In this document: piece by piece, positions 1 to 64,000 of the stretch | How the letters are laid out: every line of letters begins with the position of its first letter | Numbering within the stretch: the stretch's first letter is position 1 | NCBI GenBank assembly: GCA_035369845.1 | Contig: DAOOVD010000003.1 | Coordinates: forward strand, 2,244-66,243 | Direction of reading: 5' to 3' | DNA from: Bacillota bacterium | GTDB taxonomy: Bacteria > Bacillota > Desulfotomaculia > Desulfotomaculales > Pelotomaculaceae | Length of the DNA stretch: 64,000 nt | Notes under the pieces: generated by a model | What the model was told of the DNA's origin: nothing | The model's database searches: none | The model's input: the letters and a program-made list of their open reading frames with translations, nothing else | Position numbers and translations under genes: made by a program

Positions 1-5
1 CTTAA

Positions 6-995
6 CTACTTTATCCTCTTTATATTGCTGTTACTATTTTTATTTTTAACTTTCGGCATAACCATCTCACTGTCGCTCATAATGTCGTCGATGCAGTTCC
101 AAATGTCCGGCAATTGCGCAAACAGCACATAAGCGTCGGGAACGTGATTTTTGAGTGTACCGGCTACGTACTCGCGCATAACCTCGGCCGCCGGTTCCAC
201 TTCCCAACGCAGTTCGTCCAGCAAACGTTCGCAGTAGTCCAAATCGGCAGACGCGCCGACAATGATAACAGGCAGCAGAACCGACAACATTAACATTTCT
301 TTCTGTCCCACGCCCTCCGGCTGTATCTTGCACTTGGCCGGCACGGGCACTATGTTGTCGGGATACCTGAGTATCCTGTTTACATCACAAAATATTCTTT
401 CGAATTCTTCCGCTTTGAAGGGCGGTATGAACCGGTCACCGACGTACAACCTGATCCCCCGGCTTCTGAAAGGCGACAGTGGTTTGAAATCCGGCACAAC
501 CGCAAAAACGCTTCTCACATTCGCGGCAATGCGGCTTAATGTCCCGTGAGGCAAGCTTTCAGCCATTAACTGTATCTCGTTTTTGTTTTCTATAAACACC
601 GGTATGATTCCGTACAGCGTGAGGATACCCGTTTCTTCTTCCACCGGAGGCGATGGCATTACAGGATGTTTCTCCAGCAATGCGGACAGGACCTTCGGGT
701 TTTTTGCCACATCCAGCGCCCACGCGCTGTATGATTCCCGCTTCTTTGCCCAGTAAGGCTTTTTCTTCAGCCAATTTTTATACGTCTCCTTATCGAACGG
801 CACATGGACGATACGGACCGGTCTGCAAGATATTACGTCCAAACAATTCTGACGCTCCAGCAAATAATCTTTATATTCGTCCAGGCTGCGGCCCATCTCC
901 TTAAAGTCTTCCAGAGAGAACACCGCTGCCGCTACCAAACTGCCTTCAGCGGCAATACCCTGATAAATATCGTATGTTCTAATTTGAATCACCAT
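6..995 (-). CDS. Hypothetical protein, cassette component D2 (full-length paralogue of 5801-6475)
   Basis: 329-aa ORF with ATG start. The N-terminal ~185 aa align by eye with D1 (EGSLVAA, YKDYLLE, SAWAL.V.KNP, DRFI). I recognise no motif. Confidence 0.6.
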   Translation of the reverse strand: MVIQIRTYDIYQGIAAEGSLVAAAVFSLEDFKEMGRSLDEYKDYLLERQNCLDVISCRPVRIVHVPFDKETYKNWLKKKPYWAKKRESYSAWALDVAKNPKVLSALLEKHPVMPSPPVEEETGILTLYGIIPVFIENKNEIQLMAESLPHGTLSRIAANVRSVFAVVPDFKPLSPFRSRGIRLYVGDRFIPPFKAEEFERIFCDVNRILRYPDNIVPVPAKCKIQPEGVGQKEMLMLSVLLPVIIVGASADLDYCERLLDELRWEVEPAAEVMREYVAGTLKNHVPDAYVLFAQLPDIWNCIDDIMSDSEMVMPKVKNKNSNSNIKRIK

Positions 996-1082
996 TCCTT
1001 TCTGCCGCGCGGATGCCCCTGCCTTTAAGCGCGAGGTCTATGGCACTTCTTGCACCCTGCGAGTTTTGTAAACCCGGTCTTT

Positions 1083-2294
1083 TTACGCCGTCTTTTTCTT
1101 CTTATCCGGCAACACTCTGGGCTTCTCTTTCCATAACACCGTTTCGGTAGAAATTACGTACCTGCACCCTTCCGCCGGGTCGAACATGATGTCCAGCATC
1201 ACTTCTTCCATTACCGCCCGCAGTCCCCTGGCCCCGGTACCCCTCTCCAGCGCCTCCCGAGCCACTGCCTCCAAAGCGCCCGGCGTGAACTCCAGCGTAA
1301 CCCCGTCCGGCTTGAGAAGAGCCTGATACTGTTTCACCAGGGCGTTTTTTGGTTCGGTGAGTATCCGTACCAGGTCGGCTTCCGTCAGTTTGTCCACCGG
1401 CACCACAACTGGCAGCCTGCCGATAAACTCGGGGATGAAACCGTATTTTACAAGATCTTCGGTAGTTACATTTTCCAGATCGTTGCTGTTTTTGGTAGTT
1501 GGCAACACGCCGAAACCAATGAATTTTTTATTCGTTCTTTCACGGACGATACTGTCCAACCCGACAAAAGCCCCTCCACAAATGAAAAGTATGTTTTTGG
1601 TGTCAATTTGCATGCATTCCTGGTGAGGATGCTTGCGGCCACCCTGGGGCGGCACGTTTGCCGCGACGCCTTCCAGCAACTTCAACAACGCCTGCTGGAC
1701 GCCTTCGCCGGAAACGTCCCTAGTAATGGAGGGGTTTTCCGACTTGCGGGCGATCTTGTCTATCTCATCTATGTAGACAATACCTTTCTCGGCCTTTTCT
1801 ATGTTATAGTCCGCTGCCTGAATCAGTTTGAGCAGGATATTTTCCACATCCTCGCCAACGTAGCCGGTTTCTGTAAGCGATGTCGCATCAGTTATCGCAA
1901 AAGGCACCTTGAGCAGTTTCGCAAGGGTCTCCACCAGGTAGGTCTTTCCGCTGCCGGTCGGTCCTAAAAGCAGGACGTTGCTTTTCTGGATTTCTAAGCT
2001 GTTATCGTTGCAAGTAATTCTTTTGTAGTGGTTGTAAGCGGCTACCGCCAGTGCTTTTTTGGCTTTGTCCTGACTGATTACATACTTGTCCAGGTGCTCT
2101 TTAATTTCTTTGGGTTTAGGAATAACCATTTCCTGGTTAATTTCTAGCTCGTCCGCTAAAATTTCGTTGCACAGGTCTATGCACTCGTCGCATATGTGGA
2201 CGTTGGGGCCTGCAACCAGTTTGTTTACTTCGCTATGGAACTTGCCGCAAAACGAGCAGCGGATGGGTTTTTCGTTTGTTTTTGGTTTTGTCAA
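1083..2294 (-). CDS. clpX: ClpX-family AAA+ unfoldase, element-borne paralogue 2
   Basis: C4 zinc N-domain (CSFCGK..CDEC), Walker [12 protein letters not shown], pore-1 GYVGED, IGF loop (FIGFG), C-terminal KKKKTA. Start placed at TTG 2294, 8 nt after AAAGGAG, the same context as paralogue 1. The ORF track extends to 2324. Confidence 0.85.
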
Positions 2295-2313
2295 AACGCC
2301 AACAACTCCTTTT

Positions 2314-2343
2314 CTAAAATACAAAGACCCGGCTTTTGCCGGG
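2314..2343 (-). terminator. Possible intrinsic terminator between the 286-aa ParB-fold gene and clpX paralogue 2
   Basis: Minus strand reads CCCGGC-AAAA-GCCGGG followed by TCTTTGTATTTT. The stem is short (6 bp, GC-rich). Confidence 0.4.
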
Positions 2344-2399
2344 CGCGGGGTATGTATGGCAGCAGGAGCGCAAAGTCAAGAGTTAAACCGAAAGCTGGC

Positions 2400-3260
2400 T
2401 TAAAACAACCTCAGCCACATCTGAGTCAGCTGCTTCATGTGATACATACGCCAGCACCCAAAACGATATACGGTCTTTAAAGGCGGGTTTGATGATTTTG
2501 GGGAAAATATTTCTTTTGCCGGGGCTTCTAAAAGCCAGATTTTTGTTTTTGAGTGATCCGGCTCGATCAAAACCTCAGACTCTACAACGAGCCGGTCCAT
2601 GCGCCGGAAAATACCTCGCTTTTCCGATTTTCTACAAACTGAAACCTTATACTTAAACCCCGGGAAAAGCTCTACAAAAGAACCCTCTGTATTCTGAGGC
2701 ACATCCAGCCACGCTCCGCGAAAATCGAACGCACCTGCAATCATCCCCGGAGGGCTGCTTACCCATAAATAGGCAACTGTCCCCCTAACACCTTGAGGAT
2801 TCCGAAAGTTCAGACCAAAAGAAGAAGAAAAACAATAATGACCAGGCCTGCCTTCCGGCATCAACAAAGATTCGGTGTCCTCTTTTAGACGATACACAAC
2901 AGCTTTCAGATTTTTAACTCCGGCTCTCTTTGCCAAACACACGCGGTGCTTGCCTTCCGACACCCAAAACCGGCCTTCGTATTCCAGGAGCCGGATTGGA
3001 TCGCGTTCGGCGAACGGCGTCTCGCCTTTCTTAAATATTTCCCAAAACTTCCGGCAGCGGCTGTACCTCAGACAAATGTCGAGTGATTCAGGGCGTTTTG
3101 CATTTTCGACAAGCGCTTCGAGGATCTCTTCTTCGCTATTCCTGTAAGCGCTTAACCCTAACTCCTGCAGCAAAAGGCACCTGCTACCCAACTCGGACGG
3201 AAACTCAATAATATCCGAGACTTTTACAATACGAATTTCCGATTTTTGTTTTTGAACCAT
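2400..3260 (-). CDS. ParB/Srx-fold N-terminal domain protein with unknown C-terminal half
   Basis: 286-aa ORF. PIRLLEYEGRFWVSEGKHRVCLAKRAGVKNLKAVV resembles the ParB-like nuclease-domain GxHR core. The C-terminal ~160 aa carry no motif I recognise. Confidence 0.5.
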   Translation of the reverse strand: MVQKQKSEIRIVKVSDIIEFPSELGSRCLLLQELGLSAYRNSEEEILEALVENAKRPESLDICLRYSRCRKFWEIFKKGETPFAERDPIRLLEYEGRFWVSEGKHRVCLAKRAGVKNLKAVVYRLKEDTESLLMPEGRPGHYCFSSSFGLNFRNPQGVRGTVAYLWVSSPPGMIAGAFDFRGAWLDVPQNTEGSFVELFPGFKYKVSVCRKSEKRGIFRRMDRLVVESEVLIEPDHSKTKIWLLEAPAKEIFSPKSSNPPLKTVYRFGCWRMYHMKQLTQMWLRLF

Positions 3261-3288
3261 TGCTACCGCCTCGTTAATCCACTTTCCT

Positions 3289-3621
3289 TTAGCGACAACC
3301 CAATACTTTTTGCCTTATTTCTTCCAGAGCCGCTTTTGTCTCAGTAGAATAGTCAGCGTACGGCAAAACCTGATCCCTCTGGACAATGCCTTCGAAGTAC
3401 ATCTTCCAGTCGCTGCAGCGCTCGAAAAGCTGCATTTTGCAGCCGGGGTATTTTTCGGCGGCCTCCCGTATGGTGTCGGTAATGCCCGAGTTCCATTTCC
3501 CGCCGATAGGCATAAGCACGACTTCCTCTTCTTTGGTGAGCACCGCAAGAACAGCAAATACGCACGGATCAGTAAGATTTTTGACAGCTGTTAATGCTTT
3601 GTCTTTTGGTTCACCCATCAT
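3289..3621 (-). CDS. Hypothetical protein (110 aa), present only in cassette copy 2
   Basis: ORF packed tightly between neighbours on the same strand; no motif recognised. Confidence 0.5.
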   Translation of the reverse strand: MMGEPKDKALTAVKNLTDPCVFAVLAVLTKEEEVVLMPIGGKWNSGITDTIREAAEKYPGCKMQLFERCSDWKMYFEGIVQRDQVLPYADYSTETKAALEEIRQKVLGCR

Positions 3622-3656
3622 AGAATACCCCCATCCGGCCTGCTCTTGTCGAGTTT

Positions 3657-4493
3657 TTACCGTCTTGATAGGTCAACAATTATCAGTTCACCGCCTGCAG
3701 TATCTGGTTCCCCTGCGAAAAACGCTGCAATTTTGTCCGGTATGAGGTGCAGTGTCGCCTCGATATGCGGCTTCCACCAGTCAAATATTCCGTGCTCGCG
3801 GTGGTTCAGGCTTATTTCCAGTTGAATCTTCAGGGCGTGTTTCAGGCTTTTCTCGGCAATCTCCCTTAATTCGCGGGAAAACTCGCGCGTGACTTCGTGA
3901 TTCTTTGTGCAGCGGCCGATTATCTGGGCGGTATCTTCCAGCCGCTGCCGCTCTTTAAAAGTGATGCTCAAATACCCACGAGCCACGTCGCTCTTGAGGG
4001 CATTCCGCATGTAGCAGTCCTCTAAAAGCTTTAGACCGCAGACCGCTATGGCTTTAAAAAGCCAGTCCTCATTGCAGAAGGAATTCCTGAACAAATACGC
4101 TTTTTCTGCGCTGCCGACATACATTTTATCGGTCAGTTTTTTGGCCAGGTACTCGACGTATTGGCACAAATATCTGGCACTCCACACGCCCCCGGAAAAA
4201 TGAGCAGCCCTTTCCTTCCGGTACATCGTCACCAGCCCCGGTCGGACAAGCCTGTCCCTCCGTTTGGTGTCATTTAGCTGGGCAATGAGCATATTCTTGC
4301 TGGCAGTGCCCGGAGGTACTTTGTTTATAAGGTCGGCATAGTGAACGGTGTTCCAGTTTTTAGCCAGAAATATTTCATTCGCAATGTCCAGCTCTTCCTC
4401 GATTCTTTTCCTCGCCTGGATTTCAGCGAAACGCTCCACCTCCAGGAGATCGACAGGCTTCGGCTCAGTTGGAACTTGCAACCACTTCGACAT
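3657..4493 (-). CDS. Hypothetical protein, cassette component B2
   Basis: 278-aa ORF that aligns with B1 ([38 protein letters not shown]). It overlaps the 3' end of A2 by 29 nt, which suggests translational coupling. Confidence 0.6.
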   Translation of the reverse strand: MSKWLQVPTEPKPVDLLEVERFAEIQARKRIEEELDIANEIFLAKNWNTVHYADLINKVPPGTASKNMLIAQLNDTKRRDRLVRPGLVTMYRKERAAHFSGGVWSARYLCQYVEYLAKKLTDKMYVGSAEKAYLFRNSFCNEDWLFKAIAVCGLKLLEDCYMRNALKSDVARGYLSITFKERQRLEDTAQIIGRCTKNHEVTREFSRELREIAEKSLKHALKIQLEISLNHREHGIFDWWKPHIEATLHLIPDKIAAFFAGEPDTAGGELIIVDLSRR

Positions 4494-5856
4494 CTACGAC
4501 ACCACCCTTCAAGCTAACCCATTCTCTCATTTCCCCGGCAGCTTTCTCCAAGAGGCCGGCGCACTCCATAACGCTCCTGTAGACTTCGATGTCGCTGGAA
4601 TACCTGCTTATTTCGAGCTCTGCCCGCTTCATGTGTTTTCCAATATCCTGGACAAGGGACGACAGCATGTCCTGGATTTTGTAGCGGTCCTTCTGCAGGA
4701 TCTGAGAACGGGTGAGAGCAAGCAGTTCCTCGTTCTTCTTCTGCAGCTCTTGTTTGAGATTGAGGTAGTCCTCCGGAATCTTTTCAACAACCTTGGGCGG
4801 GCGGGATTTCAGCTCGGCAATCTTTTTGTTCAGTCCCGCAATCTGTTCCTGAAGGCTTTTTATCTTGGCATCGCGGGCGGCAATATCACCGTGCAGCTTT
4901 TCTTTGATTGCCTGCTGGGCTTTCTCGTATTTTTCTTTTGCTTCACGAGCCTTTACTTCAGCCTGCTCTCTGGCCTGTCTGTAGTCCTCGGCCCTTTTCG
5001 CCATCCGGGCCGCCTTTTCTTCCAACTCGCGGATTTTTTCTTCAGCCGCTCTGCGCTCTTCACGGCGGGCATCTTCGGCGACATCAGCCAGCCGGCTCTG
5101 CATGTCAGATAGCTCCCTCCGCACGTCGTGCAACTCGTCTTCGGCTTCTATGGCCCGGCTTTCCAGAGCCTGAGCGTCGGCTTTGGCCTGTTCCAGCTCC
5201 TTTTCTAACCGTTCCTTTTCCTCGACCTTTTTGCGCAGGTCCTTTACTTCTGCAACGGTCATGTCTGCGATTTGTTCCTTGATTTGCCGGTAAATTTCAG
5301 CCTGTGCCTCGGGCGACAGGTAAGCTACTTGCTCTGCTGCTGAGGTGCCAAGTTTACCGGAGGAAACCATTGCTTGGAATTCAGGTATTAGATCGTTGAG
5401 TTTGAGAAGACGATTTAAATGTGTAACATCTACACCAACAACCTCTGCTATATCTTTGGCCGTCTTAATTTCGCCATTTTGGCGAAATTTAGGCCCCTGT
5501 CTTACACCCCAGTATTCCTTTAAAAATGCCGCGCGTCTTGCTTTCTTCATTGGGTCGTCATCAGACTGGCGCCGTTCCTCGTTCTCTGCAATTAAAAGGT
5601 ATTCTGCCTCTTCTGGCGAGATGTCTTTGATTTCGATTGGTACTTTTTCTAACCCCAACTCTAAAGCAATTCGATACCGTTGGTGACCTGAGATGATTGT
5701 GTAGTCAGGTAAGACTTTGAGCGGATCGCGAATACCGTGAAAAGCAATACTGCGCTTAATCTCTTCGTACTTCTCCTGGGAAAGATCATTATAATACTCA
5801 TTATTTTTTGGGTGCGGTTTCAGAAGTTTCGGATTGATTTCCCCCATAACTCTCAT
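4465..5856 (-). CDS. ParB/Srx-fold N-terminal domain + HTH + long coiled-coil protein, cassette component A2
   Basis: LLKPHPKNNEYY..IISGHQRYRIALELG..LIAENEERRQ matches ParB N-domain boxes. This is followed by a probable HTH and ~200 aa of heptad-like E/K/A/R-rich sequence. ATG start is 4 nt after AGGGGGG. Confidence 0.7.
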   Translation of the reverse strand: MRVMGEINPKLLKPHPKNNEYYNDLSQEKYEEIKRSIAFHGIRDPLKVLPDYTIISGHQRYRIALELGLEKVPIEIKDISPEEAEYLLIAENEERRQSDDDPMKKARRAAFLKEYWGVRQGPKFRQNGEIKTAKDIAEVVGVDVTHLNRLLKLNDLIPEFQAMVSSGKLGTSAAEQVAYLSPEAQAEIYRQIKEQIADMTVAEVKDLRKKVEEKERLEKELEQAKADAQALESRAIEAEDELHDVRRELSDMQSRLADVAEDARREERRAAEEKIRELEEKAARMAKRAEDYRQAREQAEVKAREAKEKYEKAQQAIKEKLHGDIAARDAKIKSLQEQIAGLNKKIAELKSRPPKVVEKIPEDYLNLKQELQKKNEELLALTRSQILQKDRYKIQDMLSSLVQDIGKHMKRAELEISRYSSDIEVYRSVMECAGLLEKAAGEMREWVSLKGGVVDVEVVASSN

Positions 5857-6475
5857 TTACCCCCCTAAGATTGCTCTCTACATCGCTTCCTGTGTTTTTA
5901 CCTATAGCACCGCTGGTGATGAAACGGTCCGCGACAAATATTTTCAGCCCGCTGCAGCGCAGTTCGCTTAACTGCCGGAACGGAGGGCACGCTGAAAAAT
6001 ATTGCTGAAATTCGGCACGCACCAGTTCGACCAGACTCCGTGGCAACCGTCCGCTCATGGGATTCGTTGCTGCATCAGCGTGAATAGCCGTGGGAACTAT
6101 CCCGTATATGACCAGCACATTGGTCTTTTCGTGCAACGGCGGGGCGGGAAGATACGGGCGCTCACTGAGCAAATCGGCCAGCGCCTGAGGGTTCTTGACC
6201 ACTTCCAGCGCCCACGCGCTGTGAGCTTTCGTCGCGCTACCGGCTTTTTTCCAGCAAGGGTTGCTCTCGAGCCAGCGTTCGAAGCTGCCCCTGGAAAAAG
6301 GCACGCTGATAACGCGCACGGCGTCTGAATATATCAGCTCTGCTAAGAAATCCTGCCATTCTAAAAGATAATCTTTGTACTCGAGCCCGCCAGGGTAATC
6401 TTCGGGAAAATATACGGTCGCGGCTACAAGACTTCCTTCGCGGGCCACGCCCGGAAAAATGTCGTACTCCAGCAT
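5801..6475 (-). CDS. Hypothetical protein D1, C-terminally truncated paralogue of D2
   Basis: 224-aa ORF that aligns with D2 only up to ..DRFI. The remaining ~37 aa read through the intergenic spacer into the A2 5' end in another frame. Confidence 0.5.
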   Translation of the reverse strand: MLEYDIFPGVAREGSLVAATVYFPEDYPGGLEYKDYLLEWQDFLAELIYSDAVRVISVPFSRGSFERWLESNPCWKKAGSATKAHSAWALEVVKNPQALADLLSERPYLPAPPLHEKTNVLVIYGIVPTAIHADAATNPMSGRLPRSLVELVRAEFQQYFSACPPFRQLSELRCSGLKIFVADRFITSGAIGKNTGSDVESNLRGVNESYGGNQSETSETAPKK

Positions 6476-6509
6476 ACAAAATAACCCCCTATCTGCAAAC
6501 GGCAGTTCC

Positions 6510-7718
6510 TTATGCCGTCTTTTTCTTTTTGGCCGGCACCACTACGGGCTTTTCTTTCTGCAGGACGGCGGCTGCGGAAATCATATATTTGTGCCCCTCT
6601 TTCGGATCGAACATGATGTCCAGCATTAATTCTTCCATCACTGCCCGCAACCCCCTGGCGCCTGTAACCCTCTCCAGCGCTTTCCGGGCTATCGCTTCCA
6701 AAGCTCCCGGAGCGAACTCCAGCGTCACCCCGTCCGGCTCCAAGAGCGCCTGATACTGCTTTACCAGGGCATTTTTTGGCTCAGTAAGTATCCGCACGAG
6801 ATCGCCTTCGGACAGCGCATCCAGCGTCACTATAACCGGCAGCCTGCCGATCAACTCGGGAATAAAACCAAACTTAACCAGGTCTTCGGTCGCGACATCT
6901 TTTATGCCGCTATTTCCCTGCCTGAACGCCGAACCGAAACCAATGACTTTTTCGTTCGTCCTTTCCTGGACAATCTTATCCAGGCCAACGAAAGCGCCGC
7001 CGCAAACAAAAAGGATGTTAGCGGTGTTGATTTGTATGAATCCCTGGTGCGGGTGCTTGCGGCCGCCCTGCGCCGGCACATTCGCCACGGTACCTTCTAA
7101 AATTTTCAACAAGGCCTGCTGAACGCCTTCTCCGGAAACGTCCCTGGTGATGGACGGGTTTTCGGACTTGCGGGCGATTTTGTCAATCTCGTCAATGTAC
7201 ACTATCCCCTTTTCGGCTCTTGCAACATCGTAGTCCACTGCCTGGATGAGCTTCAGCAGGATGTTCTCCACGTCCTCGCCTACGTAGCCGGCTTCGGTAA
7301 GAGAGGTGGCATCGGCGATAACAAAAGGCACCTTAAGCAGCTTTGCTAAGGTCTCCACCAGGTAGGTCTTGCCGCTGCCGGTCGGCCCCAAAAGCAGGAC
7401 GTTGCTCTTCTGGATCTCCAAATTGCTGCCGTGGCTGAGCCTCTTGTAGTGGTTGTAGGCCGCTACGGCCAGGGTTTTCTTCGCCTTATCCTGGCCAACC
7501 ACGTATTTATCTAGTTGCTCCTTGATTGTCTTGGGTTTGGGAACGATTATTTCCTGTTTGACCTCAAAGTCTTCTTCCATCATAATTTCGTTGCATAAGC
7601 AAATACATTCGTCGCAAATATATACTCCCGGCCCGGCGACGAGCTTTTTGACCGCATCCTGAGCCTTGCCGCAAAAGGAACAATGAGGGGGTTTATCGTT
7701 TGTTCTTGATTTTACCAA
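6510..7718 (-). CDS. clpX: ClpX-family AAA+ unfoldase, element-borne paralogue 1
   Basis: CSFCGK..CDEC zinc domain, [22 protein letters not shown] (IGF loop), KKKKTA tail. Start placed at TTG 7718 after AAAGGAG. The upstream part of the track ORF (to 7847) overlaps B1 and looks non-coding. Confidence 0.85.
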
Positions 7719-7747
7719 AGTACCAACATCTCCTTTTTGGCTAATGG

Positions 7748-8632
7748 TTAACACTCTACCTGCTGAGAGATCAGCATCTGCCCTGAAAAATCCAGCGCTA
7801 CCCTCTCGATCACCAAACCTACAGTGCTTTCGATTTTCGGCAGCCACTTTTCGAGCAGGGCGTATTCTTCGTGTGCATGGTTAATTTCCAGAAAACTGCG
7901 GTACGTATTTTTTAGAAACTGCTCCAGTGTACTGTCCAACTCGTTCTTCATCTCTTCTATCTCGTGATTCTTTGTACTGCGCCCGATGGTGGCACTGAGG
8001 CTTTTTGCCACAGCCCGAACATAGAACAGAAGGTCCAGATGGGACTTCGCTACAGTACTTTTTATAGCTCCACGCCGGTAATTGTTCTCCAGAAGTTTAA
8101 GGCCGCAGACGGCAGCAGCCTTGTAGAACCAATCTGGGTCGGAAAAAGATTTTTTGAATACCAGGGCATTGCTTTTACCGACATATTTTGGGTCAGTTAA
8201 TTTCTTGACAACGTATTCCATAAACAAACAAAAATTGCGGGCTATCCACACCCCGCCGTCGAAATGGTCGCGGTTCTCTAGTTGATAAAGAGTTACTACG
8301 CCCGGCCTGGTCTTGCCGTTTCTTGTATAATCATTCAGCCAAGCAACCAGCTTGCTTTTGCTGGCAAGACCTTCCGGAACGTCGGACATTAAATCGGCAT
8401 AAAATATAGCATTGCAATGTTTGATCAGGTATACCTCGATAGCCACGTCAAGCTCGTGCTCTATCCTCTTTTGCGTCTCTGCGGCAATGAGTTTCTCCGG
8501 CGCCAGAAGCGTCAGTGCGCCGTCTGAACCCAACGACAGAAACGACTTTTTGGGCAGCAAATCATTAAACGACAACTTCAATATAATCGCCTCCCGCTCT
8601 CGCATCCAGCGATACCATGTTGCGCAGTTCAC
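7748..8632 (-). CDS. Hypothetical protein, cassette component B1
   Basis: 294-aa ORF, paralogue of B2. The exact start is uncertain because it overlaps the A1 3' end. Confidence 0.6.
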
Positions 8633-10079
8633 CGGCTATTTTTATCAAAAGGTCTGCGCAGTCCATAACATCTTTGTAGGCAACCGTATCTATAGACCGC
8701 CGCTCCATTTCATAACGTAGTTTGGTGACGTGTTTGCCTACGTCCTGCGCTATCTTCGTTACGATTTCCCGTACCCAGTAGCGGTCCTTTGTTTCAATTT
8801 GTTCCCTGGTCAGGCCGAGCAGCTCCGATTCGGCTTTTTCTTTTTCTTTCTTCAGGGTTTTAATCGTCTGCTTTAGTTCCTCATAATCCTCGGGCACTTT
8901 TTCAACTACTTCCGGCGGGCGGGATTCTAGTTCGACAATCTTCTTGTTCAGCTCCGCGATCTGTTCCTGAAGACTTTTTATCTTGGCGTCCCGGCTGGCA
9001 AGATCTTTGCGAAAACGTTCTTCAACGGCCCGGTGGGCATTGGTCAGCTTTTCTTCTATTTCCCTAACTTTGGCCTCGGCCTTTTCTTTATCCTGCTTGA
9101 GTTTTTCTGCCCTCTCAGATAACCGGTTCACTCTTTCCTGAAACTTGACAATTTCTTCCTCAACCGCCTTTTGTTCTTCTTTCCTTGCATCTTTTATGGC
9201 TTCTTCCATCCGGTTCTGAACATCGGAAAGCTCCCTGCGCACGTCATGCAGCTCGTCTTCAGCTTCGATGGCCCGGTTTTCCAGAGCCTGAGCATCGGCT
9301 TTGGCCCTTTCCAACTCCTTTTCCAGTTGCTCCTTTTCCTCGACTTTCTTGCGCAGTTCCTTTATTTCTGCAACAGTCATATCCGCAATTTGTTCTTTGA
9401 TCTGGCGGTAAATTTCAGTCTGCGCTTCGGGTGACAGATAGGCTACCTGCTCGGCTGCTGAGGTGCCCAGTTTACCGGAAGAAACCATTGCCTGAAATTC
9501 AGATATCAGGTCGTTGAGTTTTAAAATGCGTTTAACCGCCTTTTCGTTCGGCAGACCCAAAGCCTTTGCGATATCTTCGAGTGTTTTACCAGTATCTGTA
9601 TTTTTCAAGAGGACATTTTGTCCTCTTGAAATTTCCGAAAATTTTCCAGTATGCCTATCCCATCTCTTGCCGCCCCAGCCGACTTCCCAATACTTAGCCA
9701 GAAACTTTGCCCTTTTTGCCACCTTCATCGGGTCGCCACCGCCCTGCCGCCGCTCTTCGTTGTCAGCTATAAGCAGGTAAGTGATAATCTCTTCCCATTC
9801 TTCTTCGGTTTCAGCTCTCGGCCGGATCTCCTGGAACGGTACCTCTTTCAACCCTAGTTCCAGAGCTATGCGCAGCCGTTGGTGACCGGACACTACGGTG
9901 TTGTCCTCCAGTATCCACAGCGGTGTCCTGATTCCACCGGCCTCTATGCTCCGGCGGACCTCCTGGTATTTATCATTGTCCAGATCATCGTAGAACTCGG
10001 CATTTTTCGGGTGAGGTTTTAGCAGCTTTGGATCTATTAAACCCTCCTTGATTATGTCATATATTTTAGCATCGAGCAT
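8565..10079 (-). CDS. ParB/Srx-fold N-terminal domain + HTH + coiled-coil protein, cassette component A1
   Basis: LLKPHPKNAEFY..VVSGHQRLRIALELG..LIADNEERRQ, HTH-like KTLEDIAKALGLPNEKAVKRIL, and a long coiled coil. The central ~110 aa are nearly identical to A2. Confidence 0.7.
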   Translation of the reverse strand: MLDAKIYDIIKEGLIDPKLLKPHPKNAEFYDDLDNDKYQEVRRSIEAGGIRTPLWILEDNTVVSGHQRLRIALELGLKEVPFQEIRPRAETEEEWEEIITYLLIADNEERRQGGGDPMKVAKRAKFLAKYWEVGWGGKRWDRHTGKFSEISRGQNVLLKNTDTGKTLEDIAKALGLPNEKAVKRILKLNDLISEFQAMVSSGKLGTSAAEQVAYLSPEAQTEIYRQIKEQIADMTVAEIKELRKKVEEKEQLEKELERAKADAQALENRAIEAEDELHDVRRELSDVQNRMEEAIKDARKEEQKAVEEEIVKFQERVNRLSERAEKLKQDKEKAEAKVREIEEKLTNAHRAVEERFRKDLASRDAKIKSLQEQIAELNKKIVELESRPPEVVEKVPEDYEELKQTIKTLKKEKEKAESELLGLTREQIETKDRYWVREIVTKIAQDVGKHVTKLRYEMERRSIDTVAYKDVMDCADLLIKIAGELRNMVSLDARAGGDYIEVVV

Positions 10080-10104
10080 CCGAAATCAACTCCTTCTTTT
10101 GGTT

Positions 10105-10141
10105 TCCAAAAAACTTCAGGGAGCCGTGATATCGGCTCCCC
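10105..10141 (-). terminator. Intrinsic terminator, copy 1 of a duplicated ~45-bp terminator sequence
   Basis: GGGAGCCG-ATATCA-CGGCTCCC (8-bp perfect stem) followed on the minus strand by TGAAGTTTTTTGG. It lies directly after the stop of 10151-10456. Confidence 0.75.
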
Positions 10142-10150
10142 GAAAACGTC

Positions 10151-10456
10151 TTAATTTGTCTGTCGCATGATGATGCCAGCAATTGCACATTCCCTTATCG
10201 CTCGGTTGGCCTGTTTGTACCTTTCGTAAGCAATCTTTGCCTCATGATTTTCATCGACATCAGCAAAGAAAGCATCCAGCTTTGATTCCAACGATTTATC
10301 AGCAAGCAGGTTACGCAAATTATGTTGTTCTCCAGACACCCCACTGGAAATATAAAACGAAACTGCTTTAATCAGGTTCTGTTCAAAAGCTTTCCAAAAT
10401 GGATCAACACGGTTATGTTGTTCAAAAACAGCCTTTTCTTCCGATTGTTTGTACAT
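10151..10456 (-). CDS. Hypothetical protein (101 aa)
   Basis: ATG-initiated ORF with helical-looking composition; no motif recognised. Confidence 0.5.
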   Translation of the reverse strand: MYKQSEEKAVFEQHNRVDPFWKAFEQNLIKAVSFYISSGVSGEQHNLRNLLADKSLESKLDAFFADVDENHEAKIAYERYKQANRAIRECAIAGIIMRQTN

Positions 10457-10542
10457 TCAATTCATCTCCTTCTATTAAAGGATTTTTTTGTAATTTGTAG
10501 AATTTCCCAGCATCAACTAACTTCGAAAGGAGGGTTTAGGAA

Positions 10543-10731
10543 TTGTCTGCCGTGCAAAACGAAAGTCCTAACAGTTCCTGCTGCCCTTTTACAAAAAATA
10601 CTTGTTCTAAAGAGTGTCCACTAAGTTTTCCTTATCCTAACAGAGTTGCTGTTTGTGCGTTTACCGCAATTGCTATGCTTTTATACAACATAGAAGCACG
10701 ACTTAACGACATAAAAAACAATATACGATAA
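10543..10731 (+). CDS. Possible small Cys-rich protein with one hydrophobic segment (62 aa)
   Basis: TTG start 8 nt after AAAGGAGGG. It is the only plus-strand ORF between 6 and 18860. N-terminus has five Cys (..SSCCPFTKNTCSKEC..), followed by VAVCAFTAIAMLLY. Confidence 0.35.
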   Translation: MSAVQNESPNSSCCPFTKNTCSKECPLSFPYPNRVAVCAFTAIAMLLYNIEARLNDIKNNIR

Positions 10732-10825
10732 ATCCCTCCTTTTTTATCAGGATTATCAGGATTGCCAAAAAATCTAGGGGGTTCTTAACAGTTACCTTAC
10801 TCCCGACAAAGTTCAATTTAGATTC

Positions 10826-10863
10826 TTCCCAAAAAACTTCAGGGAGCCGTGAAATCAGCTCCC
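10826..10863 (-). terminator. Intrinsic terminator, copy 2 of the duplicated terminator sequence
   Basis: GGGAGCTG-ATTTCA-CGGCTCCC with one mismatch, followed on the minus strand by TGAAGTTTTTTGGG. It lies directly after the stop of the HNH gene. About 85% identical to 10105-10150 over ~45 nt. Confidence 0.7.
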
Positions 10864-10871
10864 TGAATACA

Positions 10872-11681
10872 TTAGCCAACCAGTTCAATCAACTTTTCCC
10901 GCAACCACTCCGCTCCTGGCCCTCCCTTTGCAATGACGCTTTCGACCTTTGCATAAACCTTTTTTGCCTCCTGTATTTCGTCTGCTTCTTCCTTTTTTGC
11001 AATGTCTTTGAATTCATCGCTTGCCTCCTCTTCGATAATCAGTTTGCGCATCTGTCTGGTGCTCAGATGCTCGTCGGCAGCCCTGGCTAAGATTTCATAA
11101 GGGTCTTTCTTAGACGTTAACGCAATATTGTGGTGCTCAAACTTCAGGCCAGGTATCCGCATGCTTTCTTCGGGAAAAGCCTTGTAAACCTTCACATATT
11201 TTCTTATAAAAGAAACGCTTACATTTAGTTGCGATGCCAGCCACTTAACACTTACCCCAGTGGACAATAGGGCATCCAGCAACTGCGCTTTGGTCCACTT
11301 TATGTCAATTTCCTGTTCGTCTAGCGATATGTACGCCTGAATCAATTCCTCAATTCCAGGTTCCTGCTCTTTCTCCGACAGCGGAGGGAATTTGTCGGGT
11401 ACCGGTATTTCGATGGCCCGGCAGACTTCCTCGGGTGTTGTTTTCTCCCGCCTGGCAACTATCTGAACAAGCACCAGCCGGTCAATTTTATATTCCTGGG
11501 CGGCCCGGTGGTGCTCCGGGCACAGCCTGATTCTGTTTAACAATATGTCTTTACCGCCTGTACCTCTGGTTTTAATATGGTGCGTCTCGACGTAACCCGG
11601 TTTGCCGCAGTATTCGCACCAGGCAACCGGTTCTTCCAGTTCGTAAGCAGGTTTATTAAGCGGAATAGTTGCAAGCTCCAA
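10872..11681 (-). CDS. HNH endonuclease fused to a helix-turn-helix-like C-terminal half
   Basis: CEYCGK..ETHHIKTRG..NRIRLCPEHHRAAQ is an HNH/Cys-box pattern. The C-terminal region (SVKWLASQLNVSVSFIRKYVKVY .. LSTRQMRKLI) is HTH-like. Confidence 0.7.
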   Translation of the reverse strand: MELATIPLNKPAYELEEPVAWCEYCGKPGYVETHHIKTRGTGGKDILLNRIRLCPEHHRAAQEYKIDRLVLVQIVARREKTTPEEVCRAIEIPVPDKFPPLSEKEQEPGIEELIQAYISLDEQEIDIKWTKAQLLDALLSTGVSVKWLASQLNVSVSFIRKYVKVYKAFPEESMRIPGLKFEHHNIALTSKKDPYEILARAADEHLSTRQMRKLIIEEEASDEFKDIAKKEEADEIQEAKKVYAKVESVIAKGGPGAEWLREKLIELVG

Positions 11682-11709
11682 AAAACAAATCCCCCTTTCC
11701 TTCGAGCTA

Positions 11710-11943
11710 TTATAACCGATCTTTTAGTACTCGCAAGGTGCGCGACTTGCCTGGTTCGAAATCGATGTATCCCTGTCGCCTAATTTTTGTAAGATGTTCG
11801 TGAATAGTTGCTGACGATCTTAACCCAACTATTGCACCTATTTCCCTAACCGACGGCGAGTAACCCTTAACCTGGATAAATTCTCGTATTGCATTGTAAA
11901 TTTTTTGCTGGATCTCAGTCAAACTAAAACACCCCTCAACCAA
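11710..11943 (-). CDS. LexA-type winged-helix DNA-binding domain protein with no peptidase domain
   Basis: 77 aa. LTEIQQKIYNAIREFIQVKGYSPSVREIGAIVGLRSSATIHEHLTKIRRQGYI matches the LexA N-terminal domain. The ORF ends before any S24 Ser/Lys domain. Confidence 0.7.
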   Translation of the reverse strand: MVEGCFSLTEIQQKIYNAIREFIQVKGYSPSVREIGAIVGLRSSATIHEHLTKIRRQGYIDFEPGKSRTLRVLKDRL

Positions 11944-11949
11944 TTGGCC

Positions 11950-12210
11950 TTATGCTGTCATTTCCAGCTCAGTTATGCCCCGCTTTAAGTACAGCACTTT
12001 AACTCCGCGCCTCTTCGCCTCTTTTTTGACATAATGCATGGCTTTGTGGCTTATGAATCCGGTCAGGATTATGACTAGATCAACCATCGGCAGGGCAAAC
12101 ACCTTCTTGCTCCTGCCGTCCCAGTGCAGCACTTCTTCGGCGCCGAATTTTTTCTTAAGATAATCAGCTTTTGTGCCCAGGTTGTCAGCGCCCACAACCA
12201 AACATCGCAT
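11950..12210 (-). CDS. DUF2325-like small protein
   Basis: MRCLVVGADNLG..LVIILTGFISHKAMHYVKKEAKRRGVKV resembles the DUF2325 pattern. Start set at ATG 12210, which overlaps the stop of the upstream ORF (TGATG). The track ORF extends to 12270. Confidence 0.55.
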   Translation of the reverse strand: MRCLVVGADNLGTKADYLKKKFGAEEVLHWDGRSKKVFALPMVDLVIILTGFISHKAMHYVKKEAKRRGVKVLYLKRGITELEMTA

Positions 12211-12407
12211 CACTTTACACTCCTTTCCCTGTTTTTTTTGGGATATATACTGCCTTTTTTCATTTCCCACTCTACCGGACTATAAAACCTGGTCTTTTTT
12301 TTGATGCCCATCCTAACCAGCACAGGCCCTTTTCTGTCGAACATCCTGGCAATGTACTCCAACTGCTCAGGTGTGAAATCAGCAGGACTGCCTTTGAACC
12401 TTTCCAT
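12210..12407 (-). CDS. Hypothetical small protein (65 aa)
   Basis: ORF whose stop overlaps the next start, which suggests translational coupling; no motif recognised. Confidence 0.4.
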   Translation of the reverse strand: MERFKGSPADFTPEQLEYIARMFDRKGPVLVRMGIKKKTRFYSPVEWEMKKGSIYPKKNRERSVK

Positions 12408-12451
12408 AATCTTACCCCAAAAATACTGAGGGCCGGACTAACCGGCCCTGT

Positions 12452-14671
12452 TCAATTTTCTGCAACCTGATTTTGCAACCATATGCCAGAATTTTCGATT
12501 CTATCCCTGAGCTTTGTGTTTCTCGCTGACAACTTATTGTTTCTAACCGCTATCCAATAAGCTTTTTTGGTCCCTACCAGCACCACTTTTTCCTTGGCCC
12601 TCGACACCGCCGTGTAAATGAGCTTGCGGTTCAGCATGATATAGTGGCTGGTCGTCAGGGGGATCACCACCGCTTTGAACTCCGACCCCTGGCTTTTGTG
12701 GGCAGTGATCGCATAGGCCAGTTCCAGGTTGTGCAGCTCGCTTTTGCCGAACTCTACATCGCCTTGATGTTCAAAGTAAACCGTAATGCCAGCGGCTTCT
12801 CCGTTTTCGTTTTCTATCACGCGACTGATAATGCCGGTCTCGCCGTTAAAGACGCCGTACTCGCCCTTTTCGTAATTGTTTCGGACGCATATAACCCGGT
12901 CGCCAACCCGGAATACGGCATCGCCGCAAGTGATTTCTCTCCCTCCTGCCTTGCTGCTTGGGTTTAACCTTTCCTGCAACATGCGGTTTAGCGTTATAGT
13001 TCCGACTGGACCGTTCTTCATAGGAGACAGCACCTGTATATCATCCAGGGAGTAACCGAGTTTTAAAAACCTCATAACGCATCCGACAATTGTCCTGGTG
13101 ATTTCCTCCGGCTCGCTTTTCTCGATGAAATAAAAATCACCCCTGCCATGGTCGGGGTAAAAAACCTTCCCTTTATTTATTGCGTGCGCTCCGGTCACAA
13201 TCTGGCTTTGCGATGCCTGCCGGAACACTTTCTCCAACCTCACCGCAGGCACTCCCGCCGCCAGGAGATCAGCCAGGACATTGCCCGGCTCGACCGAAGG
13301 CAGCTGGTCGGCGTCGCCCACAAGCAACACGCGCGTGTCCTCGCCAACTGCGTCGAACAACATCTTCGCCATGCTTACGCCCATCATGGACACCTCGTCT
13401 ACGACCAGGAGGCCGCAGGGCAAAGGGCTGCTCCTGCAGTATGCCGGCGTTGGCGCGCCCGGCCTGAAACCCAACAACCTGTGGACCGTGCTCGCGCCCC
13501 TGCCGGTCACCTCGGCCAGCCTGCGGCTGGCCTTGCCGGTGGGCGACGCCAGGAGGACGGGTTTGCCGAAAAGGCTTTCGTAAACGCTTATCACTGCTTT
13601 TACGGCAGTGGTCTTGCCAACGCCGGGGCCGCCGGTCAAGATCAGCAGGTTGTTGTTCATCAGGCTAACCACGACCTGCTTCTGCTCGCTAGAAAGCCTT
13701 ATGCCTTCCCTAAGCTCGTACTGTTTAACGAGCCTTTCGACTTTTTCCGGCAAAATGACATCTTTCCGAGGCTTTAACATCGACCTAGCGCTCTCCGCCA
13801 GCAAAACTTCGTCTTTGTATAGCTTGGGAGTGTAGACTGCATTATCTTCTATTACCAGCCTGTCGCTACTGGACAGGTGCTTAAGCATATTGTCCACCTG
13901 TTCCCTTGTGACGCATTTCTTTTTATGATTCAGCAGTTTTAAGGCTTTTCCCAATAACTCTTCTCTTGTCGCATAGCAATAGCCGTTGTCCCAGATTATT
14001 TCTTTGAGCGACTGGCGGATTGCGCCTGCAATTCGGCCCGTGCTGTCAAGGGATACGCCCAAGCCCTGGGCGATGGCGTCAGCCTTCAGAAACCCGATGC
14101 TGTCTACTTCCATAAGACAGTACGGATTCCGCTTGACCAGCTCTGCAGTAGCGCCGCCGAACTTTTTATGTGCTTTCATGGCGGCATTGACGGATATGCC
14201 GAGCGGCAGGAGTTGCGATACAATCCTCTGGGCTTCGTAGGCGCCTCTCACGCTTTCATAGACTTCCTGGGGCTTCCGTAAACCTTTTATACCTGCAAGC
14301 GCTTCAACGCCTTTTTCCATGATGTTTTTTACCGCCTCGGCACCGAGTTTTTCGACGATCCTCTTGGCAGTGACCGGGCCGACTCCTTTAATCAGGCTGG
14401 AGGACAGAAATGCAATAGCCTGTTCTTCAGTGGTGGGTACGATACGCTCCCAGGTATCTACCCTAACCTGGCGGCCGTACTTCTGATGTACGTACCATTC
14501 ACCTTTTACAAAAATCCTCTCTTTTTCCTCCGCACTGTAGAGATTACCAGATATGATTGCCTGCTTGTCGTTATAAACAAACAGAGCGACGTGATAGTCA
14601 TCGCTTCTGCTTTTAAAATAAAAACGGGTTACATGACCTTCGGCTGAAAACGATTCTTTTGTTTCTTCCAA
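12452..14671 (-). CDS. RecD2-like SF1B DNA helicase
   Basis: 739 aa. N-terminal OB/HhH region (IKGVGPVTAKRIVEKLG), Walker A LTGGPGVGKTT, LLVVDEVSM, VLLVGDADQLPSV, and C-terminal AITAHKSQGSEF..YTAVSRAK. Confidence 0.85.
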   Translation of the reverse strand: MEETKESFSAEGHVTRFYFKSRSDDYHVALFVYNDKQAIISGNLYSAEEKERIFVKGEWYVHQKYGRQVRVDTWERIVPTTEEQAIAFLSSSLIKGVGPVTAKRIVEKLGAEAVKNIMEKGVEALAGIKGLRKPQEVYESVRGAYEAQRIVSQLLPLGISVNAAMKAHKKFGGATAELVKRNPYCLMEVDSIGFLKADAIAQGLGVSLDSTGRIAGAIRQSLKEIIWDNGYCYATREELLGKALKLLNHKKKCVTREQVDNMLKHLSSSDRLVIEDNAVYTPKLYKDEVLLAESARSMLKPRKDVILPEKVERLVKQYELREGIRLSSEQKQVVVSLMNNNLLILTGGPGVGKTTAVKAVISVYESLFGKPVLLASPTGKASRRLAEVTGRGASTVHRLLGFRPGAPTPAYCRSSPLPCGLLVVDEVSMMGVSMAKMLFDAVGEDTRVLLVGDADQLPSVEPGNVLADLLAAGVPAVRLEKVFRQASQSQIVTGAHAINKGKVFYPDHGRGDFYFIEKSEPEEITRTIVGCVMRFLKLGYSLDDIQVLSPMKNGPVGTITLNRMLQERLNPSSKAGGREITCGDAVFRVGDRVICVRNNYEKGEYGVFNGETGIISRVIENENGEAAGITVYFEHQGDVEFGKSELHNLELAYAITAHKSQGSEFKAVVIPLTTSHYIMLNRKLIYTAVSRAKEKVVLVGTKKAYWIAVRNNKLSARNTKLRDRIENSGIWLQNQVAEN

Positions 14672-14811
14672 AAAACCTGCTCCTTTCTAAAGAAAGGTTT
14701 CGAAATGGAGTTCTGCGACAATTGAGACATTTTTTCGGTAGGTTAGTCTTTGCGACGCTGTTACTAATCGATCACTGAAAGAAAAATCGTGGATTAACAA
14801 ATGTTTTTCCT

Positions 14812-15714
14812 TTACCTTGCGGCTTTTTTCGTAAAAGAAACTGTTCCGGGTTCCTTCTTTGGCACCAGGAATTTGCTGTTCTTTTGGTCAAAGGCCAGTT
14901 CGATTACTTCGCAGTTGCCAAATCTGTTTTTTATTACTACAAGTTCGACATTATTTGTTTTCTTGGGATCGCTGGATTTGACGAGGTTAATCGCTACATC
15001 AACGTCATAGTCAATATCTCCAGACTCCTTGAATCCATAGGCCATTTTATCTCCGTAATACGCGGCTCTGCTCAAGCCACTGATGAGCATAACCCCGACG
15101 TCTTTTTCATCTCCAGCAAGGCGCTGGAATTCTGCGCTTGCATTTGCTACTGCTATTCGGGGATCGTTTTCATGTCTGGTCTCGGCCAATTTCTGGAGGT
15201 AATCAACGATTACCAGGAATTTTGCATCCGGTTCTTTCTCTCTCCGGTACCCGTTGATTATTTCCAGGATCATTTTTACCGAAAAATTTTTGTCTATCTT
15301 TTTGAAGCAAATCCTGCCCTTTGTTGCTGTAAAGTGCTCTCGACCAGCTTTTTCAAAAACTTTCAGATCTCCCAACCCTCTAGTGTAAGCCGTTACATCG
15401 AGGTTGGAATATTGGCATATCATCCTGGTATGTAAATTCTCCAGTTTATTCTCAGCGAAGCAGTAGATGATCACTGAATCATCGAATTTAGCAACGTTGG
15501 TTGCTATCTGAAGGGCCAATGCAGTCTTGCCTACACCTGGTTGACCGCCGATTACTACCACACTGCCGGGATTAATCCCGTTTATCATGGCATCCAGATC
15601 AGGAATTCCGGTGGAAAATCCAGTGAAGCACCTTCCCGTGCTTTGAGCAGCATCTTTTCGTAACTGGCATTCTTTCACGGTCATTTCCAGTGATCTATCT
15701 AACCAAACGTCCAA
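14812..15714 (-). CDS. DnaB/RepA-type RecA-fold replicative helicase-like ATPase (C-terminal domain only)
   Basis: GIPDLDAMINGINPGSVVVIGGQPGVGKTALALQIA, LVIVDYLQ, MLISGLSR. Start placed at TTG 15714, 8 nt after AAGGAGG; ATG 15684 is an alternative. The track ORF (to 15798) runs into origin repeats. Confidence 0.7.
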   Translation of the reverse strand: MDVWLDRSLEMTVKECQLRKDAAQSTGRCFTGFSTGIPDLDAMINGINPGSVVVIGGQPGVGKTALALQIATNVAKFDDSVIIYCFAENKLENLHTRMICQYSNLDVTAYTRGLGDLKVFEKAGREHFTATKGRICFKKIDKNFSVKMILEIINGYRREKEPDAKFLVIVDYLQKLAETRHENDPRIAVANASAEFQRLAGDEKDVGVMLISGLSRAAYYGDKMAYGFKESGDIDYDVDVAINLVKSSDPKKTNNVELVVIKNRFGNCEVIELAFDQKNSKFLVPKKEPGTVSFTKKAAR

Positions 15715-15736
15715 AACTAAAACCTCCTTGAGAAGG

Positions 15737-15777
15737 AAGAGGGAGTGGCGGGTATTTATTGCCCGCCACTCCCTCTT
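15737..15777. repeat. Perfect 16-bp inverted repeat with a 9-nt loop, inside the origin region
   Basis: aagagggagtggcggg - tatttattg - cccgccactccctctt. No U-tract follows on either strand. Confidence 0.9.
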
Positions 15778-15778
15778 G

Positions 15779-15805
15779 AAGATCTTAAAGATCTTCAAGA
15801 TCTAC
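15779..15805. repeat. Three tandem 9-bp repeats, each containing AGATCT (a GATC site)
   Basis: aagatctta aagatcttc aagatctac. Confidence 0.9.
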
Positions 15806-15861
15806 AGCAAAATCGATGACCTCTCAGCCTTACTCTCCCAAGGCTCAGAAAATTTTTCCAT

Positions 15862-16003
15862 GTCCTGTGAGGTCGAGAAAATCGTCCTGTGAGATCGAGA
15901 AAATTGTCCTGTGAGATCGAGAAAATTGTCCTGTGAGATCGAGAAAATTCTCTATAGATGACTTAAGATACAGAAAAATATGCCCTGTGAGATCGAGAAA
16001 ATC
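15862..16003. repeat. Iteron array: four contiguous 22-bp direct repeats plus a fifth copy after a 32-bp spacer
   Basis: gtcctgtgag(g/a)tcgagaaaat(c/t) at 15862, 15884, 15906 and 15928; gccctgtgagatcgagaaaatc at 15982. The array abuts the stop of the 303-aa ORF. Confidence 0.9.
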
Positions 16004-16004
16004 C

Positions 16005-16916
16005 TTAGCTCCTTTTTCTTCCAGCCAATATTACATGGTATATGTTGCCATCATAGTTGTAGTCTTCTATTACAAACGGATTCAGTTTCGACAAGATGTT
16101 TTCGATTGCCTTTTGAACCTTATCCTTTCTGTTACTTGATATGTTGCAGATTTCCCTGAGTTTTTCCAGCTTAAATTTGAGGTTTGTGTCAGGAATTCTT
16201 GAAGCCAAATAATAAGCAATATTTTTTATGCCATTTGCAACTATCGGATTTTTTTGTTGGTGAGCAATTTCCAACGCCTTGACAGGTACGGGAGCAGGAA
16301 TAATATCATTTATAGTTCTTGAATAATATTTGTTTATATGAATGTAAACGGGTTGTTTGTTTGTTGGAATCGCTATGTCGTCAATTTTAACGGTCCTTCC
16401 TACTCCATCGATAAAACCAAAAATTATATATTGGGTCTCAATTCTTCCTTTTTCATTTTTAAAGCGCCAGGGGTAATTCTTAATTGTATATGCGCGACAA
16501 AAAGTCAAGATATTCATTATGTTCTCAATATTTTTCCCGTTGGTTGATAACCCCAAAAGGTTTGCCAGTTTATATGTACTGGTTTTAACCATTAGATTTG
16601 CTCTATCGCCGCTAGTTAAGTACATCTGCGTAGAAGCCGCTATAACATCCCGCGCCATGCCCATGAGCCTTGCATATTGGAACAGTTCTACAGGGACATA
16701 AAATACTCTGTCATCTCCCGGCCATTTCCACTGGACAACTTGACAATAATCACCGGTATGGATCCGGTCATAGGCCAGTAGGTTTTCGTTTTTGGTGACA
16801 TCTTGCTGTAATGGGCGGAACAGATTAGTATCCCTGGCTGCATTGCGGTCGATGTTAATGACGTTGGGTTCTAACCAGGAAAACTTTTTTAGTTTACTGG
16901 TGTTCAATCTCATCAT
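16005..16916 (-). CDS. Putative replication initiator (function inferred from the adjacent iterons)
   Basis: 303-aa ORF immediately upstream of the iteron array and helicase genes. I recognise no sequence motif, so the function is from context only. Confidence 0.5.
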   Translation of the reverse strand: MMRLNTSKLKKFSWLEPNVINIDRNAARDTNLFRPLQQDVTKNENLLAYDRIHTGDYCQVVQWKWPGDDRVFYVPVELFQYARLMGMARDVIAASTQMYLTSGDRANLMVKTSTYKLANLLGLSTNGKNIENIMNILTFCRAYTIKNYPWRFKNEKGRIETQYIIFGFIDGVGRTVKIDDIAIPTNKQPVYIHINKYYSRTINDIIPAPVPVKALEIAHQQKNPIVANGIKNIAYYLASRIPDTNLKFKLEKLREICNISSNRKDKVQKAIENILSKLNPFVIEDYNYDGNIYHVILAGRKRS

Positions 16917-16932
16917 TCCCCAAGGCTTGTTC

Positions 16933-17316
16933 TCAGTTTCTTTGTTTTCGCGCTTTAGAATTCATGGTCTTGGCAAAGGTGTTGCGCCTGCTTTGACGCC
17001 ACTCCCCGCCGTTACCGCCGACTAGCTCCTCGGCAAGCTCGGCGGCTTCAGCGTTTATGTCGTACACAGGAGGATCGCTGACCTGCACCATGTCGCATTT
17101 TTGATGCGCGTGCAGTTTTTTGGCCCGGTAGTATTTTTTTGTCCAGTTAATAATTTCGTTACAATCAACGCCGATTTTTTCAGAAAATATCTGTACTGCC
17201 GGTTGCCCGTTGGAGTTATTTATTTTTTCTATAATCGCTGCTCTTTCTGAAGAATTGTTTATGTATCTGAGCGCCAGCTCGTTCAGCTCGCTTGTTGTCA
17301 TCGACCTCAGTGACAT
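16933..17316 (-). CDS. Hypothetical protein (127 aa)
   Basis: ORF overlapping the 3' end of the upstream gene by 10 nt; no motif recognised. Confidence 0.5.
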   Translation of the reverse strand: MSLRSMTTSELNELALRYINNSSERAAIIEKINNSNGQPAVQIFSEKIGVDCNEIINWTKKYYRAKKLHAHQKCDMVQVSDPPVYDINAEAAELAEELVGGNGGEWRQSRRNTFAKTMNSKARKQRN

Positions 17317-17690
17317 GCCGCACGCTCCTTATAGTCCTTTCTTAGCATTATCTCGACGTCTAAGCATTCTAAGAAGTATTTTTTATATAAAGCATCTTTT
17401 TTAATCCATGACGGTATTTGGTAATATTCGGGTTTTGGGCGATATCCGTTTCGTACTTTACAGCGGGCTACTTTTTCAATTTTTTCTCTTGTTGCTTTTG
17501 CAATACCCTTCGGGCAACTCGGAAGGTAAACTATATTCAGTTGTTGCAGCACTGTTTTTGCTTCTAAGCGCATGCGCCCGTCAGCGCCCGAATTCATCAT
17601 TTCTCTCATGGCGATTTCATTGAATATGCGCAATCCTTTTGTTTTGTGCTTGGGAATAAGCGCTGTTTTAGTTGAAACTTTCGAATACAT
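17307..17690 (-). CDS. Hypothetical protein (~127 aa from ATG 17690)
   Basis: The track ORF starts at TTG 17738, inside an 11-bp hairpin, so ATG 17690 is preferred. No motif recognised. Confidence 0.45.
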   Translation of the reverse strand: MYSKVSTKTALIPKHKTKGLRIFNEIAMREMMNSGADGRMRLEAKTVLQQLNIVYLPSCPKGIAKATREKIEKVARCKVRNGYRPKPEYYQIPSWIKKDALYKKYFLECLDVEIMLRKDYKERAACH

Positions 17691-17724
17691 ATTTATCCAA
17701 CACCAACTCCCCAAATATATTTTG

Positions 17725-17756
17725 CAGTTCCCCGGCAATTAAAAACCGGGGAACTG
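17725..17756. repeat. Perfect 11-bp stem hairpin at the edge of the ORF-free segment
   Basis: cagttccccgg - caattaaaaa - ccggggaactg. Confidence 0.85.
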
Positions 17757-18348
17757 TTTGATACTTTGACAAAACACAAAACGAATACAACTGTCGATTA
17801 CCTGCAGCCAGCCAGACGAATCGTCCTCCATAGCCTTCCTGTTAAGGGTAATTTAACTGCCGGTTTCTTTCTCTAAAATTCAGGCAGCAAATTGGCGTGC
17901 ACAGGAACAGCATTTCAGAGGGGGTGGTTATTTCCACCCTCACACTGCCGGCTGATGATTTTCGCACCATATTCGCTTGTCAGGACTGGAATGATTGGTT
18001 CCAATCCTTATCCCGGCTTGCCGCTGCATTTTGGTATTGTTCTTGACGGCGGTCAGCCAGGTAGCCCTCTTACGATAACGCCTGGCAATTTATACGTGTT
18101 GCCGCCACGCCGGTTTTTTAAATCCGAGCTTGCAGCAAAACTTTGGGTTCTGCTGCCGGGGGAATCCCTACCGGAAAAAGCTGCCCGCTTAAACTATAGA
18201 CGATTTTTGCGCACCCTCCGCGCACGCTGCGCAAAAATACGGTTTCCCGCGACCTCCTGGACAGAGGTTTCGCCCTGGAACCACCCGGGCTCTTTCAGGC
18301 GGGTAAAATTTTGTGCTGTGCAGGACTTTCACGAATTAAGAAGAATAT

Positions 18349-18588
18349 CTAATATTTAACCCGCTGGATTGGCTTTCGCGAATCGGCCGGATCGTTTGTC
18401 TTTTCCTTTAGAAGAAGTATGCGGGCCAAAATATCGACCGCTTCATCGTAATCTTTCTGCCAGCCAGGTTTAGGAATAAACTTATGGGTCACAGCATACG
18501 ATTTTGTCCTGCTGCTTTTGCAGAGCATTTTCTCAAACCTTTCTAAAAAACAGAATCTAAGATTCGAATAAAAAGCATCCTTTCTCAA
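18349..18588 (-). CDS. Hypothetical small protein (79 aa) coupled to the Cro-like gene
   Basis: 4-nt overlap with the upstream XRE gene; no motif recognised. Its position would suit an excisionase/RDF or an early gene, but that is speculation. Confidence 0.45.
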   Translation of the reverse strand: MRKDAFYSNLRFCFLERFEKMLCKSSRTKSYAVTHKFIPKPGWQKDYDEAVDILARILLLKEKTNDPADSRKPIQRVKY

Positions 18589-18842
18589 CTAAACTGCAGT
18601 ACGGCTTGTTCTATTTCGTCATTTATATGCGACATTTCGTTCGGTTTGAGGTCATAAAAAATCACATCCAAAGGTTCGCCGAATAATTCCTGTATTTTAA
18701 GGGCAATGTGCAGCTTCGGGGTCCTAATGCCGGTTTCGAACATGCCATAAAGCCTGTCCGATATACCGAGCTGTGCCGCAACTTCTTTCTGAGTCCATCT
18801 TCTTTCTTTGCGCAATTTTATCAGGTATTCTCTTTTTGCCAT
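18585..18842 (-). CDS. XRE-family HTH regulator (Cro-like, leftward)
   Basis: LRKERRWTQKEVAAQLGISDRLYGMFETGIRTP is an XRE HTH. ATG 18842 follows GGGGTGA. The track start at TTG 18860 is less likely. Confidence 0.8.
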   Translation of the reverse strand: MAKREYLIKLRKERRWTQKEVAAQLGISDRLYGMFETGIRTPKLHIALKIQELFGEPLDVIFYDLKPNEMSHINDEIEQAVLQFS

Positions 18843-19028
18843 ATACGTCACCCCTACCAATTTTAAGTTTATTTTAATTATACAGAACTAACTGTAGTTA
18901 GTCAACTAATTTAACTACATATTGTTCTTTTATATTTTTTATAATACCATAAAGATATTTCATATAAAACTTTAAACAAATAATCCTGTAATCAGATAAT
19001 CATTTTCTCTTAAGGAGAGGCGGAAAGT
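18843..19028. promoter_or_regulatory. Divergent promoter/operator region between the two XRE genes
   Basis: 186-bp AT-rich spacer. Inverted repeat ACTAACT-GT-AGTTAGT at 18887-18902, overlapping TTAGT-CA-ACTAA at 18898-18909, repeated AACTA motifs, and TATAAT at 18940-18945. Confidence 0.6.
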
Positions 19029-19433
19029 ATGGAATTAGAAAAAAGCCGGATGTTTGTAAAAAGGCTGAAACAGGAAAGAGAAATAAAGGGAATCACTCAA
19101 AAAGAATTAGGAGCATTGCTTGGGGTAACTGACCGAGCTGTTGGCCTCTGGGAAACAGGCAGGCGCATGCCCGATGCTGATATGCTTTTGAAGCTAGCCG
19201 AGATTTTTGATTGCACTGTTGATTATCTGCTCGGTGCTACGAATGAACGGAAATCTCGTACTGGCACTGATTTTGATCCTGAAATGGCTGAAATATTTAA
19301 TCGAGCTAAAAAATTAAGCCCAGAGGGGCGGGAATATTTCAAAAAAGCCGTTAAATGGATTTTTGAAGTCGATAAGGATAGGGAAGCATTGAAAAAATTA
19401 AAGGGAAAGGCAAAAAAAGATTTTATGAACTAG
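19029..19433 (+). CDS. XRE-family HTH repressor-like protein (ImmR/CI-like, rightward)
   Basis: KGITQKELGALLGVTDRAVGLWETGRRMPDADMLLKLAEIFDCTVDYLLG. AAGGAGAGG lies upstream of the ATG. Confidence 0.8.
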   Translation: MELEKSRMFVKRLKQEREIKGITQKELGALLGVTDRAVGLWETGRRMPDADMLLKLAEIFDCTVDYLLGATNERKSRTGTDFDPEMAEIFNRAKKLSPEGREYFKKAVKWIFEVDKDREALKKLKGKAKKDFMN

Positions 19434-19688
19434 TTATGCTTATATCCCTGTCCTCGAGGGGGGGGTGAGTATGTCTTCCATGCGTTACGTTACACGGACA
19501 GTTTTTTGTAAGTGGCCTCAGTTGAACGGGGCTGCCTGCTGGTTTTACCGGTAGAATCCTTCGATTTTGGTCGAACCAGGCTTCACATAATACAATTATT
19601 GTCTTCCTGTGACTATTATGGTAATATTAGCAATAGAACATTTGTTCTGTTCATTAAAACCAAAACCTTCAAGAAAGGAGCTGTACTG

Positions 19689-20510
19689 GTGGAATCAACC
19701 TATTCACCCGGAACCACAAAAGCGCAGGAGTTAATAACCCGCGTAAAGCCTTCATATCCGCTTGATATAGTGTGGCTTTTGGATAAACTCAACGAGTTTA
19801 AGATGAATAAGCAGGTCCAACTGGTACCCTGCGATTACTTGCCAGACAGCGTCAGCGCTTCCCTAATACAGCACCCCGGACTTAATTACCAGTATATTAT
19901 TTATAATTCCGCCCATAACATTGAAAGAAAAAGGTTCAGCGTAGCGCATGAGTTTGGCCACCTTGCCTTGGAGCATAAGGCCTACAGCATCGGCGACGAC
20001 GAAGATCCGGCAATAAAAAAAGAAGCGGACGACTTCGCGACAGAGCTCCTGATGCCTCGGTCAAAATTTACTTATGCTGCAGCCGTGAATTTCCACCTTG
20101 ATCCGATATCGCTCGCGATGAAACTGCGCGACAGGCGGCATTTCTGGACGTCGCTGGAAGCAACGTGCAGAAGACTGCTCGACCTCGGCCTGTTTACGGG
20201 AGCTTTTGTTTTGTATGACAGCAACAGGCGGTATTTCTTATACAATTCCGAAGATTTCGACCCCTGCGAAGATAGGGCGGAGATCATCAACAAGCTACTG
20301 AACGAATTTAAACATACTGCCAACCCGAAAAAATTTTCAACAAAAACTTCCGACCTCTTCTTTTTCGCCCGGAAATTCTCAAGCGGCCAAATACTTGTTG
20401 CCTTAACCCCAAAAGACTGCATCGGAAGCAGTTTATATTTTAAAATCGCAGAGCAAAGTGCCTTTTGGCCCGTTGCCGGAGAGGTTTGTATAGACGGCCA
20501 TAATCTCTGA
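19689..20510 (+). CDS. ImmA/IrrE-family metallopeptidase
   Basis: FSVAHEFGHLALEH (HExxH) with downstream ADDFATELLMP. Start placed at GTG 19689, 8 nt after AAAGGAG. The track ORF starts at 19512. Confidence 0.75.
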   Translation: MESTYSPGTTKAQELITRVKPSYPLDIVWLLDKLNEFKMNKQVQLVPCDYLPDSVSASLIQHPGLNYQYIIYNSAHNIERKRFSVAHEFGHLALEHKAYSIGDDEDPAIKKEADDFATELLMPRSKFTYAAAVNFHLDPISLAMKLRDRRHFWTSLEATCRRLLDLGLFTGAFVLYDSNRRYFLYNSEDFDPCEDRAEIINKLLNEFKHTANPKKFSTKTSDLFFFARKFSSGQILVALTPKDCIGSSLYFKIAEQSAFWPVAGEVCIDGHNL

Positions 20511-20520
20511 GGTGATCAAA

Positions 20521-22419
20521 ATGACGAACTCGCAATTTATTGCGCTATACGCAAGGGTTTCTACTGAAGAGCAAACCGAGAATTTCAGCATACCGGCGCA
20601 GATGGAGCTTTTGAGAAGCTACTGCCGCAGCATGAATTATACGATATACAGCGAATACATTGACGCCGGCTATTCCGGCACAACACAGGATCGGCCCGAA
20701 CTTCAGCGCCTGTTGAGGGACGCTGAACAGGGAAAGTTTCAGGTAATTCTCGTCTACCGGATTGACCGTTTCTTCCGAAGCGTTAAGGATCTCCTCTTCA
20801 TTGTCGATTACCTCGACAGCATCGGAGTTTCTTTTCGTTCGGTTACCGAGCCCTTCGATACGATGAACCCAATCGGAAAATTCATGCTTTCCCTGCTTGG
20901 TTCAATAGCTCAGCTCGAACGGGATACTTTCATAGAACGGTCCAGGATGGGTAAAATGAGACGCGCGGAAGAGGGTTATGTCGTGCTCACCCACCCTCCT
21001 TTCGGCTACGACTATATAATACCTGAAAGAAAAACCGGCGATGACGGCAAGAAACAGAAGAATGGCAAAAGGGGCTATCTGGTTATAAATGACGAAGAAG
21101 CGGAAACAGTTGGCCTCATATTTAAAGAGTACATAAAACCAGACAGCAGCACGTACTCAGTAGCTGAATTGTTGACAAAATTAGGCAAAAGAACCAAACG
21201 TAACGGAAAGTGGACAGGAGAAAGGGTCTACGCCGTATTGACCGACACCTGCTATGTCGGAGAATGGCTTTACAAGGGAATCAAGGTGCAGATACCCAGT
21301 ATCATCGACCGTGAAACCTTTGATAAGGCTCAAAATCTGTTAAAAGAGCGGAGAAACATGATCCACAGGAAGACGCCCAGACAGTACCTCCTGCGCGGTT
21401 TGCTCAGGTGCGGATACTGCGGCTCTCATATGGGAGGGACCACTGAAGTAGCGAAACACAGGAAAAACGGGAAAAAATACGGGGAACCTTATGGCGAAAC
21501 CCATTACTACAGATGCCACAAGAACATTATGTCCTCAAGAAACAAAAGAGCCGACCGCTGTGATGCTCCCTGGATAAGGGGAGAAGAACTGGAACGGCAT
21601 GTGCTTTCCTATCTTGCCTTGACACTTTCTAACTCTGAAAGGCTTCAAGAAGCTATAAATTCTCACAACAATTCAACAGGCGCCAAAAGGGCAGAACTGG
21701 AGAACAAAATAAAAGATCTTAACAAAAAACTAATGAAACTTTTAAATGAAAAAGAAAGAATATTGCAAGCTTACAGGGAAGGCGTAATTGAAATATCCGA
21801 CCTTAAAAAGGAAATCGACCTGGTAAAAGAGAAACAGACCTCACTCGAACAGAATATTGAAGAACTCAGGTTATATTTAAACCTGGAAAACGAAAGGATT
21901 AATAACATCAATAACCTTGCCGAAAAATACAAAAACCTGAATTTGGAAAATATATTAAACGCTCCATTTAACGAAAAAAGAGATCTTCTTATGAAACTTG
22001 TTTCAAACATTTGGGTAAAGAGCAGGGACAACCCGATTAAAGTTAACATCGAATGTATAATACCAGAACTGGACCACCCACTTGACGAGCGTGCAGGTAC
22101 TACAACACCGCTTGCGTTACATGCACGAGACCCGTCTCGGAAAAAGCTCGCCTGGTGTCTCTGTCAATGGGTCCCTGTATGCCGAATACGATGCCGTTCA
22201 CAATCCGGGCCCAGGCAGGCGGAAGGCCGGCCGCCGCACCGGCCGCAAGCCTCTGTTTCAGCGTCAGGACGGCTTTCAACAGGGGGTTGGCCGAATATTC
22301 GCCGGTTCTTTCAACCGCTCCCCGTCCACGGCAAAAAAGCGTCACTTTTATCCCCTGGCGCTCCAGGTAGGTCCTGTAGTCAAACAAGCCGGGGTTGCCG
22401 GAGGATGCGGGCCGGCTGA
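20521..22419 (+). CDS. Large serine recombinase (integrase); the ORF has no stop inside the element and reads on into antisense comEC
   Basis: ALYARVSTEEQ catalytic Ser region, VYRIDRFFRS, recombinase domain, zinc ribbon CGYCGSHM..YYRCHK, and a coiled coil. Recombinase-like sequence ends near aa ~530 (about 22110). The last ~100 aa are Arg/Pro/Gly-rich antisense-derived sequence. Confidence 0.85.
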   Translation: MTNSQFIALYARVSTEEQTENFSIPAQMELLRSYCRSMNYTIYSEYIDAGYSGTTQDRPELQRLLRDAEQGKFQVILVYRIDRFFRSVKDLLFIVDYLDSIGVSFRSVTEPFDTMNPIGKFMLSLLGSIAQLERDTFIERSRMGKMRRAEEGYVVLTHPPFGYDYIIPERKTGDDGKKQKNGKRGYLVINDEEAETVGLIFKEYIKPDSSTYSVAELLTKLGKRTKRNGKWTGERVYAVLTDTCYVGEWLYKGIKVQIPSIIDRETFDKAQNLLKERRNMIHRKTPRQYLLRGLLRCGYCGSHMGGTTEVAKHRKNGKKYGEPYGETHYYRCHKNIMSSRNKRADRCDAPWIRGEELERHVLSYLALTLSNSERLQEAINSHNNSTGAKRAELENKIKDLNKKLMKLLNEKERILQAYREGVIEISDLKKEIDLVKEKQTSLEQNIEELRLYLNLENERINNINNLAEKYKNLNLENILNAPFNEKRDLLMKLVSNIWVKSRDNPIKVNIECIIPELDHPLDERAGTTTPLALHARDPSRKKLAWCLCQWVPVCRIRCRSQSGPRQAEGRPPHRPQASVSASGRLSTGGWPNIRRFFQPLPVHGKKASLLSPGAPGRSCSQTSRGCRRMRAG

Positions 22420-22861
22420 TAAGTCCCGTCGCCCTCAGCATATCGCCGTAGCCGCGCACCTGCTCCGGATCTTTCTCCACAAGCCTGACGGTTCCGGAAA
22501 TCTCCCGCCGCTCCCCGCCGGCGGAAACTTCCCGCGCCTTCACCAGATAAAACACCCTGTCTTCGCGCACGTCCGGCTCCGCGGCCACCCAGCCGGTGAC
22601 GGTGACCCGCCTGCCTTCGTAGTCCAGCAGCGCCGTCTCACTCCCCGCGAGCCAGAGGCGGCTTGCGGCCAGGCCCGTCAACACAAAGAGAACAACGATG
22701 ACAAGCCGGCCGCCCCGCCATCCCCGGACGTACCAGACCAGAGCCGCCAAAAAGCAAAAAGCCGCCAGGGCCAAAGCCGTGGAAGCCTTTATCACTGCAA
22801 AACCGCCGATTAATATGCCGGCCGCATACGACACCGTCAACACGACCAGGGGCCTGTTCAT
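22100..22861 (-). pseudogene. comEC: comEC 5' fragment (N-terminal membrane/DUF4131-like region), interrupted by the element
   Basis: N-terminal TM helices, OB-like region and RRAFSETGLVHV, where ComEC proteins normally continue ..H(L/V)LAISGLH.. Here the frame ends TQAVL-stop at the GC/AT composition break. Confidence 0.75.
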
Positions 22862-22894
22862 GAAGCCCTCCCGTTAGAGGATTGGTGTTCTTGC

Positions 22895-23596
22895 TCAAGC
22901 GGTGAAATTAACCTTGTTTTTAAGCACTTTCCTTACATAGTCTCTGGTTTCCCGGTAGTTGGGTATCCCGCCCGCCCTGTCGACCGCGCCGGGACCGGCG
23001 TTATAAGCGGCAAGAGCCAGGCTGACGTCGCCGCCGTACCGGTCGAGCATCTGTTTCAAATAACGGGTCCCCCCGTCGATATTCTGGGCCGGGTCGTAAG
23101 GGTTTTTCACTCCCAGCGAAGCCGCCGTTTCCGGCATCAACTGCATCAGACCCATCGCCCCCGCAGGCGACGTGGCCCCCGGGTTGAAACTGGATTCGGC
23201 CCGAATCACCGATTTCACCAGGTCCGGGTCCACTCCGTATTTCTCAGCCGTACTCTCGATCAGTTTCTCGAGACCGGAAACACCAACCCCGGCCGTCCTC
23301 CCGCCGGCGGCTCCGGGACTGCGGGCGCCGGGCGCACGTCCCCCGGCGCTTCCCTCAGCCCGTGACACCGCACGTGTTCCGCTTTTACGTTTCTCCGCCG
23401 CGCCGGCGCCTGCGGACGGCGACTTGAAATCGGTTCCGGCCAGGGCGAGGAAGAGAAAAACCGAAAAAAGATCATCGAGTCCGCGCCGGCCGTCCTCCCT
23501 GCCCGCTTCCATCGCGCTTGTCGCACAGTCCAGCATCAGTATTCTGATCAGCGGATTGATATCCATTGTAAATCTCCTAAAAAAATCCTTCTCCAA
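22895..23596 (-). CDS. Lytic transglycosylase (SLT domain) protein
   Basis: [39 protein letters not shown]. Confidence 0.85.
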
Positions 23597-23725
23597 AAAT
23601 ACTTATCGCCCGTTATTCAGAAAACCTTTAGCTCTCCCGAATATTTTCCTTTCTTTTCGAAGGCCGGGCGCCTTGCGCCGGAACAGCCTCCCAAAGCTTG
23701 CTTTTCTGAAAAAATCAACCGCTGT

Positions 23726-24505
23726 TTACCCGTTTCTTTCCCGCACCTTCCTCCACTCTTCCCTTTCCAGGAAGCTGCCCTCGACGTTGGACTCCATTTC
23801 CAAAAACATCTTGTAGGGCACCGTAAAGGAGAGGATGTCTCTGTCCACATGCTTTCTGGCTGAAATGTCCGTAAGGCCGATAATGGCCCTCGGGTTTTCC
23901 GCCGCTTCTTCCCTGTAGGGAATGATGCAAATGGAATGGCAGCCCGCCCCAAACGGGACGACTACGTTTTCGTTCGTCTCCCGGGAATAATTCGCCAGAA
24001 CCACCAGCGCGGAAAGCTGGTCGGGATTTGCCAGGAAAACGACGACCTTCGGGGTTTCGCCGCCGGAAAGCCGCTCCAGCGGTTTGAACACCACATACTC
24101 AGCCGGCACGTCCACAACCGGCAGCGCGTCGATAAACTTTTTGGCCAGTTCGGGATTCTTTACATAGCCCTCCCCGTGCTCTATGGCCGGCATGTTCCTC
24201 ACCATGTTCCGTCCCGCATCCGTTTTGCAGAATTCCTTGTTGCCGGTGGAGATAAAGTATTCTATACCCGCGGGGAAATTCACGTACTGGTTGCCGAAAC
24301 CCAAACCCGTACCGCCGCCCAGACAGCCGAAGGTCTTTCTGTCAAATACCGCCGTCCTTCCTTTGGCAGCCGCACTGAGCATGGAAACAACGCAGCCCCA
24401 CCGTCCTTCCACAAACTGAAGGGCTTGTTCGGGCTTTTTGTCGGTCAGAATTACCGCAACGGGAGAATACTTCATTCCGACAACCCTGGCGATTTTGCTT
24501 TCCAT
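23726..24505 (-). CDS. DUF169-family protein
   Basis: MESKIARVVGMKYSPVAVILTDKKPE..FGCLGGGTGLGFG is the pattern typical of DUF169 (COG2043). ATG 24505 is preferred over the GTG at 24562. Confidence 0.65.
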   Translation of the reverse strand: MESKIARVVGMKYSPVAVILTDKKPEQALQFVEGRWGCVVSMLSAAAKGRTAVFDRKTFGCLGGGTGLGFGNQYVNFPAGIEYFISTGNKEFCKTDAGRNMVRNMPAIEHGEGYVKNPELAKKFIDALPVVDVPAEYVVFKPLERLSGGETPKVVVFLANPDQLSALVVLANYSRETNENVVVPFGAGCHSICIIPYREEAAENPRAIIGLTDISARKHVDRDILSFTVPYKMFLEMESNVEGSFLEREEWRKVRERNG

Positions 24506-24818
24506 AAAGCCAAACCCCCCGACATTGAATTTTTTTGGACGATTCCCGCAATATTTATTCACCGGGGATATTCAAAAAACCTTCCAGCAAGACAAAATCG
24601 CCAAACCCACAATGAGTTTGGCGCCGGGAAGCCGGGCACGGCCCTTCTGCGGCAGCAAATACAGAAGGGCTCTGCTTTCCAAAAAACAAAACAATACAGT
24701 CTCACAAAAGATTTCTTTAAGGAAGGGTTATTTCTTCCCGGCTTCCCCAAAACAATCCGGCAATGCAGATTTCAAACCCTGTCTTTTAAGAATATTTAAA
24801 AAATATTGAACGCGATTT

Positions 24819-25100
24819 TTACTTTACGGAGTCTTTCAAGTTTTTACCTGCTTTAAACACCGGTATCTTGGCCGCGGGGATCGTGATCTCTTTGCCGTTC
24901 TGCGGGTTTCTCCCCTTGCGGGCCGCTCTTTCCCTCACTTCAAAGGTCCCGAAACCGACCAACTGAACTTTATCCCCTTTGGCGAGGGCGTCCTGAATAC
25001 TGGATAATACCGCTCCCACGGCCTTTTCAGAGAGTTTTCTGGTAAAATCGGTTTTTGCTGCCACACTTAAAACGAGGTCATTCTTGTTCACTTTTTCCAA
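24819..25100 (-). CDS. hup: DNA-binding protein HU
   Basis: [49 protein letters not shown]. Confidence 0.9.
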
Positions 25101-25216
25101 ACCTCCTGTATTTATTTATAATACTATTATTTACCTTAATGTTGCTGATTCCTGCTTGCAAAATCGAAAAAAATGGAAATTTCAACAAATTTTTTATTTC
25201 GGGGTTTACGGCAAAG

Positions 25217-25606
25217 TCAGGCTTTTTCATCCGGCCGCCTGCAGTAGCGTACCAGGTGGTATCCTTTCCCGCCGTTGACAAATCCGTATCGCTTGTACCA
25301 TTCCACGAGCTGTTTTTCGCTCAGGGCTCCGCCGGAGTGCACGCAGGCGTACAGATCTATGCCGTGCCTGTCAAGGTACCCGGTCAATTTTTTCAAAACC
25401 AGCGACCCGTATCCTTTCGACCTGTGTTCCCCGGAAACATCTATCCCCTGAAAAACCCATACGCCGCCCGCGGTTCTGATGCGGGCCGAGGCGAGAACCT
25501 CCCCGCTCCGGCAAAGGCAGACGACGCATGATTTGCATATGCTGTTTGTTTCTTCTATTATCAGAAAACCGTCTTCCCTGTAAGAGTTTTTGCTCACGGC
25601 AGGCAC
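25217..25606 (-). CDS. GNAT-family N-acetyltransferase
   Basis: VSGEHRSKGYGSLVLKKLTGYLDRHG is a GNAT motif A-like region. Confidence 0.6.
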   Translation of the reverse strand: MPAVSKNSYREDGFLIIEETNSICKSCVVCLCRSGEVLASARIRTAGGVWVFQGIDVSGEHRSKGYGSLVLKKLTGYLDRHGIDLYACVHSGGALSEKQLVEWYKRYGFVNGGKGYHLVRYCRRPDEKA

Positions 25607-25794
25607 GCTTCCCTCAACAGGTTTTGACTGTATATTTTCATGCCGTCCGGTATTATCCCTGCCCTCCGTTCATATTTATTTTTCAGAAAAAAAGAAAGAC
25701 CCGGCCGACTGCGCAAGGACTTTCTGGAAACGCATCGAAATTACCATATAAACAGTAACGGCTCCTTTCAAAATACACCGGAGGTGTTCGTATC

Positions 25795-25956
25795 ATGGAA
25801 GCTGAGGAGAAAAACAAGCTGAACGGCACTGCCTGCTGCGACTGCGGCGGCCGGAGAAAACACCTGCACAGCACGGAAGACGAGGAGTATGTTTACGAAT
25901 TTTACAAATGCAAAGAATGCGGCGACATAATCGACGTCGGCGTCCCGAAACGTTAG
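25795..25956 (+). CDS. Possible 53-aa zinc-ribbon mini-protein (below the ORF-track size cutoff)
   Basis: My own translation: MEAEEKNKLNGTACCDCGGRRKHLHSTEDEEYVYEFYKCKECGDIIDVGVPKR. GGAGGTG lies 7 nt upstream of the ATG. It has CxxC...CxxC spacing. Confidence 0.45.
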   Translation: MEAEEKNKLNGTACCDCGGRRKHLHSTEDEEYVYEFYKCKECGDIIDVGVPKR

Positions 25957-26082
25957 GCAGGCGCCTTTCCAAAATTTTTTAAATCTGAATAGCTGCTGCC
26001 GTAATGCACGCGCCATGCCAGTCCAGGTTACGAATCCCGCAAAATATAGGGATTTATTTTTATCTCCCGTGGAGGAATTTTT

Positions 26083-26835
26083 ATGAAGATTGTTTTTCAT
26101 GAGCGGTATCTTGACGTTTATACCCGCGACCCGGCCGCTGAAAAGGGAAGATTGGACGGCATCGTCGAAGAGTTGACGGACATTTACGAATTCGTCGAAC
26201 CGGAGCCGGCAGAAGAACAGGACATTCTCCTGGTACACAGTCCCTTTCACCTGGAACACATCAGAAAGAGGGGCGGGCTGTACGAATACGCCGCTCTCGC
26301 TGCAGGCGGAGCCGTCAAGGCCGCGGAACTCGCCGTGCGGGGGGAACCGTCCTTCGCCCTGATCAGGCCTCCCGGTCACCATGCCGGCAGAAACTCCTGC
26401 TGGGGTTTCTGCTGGTTCAACAACGTCGCCATTGCCGTGGAAAAACTAAGAACAAACAAAATGGTCAACAAGGTGCTCATTGTCGACATAGACCTGCATT
26501 TTGGCGACGGGACAAACGACATCTTCGCGCACGTGCCCGATGTCACCTATCACCATCTCGATGACATCGGCGGGTTGGACAGGTGTCTTAAAGAAAACGG
26601 CGACTGCGAACTCGTTGCCGTGTCCGCGGGATTTGACCGGCACGTCGACGACTGGGGCGGAACCCTTTACACCGAAGACTATGCCGCCATAGGCAAAATG
26701 ATTGCCGGTTACGCCCGCAGGGTCTGCAGCGGCAGGCTGTTTGCCGCTCTCGAAGGGGGGTACAACCACAAGGTCCTGGGTAAAAACGTAAAAGCCCTGC
26801 TGCAGGGTTTTGAACAAGAGGAGGTTTTAAGGTGA
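26083..26835 (+). CDS. Histone deacetylase-family (arginase/deacetylase fold) protein
   Basis: RPPGHHAGRNSCWGFCWFNNVAIA, VLIVDIDLHFGDGT, LEGGYN. Confidence 0.85.
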   Translation: MKIVFHERYLDVYTRDPAAEKGRLDGIVEELTDIYEFVEPEPAEEQDILLVHSPFHLEHIRKRGGLYEYAALAAGGAVKAAELAVRGEPSFALIRPPGHHAGRNSCWGFCWFNNVAIAVEKLRTNKMVNKVLIVDIDLHFGDGTNDIFAHVPDVTYHHLDDIGGLDRCLKENGDCELVAVSAGFDRHVDDWGGTLYTEDYAAIGKMIAGYARRVCSGRLFAALEGGYNHKVLGKNVKALLQGFEQEEVLR

Positions 26836-27248
26836 AAGGCAGAACAATCAACCAGTTGAAAATCGGTGACAGGGAATCCTTCCAGAAAACGATCAGCGAG
26901 ACCGACGTCTACCTTTATGCCGGAATAACGGGAGACTTGAACCCGGTCCACGTAAACGAGGAGTTCGCCGGGAGCACCATGTTTAAAACCAGAATAGCCC
27001 ACGGCATGCTGACGGCGGGACTGATATCGACCATTCTGGGCACGAAGCTGCCCGGTCCGGGAACCGTATACCTGGCGCAAGAGCTTAAATTCACCGCGCC
27101 GGTAAAGATCGGCGACACCATCAAGGCCGAAGCCGAAGTAACCGAAATCGACAGGGAAAAGAACAGGATCAAGCTGAAAACCACATGCACCAACCAGTCC
27201 GGCAATACGGTGCTTGCGGGGACGGCTACCGTCATGCCCCCGAAATAA
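26832..27248 (+). CDS. MaoC-like (R)-specific enoyl-CoA hydratase/dehydratase
   Basis: YAGITGDLNPVHVNEEFA..RIAHGML hot-dog fold motif. 4-nt overlap with the upstream gene. Confidence 0.8.
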   Translation: MKGRTINQLKIGDRESFQKTISETDVYLYAGITGDLNPVHVNEEFAGSTMFKTRIAHGMLTAGLISTILGTKLPGPGTVYLAQELKFTAPVKIGDTIKAEAEVTEIDREKNRIKLKTTCTNQSGNTVLAGTATVMPPK

Positions 27249-27285
27249 ATGAAGCCGCACCTTTGCCACTACGCCGGACCTGCCG

Positions 27286-27927
27286 TCAATAAACCGTTAT
27301 GCTGTCTTTCAGCCTTTCATAGTTTTTATCCCCTATCCCGGAAACATTTTTCAAATCCTCGGGCGTTCTGAACGGTCCGTTTGCTTCGCGGTACTGAATG
27401 ATCCGCTGGGCAAGCGCAGGGCCGATGCCGGGCAGGGTATCCAACTGGCTCACATCCGCAGTGTTTATGTTGACAAGCCCCCCTGCCGGCAACGTCTCTG
27501 CCGTACCCGGCCGGCCTTTGTTGAGAACAACGCCCAGCGCCGCACCCGGCCCTGCATCCGATTTTGACGGAACGGTTATGGTCTGCCCGTCGATGACCGG
27601 CGAGGCGAGCTTCAAGGTATCCAGCGCGGCATCTTCAGCGGGGCCGGCCATGTTTACCGCGTCGATAACCCTGGAACCCTCCGGAATCTGATAGACACCG
27701 GGCCTTGCCACGGCGCCGGCCACATGCACCTTGAATTCTTTGACCCTGTTCTCCCGCGGGCTTTCCAGCGCGGGCCTGCTTTCTGCCGCGGCCTTCTCTT
27801 TGATCTGGGCGTAACGGTATCCGCCGCCGAAAAGAATCACTCCCGCGAGGACAAGTACAACCAACTGCTGTTTGCGTTCAAGCCGGAACATGGAATTGCG
27901 CCCCCGTTGCCTTTTTTTGCTGTACAT
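27286..27927 (-). CDS. comEA: ComEA-family DNA receptor (SLBB + tandem helix-hairpin-helix)
   Basis: VNINTADVSQLDTLPGIGPALAQRIIQYREANGPFRTPEDLKNVSGIGDKNYERLK, plus an N-terminal TM helix. Confidence 0.85.
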   Translation of the reverse strand: MYSKKRQRGRNSMFRLERKQQLVVLVLAGVILFGGGYRYAQIKEKAAAESRPALESPRENRVKEFKVHVAGAVARPGVYQIPEGSRVIDAVNMAGPAEDAALDTLKLASPVIDGQTITVPSKSDAGPGAALGVVLNKGRPGTAETLPAGGLVNINTADVSQLDTLPGIGPALAQRIIQYREANGPFRTPEDLKNVSGIGDKNYERLKDSITVY

Positions 27928-27955
27928 GCACTTTTATTAGATATACAGGTTTATT

Positions 27956-28660
27956 CTACCAAATGCGACTTTTTCCTCCTGTCGTTTTCGGATTTACGAA
28001 GAGCCTGCCGTCCGTGCCGAGGGAAGCCAGCAGGACGTTCCTGTAAGTGAGGTTCCTCTCCCTCAGGACTTCGTGCAGCCATTTCTCGTCGAGGTTTATT
28101 TCCTTCAGGTTTTGCCTCAATATGTTCCCGTCCATGACCAGCACCGTGGGCAGACCCTCGTAGGCCGTGGAAATTCCCAGGTCGGCGGGGGTAACCGGCC
28201 GGCGCTGCGACTTGAGGATGACGCTGAGCTTCCCGGAGGTTTCGAGGACTGCGAATTCCACATCATCAATATTTACAATGCCTTTTTCCCTCATCTGAGC
28301 CATCAACTCGTCCAGGTTGTAACGGGCCCTTCTCATTTCGTCTCTCAGCAGCAGTCCGTTTTTGATGATGACCTGGGGCTGCCCGCAGACTACGCCGCGC
28401 AGTCTGTGGCTGAACAGGGTGGCGTAAGAAACCAGAACCTCAAGCAGTCCCAGAATAACCAGCGGCAGTATGCTGTGCCACAGGGGCATTTCAGTCGCTT
28501 CCATCGGGATTGCGGCAAGTTCCGCAATAATAACGGCCACTACAAAATCAAAGGGGGAAAGCTGTCCCACTTCGCGCTTCCCCATCATCCTGATTACCGC
28601 CAGCACCAGGAAATAGATTAATGTCGTCCGGTAGATATATTCCCAGATCAAGCCAAGCAC
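27956..28660 (-). CDS. DUF421 (YetF-like) membrane protein
   Basis: N-terminal TM helices, RMMGKREVGQLSPFDFVVAVIIAE and a C-terminal soluble domain, the pattern typical of this family. Confidence 0.7.
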   Translation of the reverse strand: MLGLIWEYIYRTTLIYFLVLAVIRMMGKREVGQLSPFDFVVAVIIAELAAIPMEATEMPLWHSILPLVILGLLEVLVSYATLFSHRLRGVVCGQPQVIIKNGLLLRDEMRRARYNLDELMAQMREKGIVNIDDVEFAVLETSGKLSVILKSQRRPVTPADLGISTAYEGLPTVLVMDGNILRQNLKEINLDEKWLHEVLRERNLTYRNVLLASLGTDGRLFVNPKTTGGKSRIW

Positions 28661-28898
28661 CGCCCGGTCCGTAATATTTGCCCATACTTATGATTTGCCG
28701 GATCAAGCAAAATTTATTACCCGTCATATATAACTGAATTTTCAAAATTTATGAACTTTTTGGCTTTGCGTCGTTTATCGCTTTACATCCGGTTCGAAAA
28801 GTGTAAAATATGTATAGGAAATGGAAATGTATAATAATGAGATTTATTTCATTTTGAGATGGTTTGATTTTTAAGGGACTGATGACCGGAATCTCAAT

Positions 28899-29135
28899 AT
28901 GATACAAGGCGGGGAGATAATGAGGGAAAATCTCGCGGCAGTGGGACGGAGCAAAAGAGTAAATGTAAACAAAACCTGGTGCAAGGGCTGCGGAATATGC
29001 GCCTCCATCTGTCCGAAAGTGTTTATAATCGACAGCAGCGGCAAGGCGGCGGCGGCCAACCAGCACCTGTGCACCGGCTGCCGCATGTGTGAAAGCCATT
29101 GCCCCGATTTTGCGATAAATATGGGAGTGGAATAA
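28899..29135 (+). CDS. korD: 2-oxoacid:ferredoxin oxidoreductase delta subunit (2x[4Fe-4S] ferredoxin)
   Basis: CKGCGICASICP and CTGCRMCESHCP. ATG 28920 is an alternative start. Confidence 0.8.
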   Translation: MIQGGEIMRENLAAVGRSKRVNVNKTWCKGCGICASICPKVFIIDSSGKAAAANQHLCTGCRMCESHCPDFAINMGVE

Positions 29136-29136
29136 G

Positions 29137-30291
29137 TTGTCAGAATTACTTCCCCTTGCCCGTTTGATGCAAGGAAATGAAGCGATCGCCGAAGGCGCCC
29201 TGGCAGCAGGTGCGCGTTTTTTTGCCGGTTATCCGATTACGCCCTCCACCGAAATAGCGGAGATCATGGCTGAAAAACTGCCCCTGGTCGGCGGCAAGTT
29301 CATCCAGATGGAAGATGAAATCGCAAGCATGGCGGCCGTTATCGGAGCCTCCCTGGCCGGCCTGAAATCTTTTACCGCCACCAGCGGTCCCGGCTTCTCG
29401 CTCAAACAGGAAAACATCGGCTTCGCTGCCATGGCGGAAGTTCCCTGCGTCATCGTGAACGTACAACGTTTCGGACCCAGCACCGGCATCCCGACCGCGC
29501 CCGCCCAGGGCGACGTGATGCAGGCCCGCTGGGGCACGCACGGCGACCATCCTGTCATAGTTTTGTGCCCCTCGTCCGTTCAGGAGTCATATTCTCTAAC
29601 GATAACCGCTTTCAATCTGTCCGAAAAATACAGGGTGCCGGTAATCATGCTGACCGATGAAGTGATCGGCCATTTGAGGGAGCGCGTCATCCTTCCGGAA
29701 CCGGGCGAAATACCTGTTTTTTCCCGTAAAAAACCCCGTCCGGGCCTGAAAAATTATCTGCCCTTCCGTCCCGGCGAAAACGGCGTACCGGAAGTGGCCG
29801 ATTTTTGTGATGGTTACCGCTTTCACGTAACCAGCCTGGCTCACGACAAGAGCGGTTTTCCCACCACCAATCCCGAGATTGCGGAAAAATTGATCAACCG
29901 TTTGAATGACAAGATAATGAACAATCTCGGGGACATCATCATTTATGACACTTTCCTGGCGGAAGACGCGGAAGTGGTGGTCATAGCCTACGGTTCGGTT
30001 TCGCGCTCGGCAAAGAGGGCGGTCAAAGAGGCCCGGGCGGCGGGAATCAAGGCAGGACTTTTCCGCCTGGTAACCATCTGGCCCTTTCCGGAAAAAGAAG
30101 TGGCTGCTCTGTCCGGAACCGCCGGCGCCCTGATCGTCCCTGAAATGAATCTGGGCCAGCTCAGGAGAGAAGTCGAGCGGGCGGCCGGACAGGGAGCCCG
30201 GATCGTCGGCCTGAACAGAGTCGGCGGCGAACTGATCACGCCCGGTGAAATTCTGGCCGCCATCCGCAAATCGATAAAAAAAGACCGGTGA
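29137..30291 (+). CDS. korA: 2-oxoglutarate/2-oxoacid:ferredoxin oxidoreductase alpha subunit
   Basis: 384 aa. GNEAIAEGALAAGARFFAGYPITPSTEI is typical of the OFOR alpha N-terminus. Confidence 0.85.
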   Translation: MSELLPLARLMQGNEAIAEGALAAGARFFAGYPITPSTEIAEIMAEKLPLVGGKFIQMEDEIASMAAVIGASLAGLKSFTATSGPGFSLKQENIGFAAMAEVPCVIVNVQRFGPSTGIPTAPAQGDVMQARWGTHGDHPVIVLCPSSVQESYSLTITAFNLSEKYRVPVIMLTDEVIGHLRERVILPEPGEIPVFSRKKPRPGLKNYLPFRPGENGVPEVADFCDGYRFHVTSLAHDKSGFPTTNPEIAEKLINRLNDKIMNNLGDIIIYDTFLAEDAEVVVIAYGSVSRSAKRAVKEARAAGIKAGLFRLVTIWPFPEKEVAALSGTAGALIVPEMNLGQLRREVERAAGQGARIVGLNRVGGELITPGEILAAIRKSIKKDR

Positions 30292-30298
30292 AATCGAA

Positions 30299-31126
30299 AT
30301 GCAGAACAACCACAAAAGATTCCTGCGGGAAAACAAACTTCCTCATATCTGGTGCCCCGGATGCGGCAACGGCATCGTCCTCGGCGCTTTTGTCCGGGCA
30401 TTCGGCCAGCTTGGCTTCGATCAGGACAAGACCGTGATCGTTTCCGGCATCGGCTGCTCTTCGAGAGCGGCGGGGTACCTGGATTTCAACACCCTGCACA
30501 CCACTCACGGAAGGGCTCTCGCTTTTGCCACCGGGATAAAAGTTGCCCGTCCGGAGCTTAACGTTTTTGTTTTCATGGGCGACGGAGACGCGAGCGCGAT
30601 CGGGGGAAACCATCTCATTCACGCCGCCAGGCGCAACATCGATCTCACGGCAATCATCTTCAACAACAGCATATACGGCATGACCGGAGGACAGTACTCC
30701 CCCCTCACCCCGCAAGACTCCCGCGCCGCAACCGCGCCTTACGGCACTGTCGAAAGGCCTTTCGACCTGGCCGAACTGGTCAAGGCTGCGGGCGCAACCT
30801 ATGTCGCCCGCAGCACCACCTTCCACGTCCCCCTTCTGATCAGGCTGATCAAGGAGGGCGCCGTTCACAGGGGTTTCAGCGTGATAGAGGTCATTACCGC
30901 CTGCCCGGTGTCCTACGGGCGGAGAAACAAGCTGGGGAACGGTTACGAGATGCTGATGCACCAGAAGGAACACGGCGTCGCGGTTGAAAAGGCAAAGGAT
31001 TATACGCAGGAACAAATGCGGGGGAAATTTCTCATCGGAGAACTGCACAGGGCCGAAGCTCCTGAATTCACGGAAATTTACGGCCAATTGGCGGAGAAAA
31101 TCCGTAAGAACTACGGGAAGGAATGA
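30299..31126 (+). CDS. korB: 2-oxoacid:ferredoxin oxidoreductase beta subunit (TPP-binding)
   Basis: WCPGCGNG, GIGCSSR, FMGDGDASAIGGNHLIHAARRN. Confidence 0.85.
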   Translation: MQNNHKRFLRENKLPHIWCPGCGNGIVLGAFVRAFGQLGFDQDKTVIVSGIGCSSRAAGYLDFNTLHTTHGRALAFATGIKVARPELNVFVFMGDGDASAIGGNHLIHAARRNIDLTAIIFNNSIYGMTGGQYSPLTPQDSRAATAPYGTVERPFDLAELVKAAGATYVARSTTFHVPLLIRLIKEGAVHRGFSVIEVITACPVSYGRRNKLGNGYEMLMHQKEHGVAVEKAKDYTQEQMRGKFLIGELHRAEAPEFTEIYGQLAEKIRKNYGKE

Positions 31127-31132
31127 TTTCGG

Positions 31133-31678
31133 TTGGTGAAAAACAGTGAGATTATTTTAAGCGGCTTTGGGGGGCAGGGGCTCATCATGGCCGGACAGAT
31201 CCTGGCCGAGGCTGTTGTCAGGGACGGGAAAAACACCGCGCAGACCCAGTCCTACGGTCCGGAAGCCAGGGGAGGAGCAAGCAAGGCGGAAATAATCATC
31301 AGTGACGCAGAGATCGACTACCCGAAGGTAACGTCGCCCGACATTCTTCTGGTCATGAGCCGGGAGGCGCTGCACAAGTACATCGGCAAGCTGAACGACA
31401 ATTCCACCCTTATCGTCGACACCACCTACATCGACGAAATACCTCCCACCCCTGCCAAGGTATACGCGCTCCCTTATACAAACCTCGCCAAGGAACGTTT
31501 CGGCCGGGAGATCGTGGCAAACATCGTCGCCCTGGGAGTTCTCGCCGCTCTGACCGGCGTGGCCACCAAAGAGTCCCTGGAAGCCGCCATAATTTCACGC
31601 ACCCCGCGTGGAACCGAGGCTTTGAACAGGCAGGCGTTTGAATTCGGATGGCAGAGTGCGCGTCAGATAGCCGCCTGA
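31133..31678 (+). CDS. korC: 2-oxoacid:ferredoxin oxidoreductase gamma subunit
   Basis: GFGGQGLIMAGQILA..QSYGPEARGGASKAEIIIS. Confidence 0.85.
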   Translation: MVKNSEIILSGFGGQGLIMAGQILAEAVVRDGKNTAQTQSYGPEARGGASKAEIIISDAEIDYPKVTSPDILLVMSREALHKYIGKLNDNSTLIVDTTYIDEIPPTPAKVYALPYTNLAKERFGREIVANIVALGVLAALTGVATKESLEAAIISRTPRGTEALNRQAFEFGWQSARQIAA

Positions 31679-31725
31679 CAGCAAGTTTTTTCACTTGACA
31701 ATACATCTCATTCGGTAATTTTCCG

Positions 31726-31752
31726 GCGCCGCATCAAAGCGGCGCTTTTTTT
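31726..31752 (+). terminator. Intrinsic terminator of the kor operon
   Basis: GCGCCGC-ATCAAA-GCGGCGC followed by TTTTTTT. Confidence 0.8.
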
Positions 31753-31919
31753 ACACGTAAGACAACCGTAAACGGCAGGAAAGGGCTGAAAAATAAAGAA
31801 CAATAAATATGGATCAATTTCGCCTTGAAACAAGCGGTAAGTGCAGCCGGCGCAAAGCACCAGGAGTAAGCGGTGACAAGGCGCTGACCGGAAAAGTATT
31901 TTGGGGGAGATGCGAACTC

Positions 31920-33713
31920 ATGTCCAGGCTTGCCCGGGTAAGCGAAAGCTGCCAGCAGGTTGCCGAAGCTATCGCCACGGTGCTCAAAGTCGAAGTGGAG
32001 ATTATCGACACCGACCTCGTCCGCATCGCCGGAACCGGGATGGTGAGAACCGACGTCGGCACCAGGCTGCTGCGCGGCCTGGTAAACAAACACGTGCTTC
32101 AAACCGGCGCCCACATTTTTATCAACGAAGCCGGGTTCCACGAGATATGCCTGTCCTGCCCCCTCACCGGCAAGTGTTTCTACAAGGCGTCAATAGTGTA
32201 TCCGGTCACAGCGGAGAACGAAGTTATCGGAACCGTCAGCCTGATAGCCTTCAACCAGGCCCAGAAAGAAACCCTTCTGAAAAACACCGATTCCCTCATC
32301 GGGTTTATCAGCCGGATGGCCGATCTGATCAGCAGCAAGGCCCTCGAACATCAGATCCTTACCGAACTTACGGTCATGGCCAACCGCCTCGAGGCGGTGG
32401 TGGACTCCGTCGAGGAGGGCATCATAGCGATAAACAGCGACGGCGTAATCACCCATTTCAACAGTTCGGCGGAAAGGCTTTTCGGAACGAAAAAAGAAAA
32501 CGTCATCGGCAGGGATTCCGGCTCGCTGATGCCCGCCCTGCCGCTTTCATCGGTACTCCAGGACGGCAAGGGTTTCAATTCCCGCGAAATCTTCATGAAT
32601 TACGAGGGGCGAAAGCTCCACCTTTTGAGCACGGCAAAACCGATCAAAGTTAAAGACGGCCGGGTGGTCGGAGTCGTCTCGTCGCTCAGGGACTTTAAGG
32701 AGACGCAGAAGCTTGCCTACGAGATCATGAACACGCATGACGAAATGATAGGTTTCGACGACCTGGTGGGCATCAGCAAATCCTGGACGGAAGCCAAAGC
32801 CAAAGCTCAAAAAATATCCGCCGGCAATTCCACCGCCTTGATCATAGGCGAAAGCGGCACCGGCAAGGAAATTTTCGCCAGGGCTATTCATTCCGCCGGG
32901 CCGCACGGCCACAAGCCCTTTATTTCCGTCAACTGCGCGGCCGTACCGGAAAATCTCCTTGAAATCGAGCTGTTCGGCTACGACGACGGCGCTTTTGCCG
33001 GCGCCCGGCGCGGCGGCAAGCCGGGAAAAATCGAACTTGCCAGCGGCGGAACGATATTTCTCGAAGAAGTCGGAAACCTCTCCCTCTACCTTCAGACCAA
33101 ACTGCTGAAGCTTCTCCAGGAACGCGTCATCGAACGGGTGGGCGGCGCCAGGCCGGTCATGGTGGACACCAGGGTCATCGCAGCCACCAACACCGACCTG
33201 CAGGACGCGGTGCGGAAAAACCTTTTCAGGGACGACCTGTATTACCGTTTAAGCGTCATGCCCCTGATTATCCCCCCCTTGAGGGAAAGGCAGGAGGACA
33301 TCCCGATCCTGCTGGACTTTTACATGAAGAGGTTCAACAAACTGCTCGGCAAAAACATCAAAGGCTTCACCGCCGAAGCCATCAACGCCTGCATGAAATA
33401 CCACTGGCCCGGCAACGTCAGGGAACTGGTCTACTCGGTGGAATACGCCATCAATATCGAAGAGGGGGATCTTATCACCATCGAGAGTCTACCCCACGTT
33501 CTGCGCGAACAGACCAGGAAAAGGACGAGGAGCGGCATGGCGGGAGACGGCCGGCTGTTGAAGCTGGCCCAGCTTGAAAAAGAAGCCATCGCCGCGGCCC
33601 TTGAACAGTACGGATGGTCGGACGAGGGAAAGGTGAAGGCTGCCCGCGTGCTCGGCATCAGCCGGGCGACCATTTACCGCAAAATCCAAAAGTACGGGCT
33701 GAAGCCGGTCTAG
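31920..33713 (+). CDS. Sigma-54-dependent transcriptional activator (N-terminal sensor + PAS + AAA+ + Fis-type HTH)
   Basis: IIGESGTGKE, ELFGYDDGAFAGA, GGTIFLEEV, C-terminal ARVLGISRATIYRKIQKYGL. ATG 31920 lies 9 nt after GGGGAGA. The track ORF starts at 31809. Confidence 0.85.
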   Translation: MSRLARVSESCQQVAEAIATVLKVEVEIIDTDLVRIAGTGMVRTDVGTRLLRGLVNKHVLQTGAHIFINEAGFHEICLSCPLTGKCFYKASIVYPVTAENEVIGTVSLIAFNQAQKETLLKNTDSLIGFISRMADLISSKALEHQILTELTVMANRLEAVVDSVEEGIIAINSDGVITHFNSSAERLFGTKKENVIGRDSGSLMPALPLSSVLQDGKGFNSREIFMNYEGRKLHLLSTAKPIKVKDGRVVGVVSSLRDFKETQKLAYEIMNTHDEMIGFDDLVGISKSWTEAKAKAQKISAGNSTALIIGESGTGKEIFARAIHSAGPHGHKPFISVNCAAVPENLLEIELFGYDDGAFAGARRGGKPGKIELASGGTIFLEEVGNLSLYLQTKLLKLLQERVIERVGGARPVMVDTRVIAATNTDLQDAVRKNLFRDDLYYRLSVMPLIIPPLRERQEDIPILLDFYMKRFNKLLGKNIKGFTAEAINACMKYHWPGNVRELVYSVEYAINIEEGDLITIESLPHVLREQTRKRTRSGMAGDGRLLKLAQLEKEAIAAALEQYGWSDEGKVKAARVLGISRATIYRKIQKYGLKPV

Positions 33714-33824
33714 CCGCAGGCCCGCTGCAGGTATATCCCTGGCTTCTGCCAAACTTTCCGATCAAGGAATATTGATTGCCCCGCACATTTAAAAAAGAAT
33801 ACGCCACGTTCCCCCATGTGTCCC

Positions 33825-34046
33825 TCAAGGTTTTTTCAACCACTCCGCCACGGGCTCAAACAGCGCCTTGATAATCGCGTTGGAGTCCAGGGGCCGCACC
33901 TCGTACACCTGCGGGACGGTCAGGGCCATGCCGGCGGCCAGGTAAACCGAAAAAGCTATCAGCTCCCGCCACATCTTCTTCTTCACCAGGCCCGGCGCCT
34001 CAAGCCCGGCAATGAGCGCAAAAGCCAGCAGTACCAGCACTATCAT
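33825..34046 (-). CDS. Small two-helix membrane protein (73 aa)
   Basis: Two hydrophobic segments; lies downstream of the ger operon. No motif recognised. Confidence 0.45.
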   Translation of the reverse strand: MIVLVLLAFALIAGLEAPGLVKKKMWRELIAFSVYLAAGMALTVPQVYEVRPLDSNAIIKALFEPVAEWLKKP

Positions 34047-34088
34047 GAAACTTCGCCTGCCTCTTTTTCAAAATTGCAAAGTTGTTGA

Positions 34089-35273
34089 CTACTCCCTCGG
34101 AGTTAATCTTTTGGCTATCAAACCGCTGCGTCTCAGGTGGGCCTCCACGGAAAACCGGACTTCGGCGCCGGCGAACAGTTCGTTCCAGCGGTCCTTGATT
34201 TCTTTCCACTTTTTCGGATACTTGCGGTGGAAGGCCACCCCGAAGTCGAACAGGTCCGCCCCGAATTCCGCCTGGGCCTTCTCCAGGGCAAGCCTGGCTT
34301 TTTTTTCCACTTCCCCGGCCATTGCTCTTTCTATGGCCTCCAGCGCCTCGCGTTCCGGCAACTCATCCTTGGACTGCTGCTCCAACAGATCCCCTTCCAC
34401 AATGATCTCCACGTCAAACCACACCGATTCTCCGTCATAGCGCGGTTTAACTATCGTTCGGCCGCGGATAATGTCAATGGACATTTCCTTGCCTGGTTCG
34501 GCCGGTGAAGGAATGCTGATGATCCCCTTCAACACCTCTCCCCTGAGCCAGAGCAGGCCCCGGGTTTCCGATTCGTCCAGCCACCCTGCCAGCGTTTCCC
34601 CACGGAACACGGCCGTTCCGGTAAGGGCCGGCCCCTCCTCTTCGACGGATTTTTCCATTGCCGGAGCCCCCGGGACAACCCCGCGTCCGATGATTTCAAC
34701 CCGGGCGGCTATGGGGTTGCTTCCTTTGGTGGCCAGCATGACGAGAAAATCTTTGAAATTGACGGAGTAACCCGTTCTGGCCCTGGCCAGGAAGCCGATA
34801 TCCTGAGCCGAAGTTTTCTCCAGAATTGAACGGCTTTCCAGTATGTCCCCGGCCTTTCCTCTGGCCACCAGGAACCACATGGTCTCCCTGGGTTGCGGCG
34901 CCTGGGCGAAAAAGCTTATATACCGCCTAATTCCGCTACGGGCCGCATCTTCGCCGACAACCGCAATCACACAGTGGGACCAGTAAATATTGCGGGAAAT
35001 CCGGAGGGCCAGTTTCCTCTGCGCGTCAAGAACAGTCTTGCCCGTCTCGGAAACCACCCAGGTGGCCGGTTCTCTTCCCCTGGCCTCCCCGCCCCCCACA
35101 AAGGCGCTCGGCCTGGCCAGTTGCAGAGTCAACTGGACCTGATCGTCGGGGGTGCGGTCAACGCCCACCCCGAGAACGATAGCCAGTTCGTTCAACTCTT
35201 TGCGGCTCCAGCAGCCGCTCATGATACCGGCTCCAATTACCAGAAGCGCCAAAAAGGCCAAGACTTTTTTCAA
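34089..35273 (-). CDS. Spore germination receptor C subunit (Ger(x)C lipoprotein)
   Basis: Lipobox LLVIGAGIMSGCWS, then the WSRKELNELAIVLGVGVD pattern typical of GerAC-family proteins. Confidence 0.8.
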   Translation of the reverse strand: MKKVLAFLALLVIGAGIMSGCWSRKELNELAIVLGVGVDRTPDDQVQLTLQLARPSAFVGGGEARGREPATWVVSETGKTVLDAQRKLALRISRNIYWSHCVIAVVGEDAARSGIRRYISFFAQAPQPRETMWFLVARGKAGDILESRSILEKTSAQDIGFLARARTGYSVNFKDFLVMLATKGSNPIAARVEIIGRGVVPGAPAMEKSVEEEGPALTGTAVFRGETLAGWLDESETRGLLWLRGEVLKGIISIPSPAEPGKEMSIDIIRGRTIVKPRYDGESVWFDVEIIVEGDLLEQQSKDELPEREALEAIERAMAGEVEKKARLALEKAQAEFGADLFDFGVAFHRKYPKKWKEIKDRWNELFAGAEVRFSVEAHLRRSGLIAKRLTPRE

Positions 35274-36370
35274 CCCGGCGAACCTCCCCTTCCTCTGGCT
35301 GCGGCGACGGCCAGCAGCAAGAGGGGAATGCCCGCTATAAATATGGTGAGGGCGTAAGGCCCCCAGTACCTGCCCAGAAAATCAAACAAATCCAGAATGC
35401 TGTCGTGCAGCGTGATGGACATGGCGAGCAGGATCGCCCCCAGCGGGAGGACAAGAGGCTTGTAGTCTTTTAGCTCCAGCCACTGGGCGCTGCCGAGCGC
35501 CGCCGCCCAGTAGAAAACGCAGATCTTTACGAGGCCCCCGGCCACCCAGATGCCCATTTGAATGGCTTCCAGCCGTTCCAGGTAGTTGGCCAGGTGGATC
35601 ATCCTGATTTCGTTCAAGGCCGGGAAAAGCCACCCGGCGGTGATTTCGGGGCCGAAGATCGCAATATCGATAACCTGGGTGACCGCCAGAAAGAAACCGG
35701 TAATCAGAGTAGCCGCCGCGGCTATCCGGTGAGCTTCTTCCGCCCTGCTCAGGTAGGGGATGAGCACGGCCATGGTGACGATTTCACCCATCCAGGCGGC
35801 GGGCATGACGGCGCCTTTTATCACAGGCACCGCCCCGTATTCAAAAACCGGCAGAAGGTTTTTCATATTCATCTCCGGAGTGACCAGAAAAATTATAATG
35901 ACAACCGACCCCAAAATGAGGGGGAGCACGATTTCATTCACCCGGGTGAACACCTCCAGGCCGTTGCGCACGGCGTAGGCGGCTATGGCCGTGATAAGCA
36001 GTTCGATGAAGATAATCGGTGTTTCAGGCATGAAGGCGGAAACCACGAAAGAGCCGAACTGCCTGACAATTTCAGCGTTCATATGGATATACCACCAGAT
36101 GTACAGCAGGGTGACGGCCTTCCCCGGCCACCTGCCCAGGATTTCCTCCGTAAACTGAAACAGGGTCTTTCCCGGAAAACGCAGGCTCAGGCTTACCGCC
36201 AGCCGGGCGATAAGCAGGGCAGCCAGGGTGGCCAGCAGGATCGAGATCCAGCCGTCCTGCCTGGCCAGATGGGAAGTGACCGAAGCCACGAAAAGAAAGG
36301 CCGTGGGAAGAACCATGCTCACCATCAAGAAAACAGCCTGCCTGGCGCCTATTCTGCCTCCTTCAAGCAA
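35270..36370 (-). CDS. Spore germination receptor B subunit (spore permease family)
   Basis: 366-aa polytopic membrane protein positioned between the A and C subunits; 4-nt overlap with the C subunit. Confidence 0.75.
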   Translation of the reverse strand: MLEGGRIGARQAVFLMVSMVLPTAFLFVASVTSHLARQDGWISILLATLAALLIARLAVSLSLRFPGKTLFQFTEEILGRWPGKAVTLLYIWWYIHMNAEIVRQFGSFVVSAFMPETPIIFIELLITAIAAYAVRNGLEVFTRVNEIVLPLILGSVVIIIFLVTPEMNMKNLLPVFEYGAVPVIKGAVMPAAWMGEIVTMAVLIPYLSRAEEAHRIAAAATLITGFFLAVTQVIDIAIFGPEITAGWLFPALNEIRMIHLANYLERLEAIQMGIWVAGGLVKICVFYWAAALGSAQWLELKDYKPLVLPLGAILLAMSITLHDSILDLFDFLGRYWGPYALTIFIAGIPLLLLAVAAARGRGGSPG

Positions 36371-36384
36371 CGCCGCCCCACCCC

Positions 36385-38073
36385 TTACCGCTTCCGCCCG
36401 TCCGGGGGCGGAGACGGTTCAAGTCCTGCCGCCTCCCGCCGCGGGTCGGTCTTGCCGATCAGCCGGGGGCGGCGCAGCATGACCCACCAGGGCGCCCGTA
36501 CGACCACGTCTTTCATGTCGCCGGCGGAGAACGGCGCCACCGGGAACAGGTAGGGATAACCGAACGAGCGCAGGGTGGCCAGGTGCGTCAAAATGGTCAG
36601 CACCCCGCAGATCACCCCGTAGAGCCCCAGAGTGCCCGCCAGCACCATCATCGGAAACCTCAAGAAGCGTATGGAGACGCTGGCGGAATAATAAAAAGTA
36701 AAGGAGGCGATACCCGTCAGGGCAACCACAATCACCGTCGAGGCGGCGATAATCCCGGCCCGCACGGCAGCCTCCCCGATGATCAGCGCGCCCACGATGC
36801 TGACTGCCTGGCCCACCTGCCGCGGCAGGCGGATACCGGCCTCCCGCAGGATCTCAAAGGCAAATTCCATGACAACCGCTTCAACGAGGGCCGGGAAGGG
36901 CACCGCCTCCCGCTGGGCGGCCAGGCTCAGCAGCAGGGCCGTGGGCAGCATCTCCTGGTGGTAGGTCACTATGGCTATATACAGTGAAGGGCCCAAAAGG
37001 GAGATGACCAGGGAAATCAGGCGGACCAACCTTACCGCCGAACTGTACACCGACCGCTCGTAGTAGTCCTCCGGATTTTGTATGGCTTCCACAAAAAACA
37101 CCGGTACGGTCAGCGCGTAGGGTGTGCCGTCCATCAGTATGGCCGCCCTCCCTTCCAGCAACTGCGCCGCCACCTTGTCCGGCCGTTCGGTGTGGTAAAC
37201 GGTGCTGAAAGGGCTCCAGGGACTGTCCTCGATCAGTTCCTCGATGTAGCCGGTTTCCAGCACGGCGTCGATTTCAATCCTGCCCAGCCTCTCCTTGACC
37301 TCGGCAACCAGCTTGTCGTTGACGATACCTTTGATATATACCACCGCCACGTCGGTTTTGGTCACCCGCCCCAGCTTCATCATCTCAATCTTCAGGTCGG
37401 GACTCTTGATCTTGCGGCGGAGCAGGGACAAATTCACCCGGATTGTTTCGACAAACGCTTCACGGGGACCCCGCACCGCCAGTTCCGTCTGGGATTCCTC
37501 CACATTCCGGCCTTCCCAGCCCCTGGAGGCGTTGATGATGGCGCTCGCGTGCCCGTCCACAAACAAAACGGTGTCCCCTGACAAAACGGCGTCTACGGCT
37601 TTACCGAGATTGTTTGTCTCCTCGATGTGTTGAATGGGCAAAAGCTTCTTTATCGTTGTCAAAGCCCGTGCCCTGGTGAGTTCCTCGTCCTGCTCCACCA
37701 GCGGGGCGTCCAGCATCAGGCTGCGCATGATCTGGGCGGTGATCTGTATTTTGTCAGCCATGCCGTCCATGTAAACTATAGCCAGTTTGATCCGCTCGTC
37801 CCCGGCGAAATAAAACTCCCTGAAGATCGCGTCGCTGCATTCGCTGAAAACCGTTTTCATCATCAGCAAATTGATCTCCAGATCCGGGCTCAATTCCCGG
37901 TCTTGGATCCCGCGGCCCGCAAATACGTCGCCTTCCCGGTGCTCCCCGGGGCCGCCGCCCTGCCCGGCAGCCGGCTTTCTGCGTCCTGGCAGGCCGGCTT
38001 TGAAGGGTTTTATAAACCTTACCAATCGAAGCGCTCCTCCAAAAGAAACAGATCTCTTAGATTTTTCCACCAC
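36385..38073 (-). CDS. Spore germination receptor A subunit (GerAA family)
   Basis: INLLMMKTVFSECSDAIFREF..VVYIKGIVNDKLV..ETGYIEELIED..RPDKVAAQLLEGRAAILMDGTP. The true start may be internal. Confidence 0.8.
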   Translation of the reverse strand: MVEKSKRSVSFGGALRLVRFIKPFKAGLPGRRKPAAGQGGGPGEHREGDVFAGRGIQDRELSPDLEINLLMMKTVFSECSDAIFREFYFAGDERIKLAIVYMDGMADKIQITAQIMRSLMLDAPLVEQDEELTRARALTTIKKLLPIQHIEETNNLGKAVDAVLSGDTVLFVDGHASAIINASRGWEGRNVEESQTELAVRGPREAFVETIRVNLSLLRRKIKSPDLKIEMMKLGRVTKTDVAVVYIKGIVNDKLVAEVKERLGRIEIDAVLETGYIEELIEDSPWSPFSTVYHTERPDKVAAQLLEGRAAILMDGTPYALTVPVFFVEAIQNPEDYYERSVYSSAVRLVRLISLVISLLGPSLYIAIVTYHQEMLPTALLLSLAAQREAVPFPALVEAVVMEFAFEILREAGIRLPRQVGQAVSIVGALIIGEAAVRAGIIAASTVIVVALTGIASFTFYYSASVSIRFLRFPMMVLAGTLGLYGVICGVLTILTHLATLRSFGYPYLFPVAPFSAGDMKDVVVRAPWWVMLRRPRLIGKTDPRREAAGLEPSPPPDGRKR

Positions 38074-38134
38074 GCTTATTATTTCTCTGTTTTAACACGA
38101 TATACCCGCCGGGAACAATCTTGTGCGCTGCAAG

Positions 38135-38170
38135 AAAAAACCCGTATCAAGACCTTCCTTTTGATACGGG
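38135..38170 (-). terminator. Intrinsic terminator hairpin with U-tract (the distal copy of a duplicated hairpin downstream of leuS)
   Basis: Minus strand reads CCCGTATCAAA-AGGAAGGT-CTTGATACGGG followed by TTTTTT. Confidence 0.65.
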
Positions 38171-38173
38171 TGA

Positions 38174-38535
38174 GGTTGTTGACAAAGTAGAACCTTGAGG
38201 TTGAAACGCTCGCTCAGATGCTTAGCGTCAAGTGAGCCAGGGCAGTGCCCTGTCACCGCTCACTCCCGGTGCTTCGCGCCGGCGGCACTTGCTGCTTGCA
38301 TCGGGCGAAACCGGGCGCCTTTAACTCGCCTTCCCGGCTCGGTTCAGGCTGGCGCGGACGTCCGTGTCCGCGCCCCCGGTTTCGCAGCCTCGCTGCGCAA
38401 AGTGCTGCTGCGGCGCTTTCGCAATGTCGTTCGCCGCTGACAAAGGCGCTGCCCGCCCGCGCGGGGTTGCAGATTGTGCTGCGCAATATCGCTCGCTTCC
38501 TTCAACCCCAAGGTCCCGAACAGTTTGTCGGCAGT
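38174..38535. repeat. MITE-like fold-back element, copy 1 (362 bp, GC-rich, imperfect terminal inverted repeats)
   Basis: Left end is ggttgttgacaaagtagaaccttgaggttgaaacgctcgc. The right end reverse-complements to gccgacaaactgttcgggaccttggggttgaaggaagcgagc. The core tcggttcaggctggcgcggacgtccgtgtccgc is shared with copy 2. Confidence 0.65.
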
Positions 38536-38539
38536 CCGA

Positions 38540-38569
38540 CCCGTATCAAGGACTTGCTCTTGATACGGG
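38540..38569. repeat. Second copy of the leuS-downstream hairpin (no U-tract)
   Basis: cccgtatcaag-gacttgct-cttgatacggg has the same stem as 38141-38170 with a different loop. Confidence 0.8.
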
Positions 38570-38694
38570 TCAAACCTTTCATCTCCGGACTTTAAATGTC
38601 TAAAGCGTTTTTTCTGACTTGCGGATTTAATAACAACCTGAGGAACATCCTGTGTCCGGTCGATCACTTTCCTCCGGGCAGAAGACCGTCGGCA

Positions 38695-41196
38695 TCATTT
38701 CACCACAATATTTACCAGCTTGCCCGGAACCGCAATCGTTTTCACTATCTTTTTCCCCTCGGTAAGCCGGATCACCCTCGGTTCCTTCATCACCGCCTCC
38801 TGCATCTCCTGCGCCGACAGTCCCGCTTTGACCAGCAACCTGTCGCGGACTCTGCCGTTTATCTGAACCACGATGGTTATCTCGTCCTCCGCTATGGCGT
38901 CGGGATCGCAGGCGGGCCACGGCTGCAGGTGAATGCTTCCGCTGTGGCCGGAGGCTTCCCAGATTTCTTCGGTAATGTGGGGCGCAAAGGGAGCCAGCAG
39001 CAGCAGCATGCTGTCGACCGCCTCCCGCAAAACGGCCGGGTCGCGGTCGCTTTCGGGAACTTCCCTGAACTGGTAGAGGGCGTTGACCAGTTCCATTATG
39101 GCGCTGATGGCGGTGTTGAAGTTGAAACGGCTGCCTATATCCTCAGTCACTTTCTTGATAGTGCTGTGGGTGATTCTCCGCATCTCCCGGTTTACTCCCA
39201 CCAGATCGCGGGAAATCTTTTCAGGTGCCTTCCGCAGCACATCCACCAGCGGAACAACCAGGCGCCAGACCCTGTTCAGGAAGCGATAGCACCCTTCAAC
39301 ACCCTGGTCGCTCCATTCCAGATCGCGCTCCGGAGGGGCGGCGAAAAGGATGAAAAGTCTGGCGGTGTCTGCGCCGTAGCGGGCAACAATATCCTCGGGG
39401 CTCACCACGTTGCCCCTCGACTTGGACATCTTGGCGCCGTCTTTCAGCACCATGCCCTGTGTCAGAAGATTCGTAAAGGGTTCCCGGCAGTTGACCAGAT
39501 TGAGATCGTAAAGAACCTTGGTGAAGAACCGGGAATACAGCAGGTGCAGTATGGCGTGCTCCACGCCCCCGATGTACTGGTCCACAGGCATCCAGTAACC
39601 GGCCTTGTTCATGTCCCAGGGCCCCTCTTTTTCACGGGGGCTGGTATACCTGTAATAATACCAGGAAGAGCACATGAACGTGTCCATGGTGTCCGTTTCC
39701 GCCTTGCCGGGCCCGCCGCAGCTCGGGCAGACGGTGTGGACGAATTCCGGACATTCCGCGAGAGGCGAGCGTCCCGTCGGCTTAAATTCCACATCCATGG
39801 GGAGCAGCACCGGCAAGTCGGATTCCGGAACCGGTACGATGCCGCAGTTGTCGCAGTACACAATGGGTATCGGCGCCCCCCAGTAGCGCTGGCGGGAAAT
39901 CAGCCAGTCCCTCAGGCGGTACGTCACCCGGAACCTGCCCTGTCCCCTTTCCTCGAGGTGGGAAGTGATCGCCTTCATGGCCTTCACATTGGGCATGCCG
40001 TTGAAGCGGCCGGAATTGACAAGCACGCCTTCTCCCTCGTAGGCTTCCTGCATGGTGGCGGGATCGAGTCCGGCTCCCGGCGGCTGGATGACGACGCGGA
40101 CCGGGTAGCCGTACTTCCGGGCGAATTCAAAGTCCCGCTGGTCGTGGGCGGGTACTCCCATCACGCAGCCGGTGCCGTACTCCAGCAGCACGTAATTGGC
40201 CACGAGAACGGGCACCCGTTCCCCGGTCAGGGGGTTGATGCAGTACGCCCCGGTCGGCAGGCCGACCTTTTCCGCCTCCGTCGAGGTGCGGTCGATTTCA
40301 CTCAGCTTTCTGACCGACCGGACAAACTCCTTGATTTCTTCCTCCCGGTCGGTGCCGCTGATCAGTTTTTCCACCAGCGGGTGCTCCGGAGCCAGGACCA
40401 TGTAGGTCACGCCGAAAACCGTGTCCGGCCGCGTGGTGTAAACGGTGATCACGTCGTCGGAACCGGCCACCTTAAAATCTATTTCCGCGCCTTCACTGCG
40501 GCCGATCCAGTTTTCCTGCATGATCTTGACCTTCTCGGGCCATCCGTCCAAAAGTTCGAGATCATTCAACAGCCGCTCGGCGTAATCAGTAATTTTGAAA
40601 AACCACTGATCGAGTTCCCGCTTCTCCACCTGGGCCTTGCAGCGCTCGCAGCTCCCGTCTTTCAATACCTGCTCGTTTGCCAGAACGGTGGCGCACCCGG
40701 GGCACCAGTTCACCGCCGCCCGCTTTTTGTAAGCCAGTCCGTTATGAAAAAGTTGCAGAAACAGCCACTCCGTCCAGCGGTAATACTCGTGGTGGCATGT
40801 TGCGATTTCCCTTTTCCAGTCATAGCTGATGCCGAGTTGTTTCAACTGGGCGCGCATGTTGTTTATGTTTTCATAGGTCCAGTCCGCGGGGTGAATGCCG
40901 TGTTTGATGGCGGCGTTTTCAGCCGGAAGACCGAAGGCGTCCCAGCCCATCGGGTGGAGGACGTGATAACCCTGCATGGTCTTGAAGCGGGCCACCACAT
41001 CGCCGATGGAGTAATTTCTGACGTGCCCCATGTGAAGTTTCCCCGAAGGATACGGGAACATCTCAAGGCAATAATACTTGGGACGGTCGGAAAAATCGGG
41101 AACAGCGTAAATGTCGTCCTCCTCCCAGCGGGCTTGCCATTTTTCTTCCAGTTCTTTGAAATCATACCTTTCTTTCATGTTATCGCCCCTTATCAA
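38695..41196 (-). CDS. leuS: Leucine--tRNA ligase
   Basis: 833 aa. [16 protein letters not shown] (HIGH) and KMSKSRGN (KMSKS). Confidence 0.95.
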
Positions 41197-41311
41197 CCAA
41201 ACCGCATTACAGGCGCAAGCACAAGGCGCTTTTCATACAGCGCCCCTGCCACTAGAAAATTTTATCATATAAAACCCGCCGTCACAAGCCGGGCAGGCCC
41301 GGCTTCTACAA

Positions 41312-42976
41312 TCAGGCGGTCTCGATCTTCGCCGCCTCCTGGAGGCCCAGCATCTCGATCGCCATCTCGCGCAGCTTGTACTTCTGGATCTTTCCGCTTG
41401 CGGTGCACGGATAACTGTCGACAAAAGCGACGTATTCGGGAATCTTGAAGTGGGCAATCTTGCCTTTGCAATATGCCTTGATCTCATCCGGAGTAACGGC
41501 GGCGCCTTCCTTCAACTGGATGAAGGCCATTACCTCCTCGCCGTACCTGACGCTCGGCACGCCCACCACCTGGACGTCCTTGACGGCCGGGTGGGTATAG
41601 AGAAATTCCTCTATTTCCCTCGGGTAAACGTTCTCCCCGCCGCGGATGATCATATCTTTCAAGCGGCCGGTGATCTTGCAGTAGCCGTTTTCATCCATCG
41701 TGGCCAGGTCGCCGGTGTGCAGCCAGCCGTCCTTGTCGATGGCCGCCGCCGTCGCCTCAGGCATTTTGTAATATCCTTTCATCACGTTGTAGCCCCGGGC
41801 GCAGAGTTCGCCCTGCACGCCGGGCGGCACTTCCCGGCCGGTTTCCGGGTCTACGATTTTCACCTCTACGCCGGGCACCGCCCGGCCTACGGTAGTAACC
41901 CTCAGTTCAAGCGGCTCGTCCGTCCTGGTCATGGTAATCGCGGGAGAGGATTCGGTCTGTCCGTAGGTAATGGTTATTTCTCCGGCGCCCATAATATCTA
42001 CAACCTTTTTCATCACCTCGATGGGACATGGAGACCCCGCCATAACTCCCGTGCGAAGGGAAGATGTATCGTATTTTTTCTTCTCCATTTCCTCCAATTC
42101 CATTATAAACATGGTGGGAACTCCGTGAACAGCCGTGCAGCGCTCTTTTTCAACCGTCTCCAGCACTTTCCTCGGATCAAATGTTTCAACCGGAACCATA
42201 GCTGCCCCCGAAACAACACAGCACATGGTGCCGATGACGCATCCGAAACAGTGGAAAAAAGGCACCGGAATACACAACCTGTCGGTAGGACCGAGGTTCA
42301 TGCATTCCGCCATACCGCAGCCATTGCCGATAAGATTGTGATGTGTTAGCATGACTCCTTTCGGAAAGCCTGTGGTGCCGGAAGTATACTGCATATTGAC
42401 CACGTCGTCGGGCCCGAGAACGGCCCGGCGGGCGGCAAGTTCGCTGTCCGGCACTTCTTGACCCATACTCATAACCTCATCCCAGGTGAACATGCCGGGA
42501 TAGCGTTTGTCTCCGAGAAAGATCACGTTTCTCAAAAGGGGCAGCCTTTCCGACTTCAGCCGGCCGGGTTCGCAGTCTTTCAACTCCGGGCACAGTTCAT
42601 AAATCATTCCTATGTAATCGGAATTCTTCGTTCCTTCGATCAATAAAAGAGTGGTCGAATCAGACTGCCTCAAAAGGTACTCGAGTTCGAACACCTTGTA
42701 GTTGGTGTTTACCGTTACGAGCACAGCCCCCGCCCGCGGGCTGCCGAACTGGGTAATCACCCACTCGGGCACGTTGGTCGCCCAGATGGCGATGTGCTCC
42801 CCTTTTTTGATCCCCAGTTTCAAAAGCCCCTTTGCCAGCCGGTCGCAAACTTCCCGGAACTCCCTGTAGGAATAGCGCAAGCCCCGGTCGGGGTAAACAA
42901 GGGCGTCGTTGTCGGGATAGGACTCCGCTATACGATCGACAAGCTCTCCTATAGTTATCTTCCCAAAATCTTTCAT
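41312..42976 (-). CDS. AMP-dependent synthetase/ligase (acyl-CoA ligase family)
   Basis: MQYTSGTTGFPKGVMLTH, YGQTE, GWLHTGD, RLKDMIIRGGENVYP. ATG 42976 lies 7 nt after GGGAGGG. The track ORF starts at TTG 43036, inside the leader. Confidence 0.85.
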   Translation of the reverse strand: MKDFGKITIGELVDRIAESYPDNDALVYPDRGLRYSYREFREVCDRLAKGLLKLGIKKGEHIAIWATNVPEWVITQFGSPRAGAVLVTVNTNYKVFELEYLLRQSDSTTLLLIEGTKNSDYIGMIYELCPELKDCEPGRLKSERLPLLRNVIFLGDKRYPGMFTWDEVMSMGQEVPDSELAARRAVLGPDDVVNMQYTSGTTGFPKGVMLTHHNLIGNGCGMAECMNLGPTDRLCIPVPFFHCFGCVIGTMCCVVSGAAMVPVETFDPRKVLETVEKERCTAVHGVPTMFIMELEEMEKKKYDTSSLRTGVMAGSPCPIEVMKKVVDIMGAGEITITYGQTESSPAITMTRTDEPLELRVTTVGRAVPGVEVKIVDPETGREVPPGVQGELCARGYNVMKGYYKMPEATAAAIDKDGWLHTGDLATMDENGYCKITGRLKDMIIRGGENVYPREIEEFLYTHPAVKDVQVVGVPSVRYGEEVMAFIQLKEGAAVTPDEIKAYCKGKIAHFKIPEYVAFVDSYPCTASGKIQKYKLREMAIEMLGLQEAAKIETA

Positions 42977-43037
42977 AAATTTTCCCTCCCACAAAAAAAT
43001 AGCATTATTTTTATCGACATCATGGACGGTTAACAAT

Positions 43038-43364
43038 AAAAAACCCCCCGCCCCTGTTTATACAGGGACGAGAGGTTGTTTCCCGCGGTACCACCCTTCT
43101 TGGCAAAAAACTTTTGGTGGAGCTGGCGGGGATTGAACCCGCGTCCTCTTCCATGCCAAGGAAGCGCGCTCCCACTGCGCCACAGCCCCATCGTCTGCCC
43201 TCTTTGTCGCGGTAACGGCGCGTCCGGCCTGAAGTAATTTGTTTTTCCTCCAGACAGCTCTAAGGCGAGCTTCAACAGCCTCGCCCGCCGCCTCGCACCC
43301 GTACGGCGGCTCTCTTCAGAGCTGCGCTGTTTACTACTCCTCGTCATTGCCTCGGATTAAACTG
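43038..43364 (-). promoter_or_regulatory. T-box riboswitch leader (Stem I, antiterminator/T-box, terminator) with a tRNA gene embedded in it
   Basis: Read on the minus strand. The Stem I-like region has GCAATGACGAGGAGTAGTA, an AGAGAG bulge and a GGGTGCGA distal loop. T-box core AGGGTGGTACCGCG lies at 43084-43097, with ..CGTCCC antiterminator closure. A 14-bp terminator (CCTCTCGTCCCTGT/ACAGGGGCGGGGGG) plus T6 lies at 43038-43075. Confidence 0.7.
43115..43189 (-). tRNA. tRNA-Ala (anticodon GGC), CCA encoded
   Basis: Hand-folded cloverleaf. Acceptor GGGGCUG/CAGCUCC with G3:U70. D arm GCGC-AGUGGGA-GCGC. Anticodon arm CUUCC-UUGGCAU-GGAAG. T arm GCGGG-UUCAAUC-CCCGC. A73-CCA at the 3' end. Confidence 0.9.
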
Positions 43365-43370
43365 AAATCT

Positions 43371-43399
43371 ATTATAAATTATTAGTTTTTATATGTCAA
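43371..43399 (-). promoter_or_regulatory. Consensus sigma-A promoter driving the T-box/tRNA leader
   Basis: Minus strand has TTGACA (43399-43394), a 17-nt spacer and TATAAT (43376-43371). Confidence 0.75.
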
Positions 43400-43425
43400 C
43401 ACTGCCGCCTGCAATCGGGCCCAAT

Positions 43426-43788
43426 TTATATATTCACCGGTACCCCCACTACCCTGGCGTCTCCCCACAGGCGTTCGAGGTTGTAAAACTGCCGCTCGGC
43501 CTCCTGGAAGACATGAACAACAACATCACCGTAATCCACCAGCACCCAGCCGCCCTCCCGGAAACCCTCCCGGCGCAGGGCGAAGACGCCTTCCTCCTCA
43601 AGCTTCTCAATGATATTTCCAACAATCGCCTGCACCTGTGCCCTGGAGCGGCCGCTGCAGATTATGAAGTAGTCGGCCACGATGGATACTTTTCGAATGT
43701 CGAGAACGGTGATATCCAAAGCCTTTTTGTCTTCCGCCGCCTTTACGGCGACATTTACCACTGCCTGTGGACTTAGGGACAATGCCAC
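43426..43788 (-). CDS. rsfS: Ribosome silencing factor RsfS
   Basis: ALDITVLDIRKVSIVADYFIICSGRSRAQVQAI..WVLVDYGDVVVHVFQEAERQFYNLERLW. Confidence 0.9.
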   Translation of the reverse strand: MALSLSPQAVVNVAVKAAEDKKALDITVLDIRKVSIVADYFIICSGRSRAQVQAIVGNIIEKLEEEGVFALRREGFREGGWVLVDYGDVVVHVFQEAERQFYNLERLWGDARVVGVPVNI

Positions 43789-44086
43789 TCCCCCTTTGGT
43801 TTTTAAATACTTTATTCTATTTTATCCATGCCGGTTCCTTCTGTCAAAAAACACGAAAGACATCTTCACCGTCCCGGAGAAAAGGGGACTGTCCCTCCCG
43901 GATTGCCAAATACGGGAAAGAAAAGTCCCCTCAAATTCAGCAAAAAATTTTTAGCGCCTCAAGCTTTCGATTCCTTCCGCCCGGATACCGCGCAAGAACC
44001 GGGAACCGGACTACCCGCATTCGGGACATCACACTTCATATCGCAACTTTACTGAAGCGTCGGGCAAAACCCCCTGAGCTTAAAGA

Positions 44087-44350
44087 TCAGGCGTTCCTCT
44101 GGTTTTCCCTCGGTTTCGCTTCGTTTACCGTAATAACCCTGCCGTTCAGTTCGGTGCCGTTCATTGCGGCAATCATGGCGTCGGCGTCCTCGTCCCTGAC
44201 CTCAACAAAGCCAAAACCGCGGGACCGGCCGGTTTCGCGATCAGTAATAACGCGGCTACTCAAAACTTCTCCATACGCCGAAAAAGCATCGGTAAGATCT
44301 TCGGCTTTAGTAGCCCACGGTAAGTTTCCTACATACAAAGTGCGCGCCAT
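44087..44350 (-). CDS. RRM-type RNA-binding protein
   Basis: RNP-2 LYVGNL and RNP-1 RGFGFVEV. Confidence 0.85.
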   Translation of the reverse strand: MARTLYVGNLPWATKAEDLTDAFSAYGEVLSSRVITDRETGRSRGFGFVEVRDEDADAMIAAMNGTELNGRVITVNEAKPRENQRNA

Positions 44351-44455
44351 TCACCAATCACCTCTTTCCCCCCAAAAAACTTTTCGCTTTTCGCTATTAT
44401 TTGCAAAAAGCTTTATCCTAATACAATCTTAACCAAGCTAAGATTTTTCCAAATT

Positions 44456-45088
44456 TCATCCCCTATAAAGACCGTTTCTCACAATGTAGTCTTCCACGGA
44501 TTCGGGAATAAGGTACTTTATAGGTCTCCCCTCCCGCACGCGGCGCCTGATGTCGGTGGAAGAAACGGCAAGCGCCGGCACTTCCATGCAAAAAATGTTT
44601 TGCCTTAAACCGGGGGAAAGTCTCCTCAGCACTTCCCACAGCCCTTCAAGCTTATAACCGGGCCGGGTCGCCGCGATAAATTTACACTCCGTCAACAATT
44701 GCTCGACGTTTTTCCAGGTGAGTATTTCCATCACGGCATCGGCGCCTGTAATGAAATATATTTCCGTATGCGGGTAAACGCGGGAAACCTCTCTCACCGT
44801 ATCTATCGAATACGATGGTCCCGGCCGATCTATCTCCAAAGGCAAAGCTTCGAAAAAAGGGTTGGAGGCGATTGCAAGACAGGTCATATTATAGCGGTGC
44901 TTTGGCTCCGTGATATTATAATTCAGCTTGTGGGGCGGCCGGCCGGCTGGTACGAAGATTACCTTCCGCAAACCGTGTTCAAACCTGGCGCCTTCAGCAG
45001 TTACCAGATGTCCGTAGTGAACCGGATCAAATGTACCACCCATTATGCCCAGGCGACCCATTTCTTGCTTTTCCGTTTTCATAAGCAA
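44456..45088 (-). CDS. nadD: Nicotinate-nucleotide adenylyltransferase
   Basis: GIMGGTFDPVHYGHL, plus SSTDIRRRV near the C-terminus. The start may be the internal ATG (MGRLGIMGG). Confidence 0.9.
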   Translation of the reverse strand: MLMKTEKQEMGRLGIMGGTFDPVHYGHLVTAEGARFEHGLRKVIFVPAGRPPHKLNYNITEPKHRYNMTCLAIASNPFFEALPLEIDRPGPSYSIDTVREVSRVYPHTEIYFITGADAVMEILTWKNVEQLLTECKFIAATRPGYKLEGLWEVLRRLSPGLRQNIFCMEVPALAVSSTDIRRRVREGRPIKYLIPESVEDYIVRNGLYRG

Positions 45089-45236
45089 ATTTTACATTTT
45101 TATTCCTGGAAAAGCAAGAAAAAGCTTTCCTGTTGCGATAACTGCACCCCCCTTGCCTTTTTAATCGACAACTCCAGCGGGCTTGCGTTGCAAGCTCCGG
45201 TTATCCCGCTCATTTCGAAGTCCCGCATATTTTGCG

Positions 45237-46382
45237 TCACAGGTCGAGGACCAGGTTGTTCCGGTGCACGACTTCGTCATAATCCTTGTAACCGAGAATG
45301 CGGGAGATTTCTTTAGTCTGCACTCCCTTTATCCTGTTTATTTCATCGGCCGAGTAATAAACGATGCCCCTGCCGACTTCCTTTCCGTCGGGCCCGACTA
45401 TGCTTACCGTGTTGCCCATTTCAAAAGCTCCTTCCACCCCGGTAACGCCCGAAGGAAGAAGGCTTTTGCCCTGCTCGACGAGAGCCCGCACGGCGCCCCC
45501 GTCTACGATCACCCTGCCGCAAACCGCCGAGCCGTAAGCTATCCATCGCTTTTTGTATTCGAGTTTATTGGCCGTAGGCCAGAAAACCGTTCCCGTTTCG
45601 GCGCCGCTTACAACCTTCCGGATCACGTCCTTTTCCCTGGAATTGGCCAGCACCGTGATCACACCGGAATGCATCGCTATCCGGGCGGCCTGCAGCTTGC
45701 TGGCCATGCCGCCCGTTCCCAGCCTGCTTCCCGTTCCGCCGGCGAGAAGCTCGATTTCAGGCGTTATTTCCCTTACCTCCCTGATCAGGGAAGCGCCGGC
45801 ATCCTTCCTCGGATCGGCGGTAAACAGGCCGTCCACGTCCGAAAGCAACACCAGCAGTTCCGCGTCGACCAGGCTGGCCACCATTGCTGAAAGACTGTCG
45901 TTTTCGCCGACCTTTATTTCGTCAACAGCTACCGTATCGTTTTCGTTTATTATGGGAATGACCTCGTATTGAAACAGGGCGTGTATGGTATTCCTGGCGT
46001 TCAAAAAGCGCCTCCTGTCGGAAAAATCCTCCCTTGTAAGCAGCACCTGGCCGACGGTGACTCCGTATTCGGCAAATATTTTCCCGTATATGTGCATCAA
46101 CGCTCCCTGGCCGACGGCGGCCGCCGCCTGTTTTTCGGGCAGTGTCTTCGGCCGCCCGGCCAGACCCAGCTTGCCCGCGCCAGTCCCGATGGCCCCCGAG
46201 GTGACCAGGATTACCTCCTTGCCCTGGTTGTGAAGGTCGGCAAGCTGCCGGACAAGAATTTCTATCTGGAACAGATCTGTTTTGCCGGTCGGGTGGGTGA
46301 TTGAACTTGACCCGACTTTTACCACCAGCCGCTTGAACCGGCTGAAGTTCCGGCCCGACTCCCGCATATACCACACCTGCAA
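45237..46382 (-). CDS. proB: Glutamate 5-kinase with PUA domain
   Basis: RLVVKVGSSSIT, VILVTSGAIGTG, NENDTVAVDEI, GTGGMASKL, and a C-terminal PUA-like region. The start may be ATG 46367. Confidence 0.9.
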   Translation of the reverse strand: MQVWYMRESGRNFSRFKRLVVKVGSSSITHPTGKTDLFQIEILVRQLADLHNQGKEVILVTSGAIGTGAGKLGLAGRPKTLPEKQAAAAVGQGALMHIYGKIFAEYGVTVGQVLLTREDFSDRRRFLNARNTIHALFQYEVIPIINENDTVAVDEIKVGENDSLSAMVASLVDAELLVLLSDVDGLFTADPRKDAGASLIREVREITPEIELLAGGTGSRLGTGGMASKLQAARIAMHSGVITVLANSREKDVIRKVVSGAETGTVFWPTANKLEYKKRWIAYGSAVCGRVIVDGGAVRALVEQGKSLLPSGVTGVEGAFEMGNTVSIVGPDGKEVGRGIVYYSADEINRIKGVQTKEISRILGYKDYDEVVHRNNLVLDL

Positions 46383-46493
46383 TTCTTCCAGTTAACCGTC
46401 CATGAAGCGCCGGATATGCGCATCTTTTTGGCGCGGCTAGACAAAGTATACCATATTTAACCGCCCGGTTAAAGACCGTTGTAAGACGGCGGC

Positions 46494-47768
46494 CTACTCC
46501 GCGTACTCAAACTCCAGCCTTCCTATCCTTACCGTGTCTCCCTCTTTGATGCCCGCCTCCTTTAGGGCCTCCTCGATCCCCATCGTCTTGACAATCCTCT
46601 GGAGGCGCCGCACGGCCTCTTCATTGTCCATGTCGGTCATGGCAACATGCCGTTCGATTTCCCTGCCCCCCACCCAAAAGACGCCTTCCCTGCAGGTGAC
46701 GGTAAAGCGGGGCCCGCTCCGGTGAACTGCCGGTTGACTGTCCTTTGCTGCAGGCGCCCCGGCGGGTATTTCCTCGAGCAATGCCGCTATCCTGTAAAGA
46801 AGGGGCTTCAACCCGCTGCCGGTTGCGGCCGAAACGGGAAAAATCTCGAATTTTTCTCCGTAGGCTTTTTGCAGACTCAACAGGTTTGACCGCGCCTCGC
46901 CGAGATCCATTTTGTTGGCCGCAATGATCTGCGGCCTGGAGCCGAGATCCGGGTTGTAAAGCGTCAGCTCCGTATTAGTGATTTTAAAGTCCTCAACCGG
47001 ATCTCTTCCCTCCGTCCCCGCCGTGTCGAGAACGTGGACCAGAAGGCGTGTCCTTTCAACGTGTCTCAAAAATTCATGCCCCAGACCGGCGCCGGCATGG
47101 GCGCCCTCGATCAGACCCGGAATATCGGCCACGACGAAGCTGGAACCGTCCTCCATCCGCACCACGCCGAGATTCGGCGTAACCGTCGTGAAGGGGTAGT
47201 CCGCTATCTTCGGTTTGGCCGCCGAGATCCGCGATATCAAAGTGGATTTGCCGGCGTTGGGAAAACCCACAAGACCCACGTCGGCCAGCAGTTTGAGTTC
47301 CAGGCTCAGCCGGCGCTCTTCACCCGGCTCCCCTTTTTCAGCCATTCTCGGAGCCTTGTTGCGCGGTGTGGCGAAGTGGGCGTTGCCCCGGCCGCCCCGG
47401 CCGCCCCGGGCAACTGTCGCTTCCTGTCCGTGCGTAACCAGGTCGGCAATCAGTTCCCCCGTATCAGCATCCCTGACTACCGTACCGACCGGCACCCGCA
47501 GGTAAAGATCCTCTCCCGAAGCGCCGTGTTTGTTTTTGCCTTCTCCGTGACGGCCCCGCCCGGCCCTGTAATGCCTTTTATAACGAAAATCCGCCAGGGT
47601 TCTCAAGCCCTCTTCAGCCCGCAGGAGCACGTCTCCGCCCCGGCCGCCGTCGCCGCCCCAGGGACCCCCTTCGGGCACGTACTTTTCCCTGCGCATGGCG
47701 ACGCAGCCGTTGCCCCCGTCGCCGCCTTTGACAAATATCAAAGCCTTGTCAAAAAACATAAGACCCAC
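46494..47768 (-). CDS. obg: GTPase Obg
   Basis: MFFDKALIFVKGGDGGNG Gly-rich Obg fold, GFPNAGKST, DIPGLIEGA, NKMD, and a C-terminal OCT domain. Confidence 0.95.
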   Translation of the reverse strand: MGLMFFDKALIFVKGGDGGNGCVAMRREKYVPEGGPWGGDGGRGGDVLLRAEEGLRTLADFRYKRHYRAGRGRHGEGKNKHGASGEDLYLRVPVGTVVRDADTGELIADLVTHGQEATVARGGRGGRGNAHFATPRNKAPRMAEKGEPGEERRLSLELKLLADVGLVGFPNAGKSTLISRISAAKPKIADYPFTTVTPNLGVVRMEDGSSFVVADIPGLIEGAHAGAGLGHEFLRHVERTRLLVHVLDTAGTEGRDPVEDFKITNTELTLYNPDLGSRPQIIAANKMDLGEARSNLLSLQKAYGEKFEIFPVSAATGSGLKPLLYRIAALLEEIPAGAPAAKDSQPAVHRSGPRFTVTCREGVFWVGGREIERHVAMTDMDNEEAVRRLQRIVKTMGIEEALKEAGIKEGDTVRIGRLEFEYAE

Positions 47769-47779
47769 CTGTCGTTAGT

Positions 47780-48406
47780 TTAACCGGATTGAAGCTTTTT
47801 GCGCGGGAAGTTCAAAAAGATTTCCACACCGTTGTCGGCCATGGCCAGGTTTACCCGCCCGCCGTACGGGTTCAGCAGTTCGCTCACGGCGGTCAGCCCC
47901 TTCTCCAGGACTTCCGGATCGCCTGTCAGCAGTTCCGGAAAAAGCAGGCGGCAAATGCAGTTTTTTTCGCTCTCCGAAATAATCACTTCCAGATGCTTGT
48001 CCTCTACTTCGTGTGAACTCATAGCGGAGATCACGATACCCAGACTGTACTCCAGCGCGTCTCCCATCACGGGACCCGGAACCGTACAGTTGTCAAAAGT
48101 GGAATCGACCGTAAGCTCGATTTCAATCTGGGACATGGAGGCGTCATAGAAACCATTCAACAAAACGGCTGTAATCTCCGGCACATTCAACCTGGCCGTT
48201 TTGCCGAGCTGGGCCATTTCCATGCTGACCTGGTTTATGTATTCACGCACCCTGTCAATCTTGTTGAGCTGGAGAAGACCGGAGATTACCTGAAAATGGT
48301 TTAAAAAATCATGCCTCTGTGCCTGGATGATTTTCAAAAGTTTTTCCAAATACAATTTGTCTCCTCCCTTCAGACATCTTATTAATTTCGACGCGGCTGC
48401 CGCCAA
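47780..48406 (-). CDS. spo0B: Spo0B-like sporulation phosphotransferase
   Basis: QRHDFLNHFQVISGLLQLNKIDRVREYI resembles the Spo0B His-helix (RHDWMNKLQLIKG..YDRV). Its position between rpmA and obg matches B. subtilis. Confidence 0.65.
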   Translation of the reverse strand: MAAAASKLIRCLKGGDKLYLEKLLKIIQAQRHDFLNHFQVISGLLQLNKIDRVREYINQVSMEMAQLGKTARLNVPEITAVLLNGFYDASMSQIEIELTVDSTFDNCTVPGPVMGDALEYSLGIVISAMSSHEVEDKHLEVIISESEKNCICRLLFPELLTGDPEVLEKGLTAVSELLNPYGGRVNLAMADNGVEIFLNFPRKKLQSG

Positions 48407-48471
48407 TCCCTTTTAAATAACCGGGTAAAACAAGAGGGCCGTCCCGTCAGACGGCCCCCGATTTTCAAGGC

Positions 48472-48744
48472 TCAAGCCATGTTCTCCACCGGGAAAACGC
48501 TTACCGCTTTTTTGTCCCGGCCTTTTCTGTCAAAGCTTACCACCCCGTCTATCTTGGCGAACAGGGTGTCATCGCCGCCCCTGCCGACATTGTAACCGGG
48601 GTGAATTTTGGTGCCGCGCTGCCGCACCAGGATGCTGCCCGCCAGGACGAACTGGCCGTCCTGCCTCTTAACGCCAAGCATTTTCGGCTGGGAATCCCGG
48701 CCGTTGCGCGAACTGCCTACGCCCTTTTTATGTGCCATATCCAA
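48472..48744 (-). CDS. rpmA: 50S ribosomal protein L27
   Basis: [16 protein letters not shown]. The start may be the third codon (ATG 48738). Confidence 0.95.
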
Positions 48745-48784
48745 TCACCTCTTTCAGGAAATAATAAAATCAAACGGCTAGAAA

Positions 48785-49108
48785 TCATGCCTCGATTTTT
48801 TCAACAGTCACCTGGGTAAAAGGCTGCCGGTGGCCCTTCTTGCGGCGGTAGTTTTTCTTTGCCTTGTACTTGAAAACGAAAATTTTCCTTCCCCTGCCGT
48901 GCCGGACAACCTTCAGCAGCACCCTGGCTCCTTCCACCAGCGGGGCGCCTATCCTGACATCGCCTTCCCCTACCACTGCAAGAACCCTGTTTACCTCAAC
49001 GGTCTCACCGGCTCCGGCCGTCAGTTTTTCAACGCAAAGGGTGTCTCCTTCCTTTACACGATACTGTTTGCCGCCGGTTTCAATAATTGCGTACAACCCG
49101 CAAAGCAC
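48785..49108 (-). CDS. rplU: 50S ribosomal protein L21
   Basis: [17 protein letters not shown]. The exact start is uncertain. Confidence 0.95.
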
Positions 49109-49320
49109 CTCCCCGAAATCATAGGACTCGCCGGAAAAGCAGGCAGGGGCTGAAAGCCGGCCCCGTTTGAAAACCAGTTCCGTGCGGTGTCAAGGCATAA
49201 TCGCCTACAGTAAGTTATTTTAACATACCCTGCGGTTTTGTCAAGGCCGCCTTTTTCGCCTTTTTCCGGGCCGGATTGGAACCACGCCTCACCAGAACCC
49301 GCGCGATTCGGGCAGACAGG

Positions 49321-51012
49321 TCAGGATTTGACCTGCCTGGCCTTGGCATAGGTCCTGTATACCTTGCTGACCTCCACCGGAATGGTTTCACCGACCAGGG
49401 AGCCGGCCCCCTCAATGTCGAGAATAAACCCGTTGACCCTGGCGATACCGTCATTGACATTGGTTATGTGGGGCTCCTCGACCTTGACCTCCAGCACCTC
49501 GCCCGGCCGCACCGGCAGGGTCTGGGCCTGGATGTTCTCGTTGTCGGTCAGGGGCCGGATGGTGACGGATTCTATGTGGTGGCTTGCCGATCCCCTTATG
49601 TAAAGGCTCTTGCCGGTTTTGCTTTCCAGATCGCGCAGGTTCGCGCCGCCGCTGCCGATAAGCCGCGCCGCCACCACCGGGTTGGCCTCCACCAGGATGG
49701 TCCGGGCCGGAGTCTGGCGGGCTACGTTATAGATCTGGTTCTTGAAGTGAATGCCGAGAGTTTCCTCCGACAGGACCTTCCCCCTCCCCTCGCAATACGG
49801 GCAGGGTTTTTGAACCACCTCGGCCAGACTGGGCCTCACTTTTTTGCGGGTCATCTCCACAAGACCGAGTTGGGTTATGCCGAGAATGTTCGTCTTGGTC
49901 TTGTCTTTTTTTATCTCCTCTTCCAGGGCGCGGAGCACATCCTGGCGGTGCCCCTCTTTATTCATGTCGATGAAATCAACGATGATTATTCCGCCGATAT
50001 TGCGCAGACGTAGCTGCCTGGCAATTTCCTGGGCGGCTTCCAGGTTGGTTTTCAGCACCGTGTCTTCCAAATTCGTACTCCCGACGTACTTGCCGGTGTT
50101 CACGTCAACCGCGGTAAGCGCCTCGGCCTGGTCGATTACCAGATACCCGCCGCTCTTCAGCCATACTTTCCGTTTCAAAGCCTTTTCTATTTCGAGTTCG
50201 ATGCCGTAGTCTTCGAAAATATTTTCCCGCTCGTCCAGGGATACCTTGAACTTCAAACGGGGACCGATGATGTCCAGCAAATCAAGAACTTTTTCATATT
50301 CGTAGCGTGAATCGAGAATAAGACGGCCGACATCCTCGGTAAAAACATCGCGCAGAATGCGCTGTATCAGTTCCAGGTCGCGGTGCACCAGGTTCGGCGC
50401 TGGGCCGCGGGCGGCCCTGTTCAGAATCTTTCGCCAGAGTTTCGAGAGCATGGCGATATCCTGGCGGAACTCCTCCTCGTCCATGCCTTCGGCCACGGTG
50501 CGCACTATCACGCCCATTCCCTCCGGCTTGACCCTCGAGGCAAGCTCCTTCAGCCTCTCCCGCTCCCTGTCCGACTCAATCCGGCGGGAAATGCCGATGT
50601 AGTCCACGGTCGGCATAAGCACGAGATAGCGGCCCGGCAGGGTGATATGGGTGGTAACACGCGGGCCCTTGGTGCCGATGGGCTCCTTTACAATCTGCAC
50701 CAGCACCTCCTGACCCTCTTTCAGTATATCGCATATATTAGCGCCCAGAACCGAAGCGCCGTGATCGGCCCCTTCCGGTGAACTTTCCGGGAGCGCGTCT
50801 TCCACGTATAAAAACGCGTTTTTCTCCAGCCCGATGTTTACAAAGGCCGCCTGCATACCCGGGAGGACGTTTTCCACCCGGCCCTTGAAGATGTTGCCGA
50901 CAAGGCGCTGGTTGACGGACCTCTCTATGTATATTTCAACCGGCACTTTGCCTTCAAGCACCGCGACCCTGGTCTCCTCCTCACCCACGTTGACGACGAT
51001 TTCTTTTAACAT
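49321..51012 (-). CDS. rng: Rne/Rng-family ribonuclease (RNase G-like) with a C-terminal extension
   Basis: The N-terminal S1 region has GNIFKGRVENVLPGMQAAFVNIG, followed by AVDVNTGKY. The C-terminal ~90 aa form an extra beta-rich domain. Confidence 0.85.
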   Translation of the reverse strand: MLKEIVVNVGEEETRVAVLEGKVPVEIYIERSVNQRLVGNIFKGRVENVLPGMQAAFVNIGLEKNAFLYVEDALPESSPEGADHGASVLGANICDILKEGQEVLVQIVKEPIGTKGPRVTTHITLPGRYLVLMPTVDYIGISRRIESDRERERLKELASRVKPEGMGVIVRTVAEGMDEEEFRQDIAMLSKLWRKILNRAARGPAPNLVHRDLELIQRILRDVFTEDVGRLILDSRYEYEKVLDLLDIIGPRLKFKVSLDERENIFEDYGIELEIEKALKRKVWLKSGGYLVIDQAEALTAVDVNTGKYVGSTNLEDTVLKTNLEAAQEIARQLRLRNIGGIIIVDFIDMNKEGHRQDVLRALEEEIKKDKTKTNILGITQLGLVEMTRKKVRPSLAEVVQKPCPYCEGRGKVLSEETLGIHFKNQIYNVARQTPARTILVEANPVVAARLIGSGGANLRDLESKTGKSLYIRGSASHHIESVTIRPLTDNENIQAQTLPVRPGEVLEVKVEEPHITNVNDGIARVNGFILDIEGAGSLVGETIPVEVSKVYRTYAKARQVKS

Positions 51013-51053
51013 ATCAGCTTACCTTTCTTAAAAACTTATAATACATTTATTAT

Positions 51054-51746
51054 TTACCACATCAATTTTTTTTTATCTCCGTCCCCGGCCCTGTACAGAC
51101 CCGTCCTGCAAAGCGAAAACCTGCTTAAAACGGACAACCCGGTATTCTTTTCCAGGGAGGAGAGCACTTCTTCGAACCTCACATTCCCGCTGCTCCCCGC
51201 CTTCAGTTCGGCCTCCACAACAATTATATCACCGTCAATCCTGCCCGACACCGAAAAAATACCCGGCTTTATGTCGAACAGTTTCTTTTCCCCGGCCTTG
51301 TTCTTCCGTTCCACCAGGATTTCCGGCAAGGACAGGAAATCCTTTATGCGCCCGGCAAGCCAGTCGCTATCGGCTGGCTGTTTGAGCTTCGCCACAGCCC
51401 GGTAAGTTGCCCGCCCGACGGCGGACATCAGCGGCGGCGACTGTTCCGGCACCTTCCTGACTTCGATGACGCGCAGCCCCTCCGGCATTGCCCCGGAAAG
51501 ATCCCCGGCCACTCTTTCCGGTAAAATGTCGGCGGCGAGTTCGAGGTCGGCGAACTCCCTCTCGCCGGCCGTTCCCACTCCCAAAGGGGCGGCAAAGGAT
51601 ATCTTCGGGTGGGGGTTATAACCACGGGTAAAGGCCAGCGGCAAACCGGCTCTCCTGGCCGCCCGCTCGAAAGCCCTCAGAAGATCGAGATGAGACAAGT
51701 ACCTGGCCGGACCAGCTTTGGCGTACATGATCCTGTATTTGGACAC
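51054..51746 (-). CDS. Radical-SAM-linked protein (DUF2344 / TIGR03936-like)
   Basis: YRIMYAKAGPARYLSHLDLLRAFERAARRAGLPLAFTRGYNPHPKISFA. Start placed at GTG 51746 after GGGAGGTGA. The track ORF overlaps the upstream gene. Confidence 0.75.
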   Translation of the reverse strand: MSKYRIMYAKAGPARYLSHLDLLRAFERAARRAGLPLAFTRGYNPHPKISFAAPLGVGTAGEREFADLELAADILPERVAGDLSGAMPEGLRVIEVRKVPEQSPPLMSAVGRATYRAVAKLKQPADSDWLAGRIKDFLSLPEILVERKNKAGEKKLFDIKPGIFSVSGRIDGDIIVVEAELKAGSSGNVRFEEVLSSLEKNTGLSVLSRFSLCRTGLYRAGDGDKKKLMW

Positions 51747-51750
51747 GCTC

Positions 51751-53589
51751 TCACCTCCCGGCGCAGACCGGCCGCACTTCAAGGGCGGAACAGAGGCCGC
51801 AGCCCCGGCAGGACCCCGTGCGGCAGTCTCCGGTCGTCACCCCGGCCATCGCCAGGCGGTGTTCGTTTACCAGAAACTCCTTGCTGACTCCCGCGTCAAT
51901 ATGATCCCAGGGTAGAACGTCATCATAACAGTAGCGCCTGTATGCGTACATTCCGGGATCAAGGCCGGCCGACCGGAACGCTTCCAGCCAGCGGGACAGG
52001 TCGAAGTGTTCCGTCCATCCGTCGAATTTGCAGCCCGACTCGAAAGCCCTGATCAGGACTCCGTTCAGCCGCCTGTCGCCCCTGGCGAAAGCAGCCTCAA
52101 TAAAACTTAAGCCGGGGTCGTGGTAATTAAAAACTATTCCCCTCTCCTTAAGCCTCCCCGAAAGATAGGCCTGCTTCCGTTTCAGTTCTTCCATGCCGGC
52201 CTGCGATTCCCACTGGAAAGGCGTGTGCGCCTTGGGGACAAAAGACGAGGCGCTCACGGTCACCTTCAGCCGCCCCCGCTGCGCCCCCGCCCGCCGGCCA
52301 GCTTCCAGAACCTTTCTGGCCAGGGCGGCAATCCCGTCCAGATCGTCGTCCGTTTCGGTGGGCAGGCCGATCATAAAGTAAAGCTTCAACGAGTGCCATC
52401 CTTCCTTAAAAGCGGCCTCCGCAGTTTCGATCAGGTCTTCTTCGGTCACACCCTTGTTGATCACGTCCCTGAGACGCTGCGTACCCGCCTCGGGGGCGAA
52501 GGTGAGGCTGGAGCGGCGCACACGCTGGACTTCTTTGGCCAGTTCTATCGAAAAACCGTCTGCCCTGAGTGAAGGCAGTGAAACACCGACACCCCGGCAA
52601 GCGTGTTTGTCCAGAATGGACGAGACGACCCGCCGGACCGGAGTGTAGTCACTGGTGCTCAAGGAAGTGAGAGAAATTTCATCGCAGCCGGTATTGCGAA
52701 CAAGTTCGTCCGCCTGCCGCAGAACTGTTTCCGCTTTTCTCTCCCGCACGGGACGGTAAATCATGCCCGCTTGGCAAAAGCGGCAGCCCCTGGTACAGCC
52801 CCGAAAAACCTCAAGCATGATCCGGTCGTGCACCGCCTCGGTTGACGGAACCACGGGCTTTACAGGAAACGGAGCCTGGTCCAGGTCCCCGACCAGTCTT
52901 TTGATCACCCTGCGCGGCGCTCCGTTTAAAACCGGCTCCACCCCGCCCGGGGACCCGTCCTCCCGTAGGCAGGGCCGGTAGAACGAAGGAACGTACACGC
53001 CCCGCACCCCGGAAACTTCAAGAAGGAATTCCTTTTTTGTAAGGCCGCGCTTCCTGCCGTCCAAAAAAACGTCCAGAAATTCATCGATTGCTTCTTCCCC
53101 TTCACCGATGACGAAGAGATCGATTATTTCGGCCAGCGGCTCGGGATTGAACGCGCACGGTCCTCCCGCTATAACCAGCGGACGGCCTTCCCGCCGGCGT
53201 GATTCGAGCGGTATGCCGGCCAGATCCAGCATGTACAAAATATTTGAAAAGCTCATTTCGTACTGAAGGGTAAAGGCCAAAATATCAAAATCTTTTACCG
53301 GCCGCCGGGACTCCAGGGTAAAAAGCGGCAGTCCGTGCCCCTTCATCTTCTCCGCCATGTCGGGCCACGGCGCGAACACTCTCTCCATCAGGGCGCCGGG
53401 CCGGGCATTTACGATACTGTAAAGGATATGCAGCCCGAGATGCGACATACCCACCTCGTAAACATCCGGATAGGCGAAGGCAAGCCTGACGTCCGCCCCG
53501 TCCCAGTCCTTCCGGACGGAATTCCACTCGCCTCCCGCATAGCGGGCCGGTTTTTGCACCGCGGGTAAAATTTGATCGAGAATCTCCAC
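51751..53589 (-). CDS. B12-binding-domain radical SAM protein (TIGR03960-like)
   Basis: VFRGCTRGCRFCQAG is a CxxxCxxC cluster motif. 612 aa. Confidence 0.85.
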   Translation of the reverse strand: MEILDQILPAVQKPARYAGGEWNSVRKDWDGADVRLAFAYPDVYEVGMSHLGLHILYSIVNARPGALMERVFAPWPDMAEKMKGHGLPLFTLESRRPVKDFDILAFTLQYEMSFSNILYMLDLAGIPLESRRREGRPLVIAGGPCAFNPEPLAEIIDLFVIGEGEEAIDEFLDVFLDGRKRGLTKKEFLLEVSGVRGVYVPSFYRPCLREDGSPGGVEPVLNGAPRRVIKRLVGDLDQAPFPVKPVVPSTEAVHDRIMLEVFRGCTRGCRFCQAGMIYRPVRERKAETVLRQADELVRNTGCDEISLTSLSTSDYTPVRRVVSSILDKHACRGVGVSLPSLRADGFSIELAKEVQRVRRSSLTFAPEAGTQRLRDVINKGVTEEDLIETAEAAFKEGWHSLKLYFMIGLPTETDDDLDGIAALARKVLEAGRRAGAQRGRLKVTVSASSFVPKAHTPFQWESQAGMEELKRKQAYLSGRLKERGIVFNYHDPGLSFIEAAFARGDRRLNGVLIRAFESGCKFDGWTEHFDLSRWLEAFRSAGLDPGMYAYRRYCYDDVLPWDHIDAGVSKEFLVNEHRLAMAGVTTGDCRTGSCRGCGLCSALEVRPVCAGR

Positions 53590-54047
53590 CTGCGCATTCC
53601 CCCGTTAGCTGAGCTGTTGACAAACTTTTTTACCATAGCCATTGATAGCTTCCTGTCGTTGAAGCCATCTGCTCAACACAGGAAAAGCCTGGTCAACATC
53701 CCCATAATAGATGTTAGCATAAACGGAATTCCCTGTCAGAGGCTAGTATTGCCAAAAATAAACGGAAAAATATTCCTATCTAATATATTCTACAGGGGAA
53801 CAAAAAAACCTACGTAATTACATACGCGGAAACCGTATTATATTAAGCGTCCGATTCATAAACGGCGCCGCATCACGAAATCCTGAGACGACTCAAAAAG
53901 GAAGGGTTTTATACGGCGTCCGTCGATTTCTTCCGCCGATTTCTCCGATGACATTCTTGTGCGAAACCTGGTCGCCTGTCATGTTATTGCAGAATTTAAG
54001 CTGAAGCGCATACGATACGGAAGAGAGCTGTTACTTTACCGGCCAGT

Positions 54048-54740
54048 TCACCGTTGCGAAGGGTGAGGTATTTCTTTTCCGTCGTATCCCGCCCCGAGGA
54101 ATACCACCTGGGGGATGTTCTCCTGAAACGCTTGTTTTACAATGTGGTCAATGTAGGCCGTGCGGGCAATAAAATATTCGTAAACGCCTCCCTTCATCAA
54201 GTTCTTCATAACCCATTCCCGGGCGGCAGGATCTCTCAGGGTTTTTTTGCCTTCTTCGTCAATAAAAATCTCCGCCAGATAATCAGGACCCTTAACCTCA
54301 TCCCTTCTTTCGCAGGCCGCAAGCGCGCGGCAAAACGCGGTGGTCAAAGCCGTATCAGACGGCTGATCCTCAAGAGACTTGTCCGTGTCAGAAGCTTTTC
54401 CTGTAATTCCTATGATGTTGCCAAAGGGATCTACAACTTTTGCAACTCTGGAATTAAAAACATTTATACTGATTTCGGTATGCGCAGCGGCGCCAAATTC
54501 AAGCAGCCGCTGATAAGCCGTATGAATGTCATCAACACCCCAGTAAGCTACTGGAGGCTGTCCGCCGCCAGGCGAGGAATCTGGTTCCGGGACAAGGATC
54601 AATAAAAAATCGCTGATTTTAAATACAGTGATAAAAGGTGAATCGATAACCGGTTCTTTATTCAGGATCCTGCTGTACCAATCCCTTGCCTTTTCAATAT
54701 CCGGAACCTGATAGGTCACTCTATCCAAATTGGCGAACAT
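54048..54740 (-). CDS. Glyoxalase/VOC domain fused to the N-terminal part of an LCM-type SAM methyltransferase (appears truncated)
   Basis: The N-terminal ~115 aa are VOC-like. Then SDTALTTAFCRA..YFIARTAYIDHIV..VVFLGAGYD, the start of SAM motif I, is followed by only 10 more residues and a stop. Confidence 0.6.
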   Translation of the reverse strand: MFANLDRVTYQVPDIEKARDWYSRILNKEPVIDSPFITVFKISDFLLILVPEPDSSPGGGQPPVAYWGVDDIHTAYQRLLEFGAAAHTEISINVFNSRVAKVVDPFGNIIGITGKASDTDKSLEDQPSDTALTTAFCRALAACERRDEVKGPDYLAEIFIDEEGKKTLRDPAAREWVMKNLMKGGVYEYFIARTAYIDHIVKQAFQENIPQVVFLGAGYDGKEIPHPSQR

Positions 54741-54757
54741 TGCTCTTCCTCCATCTT

Positions 54758-55459
54758 TTACGTTTTATTGTGACGGTGGCCGTTTTTTTTCGTGAAAAAA
54801 GCTGTCTGTTCTTTATCAATCACCCGGCAAAAACATCCTTCATGTACCCTCCTGTCAAACGCTCCGTTAAGAAAAAGATCCACCTCCCTCTCGATAATAT
54901 CGCTCAAAGGCTTTTCAGGGTAAGCCAGCCATAATATCATTACTGAAGCGCTGATCCATTCCAGGTGGTTTGACAGTTCCTCGGCGGATATGTCCGGCCT
55001 GATTTCACCAGCTTCCTGACCCATCCTGACAATCGGTTCCAGAATGTTGTTAAAACCGCTTCTCATACCCCGGTTCTTCACGGTTTCAAGCGATCTTTGC
55101 AACATGTAAACTATATATACTTTGAGAACATCCCTGTTGAGATTTTTGTCAAACCATTCCAGAGAGCGCTGTAATAATGCGGTTAGCCTCGACCTAGTAT
55201 CGGGTAACTCTTTCAGCAAATTAACCGCTTCAGCGCCTGTCTCTCTTGCGTTTCTTCGCACATACTCCGCAACAATAGCTTCTTTGGAAGGAAAATGATT
55301 AAATATGGTCCCTTTGGCAACGTCGGCACCTTCGGCTACCTGATCTACCGTAGTCCGGGCATAACCCCGTTCATTAAACAGTTCCATGGCAACAGCAATG
55401 ATTTTTCTTCTTGTTTCTTCTTTTTTTCTCTCGGTTCTGTTTCTAATAACATTCTCCAT
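54758..55459 (-). CDS. TetR-family transcriptional regulator
   Basis: RRKIIAVAMELFNERGYARTTVDQVAEGADVAKGTIFNHFPSKEAIV. Confidence 0.9.
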   Translation of the reverse strand: MENVIRNRTERKKEETRRKIIAVAMELFNERGYARTTVDQVAEGADVAKGTIFNHFPSKEAIVAEYVRRNARETGAEAVNLLKELPDTRSRLTALLQRSLEWFDKNLNRDVLKVYIVYMLQRSLETVKNRGMRSGFNNILEPIVRMGQEAGEIRPDISAEELSNHLEWISASVMILWLAYPEKPLSDIIEREVDLFLNGAFDRRVHEGCFCRVIDKEQTAFFTKKNGHRHNKT

Positions 55460-55642
55460 GATTCATCTTCTATACAAAGTATAATTTTATACTAAGTTAA
55501 TAATTGGACTTAGTTCATTTTAGCAGAAAAAATCCGGATTGACAAGAATCTTATGAAAACAAAGGAAAAGAACAGGGAAAATCCTGCTCTTCATTTTAAT
55601 TTTTATTCCACAGTTGCTGCTTTTACCGGCAACCCAAAACAG

Positions 55643-56521
55643 TCACTTCCCGTCGAGAAGGTCGCCCACCGGCGCATCTACGCCCCTGGCAAGCAGGGCG
55701 TCGATAATCTGGACCTCGCTGACCACACCACGGTACTGCCATTTCTCGTCAAGCAGCAGAACCAGGTGAAAACGCTTTGGGACAAAGCTCCTGATGACGT
55801 CGCCAAGCCTGACGGTGTCGAGTGAAACGACAGGCTCGCCCGGCAGGACGCCGGCGGCTGCGAGCTCTTCTTTTTTTTGCGCCAGGTGCCTGATAAAATG
55901 GTAGGGCGCCAGTCCCTTTTCCCTGGTCGCGGCATAAAAGAGAAACAGTCCGGTAATGATTATGTCCAAACCGAACACTCCGGCGGCCAGCCCGGCCGTT
56001 CCCCCCAGCACAACGGCTACGCCCCAGAGCTGACCCCACCAGGCCGCCCGGTAAGTAGCCCGTTTAAAACCGACGCGCCTTGCCAGGTAGGAGCGAAAAA
56101 TCCTGCCGCCGTCCAGAGGAAGCGCCGGCAGAAGATTAAAGGCGGCCATCATCAGGTTGCACTGCAGAAAAAAAAGACCCGGATTGCCGAACCGCACGCC
56201 GTAATTCTCCAGAGCGGTCGCCAGCCCTGCCAGAAGCAGGTTGACGGCGGGGCCGGCGGCGGCCACCAGCACTTCCCTGGACGGGTCAAGCACCACCTCT
56301 CCGCTTATGCGGCTGACGCCCCCGAAGGGAAGGAGTTCGACGTCCGACACGTGTATGCCGAAGCGGCGTGCCGCAGCAACGTGGGCCATTTCATGCAGAA
56401 GCACCACCGCAAATGCAATCAGCCCTTTCCCCAGTACGCCGGCCACAAAAAACAGCCCGAGCAGGGCCAAAAACGCGTTGTTCACATGTATCTCCACGCC
56501 TGCAATACGGCCCACTTTCAA
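55643..56521 (-). CDS. spoIVFB: Site-2 (M50) intramembrane metalloprotease with CBS domain, SpoIVFB-like
   Basis: LLHEMAHV (HExxH), NLLPALPLDGG, and a C-terminal CBS-like region. It lies downstream of the M23 gene, as in the B. subtilis spoIVF operon. Confidence 0.75.
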   Translation of the reverse strand: MKVGRIAGVEIHVNNAFLALLGLFFVAGVLGKGLIAFAVVLLHEMAHVAAARRFGIHVSDVELLPFGGVSRISGEVVLDPSREVLVAAAGPAVNLLLAGLATALENYGVRFGNPGLFFLQCNLMMAAFNLLPALPLDGGRIFRSYLARRVGFKRATYRAAWWGQLWGVAVVLGGTAGLAAGVFGLDIIITGLFLFYAATREKGLAPYHFIRHLAQKKEELAAAGVLPGEPVVSLDTVRLGDVIRSFVPKRFHLVLLLDEKWQYRGVVSEVQIIDALLARGVDAPVGDLLDGK

Positions 56522-56641
56522 CTTAACCGCCCCCCAGCCTCACTTCGAAAAGATGTTACTCCCAAAAACCTGCCGCCGATTCTTATCACACCCGGAAAAA
56601 GAAGGCTGCAGGCCGCAAACCGCAACAAAATGCCGTGACGG

Positions 56642-57388
56642 TCAATTGTTCATCTGCAGCCGCGTGAGCGGATCCACCAGCTTGTTGTTTTCTCTTATTT
56701 CAAAATGAAGACCCCCTCCGGCAATATCCCCGGCATTACCCACCTCGCCAATAACCTGACCGGCCGGGAGAGTTTGTCCTTCGCTGATTGCGACTCTGGA
56801 AAGCCCACCGTAGAGGGTGAAATTACCCTCGGAGTGCTCCAGCAAAACGTACCTTCCCAAAACGGGGCTTTCGCCCGTTTTTTTCACCTTGCCGTCCTTC
56901 ACCGCCTTTACGGGGCTTCCGACGGGAGCGGCGATGTCGACACCACAATGAAACCTCTCCATGTTGTCAATCGGGTCCACTACCATTCCAAACCCCCGGA
57001 CCACCTTTCCCGAGACGGGAACGGGCAGACCGCCGGGGGTTTTATTATTGTCGAAACCGGTTATCACCGGCTGGGGACTGCTGAAGAAAGGCCACTCCAT
57101 ATCGGCTATCTGCAGGCTGAACTGGACGATTCTTTCAAATACCGGCTGGTAGTTCCATTCAGTGGTCAAAACATACTTCAATTTTTCCCGGGCCTGCACC
57201 CCCCAGGGATTGCCGGCGTTCTTGAGAGCCAGGGCAAACATTATGATCAGTAGGGCCACGCCGATTCTGAGAATGGTCTGCCGCCTCCCGCCGTCGGGCT
57301 TAGGCTTTCTCCATTGCGGCTGCCGGTAGTTTGCAAACCGGTCGTCTGTTTTCAACGGCCCTCCCGGTTTGAAATCCGTTCCTTTCAA
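56642..57388 (-). CDS. spoIVFA: M23/LytM-domain protein, SpoIVFA-like
   Basis: HCGVDIAAPVGSPVKAV..GRYVLLEHSEGNFTLYGGL..GLHFEIREN, plus one N-terminal TM segment. Position also supports the call. Confidence 0.6.
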   Translation of the reverse strand: MKGTDFKPGGPLKTDDRFANYRQPQWRKPKPDGGRRQTILRIGVALLIIMFALALKNAGNPWGVQAREKLKYVLTTEWNYQPVFERIVQFSLQIADMEWPFFSSPQPVITGFDNNKTPGGLPVPVSGKVVRGFGMVVDPIDNMERFHCGVDIAAPVGSPVKAVKDGKVKKTGESPVLGRYVLLEHSEGNFTLYGGLSRVAISEGQTLPAGQVIGEVGNAGDIAGGGLHFEIRENNKLVDPLTRLQMNN

Positions 57389-57457
57389 ATCAATCCCCCC
57401 AAAAAGATAGCCTGTCTAATAGAATATATTTTCCTTTAAAAGGAAATATACCGGCTG

Positions 57458-57495
57458 AAAAGAATAAATGCGACAGGGGAAACCCCCTGTCGCAT
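57458..57495 (-). terminator. Intrinsic terminator hairpin with U-rich tail (the distal copy of a duplicated hairpin downstream of rodA)
   Basis: Minus strand reads ATGCGACAGGGG-GTTT-CCCCTGTCGCAT followed by TTATTCTTTT. Confidence 0.55.
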
Positions 57496-57754
57496 GATTG
57501 TAGACAAACCCAAACAATACAAAGCGCATGGTGTTGAAACAAGCTGCTCCGTTACGGAGCGTCGTCAGTAAACTAAGCGAAGCTGAGGATGCGAAATTGG
57601 ATGAGCGGACTGGATGTCCGCGAAAGCCTGAACCGAACCAGGACGGTGAGTTGAAGGCGGTCCAATTTCGCCCGTAGCAAGCTGACAGTTTACTAGACGC
57701 GGAGTAGAGGAGCCAAGCGGTTTCAACACCATGAACGACTTTGTCAACAACCAG
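57496..57754. repeat. MITE-like fold-back element, copy 2 (259 bp), inverted relative to copy 1
   Basis: The right end reverse-complements to ggttgttgacaaagtcgttcatggtgttgaaac, and the left end is gattgtagacaaacc..catggtgttgaaac. There are internal paired arms (gcgaaattgga/tccaatttcgc, cagtaaact/agtttactag). The core is homologous to copy 1. Confidence 0.65.
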
Positions 57755-57782
57755 ATGCGACAGGGGAAAACCCCTGCCGCAT
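57755..57782. repeat. Second copy of the rodA-downstream hairpin (no U-tract)
   Basis: atgcgacagggg-aaaa-cccctgccgcat is nearly identical to 57468-57495. Confidence 0.8.
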
Positions 57783-57851
57783 TATGATAGATAAACGTTA
57801 CGTCACTGTCACATTACCGCAGTTGGAAGCCCGGAGTGCCGCTCCGGAGAT

Positions 57852-59012
57852 TTAAAATAAGATTTTCTGACGCCTGACGTTAATATTGAGCAGCAGCCCG
57901 AGAGCGGCCAGGTTGGCTATCATGCTGCTGCCTCCGTAACTGAACATGGGCAGCGGTATGCCTGTCACCGGCATAATCCCCATTGTCATTCCCACGTTGA
58001 CCAGAATGTGAAACGTAATCATCGCAACAACACCGGCAGACACCAGGTAGCCGAAATGGTCTTTTGCATTAATGGCGATGAAGATGCAGCGGTATATCAG
58101 AACGAAATAGAGAAACAGCAGCAGAGCCGCCCCGATGAAGCCCCATTCCTCCCCGACGACTGAAAAGATAAAGTCGGTCTCCTGAATGGGAAGGAAGTCG
58201 CCGTGCGTCTGGCTGCCCTGGAACAAACCGCGCCCGAAGAACCCGCCCTGGCCGATGGCAATCTGCGACTGGATTATGTGATAACCGTCTCCGTGCCAGT
58301 CCTTCCAGGGGTTGATAAAGGTTATCAAACGCTTTAGCTGGTAGTCTTTTAAAGGAATCCAGAGATTGAAAGCAGTGTGTGCCTTAAACCAGAAGTGGGC
58401 CCAAACCCACAGCGAAGCCAGGGAGAGGCCGCCGGAAATCAACCCGGCCAGCAGCGCAGGCCGCGCTCCCGCGGCAAACAACATTCCGAACATGATCGCC
58501 ATAAAAACGAGCGACGTTCCCAAATCGGGCTGTTTTAACACAAAAATGGTGGGCACGCCGATAAATGCAAAAGCGGGGAGCAGATCTCTCAGCCGTTTCA
58601 GTTTCCCTTCCCGTTTAGTCAGGAAGGCGGCGAAGCAAATGATGGTAATTATTTTGGAAAACTCGGAGGGCTGAAACCTGAAGAAACCTATGCCGATCCA
58701 GCGCGTAGCCCCCAGGGCGGACTGGCCCATGAAAATAACTGCCGCCAGCATGACCAGGTTTAGAATATACAGGAGCTTCATATGCTTGGCCAGGTCTTCG
58801 TATTGAATGAAGAGCATAAATACCATGACGCACAGGCCCAGCAGAATATTGATCACCTGTTTTTCAACGTGATAAAGCTGGTTGCCGTACTCTATCAAAT
58901 CGGACTCCCTGGTGGCGCTGTAGATGACAATGATGCTGAACAGGATTATCATCGCCACCGTCAACAGCAGGGTATGGTCCAGCTTTCTTAAAACTCTGCT
59001 TTGCCTGAACAA
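57852..59012 (-). CDS. rodA: SEDS-family peptidoglycan polymerase RodA
   Basis: 386-aa polytopic protein with DFIFSVVGEEWGFIG and PLPMFSYGGSS. TTG start. Its position after minE is as expected. Confidence 0.85.
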   Translation of the reverse strand: MFRQSRVLRKLDHTLLLTVAMIILFSIIVIYSATRESDLIEYGNQLYHVEKQVINILLGLCVMVFMLFIQYEDLAKHMKLLYILNLVMLAAVIFMGQSALGATRWIGIGFFRFQPSEFSKIITIICFAAFLTKREGKLKRLRDLLPAFAFIGVPTIFVLKQPDLGTSLVFMAIMFGMLFAAGARPALLAGLISGGLSLASLWVWAHFWFKAHTAFNLWIPLKDYQLKRLITFINPWKDWHGDGYHIIQSQIAIGQGGFFGRGLFQGSQTHGDFLPIQETDFIFSVVGEEWGFIGAALLLFLYFVLIYRCIFIAINAKDHFGYLVSAGVVAMITFHILVNVGMTMGIMPVTGIPLPMFSYGGSSMIANLAALGLLLNINVRRQKILF

Positions 59013-59063
59013 TATCGCTCGCTTCCTTTAAGCCTCAGGGGCCCGGACAGTTTGTCAACAGCC
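59011..59063. repeat. Solo copy of the MITE end sequence, forming the rodA 5' UTR/RBS
   Basis: aatatcgctcgcttcctttaagcctcaggggcccggacagtttgtcaacagcc compared with 38484-38535 aatatcgctcgcttccttcaaccccaaggtcccgaacagtttgtcggcagtc. Confidence 0.7.
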
Positions 59064-59250
59064 TGACGTTATAATTATATTATAACTGATTGACAAAAAC
59101 AAATTTAAAACCCTGGTATTACCGGCTTCAAAGCTTGCCGGAGCAGTCCCTTTCGCCGACGAAGCGAATAAAAAAGCCCGCTTTGGAGTTAACGGGCCCG
59201 TACAAGTTATCCGACCTGTTGCCTTTAAAAAATTCTTCAGTATTATTTTC

Positions 59251-59520
59251 CTACGCACCCGCGACCCGCTTCATCCCTTTGACCGGAATGTTCGCCACAA
59301 GCGCCACCGTATTGCCTTTCGAGTCCAGGCTTACCTCCAGGGCTTTTTCGTCGATGTCCATATAGTTGGAAATGACCTTTATCAGGTCTATCTTAAGGGT
59401 CTCGAGCAATTGAGGCGAAATGCTGGTCCTGTCATGCACCAGAACCAGGCGCAGTCTCTCTTTGGCGATATTCTTGCTTCCGCTGTCCCTGCCGAAAAGC
59501 TTCGACAAAAATTCGAGCAC
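59251..59520 (-). CDS. minE: Cell division topological specificity factor MinE
   Basis: MLEFLSKLFGRDSGSKNIAKERLRLVLVHDR. Confidence 0.9.
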   Translation of the reverse strand: MLEFLSKLFGRDSGSKNIAKERLRLVLVHDRTSISPQLLETLKIDLIKVISNYMDIDEKALEVSLDSKGNTVALVANIPVKGMKRVAGA

Positions 59521-59542
59521 AGCCGTTTTCCCCCTTCGCCGG

Positions 59543-60343
59543 TTACTTCAGGCCAATAATTTTCTTGAACCTTTTAAAAAAGCCGCCTTCGTCTTCCAGG
59601 TTCATCATCGGAACATCCTCGTTCAAGATCCGCCTGGTAATGTTGCGGTAGGCCTGCCCCGATTTGGAATTCTGGTCGAGCACCACCGCTTCGCCCCGGT
59701 TGGTCGTAATGACAATCATTTCATCCTCGGGTATTACCCCCAGCAGGTCCACGGCAAGAATGTCGATGATATCTTCTATGCTCATCATATCCCCCTGCCT
59801 GACCATCCTGGGGCGAATGCGGTTGATGATCAATTTCGGTTCCCGCAGTTCGGCCGCTTCCAGCAAGCCGATTATCCTGTCCGCGTCACGCACGGCGGAA
59901 ACTTCCGGGGTGGTCACCACCACTGCTTTTTCCGCCCCCGCTATGGCGTTCCTGAAACCCTGCTCTATCCCGGCGGGACAGTCGATGATGACGAATTCAA
60001 ACTCTTTTTTCAGTTCCTCGCACAGGTCGCGCATCTGGTCCGGACTGACCGCCGTTTTATCCTTCGTTTGCGCCGCGGGGAGCAGGTGCAGCCCGTCCAG
60101 CCGTTTATCCTTAATCAAAGCCTGCCTCAGGCGGCAGTTCCCGCTGGTAACGTCAACTATGTCATAGACGATTCTATTCTCCAAACCGAGGACGACATCC
60201 AGGTTCCTCAAACCTATATCGGCGTCGACCAAAACCACCTTATACCCCTTAGCCGCCAGGCCTGTACCGATATTTGCGGTTGTGGTGGTTTTCCCGACCC
60301 CTCCTTTACCGGAAGTCACTACAATTACTTCACTCATCACCAA
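59543..60343 (-). CDS. minD: Septum site-determining ATPase MinD
   Basis: VIVVTSGKGGVGKTTTTANIG deviant Walker A, and a C-terminal amphipathic tail GFFKRFKKIIGLK. Confidence 0.95.
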   Translation of the reverse strand: MVMSEVIVVTSGKGGVGKTTTTANIGTGLAAKGYKVVLVDADIGLRNLDVVLGLENRIVYDIVDVTSGNCRLRQALIKDKRLDGLHLLPAAQTKDKTAVSPDQMRDLCEELKKEFEFVIIDCPAGIEQGFRNAIAGAEKAVVVTTPEVSAVRDADRIIGLLEAAELREPKLIINRIRPRMVRQGDMMSIEDIIDILAVDLLGVIPEDEMIVITTNRGEAVVLDQNSKSGQAYRNITRRILNEDVPMMNLEDEGGFFKRFKKIIGLK

Positions 60344-60422
60344 ATTTCCTCCTCTTGTAAAGTCAACGAAAGCCGCTCACCGGATAAGTGACTCCATGCG
60401 AAAACAGCGGGAAGTGATAAGC

Positions 60423-60860
60423 CTACCTTCCCTGACGCTCGCCGCCGGCTTGAAAAGCCTCGATTGTAACCACGCCGTCTTTAATCCGTGCCATCTCGGG
60501 GAGATCGGCATCCACTTCTTCGTTGTCCGGCGGCCTGGTAATATGGTTGGCAATCCTCAACTGAGTCGGCCTCAACCTGAAGGCCAGCACCACCGCGTTT
60601 TCGTCGCCGCCGGCTCCGGCGTGCACCAGGCCTCTAAGAGCCCCCATAACAATAACATTCCCGGATGCCGTCACCTCAGCCCCAGGATTCACGTCCCCCA
60701 GAACAACAACGTTTCCGTTATAACGAATGCTCTGGCCCGATCTCAGAGTGCGCTGGACCAGAATCGTATTTTCATCAACCAGTCCGTCCTGATCCGGCGG
60801 GCTGCCCTGAACGTACCCGGAAACGGAATTACCCTGAATACCCCTCCTGGAATAATCCAA
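60423..60860 (-). CDS. minC: MinC, unusually short (C-terminal beta-helix domain only)
   Basis: RSGQSIRYNGNVVVLGDVNPGAEVTASGNVIVMGALRGLVHAG is the MinC C-domain repeat. TTG 60860 lies after AGGAGGAG. A terminator sits 73 nt upstream. Confidence 0.8.
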   Translation of the reverse strand: MDYSRRGIQGNSVSGYVQGSPPDQDGLVDENTILVQRTLRSGQSIRYNGNVVVLGDVNPGAEVTASGNVIVMGALRGLVHAGAGGDENAVVLAFRLRPTQLRIANHITRPPDNEEVDADLPEMARIKDGVVTIEAFQAGGERQGR

Positions 60861-60932
60861 AACTATCTCCTCCTGTACCGGGACTACCAGTTAATTCTAC
60901 AAGCGCCAACCAAATCCTGCTAAAAAAATAAC

Positions 60933-60957
60933 AAAAAAAAGGGCGAACAACGCCCCC
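60933..60957 (-). terminator. Intrinsic terminator after pbp2
   Basis: Minus strand reads GGGCG-TTGTT-CGCCC followed by TTTTTTTT. Confidence 0.75.
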
Positions 60958-60998
60958 TGCAGTCGCGGCACAGAGCTGGTTTCAAGCCGCCGGCCGCC

Positions 60999-62960
60999 TT
61001 ATTCAGGGCTGTACACGTATTTCTCGCCCGGCGCCGGTAGCCTGAAATAAGCCGCCAGCATGTCCTCGACCACCGGACCGGCTACAGTCCCCCCGTGGCC
61101 GCCGAATTCCACTATCGCGGCTACCGCTATTTCCGGGTTGTCGTAAGGCGCGAAGGCAACAAACAGGCCGTGGGTGCTGTCGTGTCCGTACACCTCCGCC
61201 GAGCCGGTCTTTGCCGCCACCGGAGGGAATCCCGCAAAATAACCGTAGGCGGTTCCGTCCGGGGGCAAGGTCACTTCGCGCATGCCCTGCCTCACTGCGG
61301 CAAGGGTTTTGAGTGAAACACCGGCGCGGCCCAGCACGACAGGCGAGTTTTCTTTGATTATCCTGCCGTCCGGGGAGACGACCTTCTGCACCAGATACGG
61401 CTTGTAGCGGGTTCCCCCGTTGGCAATGGCGGCGACATAGCCGGCCAGTTCAAGGGGGGAATAGCGGTTGTCTCCCTGACCGATTGACGAGATAATGGTG
61501 TCGTAGTCGTGCCAGTCCAGTTCCCAGTCAATGGCCCGCAATTCTTCCGACCTGTCCCTCATCAAAGCCTTCCGCCGGGCGTCGTCGACGGTCCCGGATA
61601 GCAGTTCGTTGTATTTTTTTACTATTTCCTGAGCCTTTTTCCTCGACTCGGCACTCAGGTAATAAAGCCTCTGCTGAACCTTGGCATCCGGACCGGGCAC
61701 CACGCCGCTTTCCTCCCCGGGCAGTTCAATCCCGGTTTTCTCACCCAGGCCGAATTCCTTCGCAATTCTCGCGATTTGCTCAATACCCACATTCAGTCCC
61801 AGTTGGTAGAAAAAGGTGTCGCAGGAAACCTTTATGGCTCTGATCAGGTCCACCCGTCCGTGTCCGCCCGGCTGCCAGTCGTTGAACGTCCTGTCCCAGA
61901 AGAAGTAACCCGGGTCCGAAATGGCGTCCTGCAAGCCGATTTTGCCCGACTCCAGCGCGGCCATCGCCACGATCATTTTAAACGTGGACCCGGGAGCGTA
62001 GGGGAGCAGCGCCCTGTTCAGCAGTGGTTTCGACGGGTTGTTGAAGATCTCTTCAAAGTCTTTTTGCGTCAATATTCCGGACAGCTTGACCGGATCATAG
62101 GAGGGATAGCTGGCCATGGCCAGAACGGCCCCCGTCCTCACGTCCAGCGCCACCGCCGCTCCCGCTCCGGCTTCCCTGTGCCCCTGCTTCACAGCCTCCC
62201 TGGTCACTCTCGCCAGAGCTTCCTCGGCCGCCTTCTGTACTTTGTAATCGATGGTCAGCACGAGATTGTTGCCCGGTACGGGATCTTTTACACCCAGGTC
62301 ACGCACCGGCCTGGCCATGGAATCGACCTCCACCTGCCTCCCGCCGTCCTGGCCCCGCAGGTATTCCTCGCAGGTGTTCTCAAGGCCGGATTGCCCGTAG
62401 GAGTCGCCTGGCTTGTAGCCCTTGTCCTTGTTGGCGTTGTACTGTTCCTCGTTTATCTGCCTCACGTAGCCCATCACCTGGGCAAGCAGGTTCCCGTTGG
62501 GGTATTCCCGCACCGGCTCGATATCGATTATAACGCCGGGCAGGTCGAGACGATTTTCCTCTATCCTGGTCACTACTTCGGGCGATACCCTGGTGGCAAT
62601 TTTTACAGGTTCATACAGCATCTTTTGCTGTTTTATCTTGTCCTGTATTTCACGCGGGTCGACGCCCAGAATGCCGGCCAGCTTCCGGACAACCTCCTCC
62701 TTGTCCGCGCGGTCCAGGTTGACCAGTGAAACGGTGTAAACCGGCTGGTTGCCTACCAGCTTTATCCCGTTGCGGTCAAACACCTCGCCGCGGGGCGCGG
62801 GGATGGTAATAAGTCTCATCCTGTTTTCTCTGGCAAGAGTGGAAAACTTGTCGTTTTGAATTAACTGCATGTACGCCAGTCTTGCCGCCAGAATCAAAAA
62901 AATGGCGGATACAATGTAAAGGAAAATCTGCATCTTTTTCTCTATGACTCTTCTTTCCAT
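60999..62960 (-). CDS. mrdA: Penicillin-binding protein 2 (elongasome transpeptidase)
   Basis: N-terminal TM segment, STFK (PGSTFKM), SCD (SxN-type) and KTGSAE motifs. Confidence 0.9.
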   Translation of the reverse strand: MERRVIEKKMQIFLYIVSAIFLILAARLAYMQLIQNDKFSTLARENRMRLITIPAPRGEVFDRNGIKLVGNQPVYTVSLVNLDRADKEEVVRKLAGILGVDPREIQDKIKQQKMLYEPVKIATRVSPEVVTRIEENRLDLPGVIIDIEPVREYPNGNLLAQVMGYVRQINEEQYNANKDKGYKPGDSYGQSGLENTCEEYLRGQDGGRQVEVDSMARPVRDLGVKDPVPGNNLVLTIDYKVQKAAEEALARVTREAVKQGHREAGAGAAVALDVRTGAVLAMASYPSYDPVKLSGILTQKDFEEIFNNPSKPLLNRALLPYAPGSTFKMIVAMAALESGKIGLQDAISDPGYFFWDRTFNDWQPGGHGRVDLIRAIKVSCDTFFYQLGLNVGIEQIARIAKEFGLGEKTGIELPGEESGVVPGPDAKVQQRLYYLSAESRKKAQEIVKKYNELLSGTVDDARRKALMRDRSEELRAIDWELDWHDYDTIISSIGQGDNRYSPLELAGYVAAIANGGTRYKPYLVQKVVSPDGRIIKENSPVVLGRAGVSLKTLAAVRQGMREVTLPPDGTAYGYFAGFPPVAAKTGSAEVYGHDSTHGLFVAFAPYDNPEIAVAAIVEFGGHGGTVAGPVVEDMLAAYFRLPAPGEKYVYSPE

Positions 62961-63043
62961 CTTCTACCTCATCTCTACGCCGATAATGGAAAGGAAAGCG
63001 CCCGGGGCCAGTCGCGGCAGGTTGAATTACAGGCAAACAACCG

Positions 63044-63538
63044 TTACAGCAAGTCCTTGCTTCTGATCAGCACGAATCGGGACACGCGCCCGAAGAGCAG
63101 CAGCACCAGCGCCGCGGTATATAACGCTGTCGGGACAATCACCCTCAAGAGGGCGTAAAAAGGGGAAATACCGATGCCGAGATGGAGCAGTAACAGGTAA
63201 TTGAGCAACAGGCCTGCAACGCTGGAGAAAAACGTCACACCGGCGGCAACCAGGATGTTTTCCCTGTACAGGCGGTCCCCCGCAACACCCGCCAGGTAGC
63301 CGGCAGCCATTTTGGAAAGGGCGTTCAGCCCGATATAGCTCCCCGAAAACAAATCCTCGATCAGCCCTCCGGCAAACCCCCAGAAAGCCCCCTCCCTTTT
63401 GCCCAGGAGGAAACCGCTGAAAATCGCCAACAGCATCACCAGGTCCGGTTTGATGTCGAATACGCTGATGAAGTCCAGTACAGTTGCCTGCAAAATTAAA
63501 ACGGCCCCGAACAGGAGCACGAAAATATATACTTGCAC
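63044..63538 (-). CDS. mreD: Rod shape-determining protein MreD
   Basis: 164-aa polytopic membrane protein positioned between mreC and pbp2. Confidence 0.75.
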   Translation of the reverse strand: MQVYIFVLLFGAVLILQATVLDFISVFDIKPDLVMLLAIFSGFLLGKREGAFWGFAGGLIEDLFSGSYIGLNALSKMAAGYLAGVAGDRLYRENILVAAGVTFFSSVAGLLLNYLLLLHLGIGISPFYALLRVIVPTALYTAALVLLLFGRVSRFVLIRSKDLL

Positions 63539-63542
63539 GGTT

Positions 63543-64000
63543 CTACCCCCTCCCCGGCGGTGAACCGGTCTCCGGAAAAACCCTGGTCAGGATCAAAACC
63601 TCCTCCAGCCGGTTCAAGTCTGCCCGGGGGCGAATATCGGCGCTCTTGAACAACCCGGACGGCTCACTGCGCACACCGGCGATTTCACCCACGGGTATGC
63701 CCTTGGGGAAAACGCTGCCAAGCCCGGACGTTACAACGGTTTGTCCCACGTCAACGGGTGCGTCGTTGGGGATATGAATCATCCTGGCCACTCCGGAACT
63801 GCCGGCGGTCCCTTCGACTATTCCCGGCGTGCGGGTGTCCTGGATCACCGAGCCGACCCCGCTGCGCGGGTCTGTAATCAAAAGCACTTCGCAAGTGGAA
63901 TCCGAAACGGACACTACCCGCCCCACCAGTCCTTCCGGGGTCAGCACCGTCATGTTCTCCTTTATCCCGTCACTGGAACCCCTGTTCAAGATCACCGTCC
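63543..64000 (-). CDS. mreC: Rod shape-determining protein MreC (C-terminal part; N-terminus lies outside the window)
   Basis: GLVGRVVSVS.., VVTSGLGSVFPKGIPVGEI. The reading frame is open to the window edge. Confidence 0.8.
   Translation of the reverse strand, partial: TVILNRGSSDGIKENMTVLTPEGLVGRVVSVSDSTCEVLLITDPRSGVGSVIQDTRTPGIVEGTAGSSGVARMIHIPNDAPVDVGQTVVTSGLGSVFPKGIPVGEIAGVRSEPSGLFKSADIRPRADLNRLEEVLILTRVFPETGSPPGRG

Follow-up and report, generated by a model that had tools for sequence, protein, structure and literature searches.

Why does a single mobile element carry two complete copies of ClpX, and with which of the neighboring gene products do they work? The window, a 64,000-nucleotide stretch, begins with ten minus-strand genes in which four families, designated A, B, ClpX and D, each occur twice. 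An earlier sequence-only reading described this region as a tandemly duplicated cassette and proposed that ClpX acts on a ParB-type (A) nucleoprotein complex, or on a host or competitor factor, with B and D as adaptors or substrates. An ORF check found all ten genes where that reading had placed them, and the motifs it quoted for the pairs are present in our alignments. Pairwise BLASTP showed that the four pairs are real paralogues, with amino acid identities of 58% over 493 residues for A1/A2 (E = 3e-165), 45% for B1/B2 (E = 1e-73), 77% for ClpX-1/ClpX-2 (E = 0) and 41% over 187 residues for D1/D2 (E = 7e-48). The block consists of two separable modules, A-B and ClpX-D, each present twice. 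Pfam profiles identified part of this content: the full domain set was found in both ClpX copies and ParB_N and HTH_ParB in A2, while ParB_N stayed below threshold in A1 and B, D and two extra genes had no match. The extra genes belong to copy 2 only. One, of 110 amino acids (3289-3621, minus strand), is absent from the related loci and has no match in Pfam, PHROGs or NCBIfam; its single PADLOC match, Aga_SIR2, is sub-significant (E = 0.0077, 13.6 bits). The other, of 286 amino acids (2400-3260, minus strand), has no family match in Pfam, PHROG, PADLOC or NCBIfam, and hhalign found it unrelated to the ParB domain of A.

Both ClpX copies, as had been claimed, are complete and not decayed. ClpX-1 (402 amino acids, 6510-7718, minus strand) and ClpX-2 (403 amino acids, 1083-2294, minus strand) reach 609 and 611 bits with the NCBIfam ClpX equivalog, whose cutoff is 359 bits. 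They contain the Pfam domains zf-C4_ClpX, AAA_2 and ClpB_D2-small and keep all motifs on alignment, including the four cysteines, [22 protein letters not shown], the arginine finger and sensor-2. Their dN/dS of 0.09-0.20 (0.09 for ClpX-2 against ClpX-1) indicates purifying selection. In domain content and in every catalytic, pore, RKH and IGF motif they match the housekeeping ClpX of the tig-clpP-clpX-lon context, but both lie outside that context on a mobile element, with two copies in this one element and no adjacent clpP, tig or lon, and they belong to a mobile set of 400-405 residues that differs from housekeeping ClpX (416-420 residues) by several small deletions. ClpX-1 is 87-90% identical to the proteins P0010-P0014 and at most 69% identical to any housekeeping ClpX. 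The same ceiling of 69% applies to the whole mobile set, whereas housekeeping ClpX sampled from Desulfofundulus, a Desulfotomaculales MAG and Neomoorella are 83-92% identical among themselves. The mobile proteins form an old, diverged set and are no recent captures from hosts. Jumbo phages and megaphages (Bacillus phage G gp258, Lak phages and others) also carry a ClpX gene on a mobile genetic element. Their ClpX proteins are 52-58% identical to ClpX-1; the carriers are virulent giant phages and not an integrative conjugative element as here, where a candidate adaptor is also linked to the gene.

Both blocks lie on an integrative conjugative element (ICE) whose host is a Desulfotomaculia-type Firmicute. 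The carrier is not a phage; the minus-strand block is part of a long early ICE operon with an ICEBs1-like layout, in which repressor, ImmA-like peptidase and recombinase share one strand and all other genes are divergent. The rest of the element in the window (10151-22419) contains backbone genes common to the T4SS-bearing loci L015, L016 and L024. Its minus strand carries a 101-residue gene (10151-10456), followed by genes assigned by Pfam to an HNH protein (10872-11681), a LexA-DBD-only protein (11710-11943), DUF2325 (11950-12270), a RecD2-type helicase (12452-14671) and a DnaB_C helicase (14812-15798). Pfam also assigns the plus-strand genes, an HTH_3 repressor-like gene (19029-19433), an M78/ImmA-like peptidase (19512-20510) and a large serine recombinase (20512-22419). 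These three genes, together with a shift in G+C at ~22 kb from 0.41-0.52 to mostly 0.52-0.60, define the element boundary; host DNA extends from ~22.4 kb onward, with host genes to the right. On the other side the source contig ends 2.2 kb beyond D2, and the T4SS genes are known only from L015, L016 and L024, where genes for PrgI, T4SS_pilin, a VirB4-like protein and SLT+M23 lie downstream. The element resembles ICEBs1-type ICEs in that its repressor, ImmA-like metallopeptidase and recombinase genes occupy one end and point away from a long operon, and in having its own helicases and, in the related loci, Firmicute-type T4SS genes. It differs in using a serine instead of a tyrosine recombinase and in carrying ClpX, D and a ParB-like A-B pair, none of which, to our knowledge, is found in ICEBs1. 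In agreement with the sequence-only reading, no ClpP or ParA is visible in the element, and no ClpP gene was called in L015, L016 or L024. Because the element has no ClpP, its ClpX, in which zinc N-domain, pore loops and the IGF loop for ClpP docking are all retained, would work with that of the host.

The best indication of a partner for ClpX comes from the D family (~58 clusters or representatives). D2 (329 amino acids, 6-995, minus strand) is full-length: two alpha/beta domains make up its body, and a disordered linker leads to the C-terminal tail. Its AF2 model (pLDDT 76, pTM 0.73, with residues 308-329 below 50) has no fold match in PDB or BFVD, and neither D copy matches Pfam. The tail of D2 reads I-K-R-I-K-COOH (codons at 9-23, minus strand), and the pattern [LIF]-x-R-[IVL]-K-COOH is present in 40 of the 48 full-length members. 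All 40 have R at -3 and K at -1, and 36 have L at -5. All 14 D genes among the 1091 ORFs of all loci carry the motif, and the other 1077 ORFs lack it. The linker preceding it is variable, disordered in the model and charged, rich in E, G, K and R. The same architecture is seen in SspB, the tethering adaptor of ClpXP in Proteobacteria, in which a folded body continues into a long, acidic or charged disordered linker that ends, at the very C-terminus, in a short conserved peptide. The C-terminus of E. coli SspB is RGGRPALRVVK. Its LRVVK peptide binds the ClpX N-domain (PMC3983244) and is preceded by a disordered region (PMC9963277). L-R-V-V-K of SspB and L-[RK]-R-[IV]-K of D share the L at -5 and the K at -1, and position -2 is aliphatic in both, but they differ at -3, which is V in SspB and R in D. 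The ClpX proteins here retain the zinc N-domain that binds the peptide in the SspB system. E. coli SspB functions with ClpXP of B. subtilis and mycobacteria, both of which lack their own SspB (PMC8138137), so Firmicute ClpX can dock such tails. Unlike SspB, D often adjoins a private ClpX and resides on mobile elements of Firmicutes, a phylum without known SspB, and its body has no sequence or fold similarity to that of SspB. Based on this SspB-like architecture and tail, D is most likely a ClpX-tethered adaptor or substrate.

Alternative readings of the basic C-terminus of D would be a ClpX degron (MuA-like) or a secretion signal. Substrates of conjugative T4SSs must be unfolded, and their C-termini are often positively charged. 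The element family is conjugative and K and R abound in the final ~15 residues of D, so that D, perhaps with A, might be sent into the recipient with the DNA after unfolding by the element ClpX. We give this idea very little weight: the pentapeptide is too precise for mere net positive charge, no other ORF of these elements has it, and D is also present on the L012 element, which has a tyrosine integrase and no visible T4SS. It is also rather improbable that D blocks the ClpX N-domain, as an anti-adaptor or inhibitor shielding element proteins from N-domain-dependent degradation by host ClpXP, or that it is a timed substrate made short-lived by its tail. In favor of such a role, the free XB peptide of SspB inhibits degradation of N-domain-dependent substrates such as lambda O and FtsZ (PMC3983244), D genes often have no private ClpX beside them, and the family-wide tail evidence applies equally. 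However, it leaves a complete extra ClpX with an intact N-domain beside D unexplained, and the large conserved two-domain body exceeds the needs of a blocker.

Linkage of D to ClpX extends beyond the window. The two genes are linked in four lineages and three gene orders: ClpX then D in both copies here and in L015-L019, D then ClpX in L007 and L008, and ClpX-RecU-x-HNH-D in L024. The full A-B-ClpX-D block is found in L015-L019, and six or more contigs keep it. D is not obligatorily linked to ClpX or A-B, since at least five lineages have D without nearby ClpX (L001, L012, L013, L021 and L023), the last four being those that establish its independence of both. D also adjoins RecU at least as consistently as ClpX, and together these observations suggest that the linkage may partly be inherited synteny among related elements. 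One could thus argue that there is no functional coupling, the HNH-RecU interval being an ICE recombination hot spot that collects unrelated accessory genes, ClpX a cargo that boosts host proteostasis (in thermophilic spore-formers, for example) and the D tail a ligand of some other partner. The modules are indeed separable, with A-B lacking ClpX in L001, L029 and L030 and D lacking it in L012, L013, L021 and L023; the same region shows IS and HNH insertions, truncations and mosaic A alleles; and most A-B-ClpX-D loci are close orthologues with 85-91% identity. On the other hand, ClpX, one gene in thousands, is located 0-3 genes from D in all four lineages, although the ClpX proteins there are only 62-77% identical and the gene order takes three forms. 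Only one peptide class is known to dock on the domain in question, which these ClpX retain, and the D tail matches it. The age and divergence of the mobile ClpX do not suit recent cargo taken from hosts. We therefore consider an absence of coupling unlikely.

The A-B module contains the ParB-type protein of the earlier proposal. In A1 (504 amino acids, 8565-10079, minus strand), an N-terminal ParB domain of CTPase fold is followed by an HTH, a ~200-residue coiled coil and a small C-terminal domain whose last residues are EVVV. The protein has a PHROG ParB-like match, is 86% identical to its orthologue in L015/L017 and has a dN/dS of 0.10; the A-family profile matches the ParB N-terminal domain in PDB (E ~1e-6). 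In A2 (463 amino acids, 4465-5856, minus strand), ParB_N (39.5 bits) and HTH_ParB (25.4 bits) both exceed the Pfam cutoffs. A is a ParA-less ParB-type protein. Such a protein on a conjugative element is now a described kind, exemplified by HerB (YfjB) of plasmid F (PMC13370423), so that this part of a composition thought to be unprecedented is less exotic than it had seemed. Both proteins have an N-terminal CTP-binding-fold domain and HTH followed by a non-canonical C-terminal oligomerization part, but only the NTD+HTH region aligns (hhalign probability 70.6%), domains D3-D4 of HerB being replaced in A by the coiled coil and small C-terminal domain. In contrast to HerB/KorB-type regulators, A has a dedicated partner, B, and its box II reads GHQR where theirs reads GERR. 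The reported HerB homologues are from Proteobacteria and not from Firmicutes (PMC13370423). Judged by the analogy to HerB and KorB, A would probably be a DNA-loading clamp or regulator of the element.

B1 is a helical protein of 277 amino acids (7748-8581, minus strand, with the start placed by gene callers on the source contig; the longer ORF spans 7748-8632). The first 17 nt of its gene overlap the end of A1, indicating translational coupling, and B2 (278 amino acids, 3657-4493, minus strand) overlaps the end of A2 by 29 nt. B1 has no match in Pfam, PHROG, PADLOC or NCBIfam, its AF2 model is of low confidence (pLDDT 49), and the family comprises only 4 clusters among 5.8 billion proteins. 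In the loci examined B is always directly downstream of an A gene. Of the two adaptors or substrates proposed earlier, D is supported by its family-wide SspB-like tail and B is not: it partners A only, nothing in it points to ClpX, and the A-B pair is also encoded where ClpX is missing. Remodeling or degradation of an A complex by ClpX with both B and D consequently seems very improbable. Retention of the whole block would fit it, as would the conserved hydrophobic C-terminus of A, Y-[IV]-E-[VI]-V-V-COOH, which resembles nonpolar ClpX C-degrons. Yet L029, L030 and pAACI02 have A-B without ClpX or D, and L024 has ClpX and D without A-B in its 17.8 kb. The 3.6-kb contig of L007 is too short to judge the presence of A-B.

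How did the element acquire two blocks? The copies did not arise by a recent tandem duplication, since dS between them is saturated (2.7 for A2 versus A1). The copies represent either an old duplication or a chimeric juxtaposition of two lineages. Copy 1 is orthologous to the single-copy A-B-ClpX-D cassettes of related ICEs. D1 (224 amino acids, 5801-6475, minus strand), taken earlier for an intact paralogue, is truncated and has no C-terminal domain or tail. It is homologous to 337-residue orthologues, which end in HLTRLK, over residues 1 to ~185-193 only, and its tblastn coverage is limited to residues 1-193. Its 91% nucleotide identity to L015/L016/L017 ends at position 5922, the limit of homology to the single-copy loci; the start of A2 is at 5856. 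The interval between them (5857-5921, minus strand) joins the copy-1 lineage to the copy-2 lineage and is the apparent recombination breakpoint, inside D1 and just upstream of the A2 start. The breakpoint and the saturated dS suggest that recombination inside D between two long-diverged element lineages produced the two-copy arrangement; the same event would have truncated D1, leaving ClpX-1 without an intact cognate D. D is also truncated beside an intact ClpX in L015, and these two cases show that ClpX has no strict need for D.

The explanation that best joins these observations, to which we assign a probability of roughly 45%, combines this two-lineage origin with an SspB-like role for D. 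The tail of D would dock on the zinc domain of ClpX, that of the element where present and that of the host where absent, and D would pass a specific protein bound to it on to ClpXP, to be degraded or remodeled. Delivery may be timed to activation of the element or its arrival in a new cell. Alternatively, D itself may be processed. An SspB-like D beside a private ClpX suggests that a module for targeted protein degradation is brought along, or hijacked, by mobile elements.

The ORF list contains all ten minus-strand genes that the sequence-only reading had described as a tandemly duplicated cassette. Copy 1 consists of A1 (8565-10079, a ParB-type protein), B1 (7748-8581, its helical partner), ClpX-1 (6510-7718) and D1 (5801-6475). 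Copy 2 consists of A2 (4465-5856), B2 (3657-4493), two extra genes encoding 110 residues (3289-3621) and 286 residues (2400-3260), ClpX-2 (1083-2294) and D2 (6-995). The genes are tightly packed on one strand, with A/B overlaps of 17 nt and 29 nt and remaining gaps of 28-105 nt. Pairwise BLASTP bore out the similarity claimed for each pair: A1 and A2 are 58% identical over 493 residues (E 3e-165), B1 and B2 45% (E 1e-73), ClpX-1 and ClpX-2 77% (E 0), and D1 and D2 41% over 187 residues (E 7e-48). Pfam matched zf-C4_ClpX, AAA_2 and ClpB_D2-small in both ClpX copies, and ParB_N (39.5 bits) and HTH_ParB (25.4 bits) in A2; in A1, ParB_N was found below threshold only. B, D and the two extra genes match no Pfam family, and no family was found for them in PHROGs, PADLOC or NCBIfam. 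For B and D, this held even at permissive thresholds, and neither corresponds to an ordinary annotated protein in these collections. A known defence or anti-defence system was likewise rejected, as PADLOC gave only coiled-coil and generic AAA noise. The possibility that the 286-residue extra gene encodes another ParB-like protein was ruled out by BLASTP and hhalign.

The cassette is indeed present twice, but two corrections to the original observation are needed: D1 is truncated, and the copies are not a recent tandem duplication. Related loci L015 to L019 carry one cassette each, in the order A-B-ClpX-D followed by RecU, and their proteins are 85-91% identical to those of copy 1. The D protein of this cassette type has 337 residues, and D1 (224 residues) matches only the first ~185-193 of them. 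DNA identity of 91% extends from ClpX-1 through D1 and stops at window position 5922, 65 nt before the start of A2. Synonymous sites between the two copies are saturated: dS reaches 1.6 for ClpX and 2.7 for A, and has no defined value for either B or D. The saturated dS and the breakpoint inside D1 rule out a recent in-situ or tandem duplication. Because homology stops in D1 and dS is saturated, the arrangement is best read from these comparisons as a junction of two long-diverged lineages inside D, with D1 as a truncated gene. An intact ClpX beside a truncated D is also found in L015, where D is cut to 215 residues and an RRXRR-HNH gene lies at that place. The A alleles are mosaic between lineages. 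The A protein at L016:7736-9190 has A1-like ends, and its central linker and HTH are A2-like (76% identity to A2 over residues 5-254), a pattern that indicates recombination between cassette lineages.

Comparison with other loci carrying relatives of these genes showed which of them go together. B always lies directly downstream of an A gene and falls into three divergent lineages, the B1 type, the B2 type and an L030/L031 type that is ~46% identical to both of the others; the AF2 model of B, with a pLDDT of 49, is too poor to assign a fold. The A-B pair often occurs without ClpX, as in L001 (methylase-A-B-RecU-DprA-like) and L029 (A-B). Further on from A-B in L030 lie an Eco57I-type methylase gene and another A-like gene. 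This is a second two-A locus (L030:200-1433 and L030:6645-7988), in which one A is accompanied by B and the other lies downstream of the methylase, with DivIVA-like and NUDIX genes between them. The Alicyclobacillus plasmid pAACI02 carries an A homologue too, with YdjM-like and ATPase genes downstream of it.

The sequence-only reading had called for a survey of B- or D-family genes beside extra clpX copies in other genomes, and such linkage was found. The order is ClpX-D in both window copies and in L015 to L019, D-ClpX in L007 and L008, and ClpX-RecU-x-HNH-D in L024. The ClpX proteins of the four D-linked lineages are only 62-77% identical to one another. D also occurs with no ClpX nearby, in L001, L013 (HNH-D-RecU), L021 (beside UvrD), L023 (beside DnaN) and L012, where it adjoins a Dam methylase, a PD-(D/E)XK nuclease and a tyrosine integrase. 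Since A-B lacks ClpX in places and D does likewise, the cassette is separable into two modules, A-B and ClpX-D, and the ClpX-D association is recurrent and not obligatory. It may be partly inherited synteny, because D is also consistently near RecU. We considered the alternative that the genes are not functionally coupled and that the region is a hot spot for cargo genes; the D genes without ClpX stand on one side of this question and the recurrent ClpX linkage on the other.

In the PDB, the A-family profile hits chromosomal ParB at its N-terminal CTP-binding domain (E ~1e-6), and the three ParB boxes are present as the variants LKPHPKN, SGHQR and [AD]NEERRQ. A2 scores 44.1 bits against TIGR00180 (parB_part), below the cutoff of 58.45, and A1 does not match it. 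No ParA was found among the element genes scanned or in the related loci. A has the ParB N-domain and HTH; the missed cutoff and the lack of a cognate ParA among the genes scanned set it apart from the canonical partition ParB of a ParABS system. HerB (YfjB) of plasmid F, described in a preprint, is a ParB-like HTH protein that binds CTP, lacks a ParA, has a novel dimerisation domain and acts in new transconjugants; its authors define the family by at least 80% coverage of each of four domains (PMC13370423). In hhalign, columns 34-186 of A align with HerB residues 56-194 only (probability 70.6%), and BLASTP of A against HerB found nothing. As only the ParB-like N-terminal domain and HTH align, A is an analogue of HerB and not a member of its family. 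Orphan methylases adjoin A in L001 and L030; such genes are characteristic of the parts of conjugative elements that enter early (PMC11541004). Copy-1-type A proteins end in a conserved hydrophobic D-Y-[IV]-E-[VI]-V-V-COOH (window 8565-8590, minus strand), and A2 ends in VEVVASSN; this C-terminus might be a degron or an interaction peptide.

Both ClpX copies were proposed to retain the catalytic, pore and ClpP-docking motifs, and an alignment with E. coli ClpX agrees. Walker A (GPTGSGKT), pore-1 (GYVG), Walker B (DEID), the pore-2 segment and the RKH loop are kept in both. The arginine finger is intact (ELIGRLPV in ClpX-1, EFIGRLPV in ClpX-2), as is sensor-2 (GARGLR). The IGF loop for ClpP docking reads VIGFG in ClpX-1 and FIGFG in ClpX-2, at E. 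coli positions 268-270. The C4 zinc N-terminal domain (PF06689) scores 65-66 bits, and its four cysteines align with C14, C17, C36 and C39 of E. coli. The two copies score 609.3 and 610.8 bits against the ClpX equivalog NF003745 (cutoff 359) and 588 and 592 bits against TIGR00382 (cutoff 370.75), and they match solved ClpX structures at E 1e-155. The ClpX proteins of L007 and L024 have the same motifs with minor conservative substitutions (ELVGRLPV/EFLGRLPV); Walker A in L007 is GPTGCGKT, a variant also found in housekeeping ClpX. The dN/dS ratio is 0.09 between ClpX-1 and ClpX-2 and 0.20 against the L017 orthologue. Judged by their sequences, ClpX-1 and ClpX-2 are real, complete ClpX proteins under selection, with predicted unfolding activity and a predicted partnership with ClpP. 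No clpP was found among the element genes scanned.

These proteins do not come from a recent capture of a host clpX. Among 8000 scored relatives, no more than five clusters (P0010-P0014) reach 87-90% identity to ClpX-1, and housekeeping ClpX proteins (Desulfofundulus, Moorella, Desulfallas and others) reach at most 69%. Sampled housekeeping ClpX proteins (Desulfofundulus, a Desulfotomaculales MAG, Neomoorella) have 416-420 residues and are 83-92% identical to one another; the mobile ClpX proteins have 400-405 residues and fall outside the housekeeping cluster in a neighbour-joining tree. An element-borne ClpX is not unprecedented, since giant phages (phage G, Lak phages) carry ClpX genes. A 557-residue protein annotated as ClpX in a Limnocylindrales MAG (P0015) scores 722 bits against ClpX-1 and has many extra P-loop Pfam matches, perhaps because of a fusion or an artefact of assembly.

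When 1.84 billion representatives were searched exhaustively with a profile, 58 clusters of the D family were recovered. Neither plasmids nor the JGI metagenome contig set yielded a D gene. The AF2 model of D2 (pLDDT 76, pTM 0.73) contains two alpha/beta domains, with residues 308-329 below pLDDT 50, and the fold has no match in the PDB or BFVD at E<=0.001. A C-terminal [LIF]-x-R-[IVL]-K-COOH ends 40 of the 48 full-length D representatives, 34 of them as L-x-R-[IV]-K. Within the 40, position -5 is Leu in 36, position -3 is Arg in 39, position -2 is Ile or Val in 39 and position -1 is Lys in all. The 25 residues before the tail are variable in length and rich in Glu, Gly, Lys, Arg, Asp and Pro. 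Only 14 of 1091 ORFs (stop-to-stop, at least 80 codons, from the window and all fetched loci) end in the motif, and all 14 are D genes. That the tail is a secretion signal was considered as an alternative.

The layout of D, a folded body, a disordered C-terminal linker and an extreme C-terminal peptide, is that of the ClpX adaptor SspB. In translation, the SspB of E. coli MG1655 ends in ...PPQPPRGGRPALRVVK. Its peptide RGGRPALRVVK, which is preceded by a disordered region (PMC9963277), binds directly to the N-domain of ClpX (PMC3983244). The SspB tail LRVVK-COOH and the D tail have Leu, an aliphatic residue and Lys at the same positions; at -3, SspB has Val whereas D has Arg. The bodies of the two proteins are unrelated in sequence and fold. 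With no Pfam or NCBIfam match and no PDB or BFVD fold at E<=0.001, D is ruled out as an SspB homologue. D shares the architecture of SspB and has a tail that resembles the LRVVK type, and its ClpX binding is putative. An SspB homologue is absent from B. subtilis and mycobacteria, and E. coli SspB still delivers tagged proteins to their ClpXP (review PMC8138137, which refers to Griffith and Grossman 2008 and to Kim et al. 2011). Since E. coli SspB works with B. subtilis ClpXP, the docking site on ClpX is usable in Firmicutes. To our knowledge, no SspB-type adaptor is known in Firmicutes.

D proteins with a private ClpX in the lineages of this window have the most unusual tails, HLTRLK in the copy-1 orthologues and NIKRIK in D2, and the tails of ClpX-unlinked D proteins are of the standard form L-[KR]-R-[IV]-K. 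In this very small sample, the deviant tails hint at co-evolved pairs, and the private ClpX-D pairs (tails LTRLK and IKRIK) may be insulated.

The surroundings of the cassette bear on the kind of element that carries it. A 269-residue HNH protein (10872-11681, minus strand) has an N-terminal HNH motif and a long C-terminal part without a family match. It is 62-75% conserved in L013 and L015, and the L013 gene immediately precedes D, in the slot where the window holds the whole double cassette. Between the HNH gene and a DUF2325 gene, a 77-residue protein (11710-11943, minus strand) consists of a LexA DNA-binding domain (PF01726, 76 bits) and has no peptidase domain. The N-terminal LexA fragments left after self-cleavage are classic ClpXP substrates, and this protein could be a non-cleavable LexA mimic or a regulator. 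RecD2-type and DnaB_C helicase genes also lie on this side of the cassette. On the plus strand, and so divergent from the long operon, an HTH_3 repressor-like gene, an M78/ImmA-like peptidase gene and a large serine recombinase gene lie in a row (19029-22419), with the recombinase (20512-22419) at the element-host boundary. The G+C content changes at ~22 kb from 0.41-0.52 to mostly 0.52-0.60. Past the boundary at ~22.4 kb, the first host gene encodes an SLT transglycosylase (22895-23596), and the ordinary host genes there include DUF169, ComEA, YetF, POR and sigma-54 activator genes; a single tRNA-Ala(GGC) (43115-43189, minus strand) in the host part is unrelated to the boundary.

No T4SS genes are present in the window, and the source metagenomic contig stops 2.2 kb past D2, after DUF6847, RecU and RRXRR genes. 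In L015 (from a 1.13-Mb Peptococcaceae MAG contig) and L016, the orthologous cassette is followed downstream by T4SS genes, which the more distant relative L024 carries as well. The set comprises YdjM, PrgI or T4SS_pilin, a VirB4-like P-loop_TraG/AAA_10/DUF87 ATPase and an SLT+M23 hydrolase. The window and its relatives have backbone genes in common, including a 101-residue gene at 96% identity and the HNH protein at 75%, and L024 has members of the same RecD2 helicase and DUF2325 families. Among the element genes scanned, none was recognised as a relaxase. Megablast of window 1-22500 against 50,697 phage records found no match, tblastn of B against phages found none, and neither did IMG/VR scans with the D and B profiles. 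As the related loci carry T4SS genes instead, a prophage origin was dropped in favour of an integrative conjugative element (ICE). We take the element to be most probably an ICE whose regulatory end resembles that of ICEBs1; T4SS genes were seen in related loci and not on this contig. IS607 or IS200/IS605-type insertions, with a TnpB/Cas12f-like TNB and a resolvase-type or Y1 transposase, are found in or beside the same variable region (L015:4071-6156, L016:5048-6130, L013:11018-12992). RRXRR-HNH genes also recur, in L013, L015 and at the end of the window's contig.

The sequence-only reading had proposed that ClpX, with B and D as adaptors or substrates, remodels or degrades a ParB complex or a host or competitor factor. 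We considered this model. For D, the adaptor or substrate role is strengthened by the predicted SspB-type tail and the recurrent ClpX linkage; the role proposed for B and the remodelling of a ParB complex gained no such support. In our proposal, D would dock on a ClpX zinc N-domain, that of the element's own enzyme or, in elements that carry no ClpX, that of the host enzyme. A target bound to D would then be handed over and, together with host ClpP, degraded or remodelled at activation or establishment. D as a blocker or a substrate of ClpX was considered as an alternative.

The D family would be the first native Firmicutes family that docks ClpX by an SspB-type tail. It would be specific to mobile elements and let conjugative and other integrated elements redirect ClpXP, through the host's ClpX or a private orthogonal one, against a defined host, competitor or self protein. 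We hold this reading tentatively, at a probability of roughly three in ten. The target might be a defence factor, a repressor or a protein of recombination, acted on at activation or entry. The closest known systems are SspB-ClpX by mechanism and the HerB-type ParB-like proteins for module A. What is found is best classed as a ClpX carried by a mobile element and accompanied by a candidate tethering partner from a new family.

ClpXP is central to the biology of mobile elements, as for Mu transposase, lambda O, repressor fragments and antitoxins. As far as is known, the elements rely in all of these cases on the enzyme and the adaptors of the host. The short motif L-x-R-[IV]-K-COOH can be searched for in other proteins and makes the hypothesis directly testable. 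If it holds, it could provide a concrete route to the targets among defence proteins, regulators and recombination enzymes, as well as ClpX-tail pairs, perhaps orthogonal ones, with which degradation could be engineered in Gram-positive bacteria. A family of conjugative elements would then bring its own complete ClpX together with a partner that has the hallmark tethering tail of SspB, and targeted proteolysis would be a transferable, element-controlled function.

What the first reader, a model, noticed from the sequence alone, without database searches (positions are those of the whole stretch)
22060..22861. Element is integrated inside comEC, in a spore-former and next to a serine recombinase
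The 253-aa minus-strand ORF has the ComEC N-terminal architecture. It ends at ..RRAFSETGLVHV-TQAVL-stop, exactly where ComEC proteins continue with the conserved H(L/V)LAISGLH segment. Base composition switches at the same point. The rest of comEC should therefore lie beyond the left end of the element, outside the window. Serine-recombinase elements that split genes and excise to restore them are established in Firmicutes (phage insertion in Listeria comK; skin and SPbeta in B. subtilis sporulation genes). A split comEC would make DNA uptake depend on excision, which would be a candidate active-lysogeny switch.
Basis: partly seen in the sequence, partly recalled or inferred. Interest (0 to 1): 0.6.

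Follow-up and report, generated by a model that had tools for sequence, protein, structure and literature searches.

The report
Mobile element splits comEC and its own integrase
A mobile DNA element has inserted, by its own serine recombinase, into one conserved codon of the DNA-uptake gene comEC of a spore-forming anaerobe; this is a known habit of such elements, but here the insertion also cuts a DNA-binding tail off the recombinase itself.

Summary

- **The split gene.** Window 22861..22122 (-) is the first 247 codons of comEC. The missing 563 codons lie on another contig of the same genome (C18:1936-3625).
- **Restoration.** Joining the halves at a shared CA dinucleotide gives an intact 810-aa ComEC. 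It passes the ComEC/Rec2 model in one stretch across the joint and is colinear with the intact ComEC of 24 relatives. There is no second comEC copy.
- **The element.** It is at least 26 kb and incompletely assembled. It has an ImmR/ImmA-type switch and plasmid-like replication genes. No phage structural genes were seen, so it looks like an integrative, possibly conjugative, element rather than a prophage.
- **The recombinase clade.** Every integrated relative I examined (40-78% identity, Desulfotomaculia-type Bacillota and Omnitrophota) sits at the same His codon of comEC.
- **New twist.** attP lies inside the recombinase gene. Integration removes a roughly 190-aa tandem-HTH tail, and excision would rebuild a 729-aa protein that matches a 722-aa free-form homologue end to end.
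- **Precedent.** Serine-recombinase elements in comEC are published for streptococci, so this is a new lineage and variant of a known kind.

The parts
22122..22861 (-). comEC 5' part, codons 1-247 (OB-fold/DUF4131 domain and the first residues of the Competence domain)
   Evidence: PF13567 E 1.1e-31. It joins in frame to C18:1936-3625 to give an 810-aa ComEC.
22100..22121 (-). Six element-encoded codons (VTQAVL) plus TAG that end the truncated comEC ORF. This stretch is also the P' half-site of the hybrid attachment site.
   Evidence: Sequence. The conserved P' arm TGTRAYGCMAGYGGTG is seen in five independent junctions.
22100..22145 (.). Hybrid attachment site: comEC half of attB, crossover dinucleotide, and the recombinase-proximal half of attP. 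The core is TG at 22122-22123 on the + strand, which is CA on the comEC strand.
   Evidence: CA is the only sequence shared by both junctions in D. putei, and GTGCA is shared in this genome. The reconstructed attP is an imperfect inverted repeat, 12-15 of 22 symmetric positions, centred on CA.
20512..22121 (+). Large serine recombinase, element-encoded codons 1-537 (catalytic domain, recombinase domain, zinc ribbon with coiled coil)
   Evidence: PF00239 1.4e-40, PF07508 6.6e-14, PF13408 1.8e-13. It has 691 homologues at E<=1e-20, the closest 52-78% identical.
22122..22419 (+). Read-through tail of the recombinase ORF in the integrated state (99 codons antisense to comEC, not recombinase sequence)
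   Evidence: In relatives the tail is only 8 codons long (SHEPGRFR-stop).
19512..20510 (+). ImmA/IrrE-type M78 metallopeptidase (maximal ORF). Its stop lies 1 nt before the recombinase start.
   Evidence: PF06114 E 4.9e-13
19029..19433 (+). ImmR/CI-like XRE repressor
   Evidence: PF01381 E 2.1e-15
18585..18860 (-). Cro-like XRE gene, first gene of the leftward operon
   Evidence: PF01381 E 2.5e-12
18877..19000 (.). Divergent promoter region of the switch
   Evidence: Leftward TTGACT-17-TATAAT (11 of 12 matches) at 18905..18877, and rightward candidates at 18971-19000. These are consensus matches only.
10872..16916 (-). Replication and DNA-processing module: unknown 303-aa protein (candidate initiator), DnaB_C helicase, RecD2-like helicase, DUF2325, HNH nuclease
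   Evidence: Pfam hits. DUF2325, RecD2 and HNH are also found in the related element L023, which carries a T4SS pilin gene.
6..10079 (-). Cargo: two ParB-like / unknown / ClpX-like cassettes (subject of another finding)
22895..23596 (-). Host flank: SLT lytic transglycosylase directly upstream of comEC
   Evidence: PF01464 1e-33. The same comEA-slt-comEC order is seen in D. putei and L016.
27286..27927 (-). Host comEA (SLBB + HHH_3)

Best explanation
An integrative mobile element of at least 26 kb is inserted in comEC by its own large serine recombinase (LSR).

**Target site.** The crossover is at the CA of the codon for His247. This is the first His of the conserved H-(I/L)-L-S-V-S-G-x-H motif at the start of the membrane-channel (Competence) domain.

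**Integrated state.**
- comEC is cut into a 247-codon 5' piece (in the window) and a promoterless 563-codon 3' piece (contig C18). There is no second copy, so the host should be unable to import DNA through ComEC (inferred).
- attP lies inside the recombinase ORF, in a linker after the zinc-ribbon/coiled-coil domain. Integration therefore also truncates the recombinase after residue 537. Its roughly 190-aa C-terminal tandem XRE-HTH tail is left at the far end of the element, facing inward and without an obvious start.

**After excision.** Precise excision would rebuild both an 810-aa ComEC and a 729-aa recombinase-HTH protein (shown in silico).

**The recombinase clade.** It is specialised for this codon across genera and at least two phyla. 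Insertion orientation follows the orientation of the central dinucleotide relative to int, as expected for serine integrases.

**Control of excision (inferred).** It probably works as in ICEBs1-type elements. int is co-transcribed with immR-immA, and an unidentified directionality factor would come from the divergent, repressor-controlled operon.

**Why comEC (inferred).** The most likely reasons are that the site is very conserved and therefore portable, and that loss of transformation protects the element from being cured by homologous recombination.
For: **The split and its repair**
- The joined ORF is 810 aa. It scores 269.9 bits on TIGR00361 (cut-off 190) in one stretch, residues 147-791. 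PF03772 matches positions 1-265/270 in one stretch across the joint.
- 24 relatives have intact ComEC aligned 1-809 at 43-61% identity, and the DNA is colinear at the site.
- No other comEC copy exists in the genome.

**Attachment sites**
- att structure is.
- A free-form attP with the same architecture is in L024.

**Clade at the same codon**
- L016, D. putei L017/L019, L020/L021, L022, L023 and Omnitrophota L027/L028.
- Among 162 species genomes of the class, the four further carriers tested (of six) have Competence-domain hits that start at profile position 17-22. The same is true here (21) and in D. putei (18).

**Recombinase split**
- The excised-form ORF is 729 aa.
- It aligns as one HSP (49% identity over 706 aa) with the contiguous 722-aa P0010, which has mobile-element genes on both sides.
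- The D. putei attP reconstruction is also in frame.
- The tail is two HTH_3 domains.
- An AlphaFold2 model of P0010 places the junction in a linker with pLDDT<50 (residues 523-557), between the LSR core and the HTH domains.

**Switch genes**
-.
Against:
- The assembly contains only the integrated junctions.
- The element is interrupted by contig breaks. It carries an IS21-like transposase with a frameshift and an IscB-like gene, which could mean a long and possibly immobile residence.
- No directionality factor was identified.
- Whether the host is naturally transformable at all is unknown.
- The function of the HTH tail is inferred only from architecture.
- Adjacency of int and comEC in G045, G104 and G115 is inferred from separate contigs.
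Confidence: 0.85

Rival explanations
1. Competence switch (active-lysogeny-like). The element excises reversibly under defined conditions, so that ComEC is made only then, and it re-integrates afterwards.
For: - Both comEC halves, the recombinase and all four att half-sites are intact, and the joint is seamless.
- The precedent is the Listeria comK prophage (PMC7397523).
- The split of int gives a possible state-sensing device.
Against: - There are no excision data.
- The assembly has no attB or attP contig.
- The regulatory module is the ordinary ImmR/ImmA type.
- Intactness is equally explained by a recent insertion.
- Insertion into competence genes is generally read as selfish inactivation (PMC12378983, PMC4774983).
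Confidence: 0.12
2. Sporulation-linked rearrangement of the skin/SPbeta type. The element is excised in the mother cell to rebuild comEC during sporulation.
For: - The host has SpoIVA.
- LSR-borne intervening elements are common in spore formers (PMC4191935, PMC5595907).
- Related elements carry Spo0E-like and Spo0A_C genes.
Against: - comEC is not known as a mother-cell sporulation gene (established knowledge of the B. subtilis comE operon).
- The same recombinase clade uses the same codon in Omnitrophota, which do not sporulate.
- int is in the immR-immA operon, not under a recognisable sporulation promoter.
Confidence: 0.04
3. Dead insertion. The element is a decaying, immobile remnant and comEC is permanently lost.
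For: - IS21-like (frameshifted) and IscB-like insertions lie inside the element.
- The recombinase lacks its tail and carries a 99-aa nonsense extension.
- A relative (G139) seems to have a truncated int, and G016 keeps a decayed comEC relic that ends at the same codon.
Against: - There are no stops or frameshifts in either comEC half or in the recombinase core.
- The att half-sites are conserved.
- The tail ORF is still open and in frame with int after in-silico excision. This would not be maintained for long without selection.
Confidence: 0.15
4. Assembly or binning artefact. The two comEC halves come from different strains, or the junctions are chimeric.
For: The genome is a 103-contig draft, and the element is broken at contig ends.
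Against: - Both junctions lie well inside contigs.
- The halves join without gap or overlap.
- The same junction sequence is found in a cultured strain and in at least five independent assemblies.
Confidence: 0.01

Closest known systems
Streptococcal comEC/celB-integrating elements: Phi1207.3 (Tn1207.3), Phi10394.4, Tn1207.1 (PMC4260502; listed in review PMC12378983)
   Same: Site-specific insertion inside the comEC coding sequence at a dinucleotide core, by serine recombinases, which abolishes the DNA-uptake channel gene.
   Different: - The recombinases are only 26-28% identical to this one, so this is an independent lineage.
- Their core is GA rather than CA.
- They are prophages or defective transposons with two or three resolvase genes.
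- The source read here does not report a split of the recombinase gene.
- Whether the position within ComEC is the same was not determined.
Listeria A118-like prophage phi10403S in comK (active lysogeny; PMC7397523)
   Same: A serine-integrase element interrupts a competence-pathway gene, and precise excision restores it.
   Different: - There the target is the regulator comK, and excision without lysis has been shown experimentally.
- Here the target is the channel gene, the element is not a phage, and no excision data exist.
skin (SpoIVCA) and SPbeta (SprA/SprB) intervening elements of Bacillus (PMC4191935, PMC5499854)
   Same: An LSR-borne element splits a gene in an endospore former, and the frame is restored in silico by attL x attR recombination.
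   Different: - Their targets are mother-cell sporulation genes, and their excision is developmentally programmed.
- comEC is not such a gene, and this clade also occurs in non-sporulating Omnitrophota.
SSV1-type archaeal integrases (attP inside int; review PMC8371274) and mycobacteriophage integration-dependent immunity (attP inside the repressor gene; own knowledge, Broussard et al. 2013)
   Same: attP lies inside a gene of the element, so the integrated and free forms encode different proteins.
   Different: - Those systems use tyrosine recombinases.
- Here a serine recombinase keeps all catalytic and site-binding domains and loses only an accessory tandem-HTH tail.
ICEBs1 ImmR-ImmA-Int module (own knowledge)
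   Same: The gene order is XRE repressor, M78-type anti-repressor protease, integrase, with a divergent operon starting with a small HTH gene.
   Different: - ICEBs1 has a tyrosine integrase and integrates at a tRNA gene.
- Conjugation genes were not linked to this element.

Membership tests
Large serine recombinase (serine integrase) integrative elements | N-terminal resolvase catalytic domain, recombinase domain and zinc-ribbon domain with an embedded coiled coil | tested here: met
   PF00239, PF07508 and PF13408. Long paired helices 379-476 are inserted in the zinc-ribbon domain in the AF2 model of homologue P0010.
Large serine recombinase (serine integrase) integrative elements | attP is an imperfect inverted repeat around a 2-bp crossover, and identity between attB and attP is limited to the core | tested here: met
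   Only CA is shared in D. putei, and GTGCA here. attP arms have 12-15 of 22 symmetric positions. The free attP in L024 is built the same way.
Large serine recombinase (serine integrase) integrative elements | The orientation of insertion is set by the central dinucleotide | tested here: met
   Elements with TG on the int-sense strand lie convergent with the comEC 5' part (window, L016, L017, L020, L023). Those with CA lie co-directional, next to the comEC 3' part (L022, L028).
Large serine recombinase (serine integrase) integrative elements | A recombination directionality factor is needed for excision | not tested
   No candidate was identified. RDFs have no common family.
Mobile elements that disrupt competence genes (comEC class: Phi1207.3/Tn1207.1 type) | Site-specific insertion inside the comEC ORF, with the frame restored on excision | tested here: met
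Mobile elements that disrupt competence genes (comEC class: Phi1207.3/Tn1207.1 type) | Recombinase orthologous to the Phi1207.3 recombinases, with the same GA target | tested here: not met
   26-28% identity to orf56/orf57. The core is CA, not GA.
Temperate prophage (prerequisite for 'active lysogeny') | Genes for terminase, portal, capsid, tail and lysis | tested here: not met
   None were found among the ORFs scanned, which are most of the ORFs of 79 aa or more in window 1-22100 (PHROGs on ten of them and Pfam on all). The element is incompletely assembled, so absence is not proven.
Integrative conjugative element | Type IV secretion genes (VirB4, coupling protein, relaxase) within the element | tested here: inconclusive
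   No VirB4 family hit in the genome. A VirD4-type gene lies on contig C22, which cannot be linked to the element. The related element L023 has a TrbC/T4SS pilin gene.
Sporulation-gene intervening elements (skin, SPbeta, gin) | The interrupted gene is sporulation-specific and excision is developmentally timed | not testable with these tools
   comEC is not a known sporulation gene (own knowledge).
Elements whose attP lies inside one of their own genes (SSV1-type int partition, integration-dependent immunity) | The free and integrated forms encode different versions of an element protein | tested here: met
   729 aa in the excised form against 537 aa plus a nonsense tail in the integrated form. 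The second reconstruction, in D. putei, is.

The most novel reading that the evidence does not exclude
The split of the recombinase gene is a built-in state sensor.

- Only the excised circle can make the full-length recombinase with its tandem-HTH tail. That form could be competent for integration, or could repress the element's own promoters.
- The integrated element makes a tail-less enzyme that, with an RDF, is poised for excision.
- One LSR clade with this device has specialised on a single His codon of comEC across phyla (Bacillota and Omnitrophota).
- As a result, DNA uptake by the host and the form of the recombinase are toggled by the same crossover.
Probability: 0.3. Interest if true: 0.7.

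Novelty: new variant of a known kind. Interest (0 to 1): 0.45.

Why it matters
**What it adds**
- It extends the known conflict between mobile elements and natural transformation from streptococci to environmental, spore-forming sulfate-reducer-type Bacillota and to Omnitrophota.
- It shows that one recombinase clade recognises a single, very conserved comEC codon across phyla.
- It gives a set of natural attP/attB pairs, with both orientations explained by the core dinucleotide.

**The recombinase split**
- The recombinase gene is itself cut by integration and loses a DNA-binding tail.
- I found no published case of this for serine integrases in the library searched.
- It could be a simple natural way to make recombinase activity depend on integration state.
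- That would interest people studying mobile-element control and people who use serine integrases as tools.

**A system to test it in**
- A cultured carrier exists, Desulforamulus putei DSM 12395, so the excision and switch questions can be tested directly.

Tried and rejected
- **Junction contigs.** I searched the assembly for attB or attP junction contigs and found none. This is uninformative for rare excision.
- **Related loci.** The search for related loci with the single recombinase returned only an unrelated 24%-identity Maribacter hit. Homologue search plus contig look-ups worked instead.
- **Closing the element.**
  - The start of C18 shares 55 bp with the start of C90 (an IS-type repeat).
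  - The start of C3 has no overlap with any contig.
  - The IscB-like and IS21-like proteins have no other copies in the assembly.
- **Conjugation genes.**
  - No VirB4 family hit was found.
  - A VirD4-type gene lies on C22, but C22 has its own second serine recombinase fragment, a group II intron and type I-C cas genes. It cannot be tied to this element.
- **Shared cargo.** tblastx of related elements L016 and L024 against the genome found essentially only the integration module, a little of the regulatory region next to it, and the HTH tail. The elements are mosaics around a common int/att cassette.
- **Prophage reading.** Rejected, because no phage structural hits were found.
- **Wider survey.** An even sample of 400 genomes of the phylum holds only distant (37-46% identity) recombinase matches. 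The close clade is confined to this order or class in the genomes held.
- **Literature.** Searches for a serine integrase with attP inside its own gene, or for LSR + comEC outside streptococci, found nothing relevant. That is not proof of absence.
Full report
**1. The observation**

The minus-strand ORF 22100..22861 (253 aa) is present. It matches the ComEC N-terminal domain PF13567/DUF4131 (E 1.1e-31). GC content rises from 0.41 (21-22 kb) to 0.60 (22-23 kb). A 635-aa ORF (20512..22419, +) carries the three domains of a large serine recombinase. It converges on the comEC fragment and overlaps it. comEA lies 4.4 kb upstream (27286..27927, -) and an SLT transglycosylase sits directly upstream of comEC.

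**2. The other half of comEC**

The window is C3:2244-66243 of a 103-contig genome. The only Competence-domain (PF03772) hit in that genome is on contig C18, at 1925-2671. It starts at profile position 21 and lies in an open frame of 575 aa without a proper start.

- The window fragment ends ...ETGLVH|VTQAVL*. The C18 frame reads ...CVVH|ILSVSGLHVG.
- Both junctions share GTGCA.
- Joining them at CA gives an uninterrupted 810-aa ORF.
- That ORF passes the ComEC/Rec2 equivalog TIGR00361 (269.9 bits, cut-off 190) with one stretch, residues 147-791.
- It also has DUF4131, Competence (profile 1-265/270, one stretch over the joint at residue 247) and Lactamase_B.
- Twenty-four genomes of the same family or order have one intact ComEC that aligns 1-809 with the reconstruction (43-61% identity).
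- The own genome has only the two halves plus an unrelated MBL-only paralogue.
- A DNA alignment of five relatives is colinear through the site, with no indel.

**3. Attachment sites**

All sequences below are given in comEC orientation.

| Site | Left arm | Core | Right arm |
|---|---|---|---|
| attL | ..GGGTCTCGTG | CA | TGTAACGCAAGCGGTG.. |
| attR | ..ACACCGCTTGTGTTGTG | CA | CATTTTGAGTG.. |
| attP (reconstructed) | ACACCGCTTGTGTTGTG | CA | TGTAACGCAAGCGGTGT |

- The reconstructed attP is an imperfect inverted repeat, with 15 of 22 positions symmetric. attB is only weakly symmetric, at 7 of 22.
- In Desulforamulus putei the two junctions share only CA. This fits the 2-bp crossover of serine recombinases.
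- CA is the start of the His247 codon in the motif H-(I/L)-L-S-V-S-G-x-H.

**4. A recombinase clade dedicated to this codon**

Homologues of 52-78% identity exist in metagenomes and in D. putei DSM 12395. Every integrated one I looked up lies against a comEC fragment.

| Locus | Recombinase (identity) | Source | What flanks it |
|---|---|---|---|
| L016 | P0003 (76%) | metagenome contig | DUF4131-only ORF of 252 aa |
| L017 | P0004 (60%) | D. putei | DUF4131-only ORF of 248 aa; Competence part on another contig from profile position 18 |
| L020/L021 | P0007 (57%) | metagenome contigs | truncated DUF4131 ORF |
| L023 | P0011 (55%) | metagenome contig | comEC 5' fragment at contig end |
| L022 | P0009 (55%) | metagenome contig | comEC 3' part, co-directional |
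| L027/L028 | P0022 (42%) | Omnitrophota MAG | comEC 3' part, co-directional |

- The five attL junctions all read (comEC)..CA|TGTRAYGCMAGYGGTG.
- In L022 and L028 the recombinase lies co-directional with the comEC 3' part and directly upstream of it. The junction is again at the CA of the same His codon.
- In those two the core reads CA on the int-sense strand, whereas it reads TG in the window. This is what is expected if the central dinucleotide alone sets insertion polarity (own knowledge of Bxb1 and phiC31).
- Of 162 species genomes of the class, 7 carry a close homologue. In four of these tested for the Competence domain, the hit begins at profile position 17-22, which means it is truncated.
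- An even sample of 400 genomes of the phylum has only distant matches.

**5. The recombinase gene is split too**

- In the integrated state the ORF runs through the junction into 99 nonsense codons antisense to comEC. Relatives stop after 8 such codons (SHEPGRFR*).
- Joining the element's two ends (attP form) extends the frame into C18:1935..1359 (-). This gives 729 aa.
- The added 194 aa contain two HTH_3 domains.
- This protein aligns as one HSP with the 722-aa homologue P0010: 49% identity over 706 residues, with no gap at the joint.
- P0010 is encoded on metagenome contigs where mobile-element genes flank it on both sides and no comEC is nearby. The predicted attP (CTCCACCACTTGCGCCAGG-TG-TACAGGACAAGCGGTGGAG) sits inside its ORF.
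- The D. putei ends also rebuild an open frame, with ..TTPPLASHGQHQQWNSNNTFDLAVE.. homologous to P0010.
- An AlphaFold2 model of P0010 (mean pLDDT 75) shows a confident LSR core to about residue 520. A linker with pLDDT<50 follows at 523-557 and holds the junction residues (about 531-538). Then come a helix and two HTH bundles.
- Integration therefore removes an accessory DNA-binding tail and leaves the catalytic and site-binding domains. In the integrated state the tail ORF faces inward from the junction and has no evident promoter or start.

**6. What the element is**

From the junction leftwards the element carries the following genes.

- int, an ImmA-type M78 peptidase, and an ImmR-like XRE repressor.
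- A divergent promoter region with a near-consensus leftward promoter.
- A Cro-like XRE gene and an unknown 303-aa protein.
- A DnaB_C helicase, a RecD2-like helicase, DUF2325 and an HNH nuclease.
- Two ParB-like/ClpX-like cassettes.

No phage structural or lysis genes were found. The element continues past the window to the start of C3, where there is an IscB-like gene. On the other side it ends at C18:1935, preceded by a frameshifted IS21-like transposase. It is therefore at least 26 kb and not closed.

A related element (L023) shares DUF2325, RecD2 and HNH and has a T4SS pilin gene. A VirD4-type gene exists on contig C22, but linkage to this element is unproven. Related elements share essentially only the int/att cassette, a little of the regulatory region next to it, and the tail.

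The best label is an integrative, possibly conjugative or mobilisable, element with a portable comEC-targeting integration module.

**7. Host**

LeuS is 76% identical to 'Peptococcaceae bacterium BRH_c4a/b' and 70% identical to a Desulforudis MAG. SpoIVA is present. 'Spore-former' is therefore reasonable at the genotype level.

**8. How it most likely works**

- *Shown:* the anatomy, the seamless in-silico restoration of both genes, and the clade-wide site specificity.
- *Inferred from established LSR biology:* Int alone catalyses attP x attB, and attL x attR needs a directionality factor.
- *Inferred from the gene order* (immR-immA-int, with the int start 1 nt after the immA stop): int is made constitutively with the repressor, and excision is triggered when ImmA-type cleavage de-represses the leftward operon.
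- *Inferred from ComEC biology:* the lysogen cannot import DNA.
- *Speculative:* the HTH tail makes recombinase function or expression depend on integration state.
- I found no evidence for programmed, reversible excision. The Omnitrophota members argue against a sporulation-specific logic.

**9. Comparison with what is known**

- Insertion into comEC/celB at a dinucleotide core by serine-recombinase elements is published for Phi1207.3/Tn1207.3, Phi10394.4 and Tn1207.1 (PMC4260502). A 2025 review lists it among the ways mobile elements disable competence (PMC12378983; see also PMC4774983).
- The Phi1207.3 recombinases are only 26-28% identical to this one.
- Gene partition by an internal attP is known for archaeal SSV-type tyrosine integrases (PMC8371274), and in minor form for a bacterial tyrosine integrase (PMC12169736).
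- I found no report of this for a serine integrase.
- Earlier notes of this scan report comEC-splitting LSR elements in CPR, Actinobacteria, Lachnospiraceae and Omnitrophota, including one Omnitrophota case with a split recombinase. These are unchecked leads that agree with my reading, not independent evidence.

**10. Verdict**

The comEC insertion is a new lineage of a known phenomenon. The reciprocal split of the recombinase gene is the feature worth following up.

The limits are these:
- the element is not closed;
- no directionality factor was identified;
- the transformability of the host is unknown.

Noticed in passing
L013 (G016:C2) about 9960-10140, minus strand: A relative that has an intact comEC elsewhere also keeps a decayed comEC relic (residues 187-247, one internal stop). 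The relic ends at the same His-codon position. It lies between a LysR gene and a ComM/YifB-like gene, next to an IS21 and an IS605-type transposase. It looks like the scar of an old insertion followed by rearrangement.
   Followed up: partly
G014:C23:23060-27443 and G014:C165:1873-2559: In another relative, comEC is broken near residue 580-600. Inverted MBL-domain pieces lie 2 kb away and a further 3' piece is on another contig. This is a different disruption or rearrangement of the same gene.
   Followed up: no
phage records PV036436.1, PV036435.1, PV036424.1 and others (L030): Gut 'Ca. Heliusvirales' NatCom phage records from Lachnospiraceae carry a ComEC-like 3' part (query residues about 291-805) as the terminal ORF of the record. 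This is either a flank of a prophage inserted in comEC or a phage-borne ComEC-like gene.
   Followed up: no
genome contig C3:1-981 (upstream of the window) and C18:49-1355: An IscB-like ORF (PLMP motif, RuvC-like, arginine-rich) is cut by the contig start. An IS21 IstA-like gene with a frameshift lies at the other contig start. Both are inside the element and probably caused the assembly breaks.
   Followed up: partly
genome contig C22 (38.6 kb, GC 0.43-0.54): This low-GC contig carries a VirD4-type coupling protein, a group II intron reverse transcriptase, a UvrD-like helicase, a type I-C-like cas gene set, and the C-terminal part of a second large serine recombinase at its end. It is another mobile element, or an unlinked part of this one.
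   Followed up: partly
L020 542-730; L024 1879-2067 and 7279-7620: Related elements with the same comEC-targeting integrase carry Spo0E-like phosphatase genes, and one carries a Spo0A_C-domain gene. These are candidate tools for interfering with the host's sporulation decision.
   Followed up: no
L016 1731-3642; L017 377-2010: Cargo next to the same integration cassette differs widely. One metagenome element has a DarT-Macro (DarTG-like) pair and a tyrosine integrase. In D. putei a RecA paralogue and an Abi_C gene sit directly beside int.
   Followed up: no
window 22082-22419 (+): All comEC 5' fragments stop 4-6 codons after the junction at a TAG. That TAG is the complement of the Thr-Thr codons (ACT ACN) of the recombinase's conserved TTP(P)LA segment. 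The early stop in truncated comEC is therefore a by-product of the recombinase coding sequence.
   Followed up: yes

Follow-up and report, generated by a model that had tools for sequence, protein, structure and literature searches.

Why does the terminator hairpin of leuS occur twice in this genome, on either side of a fold-back sequence, and what placed that sequence there? The window (the whole 64,000-nt stretch of DNA that was analysed) encodes leuS (38695-41196) and a downstream gerA-like gene (36385-38073), both on the minus strand. Between them the hairpin ACCCGTATCAAG-N8-(C/T)TTGATACGGGT, as read from the sequence, is present twice, in 32-bp copies that include an outer A/T pair and are identical at 28 of 32 positions (Table 1). 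The initial annotation had described a duplicated leuS hairpin flanking a fold-back element, with the U-tract only behind the leuS-distal copy on the minus strand. Both observations are confirmed, the U-tract being a TTTTTT run, and the 362 bp given for the sequence between the copies is corrected to 367 bp. Inspection of relatives, which the same annotation had proposed, identified a single hairpin behind leuS, unrelated in sequence, in the nearest genomes (76-80% LeuS identity, outside the genus), with no pre-existing pair. The LeuS of the window genome is 76% identical to that of BRH_c4 MAGs, and the host is a relative of Peptococcaceae. Upstream of leuS, on the minus strand, there is also a T-box leader (RF00230, 114.5 bits; 43061-43356) in which a tRNA match is nested (RF00005, 67.7 bits; 43118-43189).

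Table 1 Features of the two element loci, with positions counted from the first nucleotide of the window
Feature	Position	Strand	Remarks
leuS intrinsic terminator T-tract	38134..38139	-	now only behind the distal hairpin copy; read from the sequence
Distal leuS terminator hairpin copy	38140..38171	-	abuts the 3' end (RNA sense) of the element; 28/32 identical to the other copy
IS1182-type MITE, 367 bp	38172..38538	-	TwoAYGGAY sense on minus; composite
IRL-type terminal inverted repeat GAGGTTGTTGACAAA(GT)	38172..38186	+	aligned with IS1182-family left ends (CAGACTGTAGACAAAGT)
TwoAYGGAY RNA motif, leuS locus	38269..38423	-	RF01731, 45.5 bits (gathering score 43)
IRR-type terminal inverted repeat CGGACTGCCGACAAA(C)	38524..38538	-	aligned with IS1182-family right ends (CAGACCGTAGACAAAC)
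leuS-proximal terminator hairpin copy	38539..38570	-	without U-tract; 5' end of the element follows directly
Distal rodA terminator hairpin copy	57468..57495	-	followed by TTATTCTTTT on the minus strand
IS1182-type MITE, 259 bp, short subfamily	57496..57754	+	TwoAYGGAY sense on plus, antisense to rodA
TwoAYGGAY RNA motif, rodA locus	57552..57707	+	RF01731, 43.7 bits
rodA-proximal terminator hairpin copy	57755..57782	-	without U-tract
Solo truncated IRR-type end (CAGGCTGTTGACAAACTGTCCGGG...), third copy	59008..59065	-	abuts the AT-rich palindrome GTTATAATTATATTATAAC at the rodA start

A second element, reported at the same coordinates in the initial annotation together with a different duplicated hairpin, is located between rodA (57852-59012, minus strand) and a gene encoding an M23 peptidase. 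Here the duplicated sequence is the rodA hairpin ATGCGACAGGGG-N4-CCCCTG(T/C)CGCAT (26 of 28 positions identical), and only the rodA-distal copy has a T-rich tail. The ends and cores of the two elements are homologous when aligned in opposite orientation. Both form much more stable folds than shuffled controls do (z = -9.3 at leuS and -12.3 at rodA), and their only ORFs look spurious, with no transposase gene among them. The leuS element is composite, with short-subfamily outer arms around a long-core ('type 2') unit. The third, solo end in the window extends into the region annotated as the start of rodA, whose start codon or promoter may thus be part of transposon-derived sequence. A fragment of approximately 70 bp (31818-31889) corresponds to the 3' half of a long-core element (...GAGTAAGCGGTGACAAGGCGCTG) and has no recognisable termini.

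Comparison with covariance models identifies the core of both elements as the TwoAYGGAY motif (RF01731; Weinberg et al. 2010, PMC2864571; Minerva preprint, bioRxiv 10.64898/2026.09.22.753630), with scores just above the gathering score; the motif has two hairpins with AYGGAY loops on one basal stem. The initial annotation had correctly recognised the central fold-back hairpin, which is the first AYGGAY hairpin (GCGCGGAC-ACGGAC-GUCCGCGC at leuS), and had missed its Rfam identity. The genome of the window (2.63 Mb in 103 contigs) contains 26 RF01731 matches, and other copies reach 57.5 bits. Like TwoAYGGAY, the window elements are thus multi-copy, and they have the elongated basal stem seen in Bacillota copies. 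Among 23 elements from four genomes, 9 of the 14 predicted pairs show two-sided compensatory changes, and 90.9% of cells hold canonical pairs, compared with 28-45% when the 3' partner is shifted; the core keeps pairing by compensatory change, and the termini are constant in sequence. All eight element-rich genomes tested encode csrA, which is compatible with the proposed binding of CsrA by the GGA loops. Two copies in the window genome (C15:16471-16753 and C15:19837-20116) have an extra insert of approximately 40 nt in the first AYGGAY hairpin that forms a hairpin of its own (GGGGACAU...AUGUCCCC), indicating that the core tolerates insertions at its tip.

The match to RF01731, the very stable fold, the compensatory changes and the co-occurrence with CsrA could also be expected of a free-standing, non-mobile TwoAYGGAY small-RNA gene, flanked by terminators, either its own or those of neighbours, that are similar by chance. 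However, the elements occur in dozens of copies with conserved termini, each locus has a different duplicated hairpin that abuts the element to the base, the same termini bound transposase genes, and an empty site has a single hairpin, as set out below. A small-RNA gene is thus already contradicted as the full explanation, for which we consider it highly improbable, and the idea survives only for the cargo.

BLAST searches of the window genome, proposed in the initial annotation as a copy count, returned more than 100 fragments of the element, and a profile of its ends gave 96 matches at E <= 0.05. Copies read in RNA sense start with CAGACTGnnGACAAAC and finish with TTTGTCAACAACCTC; the genome consensus of the ends is CAGACTGTTGACAAAC, and the ends in the window are CGGACTGCCGACAAAC and GAGGTTGTTGACAAAGT. 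When all ends are listed, a hairpin directly abuts nearly every one, paired or unpaired, and this hairpin differs between loci, so it is not part of the element. At least 16 complete copies in this genome carry a different, locus-specific duplicated hairpin. We also searched for the 40 nt outside each of 91 ends just beyond the partner end (alignment score >= 14), and re-found the flank for 22 of the 91 ends, compared with 1 of 91 in an outward control.

The length of the duplication is 13-33 bp (median 26) and coincides with the stem-loop in 21 complete copies (16 from the window genome and 5 from G012, a complete genome of another genus), and in 19 of the 21 both duplicates are stable hairpins. 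The loops of the two copies read in the same direction, and these are therefore direct duplications; an inverted copy of the palindrome was considered instead and is ruled out by the loop orientation. In one copy (C21:20924-21238) the duplicated 13 bp form no hairpin, and one copy in G030, a genome of another family, has a duplication of only 9 bp inside a hairpin loop; these two exceptions indicate that the stagger does not always run foot to foot. With approximately 100 ends in the genome, the claims of the initial annotation that one family occupies both loci, that each insertion duplicates a locus-specific terminator stem-loop as a whole, and that hairpins or cruciforms are targeted are borne out or, for the last, supported by the footprint.

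In some cases the hairpin next to an end is itself part of another, long-core copy. Such nested insertion accounts for the composite element at leuS and for a 116-bp copy without a core (C25:28572-28687). A repeated sequence, GGCGTAAGGCGCAGGGCGCAAAAACGAAGGCGGCGCCTTCGTC, also ends in a hairpin and is a recurrent landing site (for instance at C9:18102, C25:28572, C38:2582 and C53:6501); it behaves like a REP-type hairpin and gives nested or adjacent insertions. In another copy (C17:720-1016) the IRL-type end is tandemly triplicated (GAGGTTGTTGACACAGTGCCTT three times), which recalls the tandem left-end duplications of IS1272 (PMC5678879).

The same footprint occurs in other genera. Locus-specific duplicated hairpins flank 5 of 5 complete copies in G012, 7 of 8 copies in G030, and 6 of 7 copies in G319, a genome from a distant Bacillota family. 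The 15-nt terminus is found 150 times in G030 and 138 times in G319, compared with 9 and 6 matches, respectively, for a control pattern. In G029, five copies of TwoAYGGAY are without these ends, and thus the motif is not always carried by a MITE of this type.

The element termini, 5'-CAGACTGnnGACAAA ... TTTGTCnnCAGTCTG-3', correspond to the terminal inverted repeats (TIRs) of the IS1182 family. Annotated members of that family have the left end CAGACTGTAGACAAAGT and the right end CAGACCGTAGACAAAC, and in the MITEs the 5' end (RNA sense) is of IRR type (GACAAAC) and the 3' end of IRL type (GACAAAGT). The IS1182 transposase model NF033551 (NCBIfam) has matches in G319, G029, G241 and G105. In G319, a transposase fragment with a score of 213 bits against this model lies approximately 100 nt downstream of the exact terminus CAGACTGAAGACAAAGTC, and in G029 the sequence CAGAGTGTTGACAAAC comes after the C-terminal half of a transposase of IS1182 type (271 bits). 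In a further genome, G061, a long element with these termini is present in at least three copies. The assembly breaks off at six contig ends, 88-89 nt into this element, and paired contig ends have the same hairpin on both sides; the interior of the element is not in that assembly.

Two side observations concern the long elements. In G061 a diverged long-element end abuts an island of approximately 4 kb (C18:24669-28683) next to ftsK and housekeeping genes of the recA region; its products include a large serine recombinase and two secreted proteins, and it looks unrelated. In G029 two IS1182 copies (C3 and C6; L249/L257, 780-833) have the hairpin AGCCACTCCGTGTAGGAGTGGCT outside the right TIR and different DNA beyond it; a former target hairpin may travel with the IS, or else both copies hit the same repeated hairpin.

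Full-length elements with annotated transposases leave the same footprint. On a Sutcliffiella horikoshii plasmid (NZ_CP082921.1), a gene annotated as 'IS1182 family transposase' is located between CAGCTTGTAGACAAA and CAGACCGTAGACAAA, and a 30-bp hairpin, AAAGCACTTGTCTAAAAAGACAGGTGCTTT, is directly repeated without mismatch on both sides of the IS. The IS1182-family element of Listeria plasmid pLIS32 has the ends CAGACTGTAGACAAA and CAGACTGTAGAAAAA and a perfectly duplicated 21-bp hairpin, and a copy on an Enterococcus faecium plasmid has CAGACTGTAGACAAA at both ends. We built a 500-nt query that joins both flanks of the Listeria IS with a single hairpin, and it matches four other Listeria plasmids at 500 of 500 bases in one piece. 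The IS therefore duplicated the whole hairpin. The initial annotation had called for a search for empty sites; for this full-length relative with the same ends, the empty site has exactly one hairpin.

Based on these comparisons, we conclude that both window elements are non-autonomous IS1182-family MITEs that carry TwoAYGGAY, moved by a transposase supplied in trans, and that their insertion duplicates a whole hairpin; we put the probability of this reading at roughly 85%. The data show that the ends place the elements in this family, that insertions leave the footprint in four genera, that full-length ISs leave it as well, and that empty sites have one hairpin. The window family has IS1182-type TIRs, is short and multi-copy without a transposase gene, and uses hairpin targets independently of their sequence. 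That an IS1182-family transposase mobilised the MITEs has comparative support, as full-length ISs share both the TIR and the footprint, and this step is thus probable on the basis of sequence comparison.

The window genome itself has no match to NF033551, and thus no cognate IS1182 transposase by this model. No second copy of any flank hairpin was identified within 8 kb inward of the unpaired ends in this genome, and it has no long element with the same ends within 8 kb. The initial annotation had suggested a search for an autonomous partner with the same ends; none was found in the window genome, and IS1182-family relatives elsewhere have such ends. Almost no multi-copy ORFs or ISs are present in this genome. 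Two TnpB-like ORFs, among the few duplicated ones (IS605 OrfB type, judged from N-terminal sequence only; C12:17534-18565 and C12:28729-29790), have no element ends nearby. The lack of an IS1182 transposase and the diverged hairpin duplicates in the window suggest that the family is old and orphaned here. The missing transposase fits this age and orphaned state and says nothing about where the ends came from. Searches for plasmid or phage carriers of the MITE itself gave no match, and the literature on R178 and other SBW25 repeat families was uninformative for the element.

Long duplications are also documented for the IS1202 family, in which they are 16-28 bp (bioRxiv 10.1101/2022.12.17.520857), and the elements could in principle be MITEs of this or another long-duplication family (IS1634/IS1630-like), with the link to hairpins reflecting merely tolerated insertion sites. 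Like the window elements, IS1202 has unusually long duplications (up to 27-28 bp) and is associated with palindromic sites, namely those of Xer (bioRxiv 10.1101/2022.12.17.520857; PMC10132070). In contrast to the window elements, its ends begin with TGT, its duplications fall into three fixed length classes (5-6, 16-17 or 27-28 bp), its transposase is different, and its duplication lies beside the palindrome, not over it. The termini here begin with CAG, CGG or GAG, the duplication varies continuously over 13-33 bp and tracks the stem-loop, and the transposases beside these termini score best to IS1182 (213 and 271 bits). It is therefore very unlikely that the elements belong to one of these other families.

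The RNA-like core suggests another possible route, in which the TwoAYGGAY transcript is reverse-transcribed with priming at terminators, and the family spreads via an RNA intermediate. We read 22 copies by eye, and RNA sense agrees with the direction of the terminator in 12, opposes it in 2 (including the rodA element) and is ambiguous in 8 (5 both, 3 unclear); with the ambiguous copies left aside the skew has a two-sided binomial p of approximately 0.013. Both this skew and the conserved fold would fit an RNA intermediate. However, the terminal inverted repeats are identical to those of a DDE transposon, the duplications are direct and bounded by hairpins, no reverse transcriptase is associated with the elements, and full-length DNA transposons leave the same footprint, so that we give spread through RNA hardly any credence.

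Cas1-type integrases have a known preference for cruciforms next to AT-rich DNA. The geometry of CRISPR repeat duplication by Cas1-Cas2 is identical to that seen here, with staggered strand transfer at both borders of an often palindromic unit of approximately 30 bp, which is then duplicated, and the window genome encodes two cas1 genes. Insertion by a Cas1-type integrase (Cas1-Cas2 or a casposase) would thus give a similar product. CRISPR repeat duplication differs in its enzyme and in its fixed repeat sequence. Furthermore, Cas1 is encoded in 29 of 37 TwoAYGGAY-positive genomes versus 166 of 264 negative ones, which is no convincing association; G061 and G044 carry elements without Cas1, and elements with these termini code for a DDE transposase of the IS1182 family. 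We regard a role for Cas1 as extremely improbable.

Returning to the IS1182-type MITEs, the long fold-back tipped by TwoAYGGAY would have replaced the transposase gene, with the TIRs kept. An IS1182-family DDE transposase acting in trans would pick a DNA hairpin or cruciform, usually an intrinsic terminator, and gap repair would then copy the entire stem-loop to both sides of the element. The length of the duplication would be set by the hairpin and not by the enzyme. In DDE chemistry, the 3'-OH ends of the element are joined to 5' phosphates of the target and the gaps are filled. With this ordinary chemistry, the footprint observed here is the outcome in which a whole stem-loop is duplicated. 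It is the duplication outcome of the model of Wan et al., in which a 3'-feet attack on a cruciform removes the stem-loop and a 5'-feet attack duplicates it (PMC5678879, Fig 13 pathway b). The attack at the 5' feet would probably take place on a cruciform and not on hairpins in single strands.

The duplication covers the stem-loop alone, and thus the U-tract stays with the distal copy and the gene-proximal hairpin would no longer act as a terminator. By read-through, the mRNA of the upstream gene should consequently run on into the element. The element would be co-transcribed with that gene and terminated at the regenerated terminator, which is the distal copy.

Targeting of hairpins by the IS1182 family is already known. 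IS1272, its best-studied member, and the composite TnSha1 target terminator hairpins without sequence specificity and delete the hairpin (PMC4923244, PMC5678879). The initial annotation had considered a duplication so long and structured to be atypical of transposases; this does not hold, as such duplications are what DDE transposases of the IS1182 family leave behind, and their targeting of hairpins has been published (PMC4923244, PMC5678879). As in IS1272 and TnSha1 (Furi et al. 2016, PMC4923244; Wan et al. 2017, PMC5678879), the target here is a hairpin or inverted repeat of no particular primary sequence, usually the terminator just downstream of a gene, and structure sets the footprint. 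The DDE ends are of the CAGACTGTAGACAAA type, as in the IS1182 family, where the comparison was with annotated family elements and not with IS1272 itself. Unlike IS1272 and TnSha1, the window elements lack a transposase and have a structured RNA motif instead. Whereas IS1272 and TnSha1 delete part or all of the hairpin, the window elements and the ISs of Listeria and Sutcliffiella duplicate it whole, an outcome that for the IS1182 family had been drawn only as a hypothetical pathway (PMC5678879). The window elements also resemble classical MITEs (Correia/NEMIS, ERIC, RUP, Nezha; PMC3184786) in being short, gene-less, intergenic and moved in trans, with inverted ends and long hairpins. Classical MITEs differ in that their duplications are short and of fixed length (e.g. 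TA or 9 bp), independent of target structure.

TwoAYGGAY is a widespread orphan RNA family whose copy number varies extremely, an expansion recently called 'mobile-element-like' without a mechanism (bioRxiv 10.64898/2026.09.22.753630). Terminators, target duplications and IS1182 ends are absent from the main texts of the two papers on the motif (PMC2864571; bioRxiv 10.64898/2026.09.22.753630), and the main text of the preprint also draws no connection between TwoAYGGAY and a transposase. In the searchable literature we found no mention of Bacillota TwoAYGGAY on IS1182-type MITEs, nor of a systematic duplication of entire stem-loops for which empty sites with one hairpin had been verified. That TwoAYGGAY copies in Bacillota are tied to MITEs of IS1182 type looks new.

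We think it unlikely, though less so than the rival origins discussed above, that the TwoAYGGAY fold is more than cargo. If it is, it may serve in one of two ways. The MITE could be a mobile 3'-UTR module that sits between the stop codon and the regenerated terminator, preferentially in sense orientation. A module with two GGA loops, possibly bound by CsrA, would then be grafted onto host mRNAs, and IS1182-type transposition would rewire post-transcriptional control. Alternatively, the conserved fold-back could be a structured donor substrate that an IS1182-type transposase recognises, in which case the enzyme would read DNA shape at donor and target alike.

The assignment of the window elements to IS1182-type MITEs gives one concrete route for the spread of TwoAYGGAY through Bacillota genomes. 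With the vehicle named, the mobility of the motif becomes testable with a defined transposase and defined ends. The family further provides dozens of natural examples, with clean empty sites, of a whole stem-loop duplication that had until now only been sketched. Pairs of terminator hairpins that bracket a GC-rich fold-back are thus to be read as insertion scars and not as tandem terminators. As the gene-proximal hairpins have no U-tract, the 3' ends of the leuS and rodA transcripts need to be re-examined.
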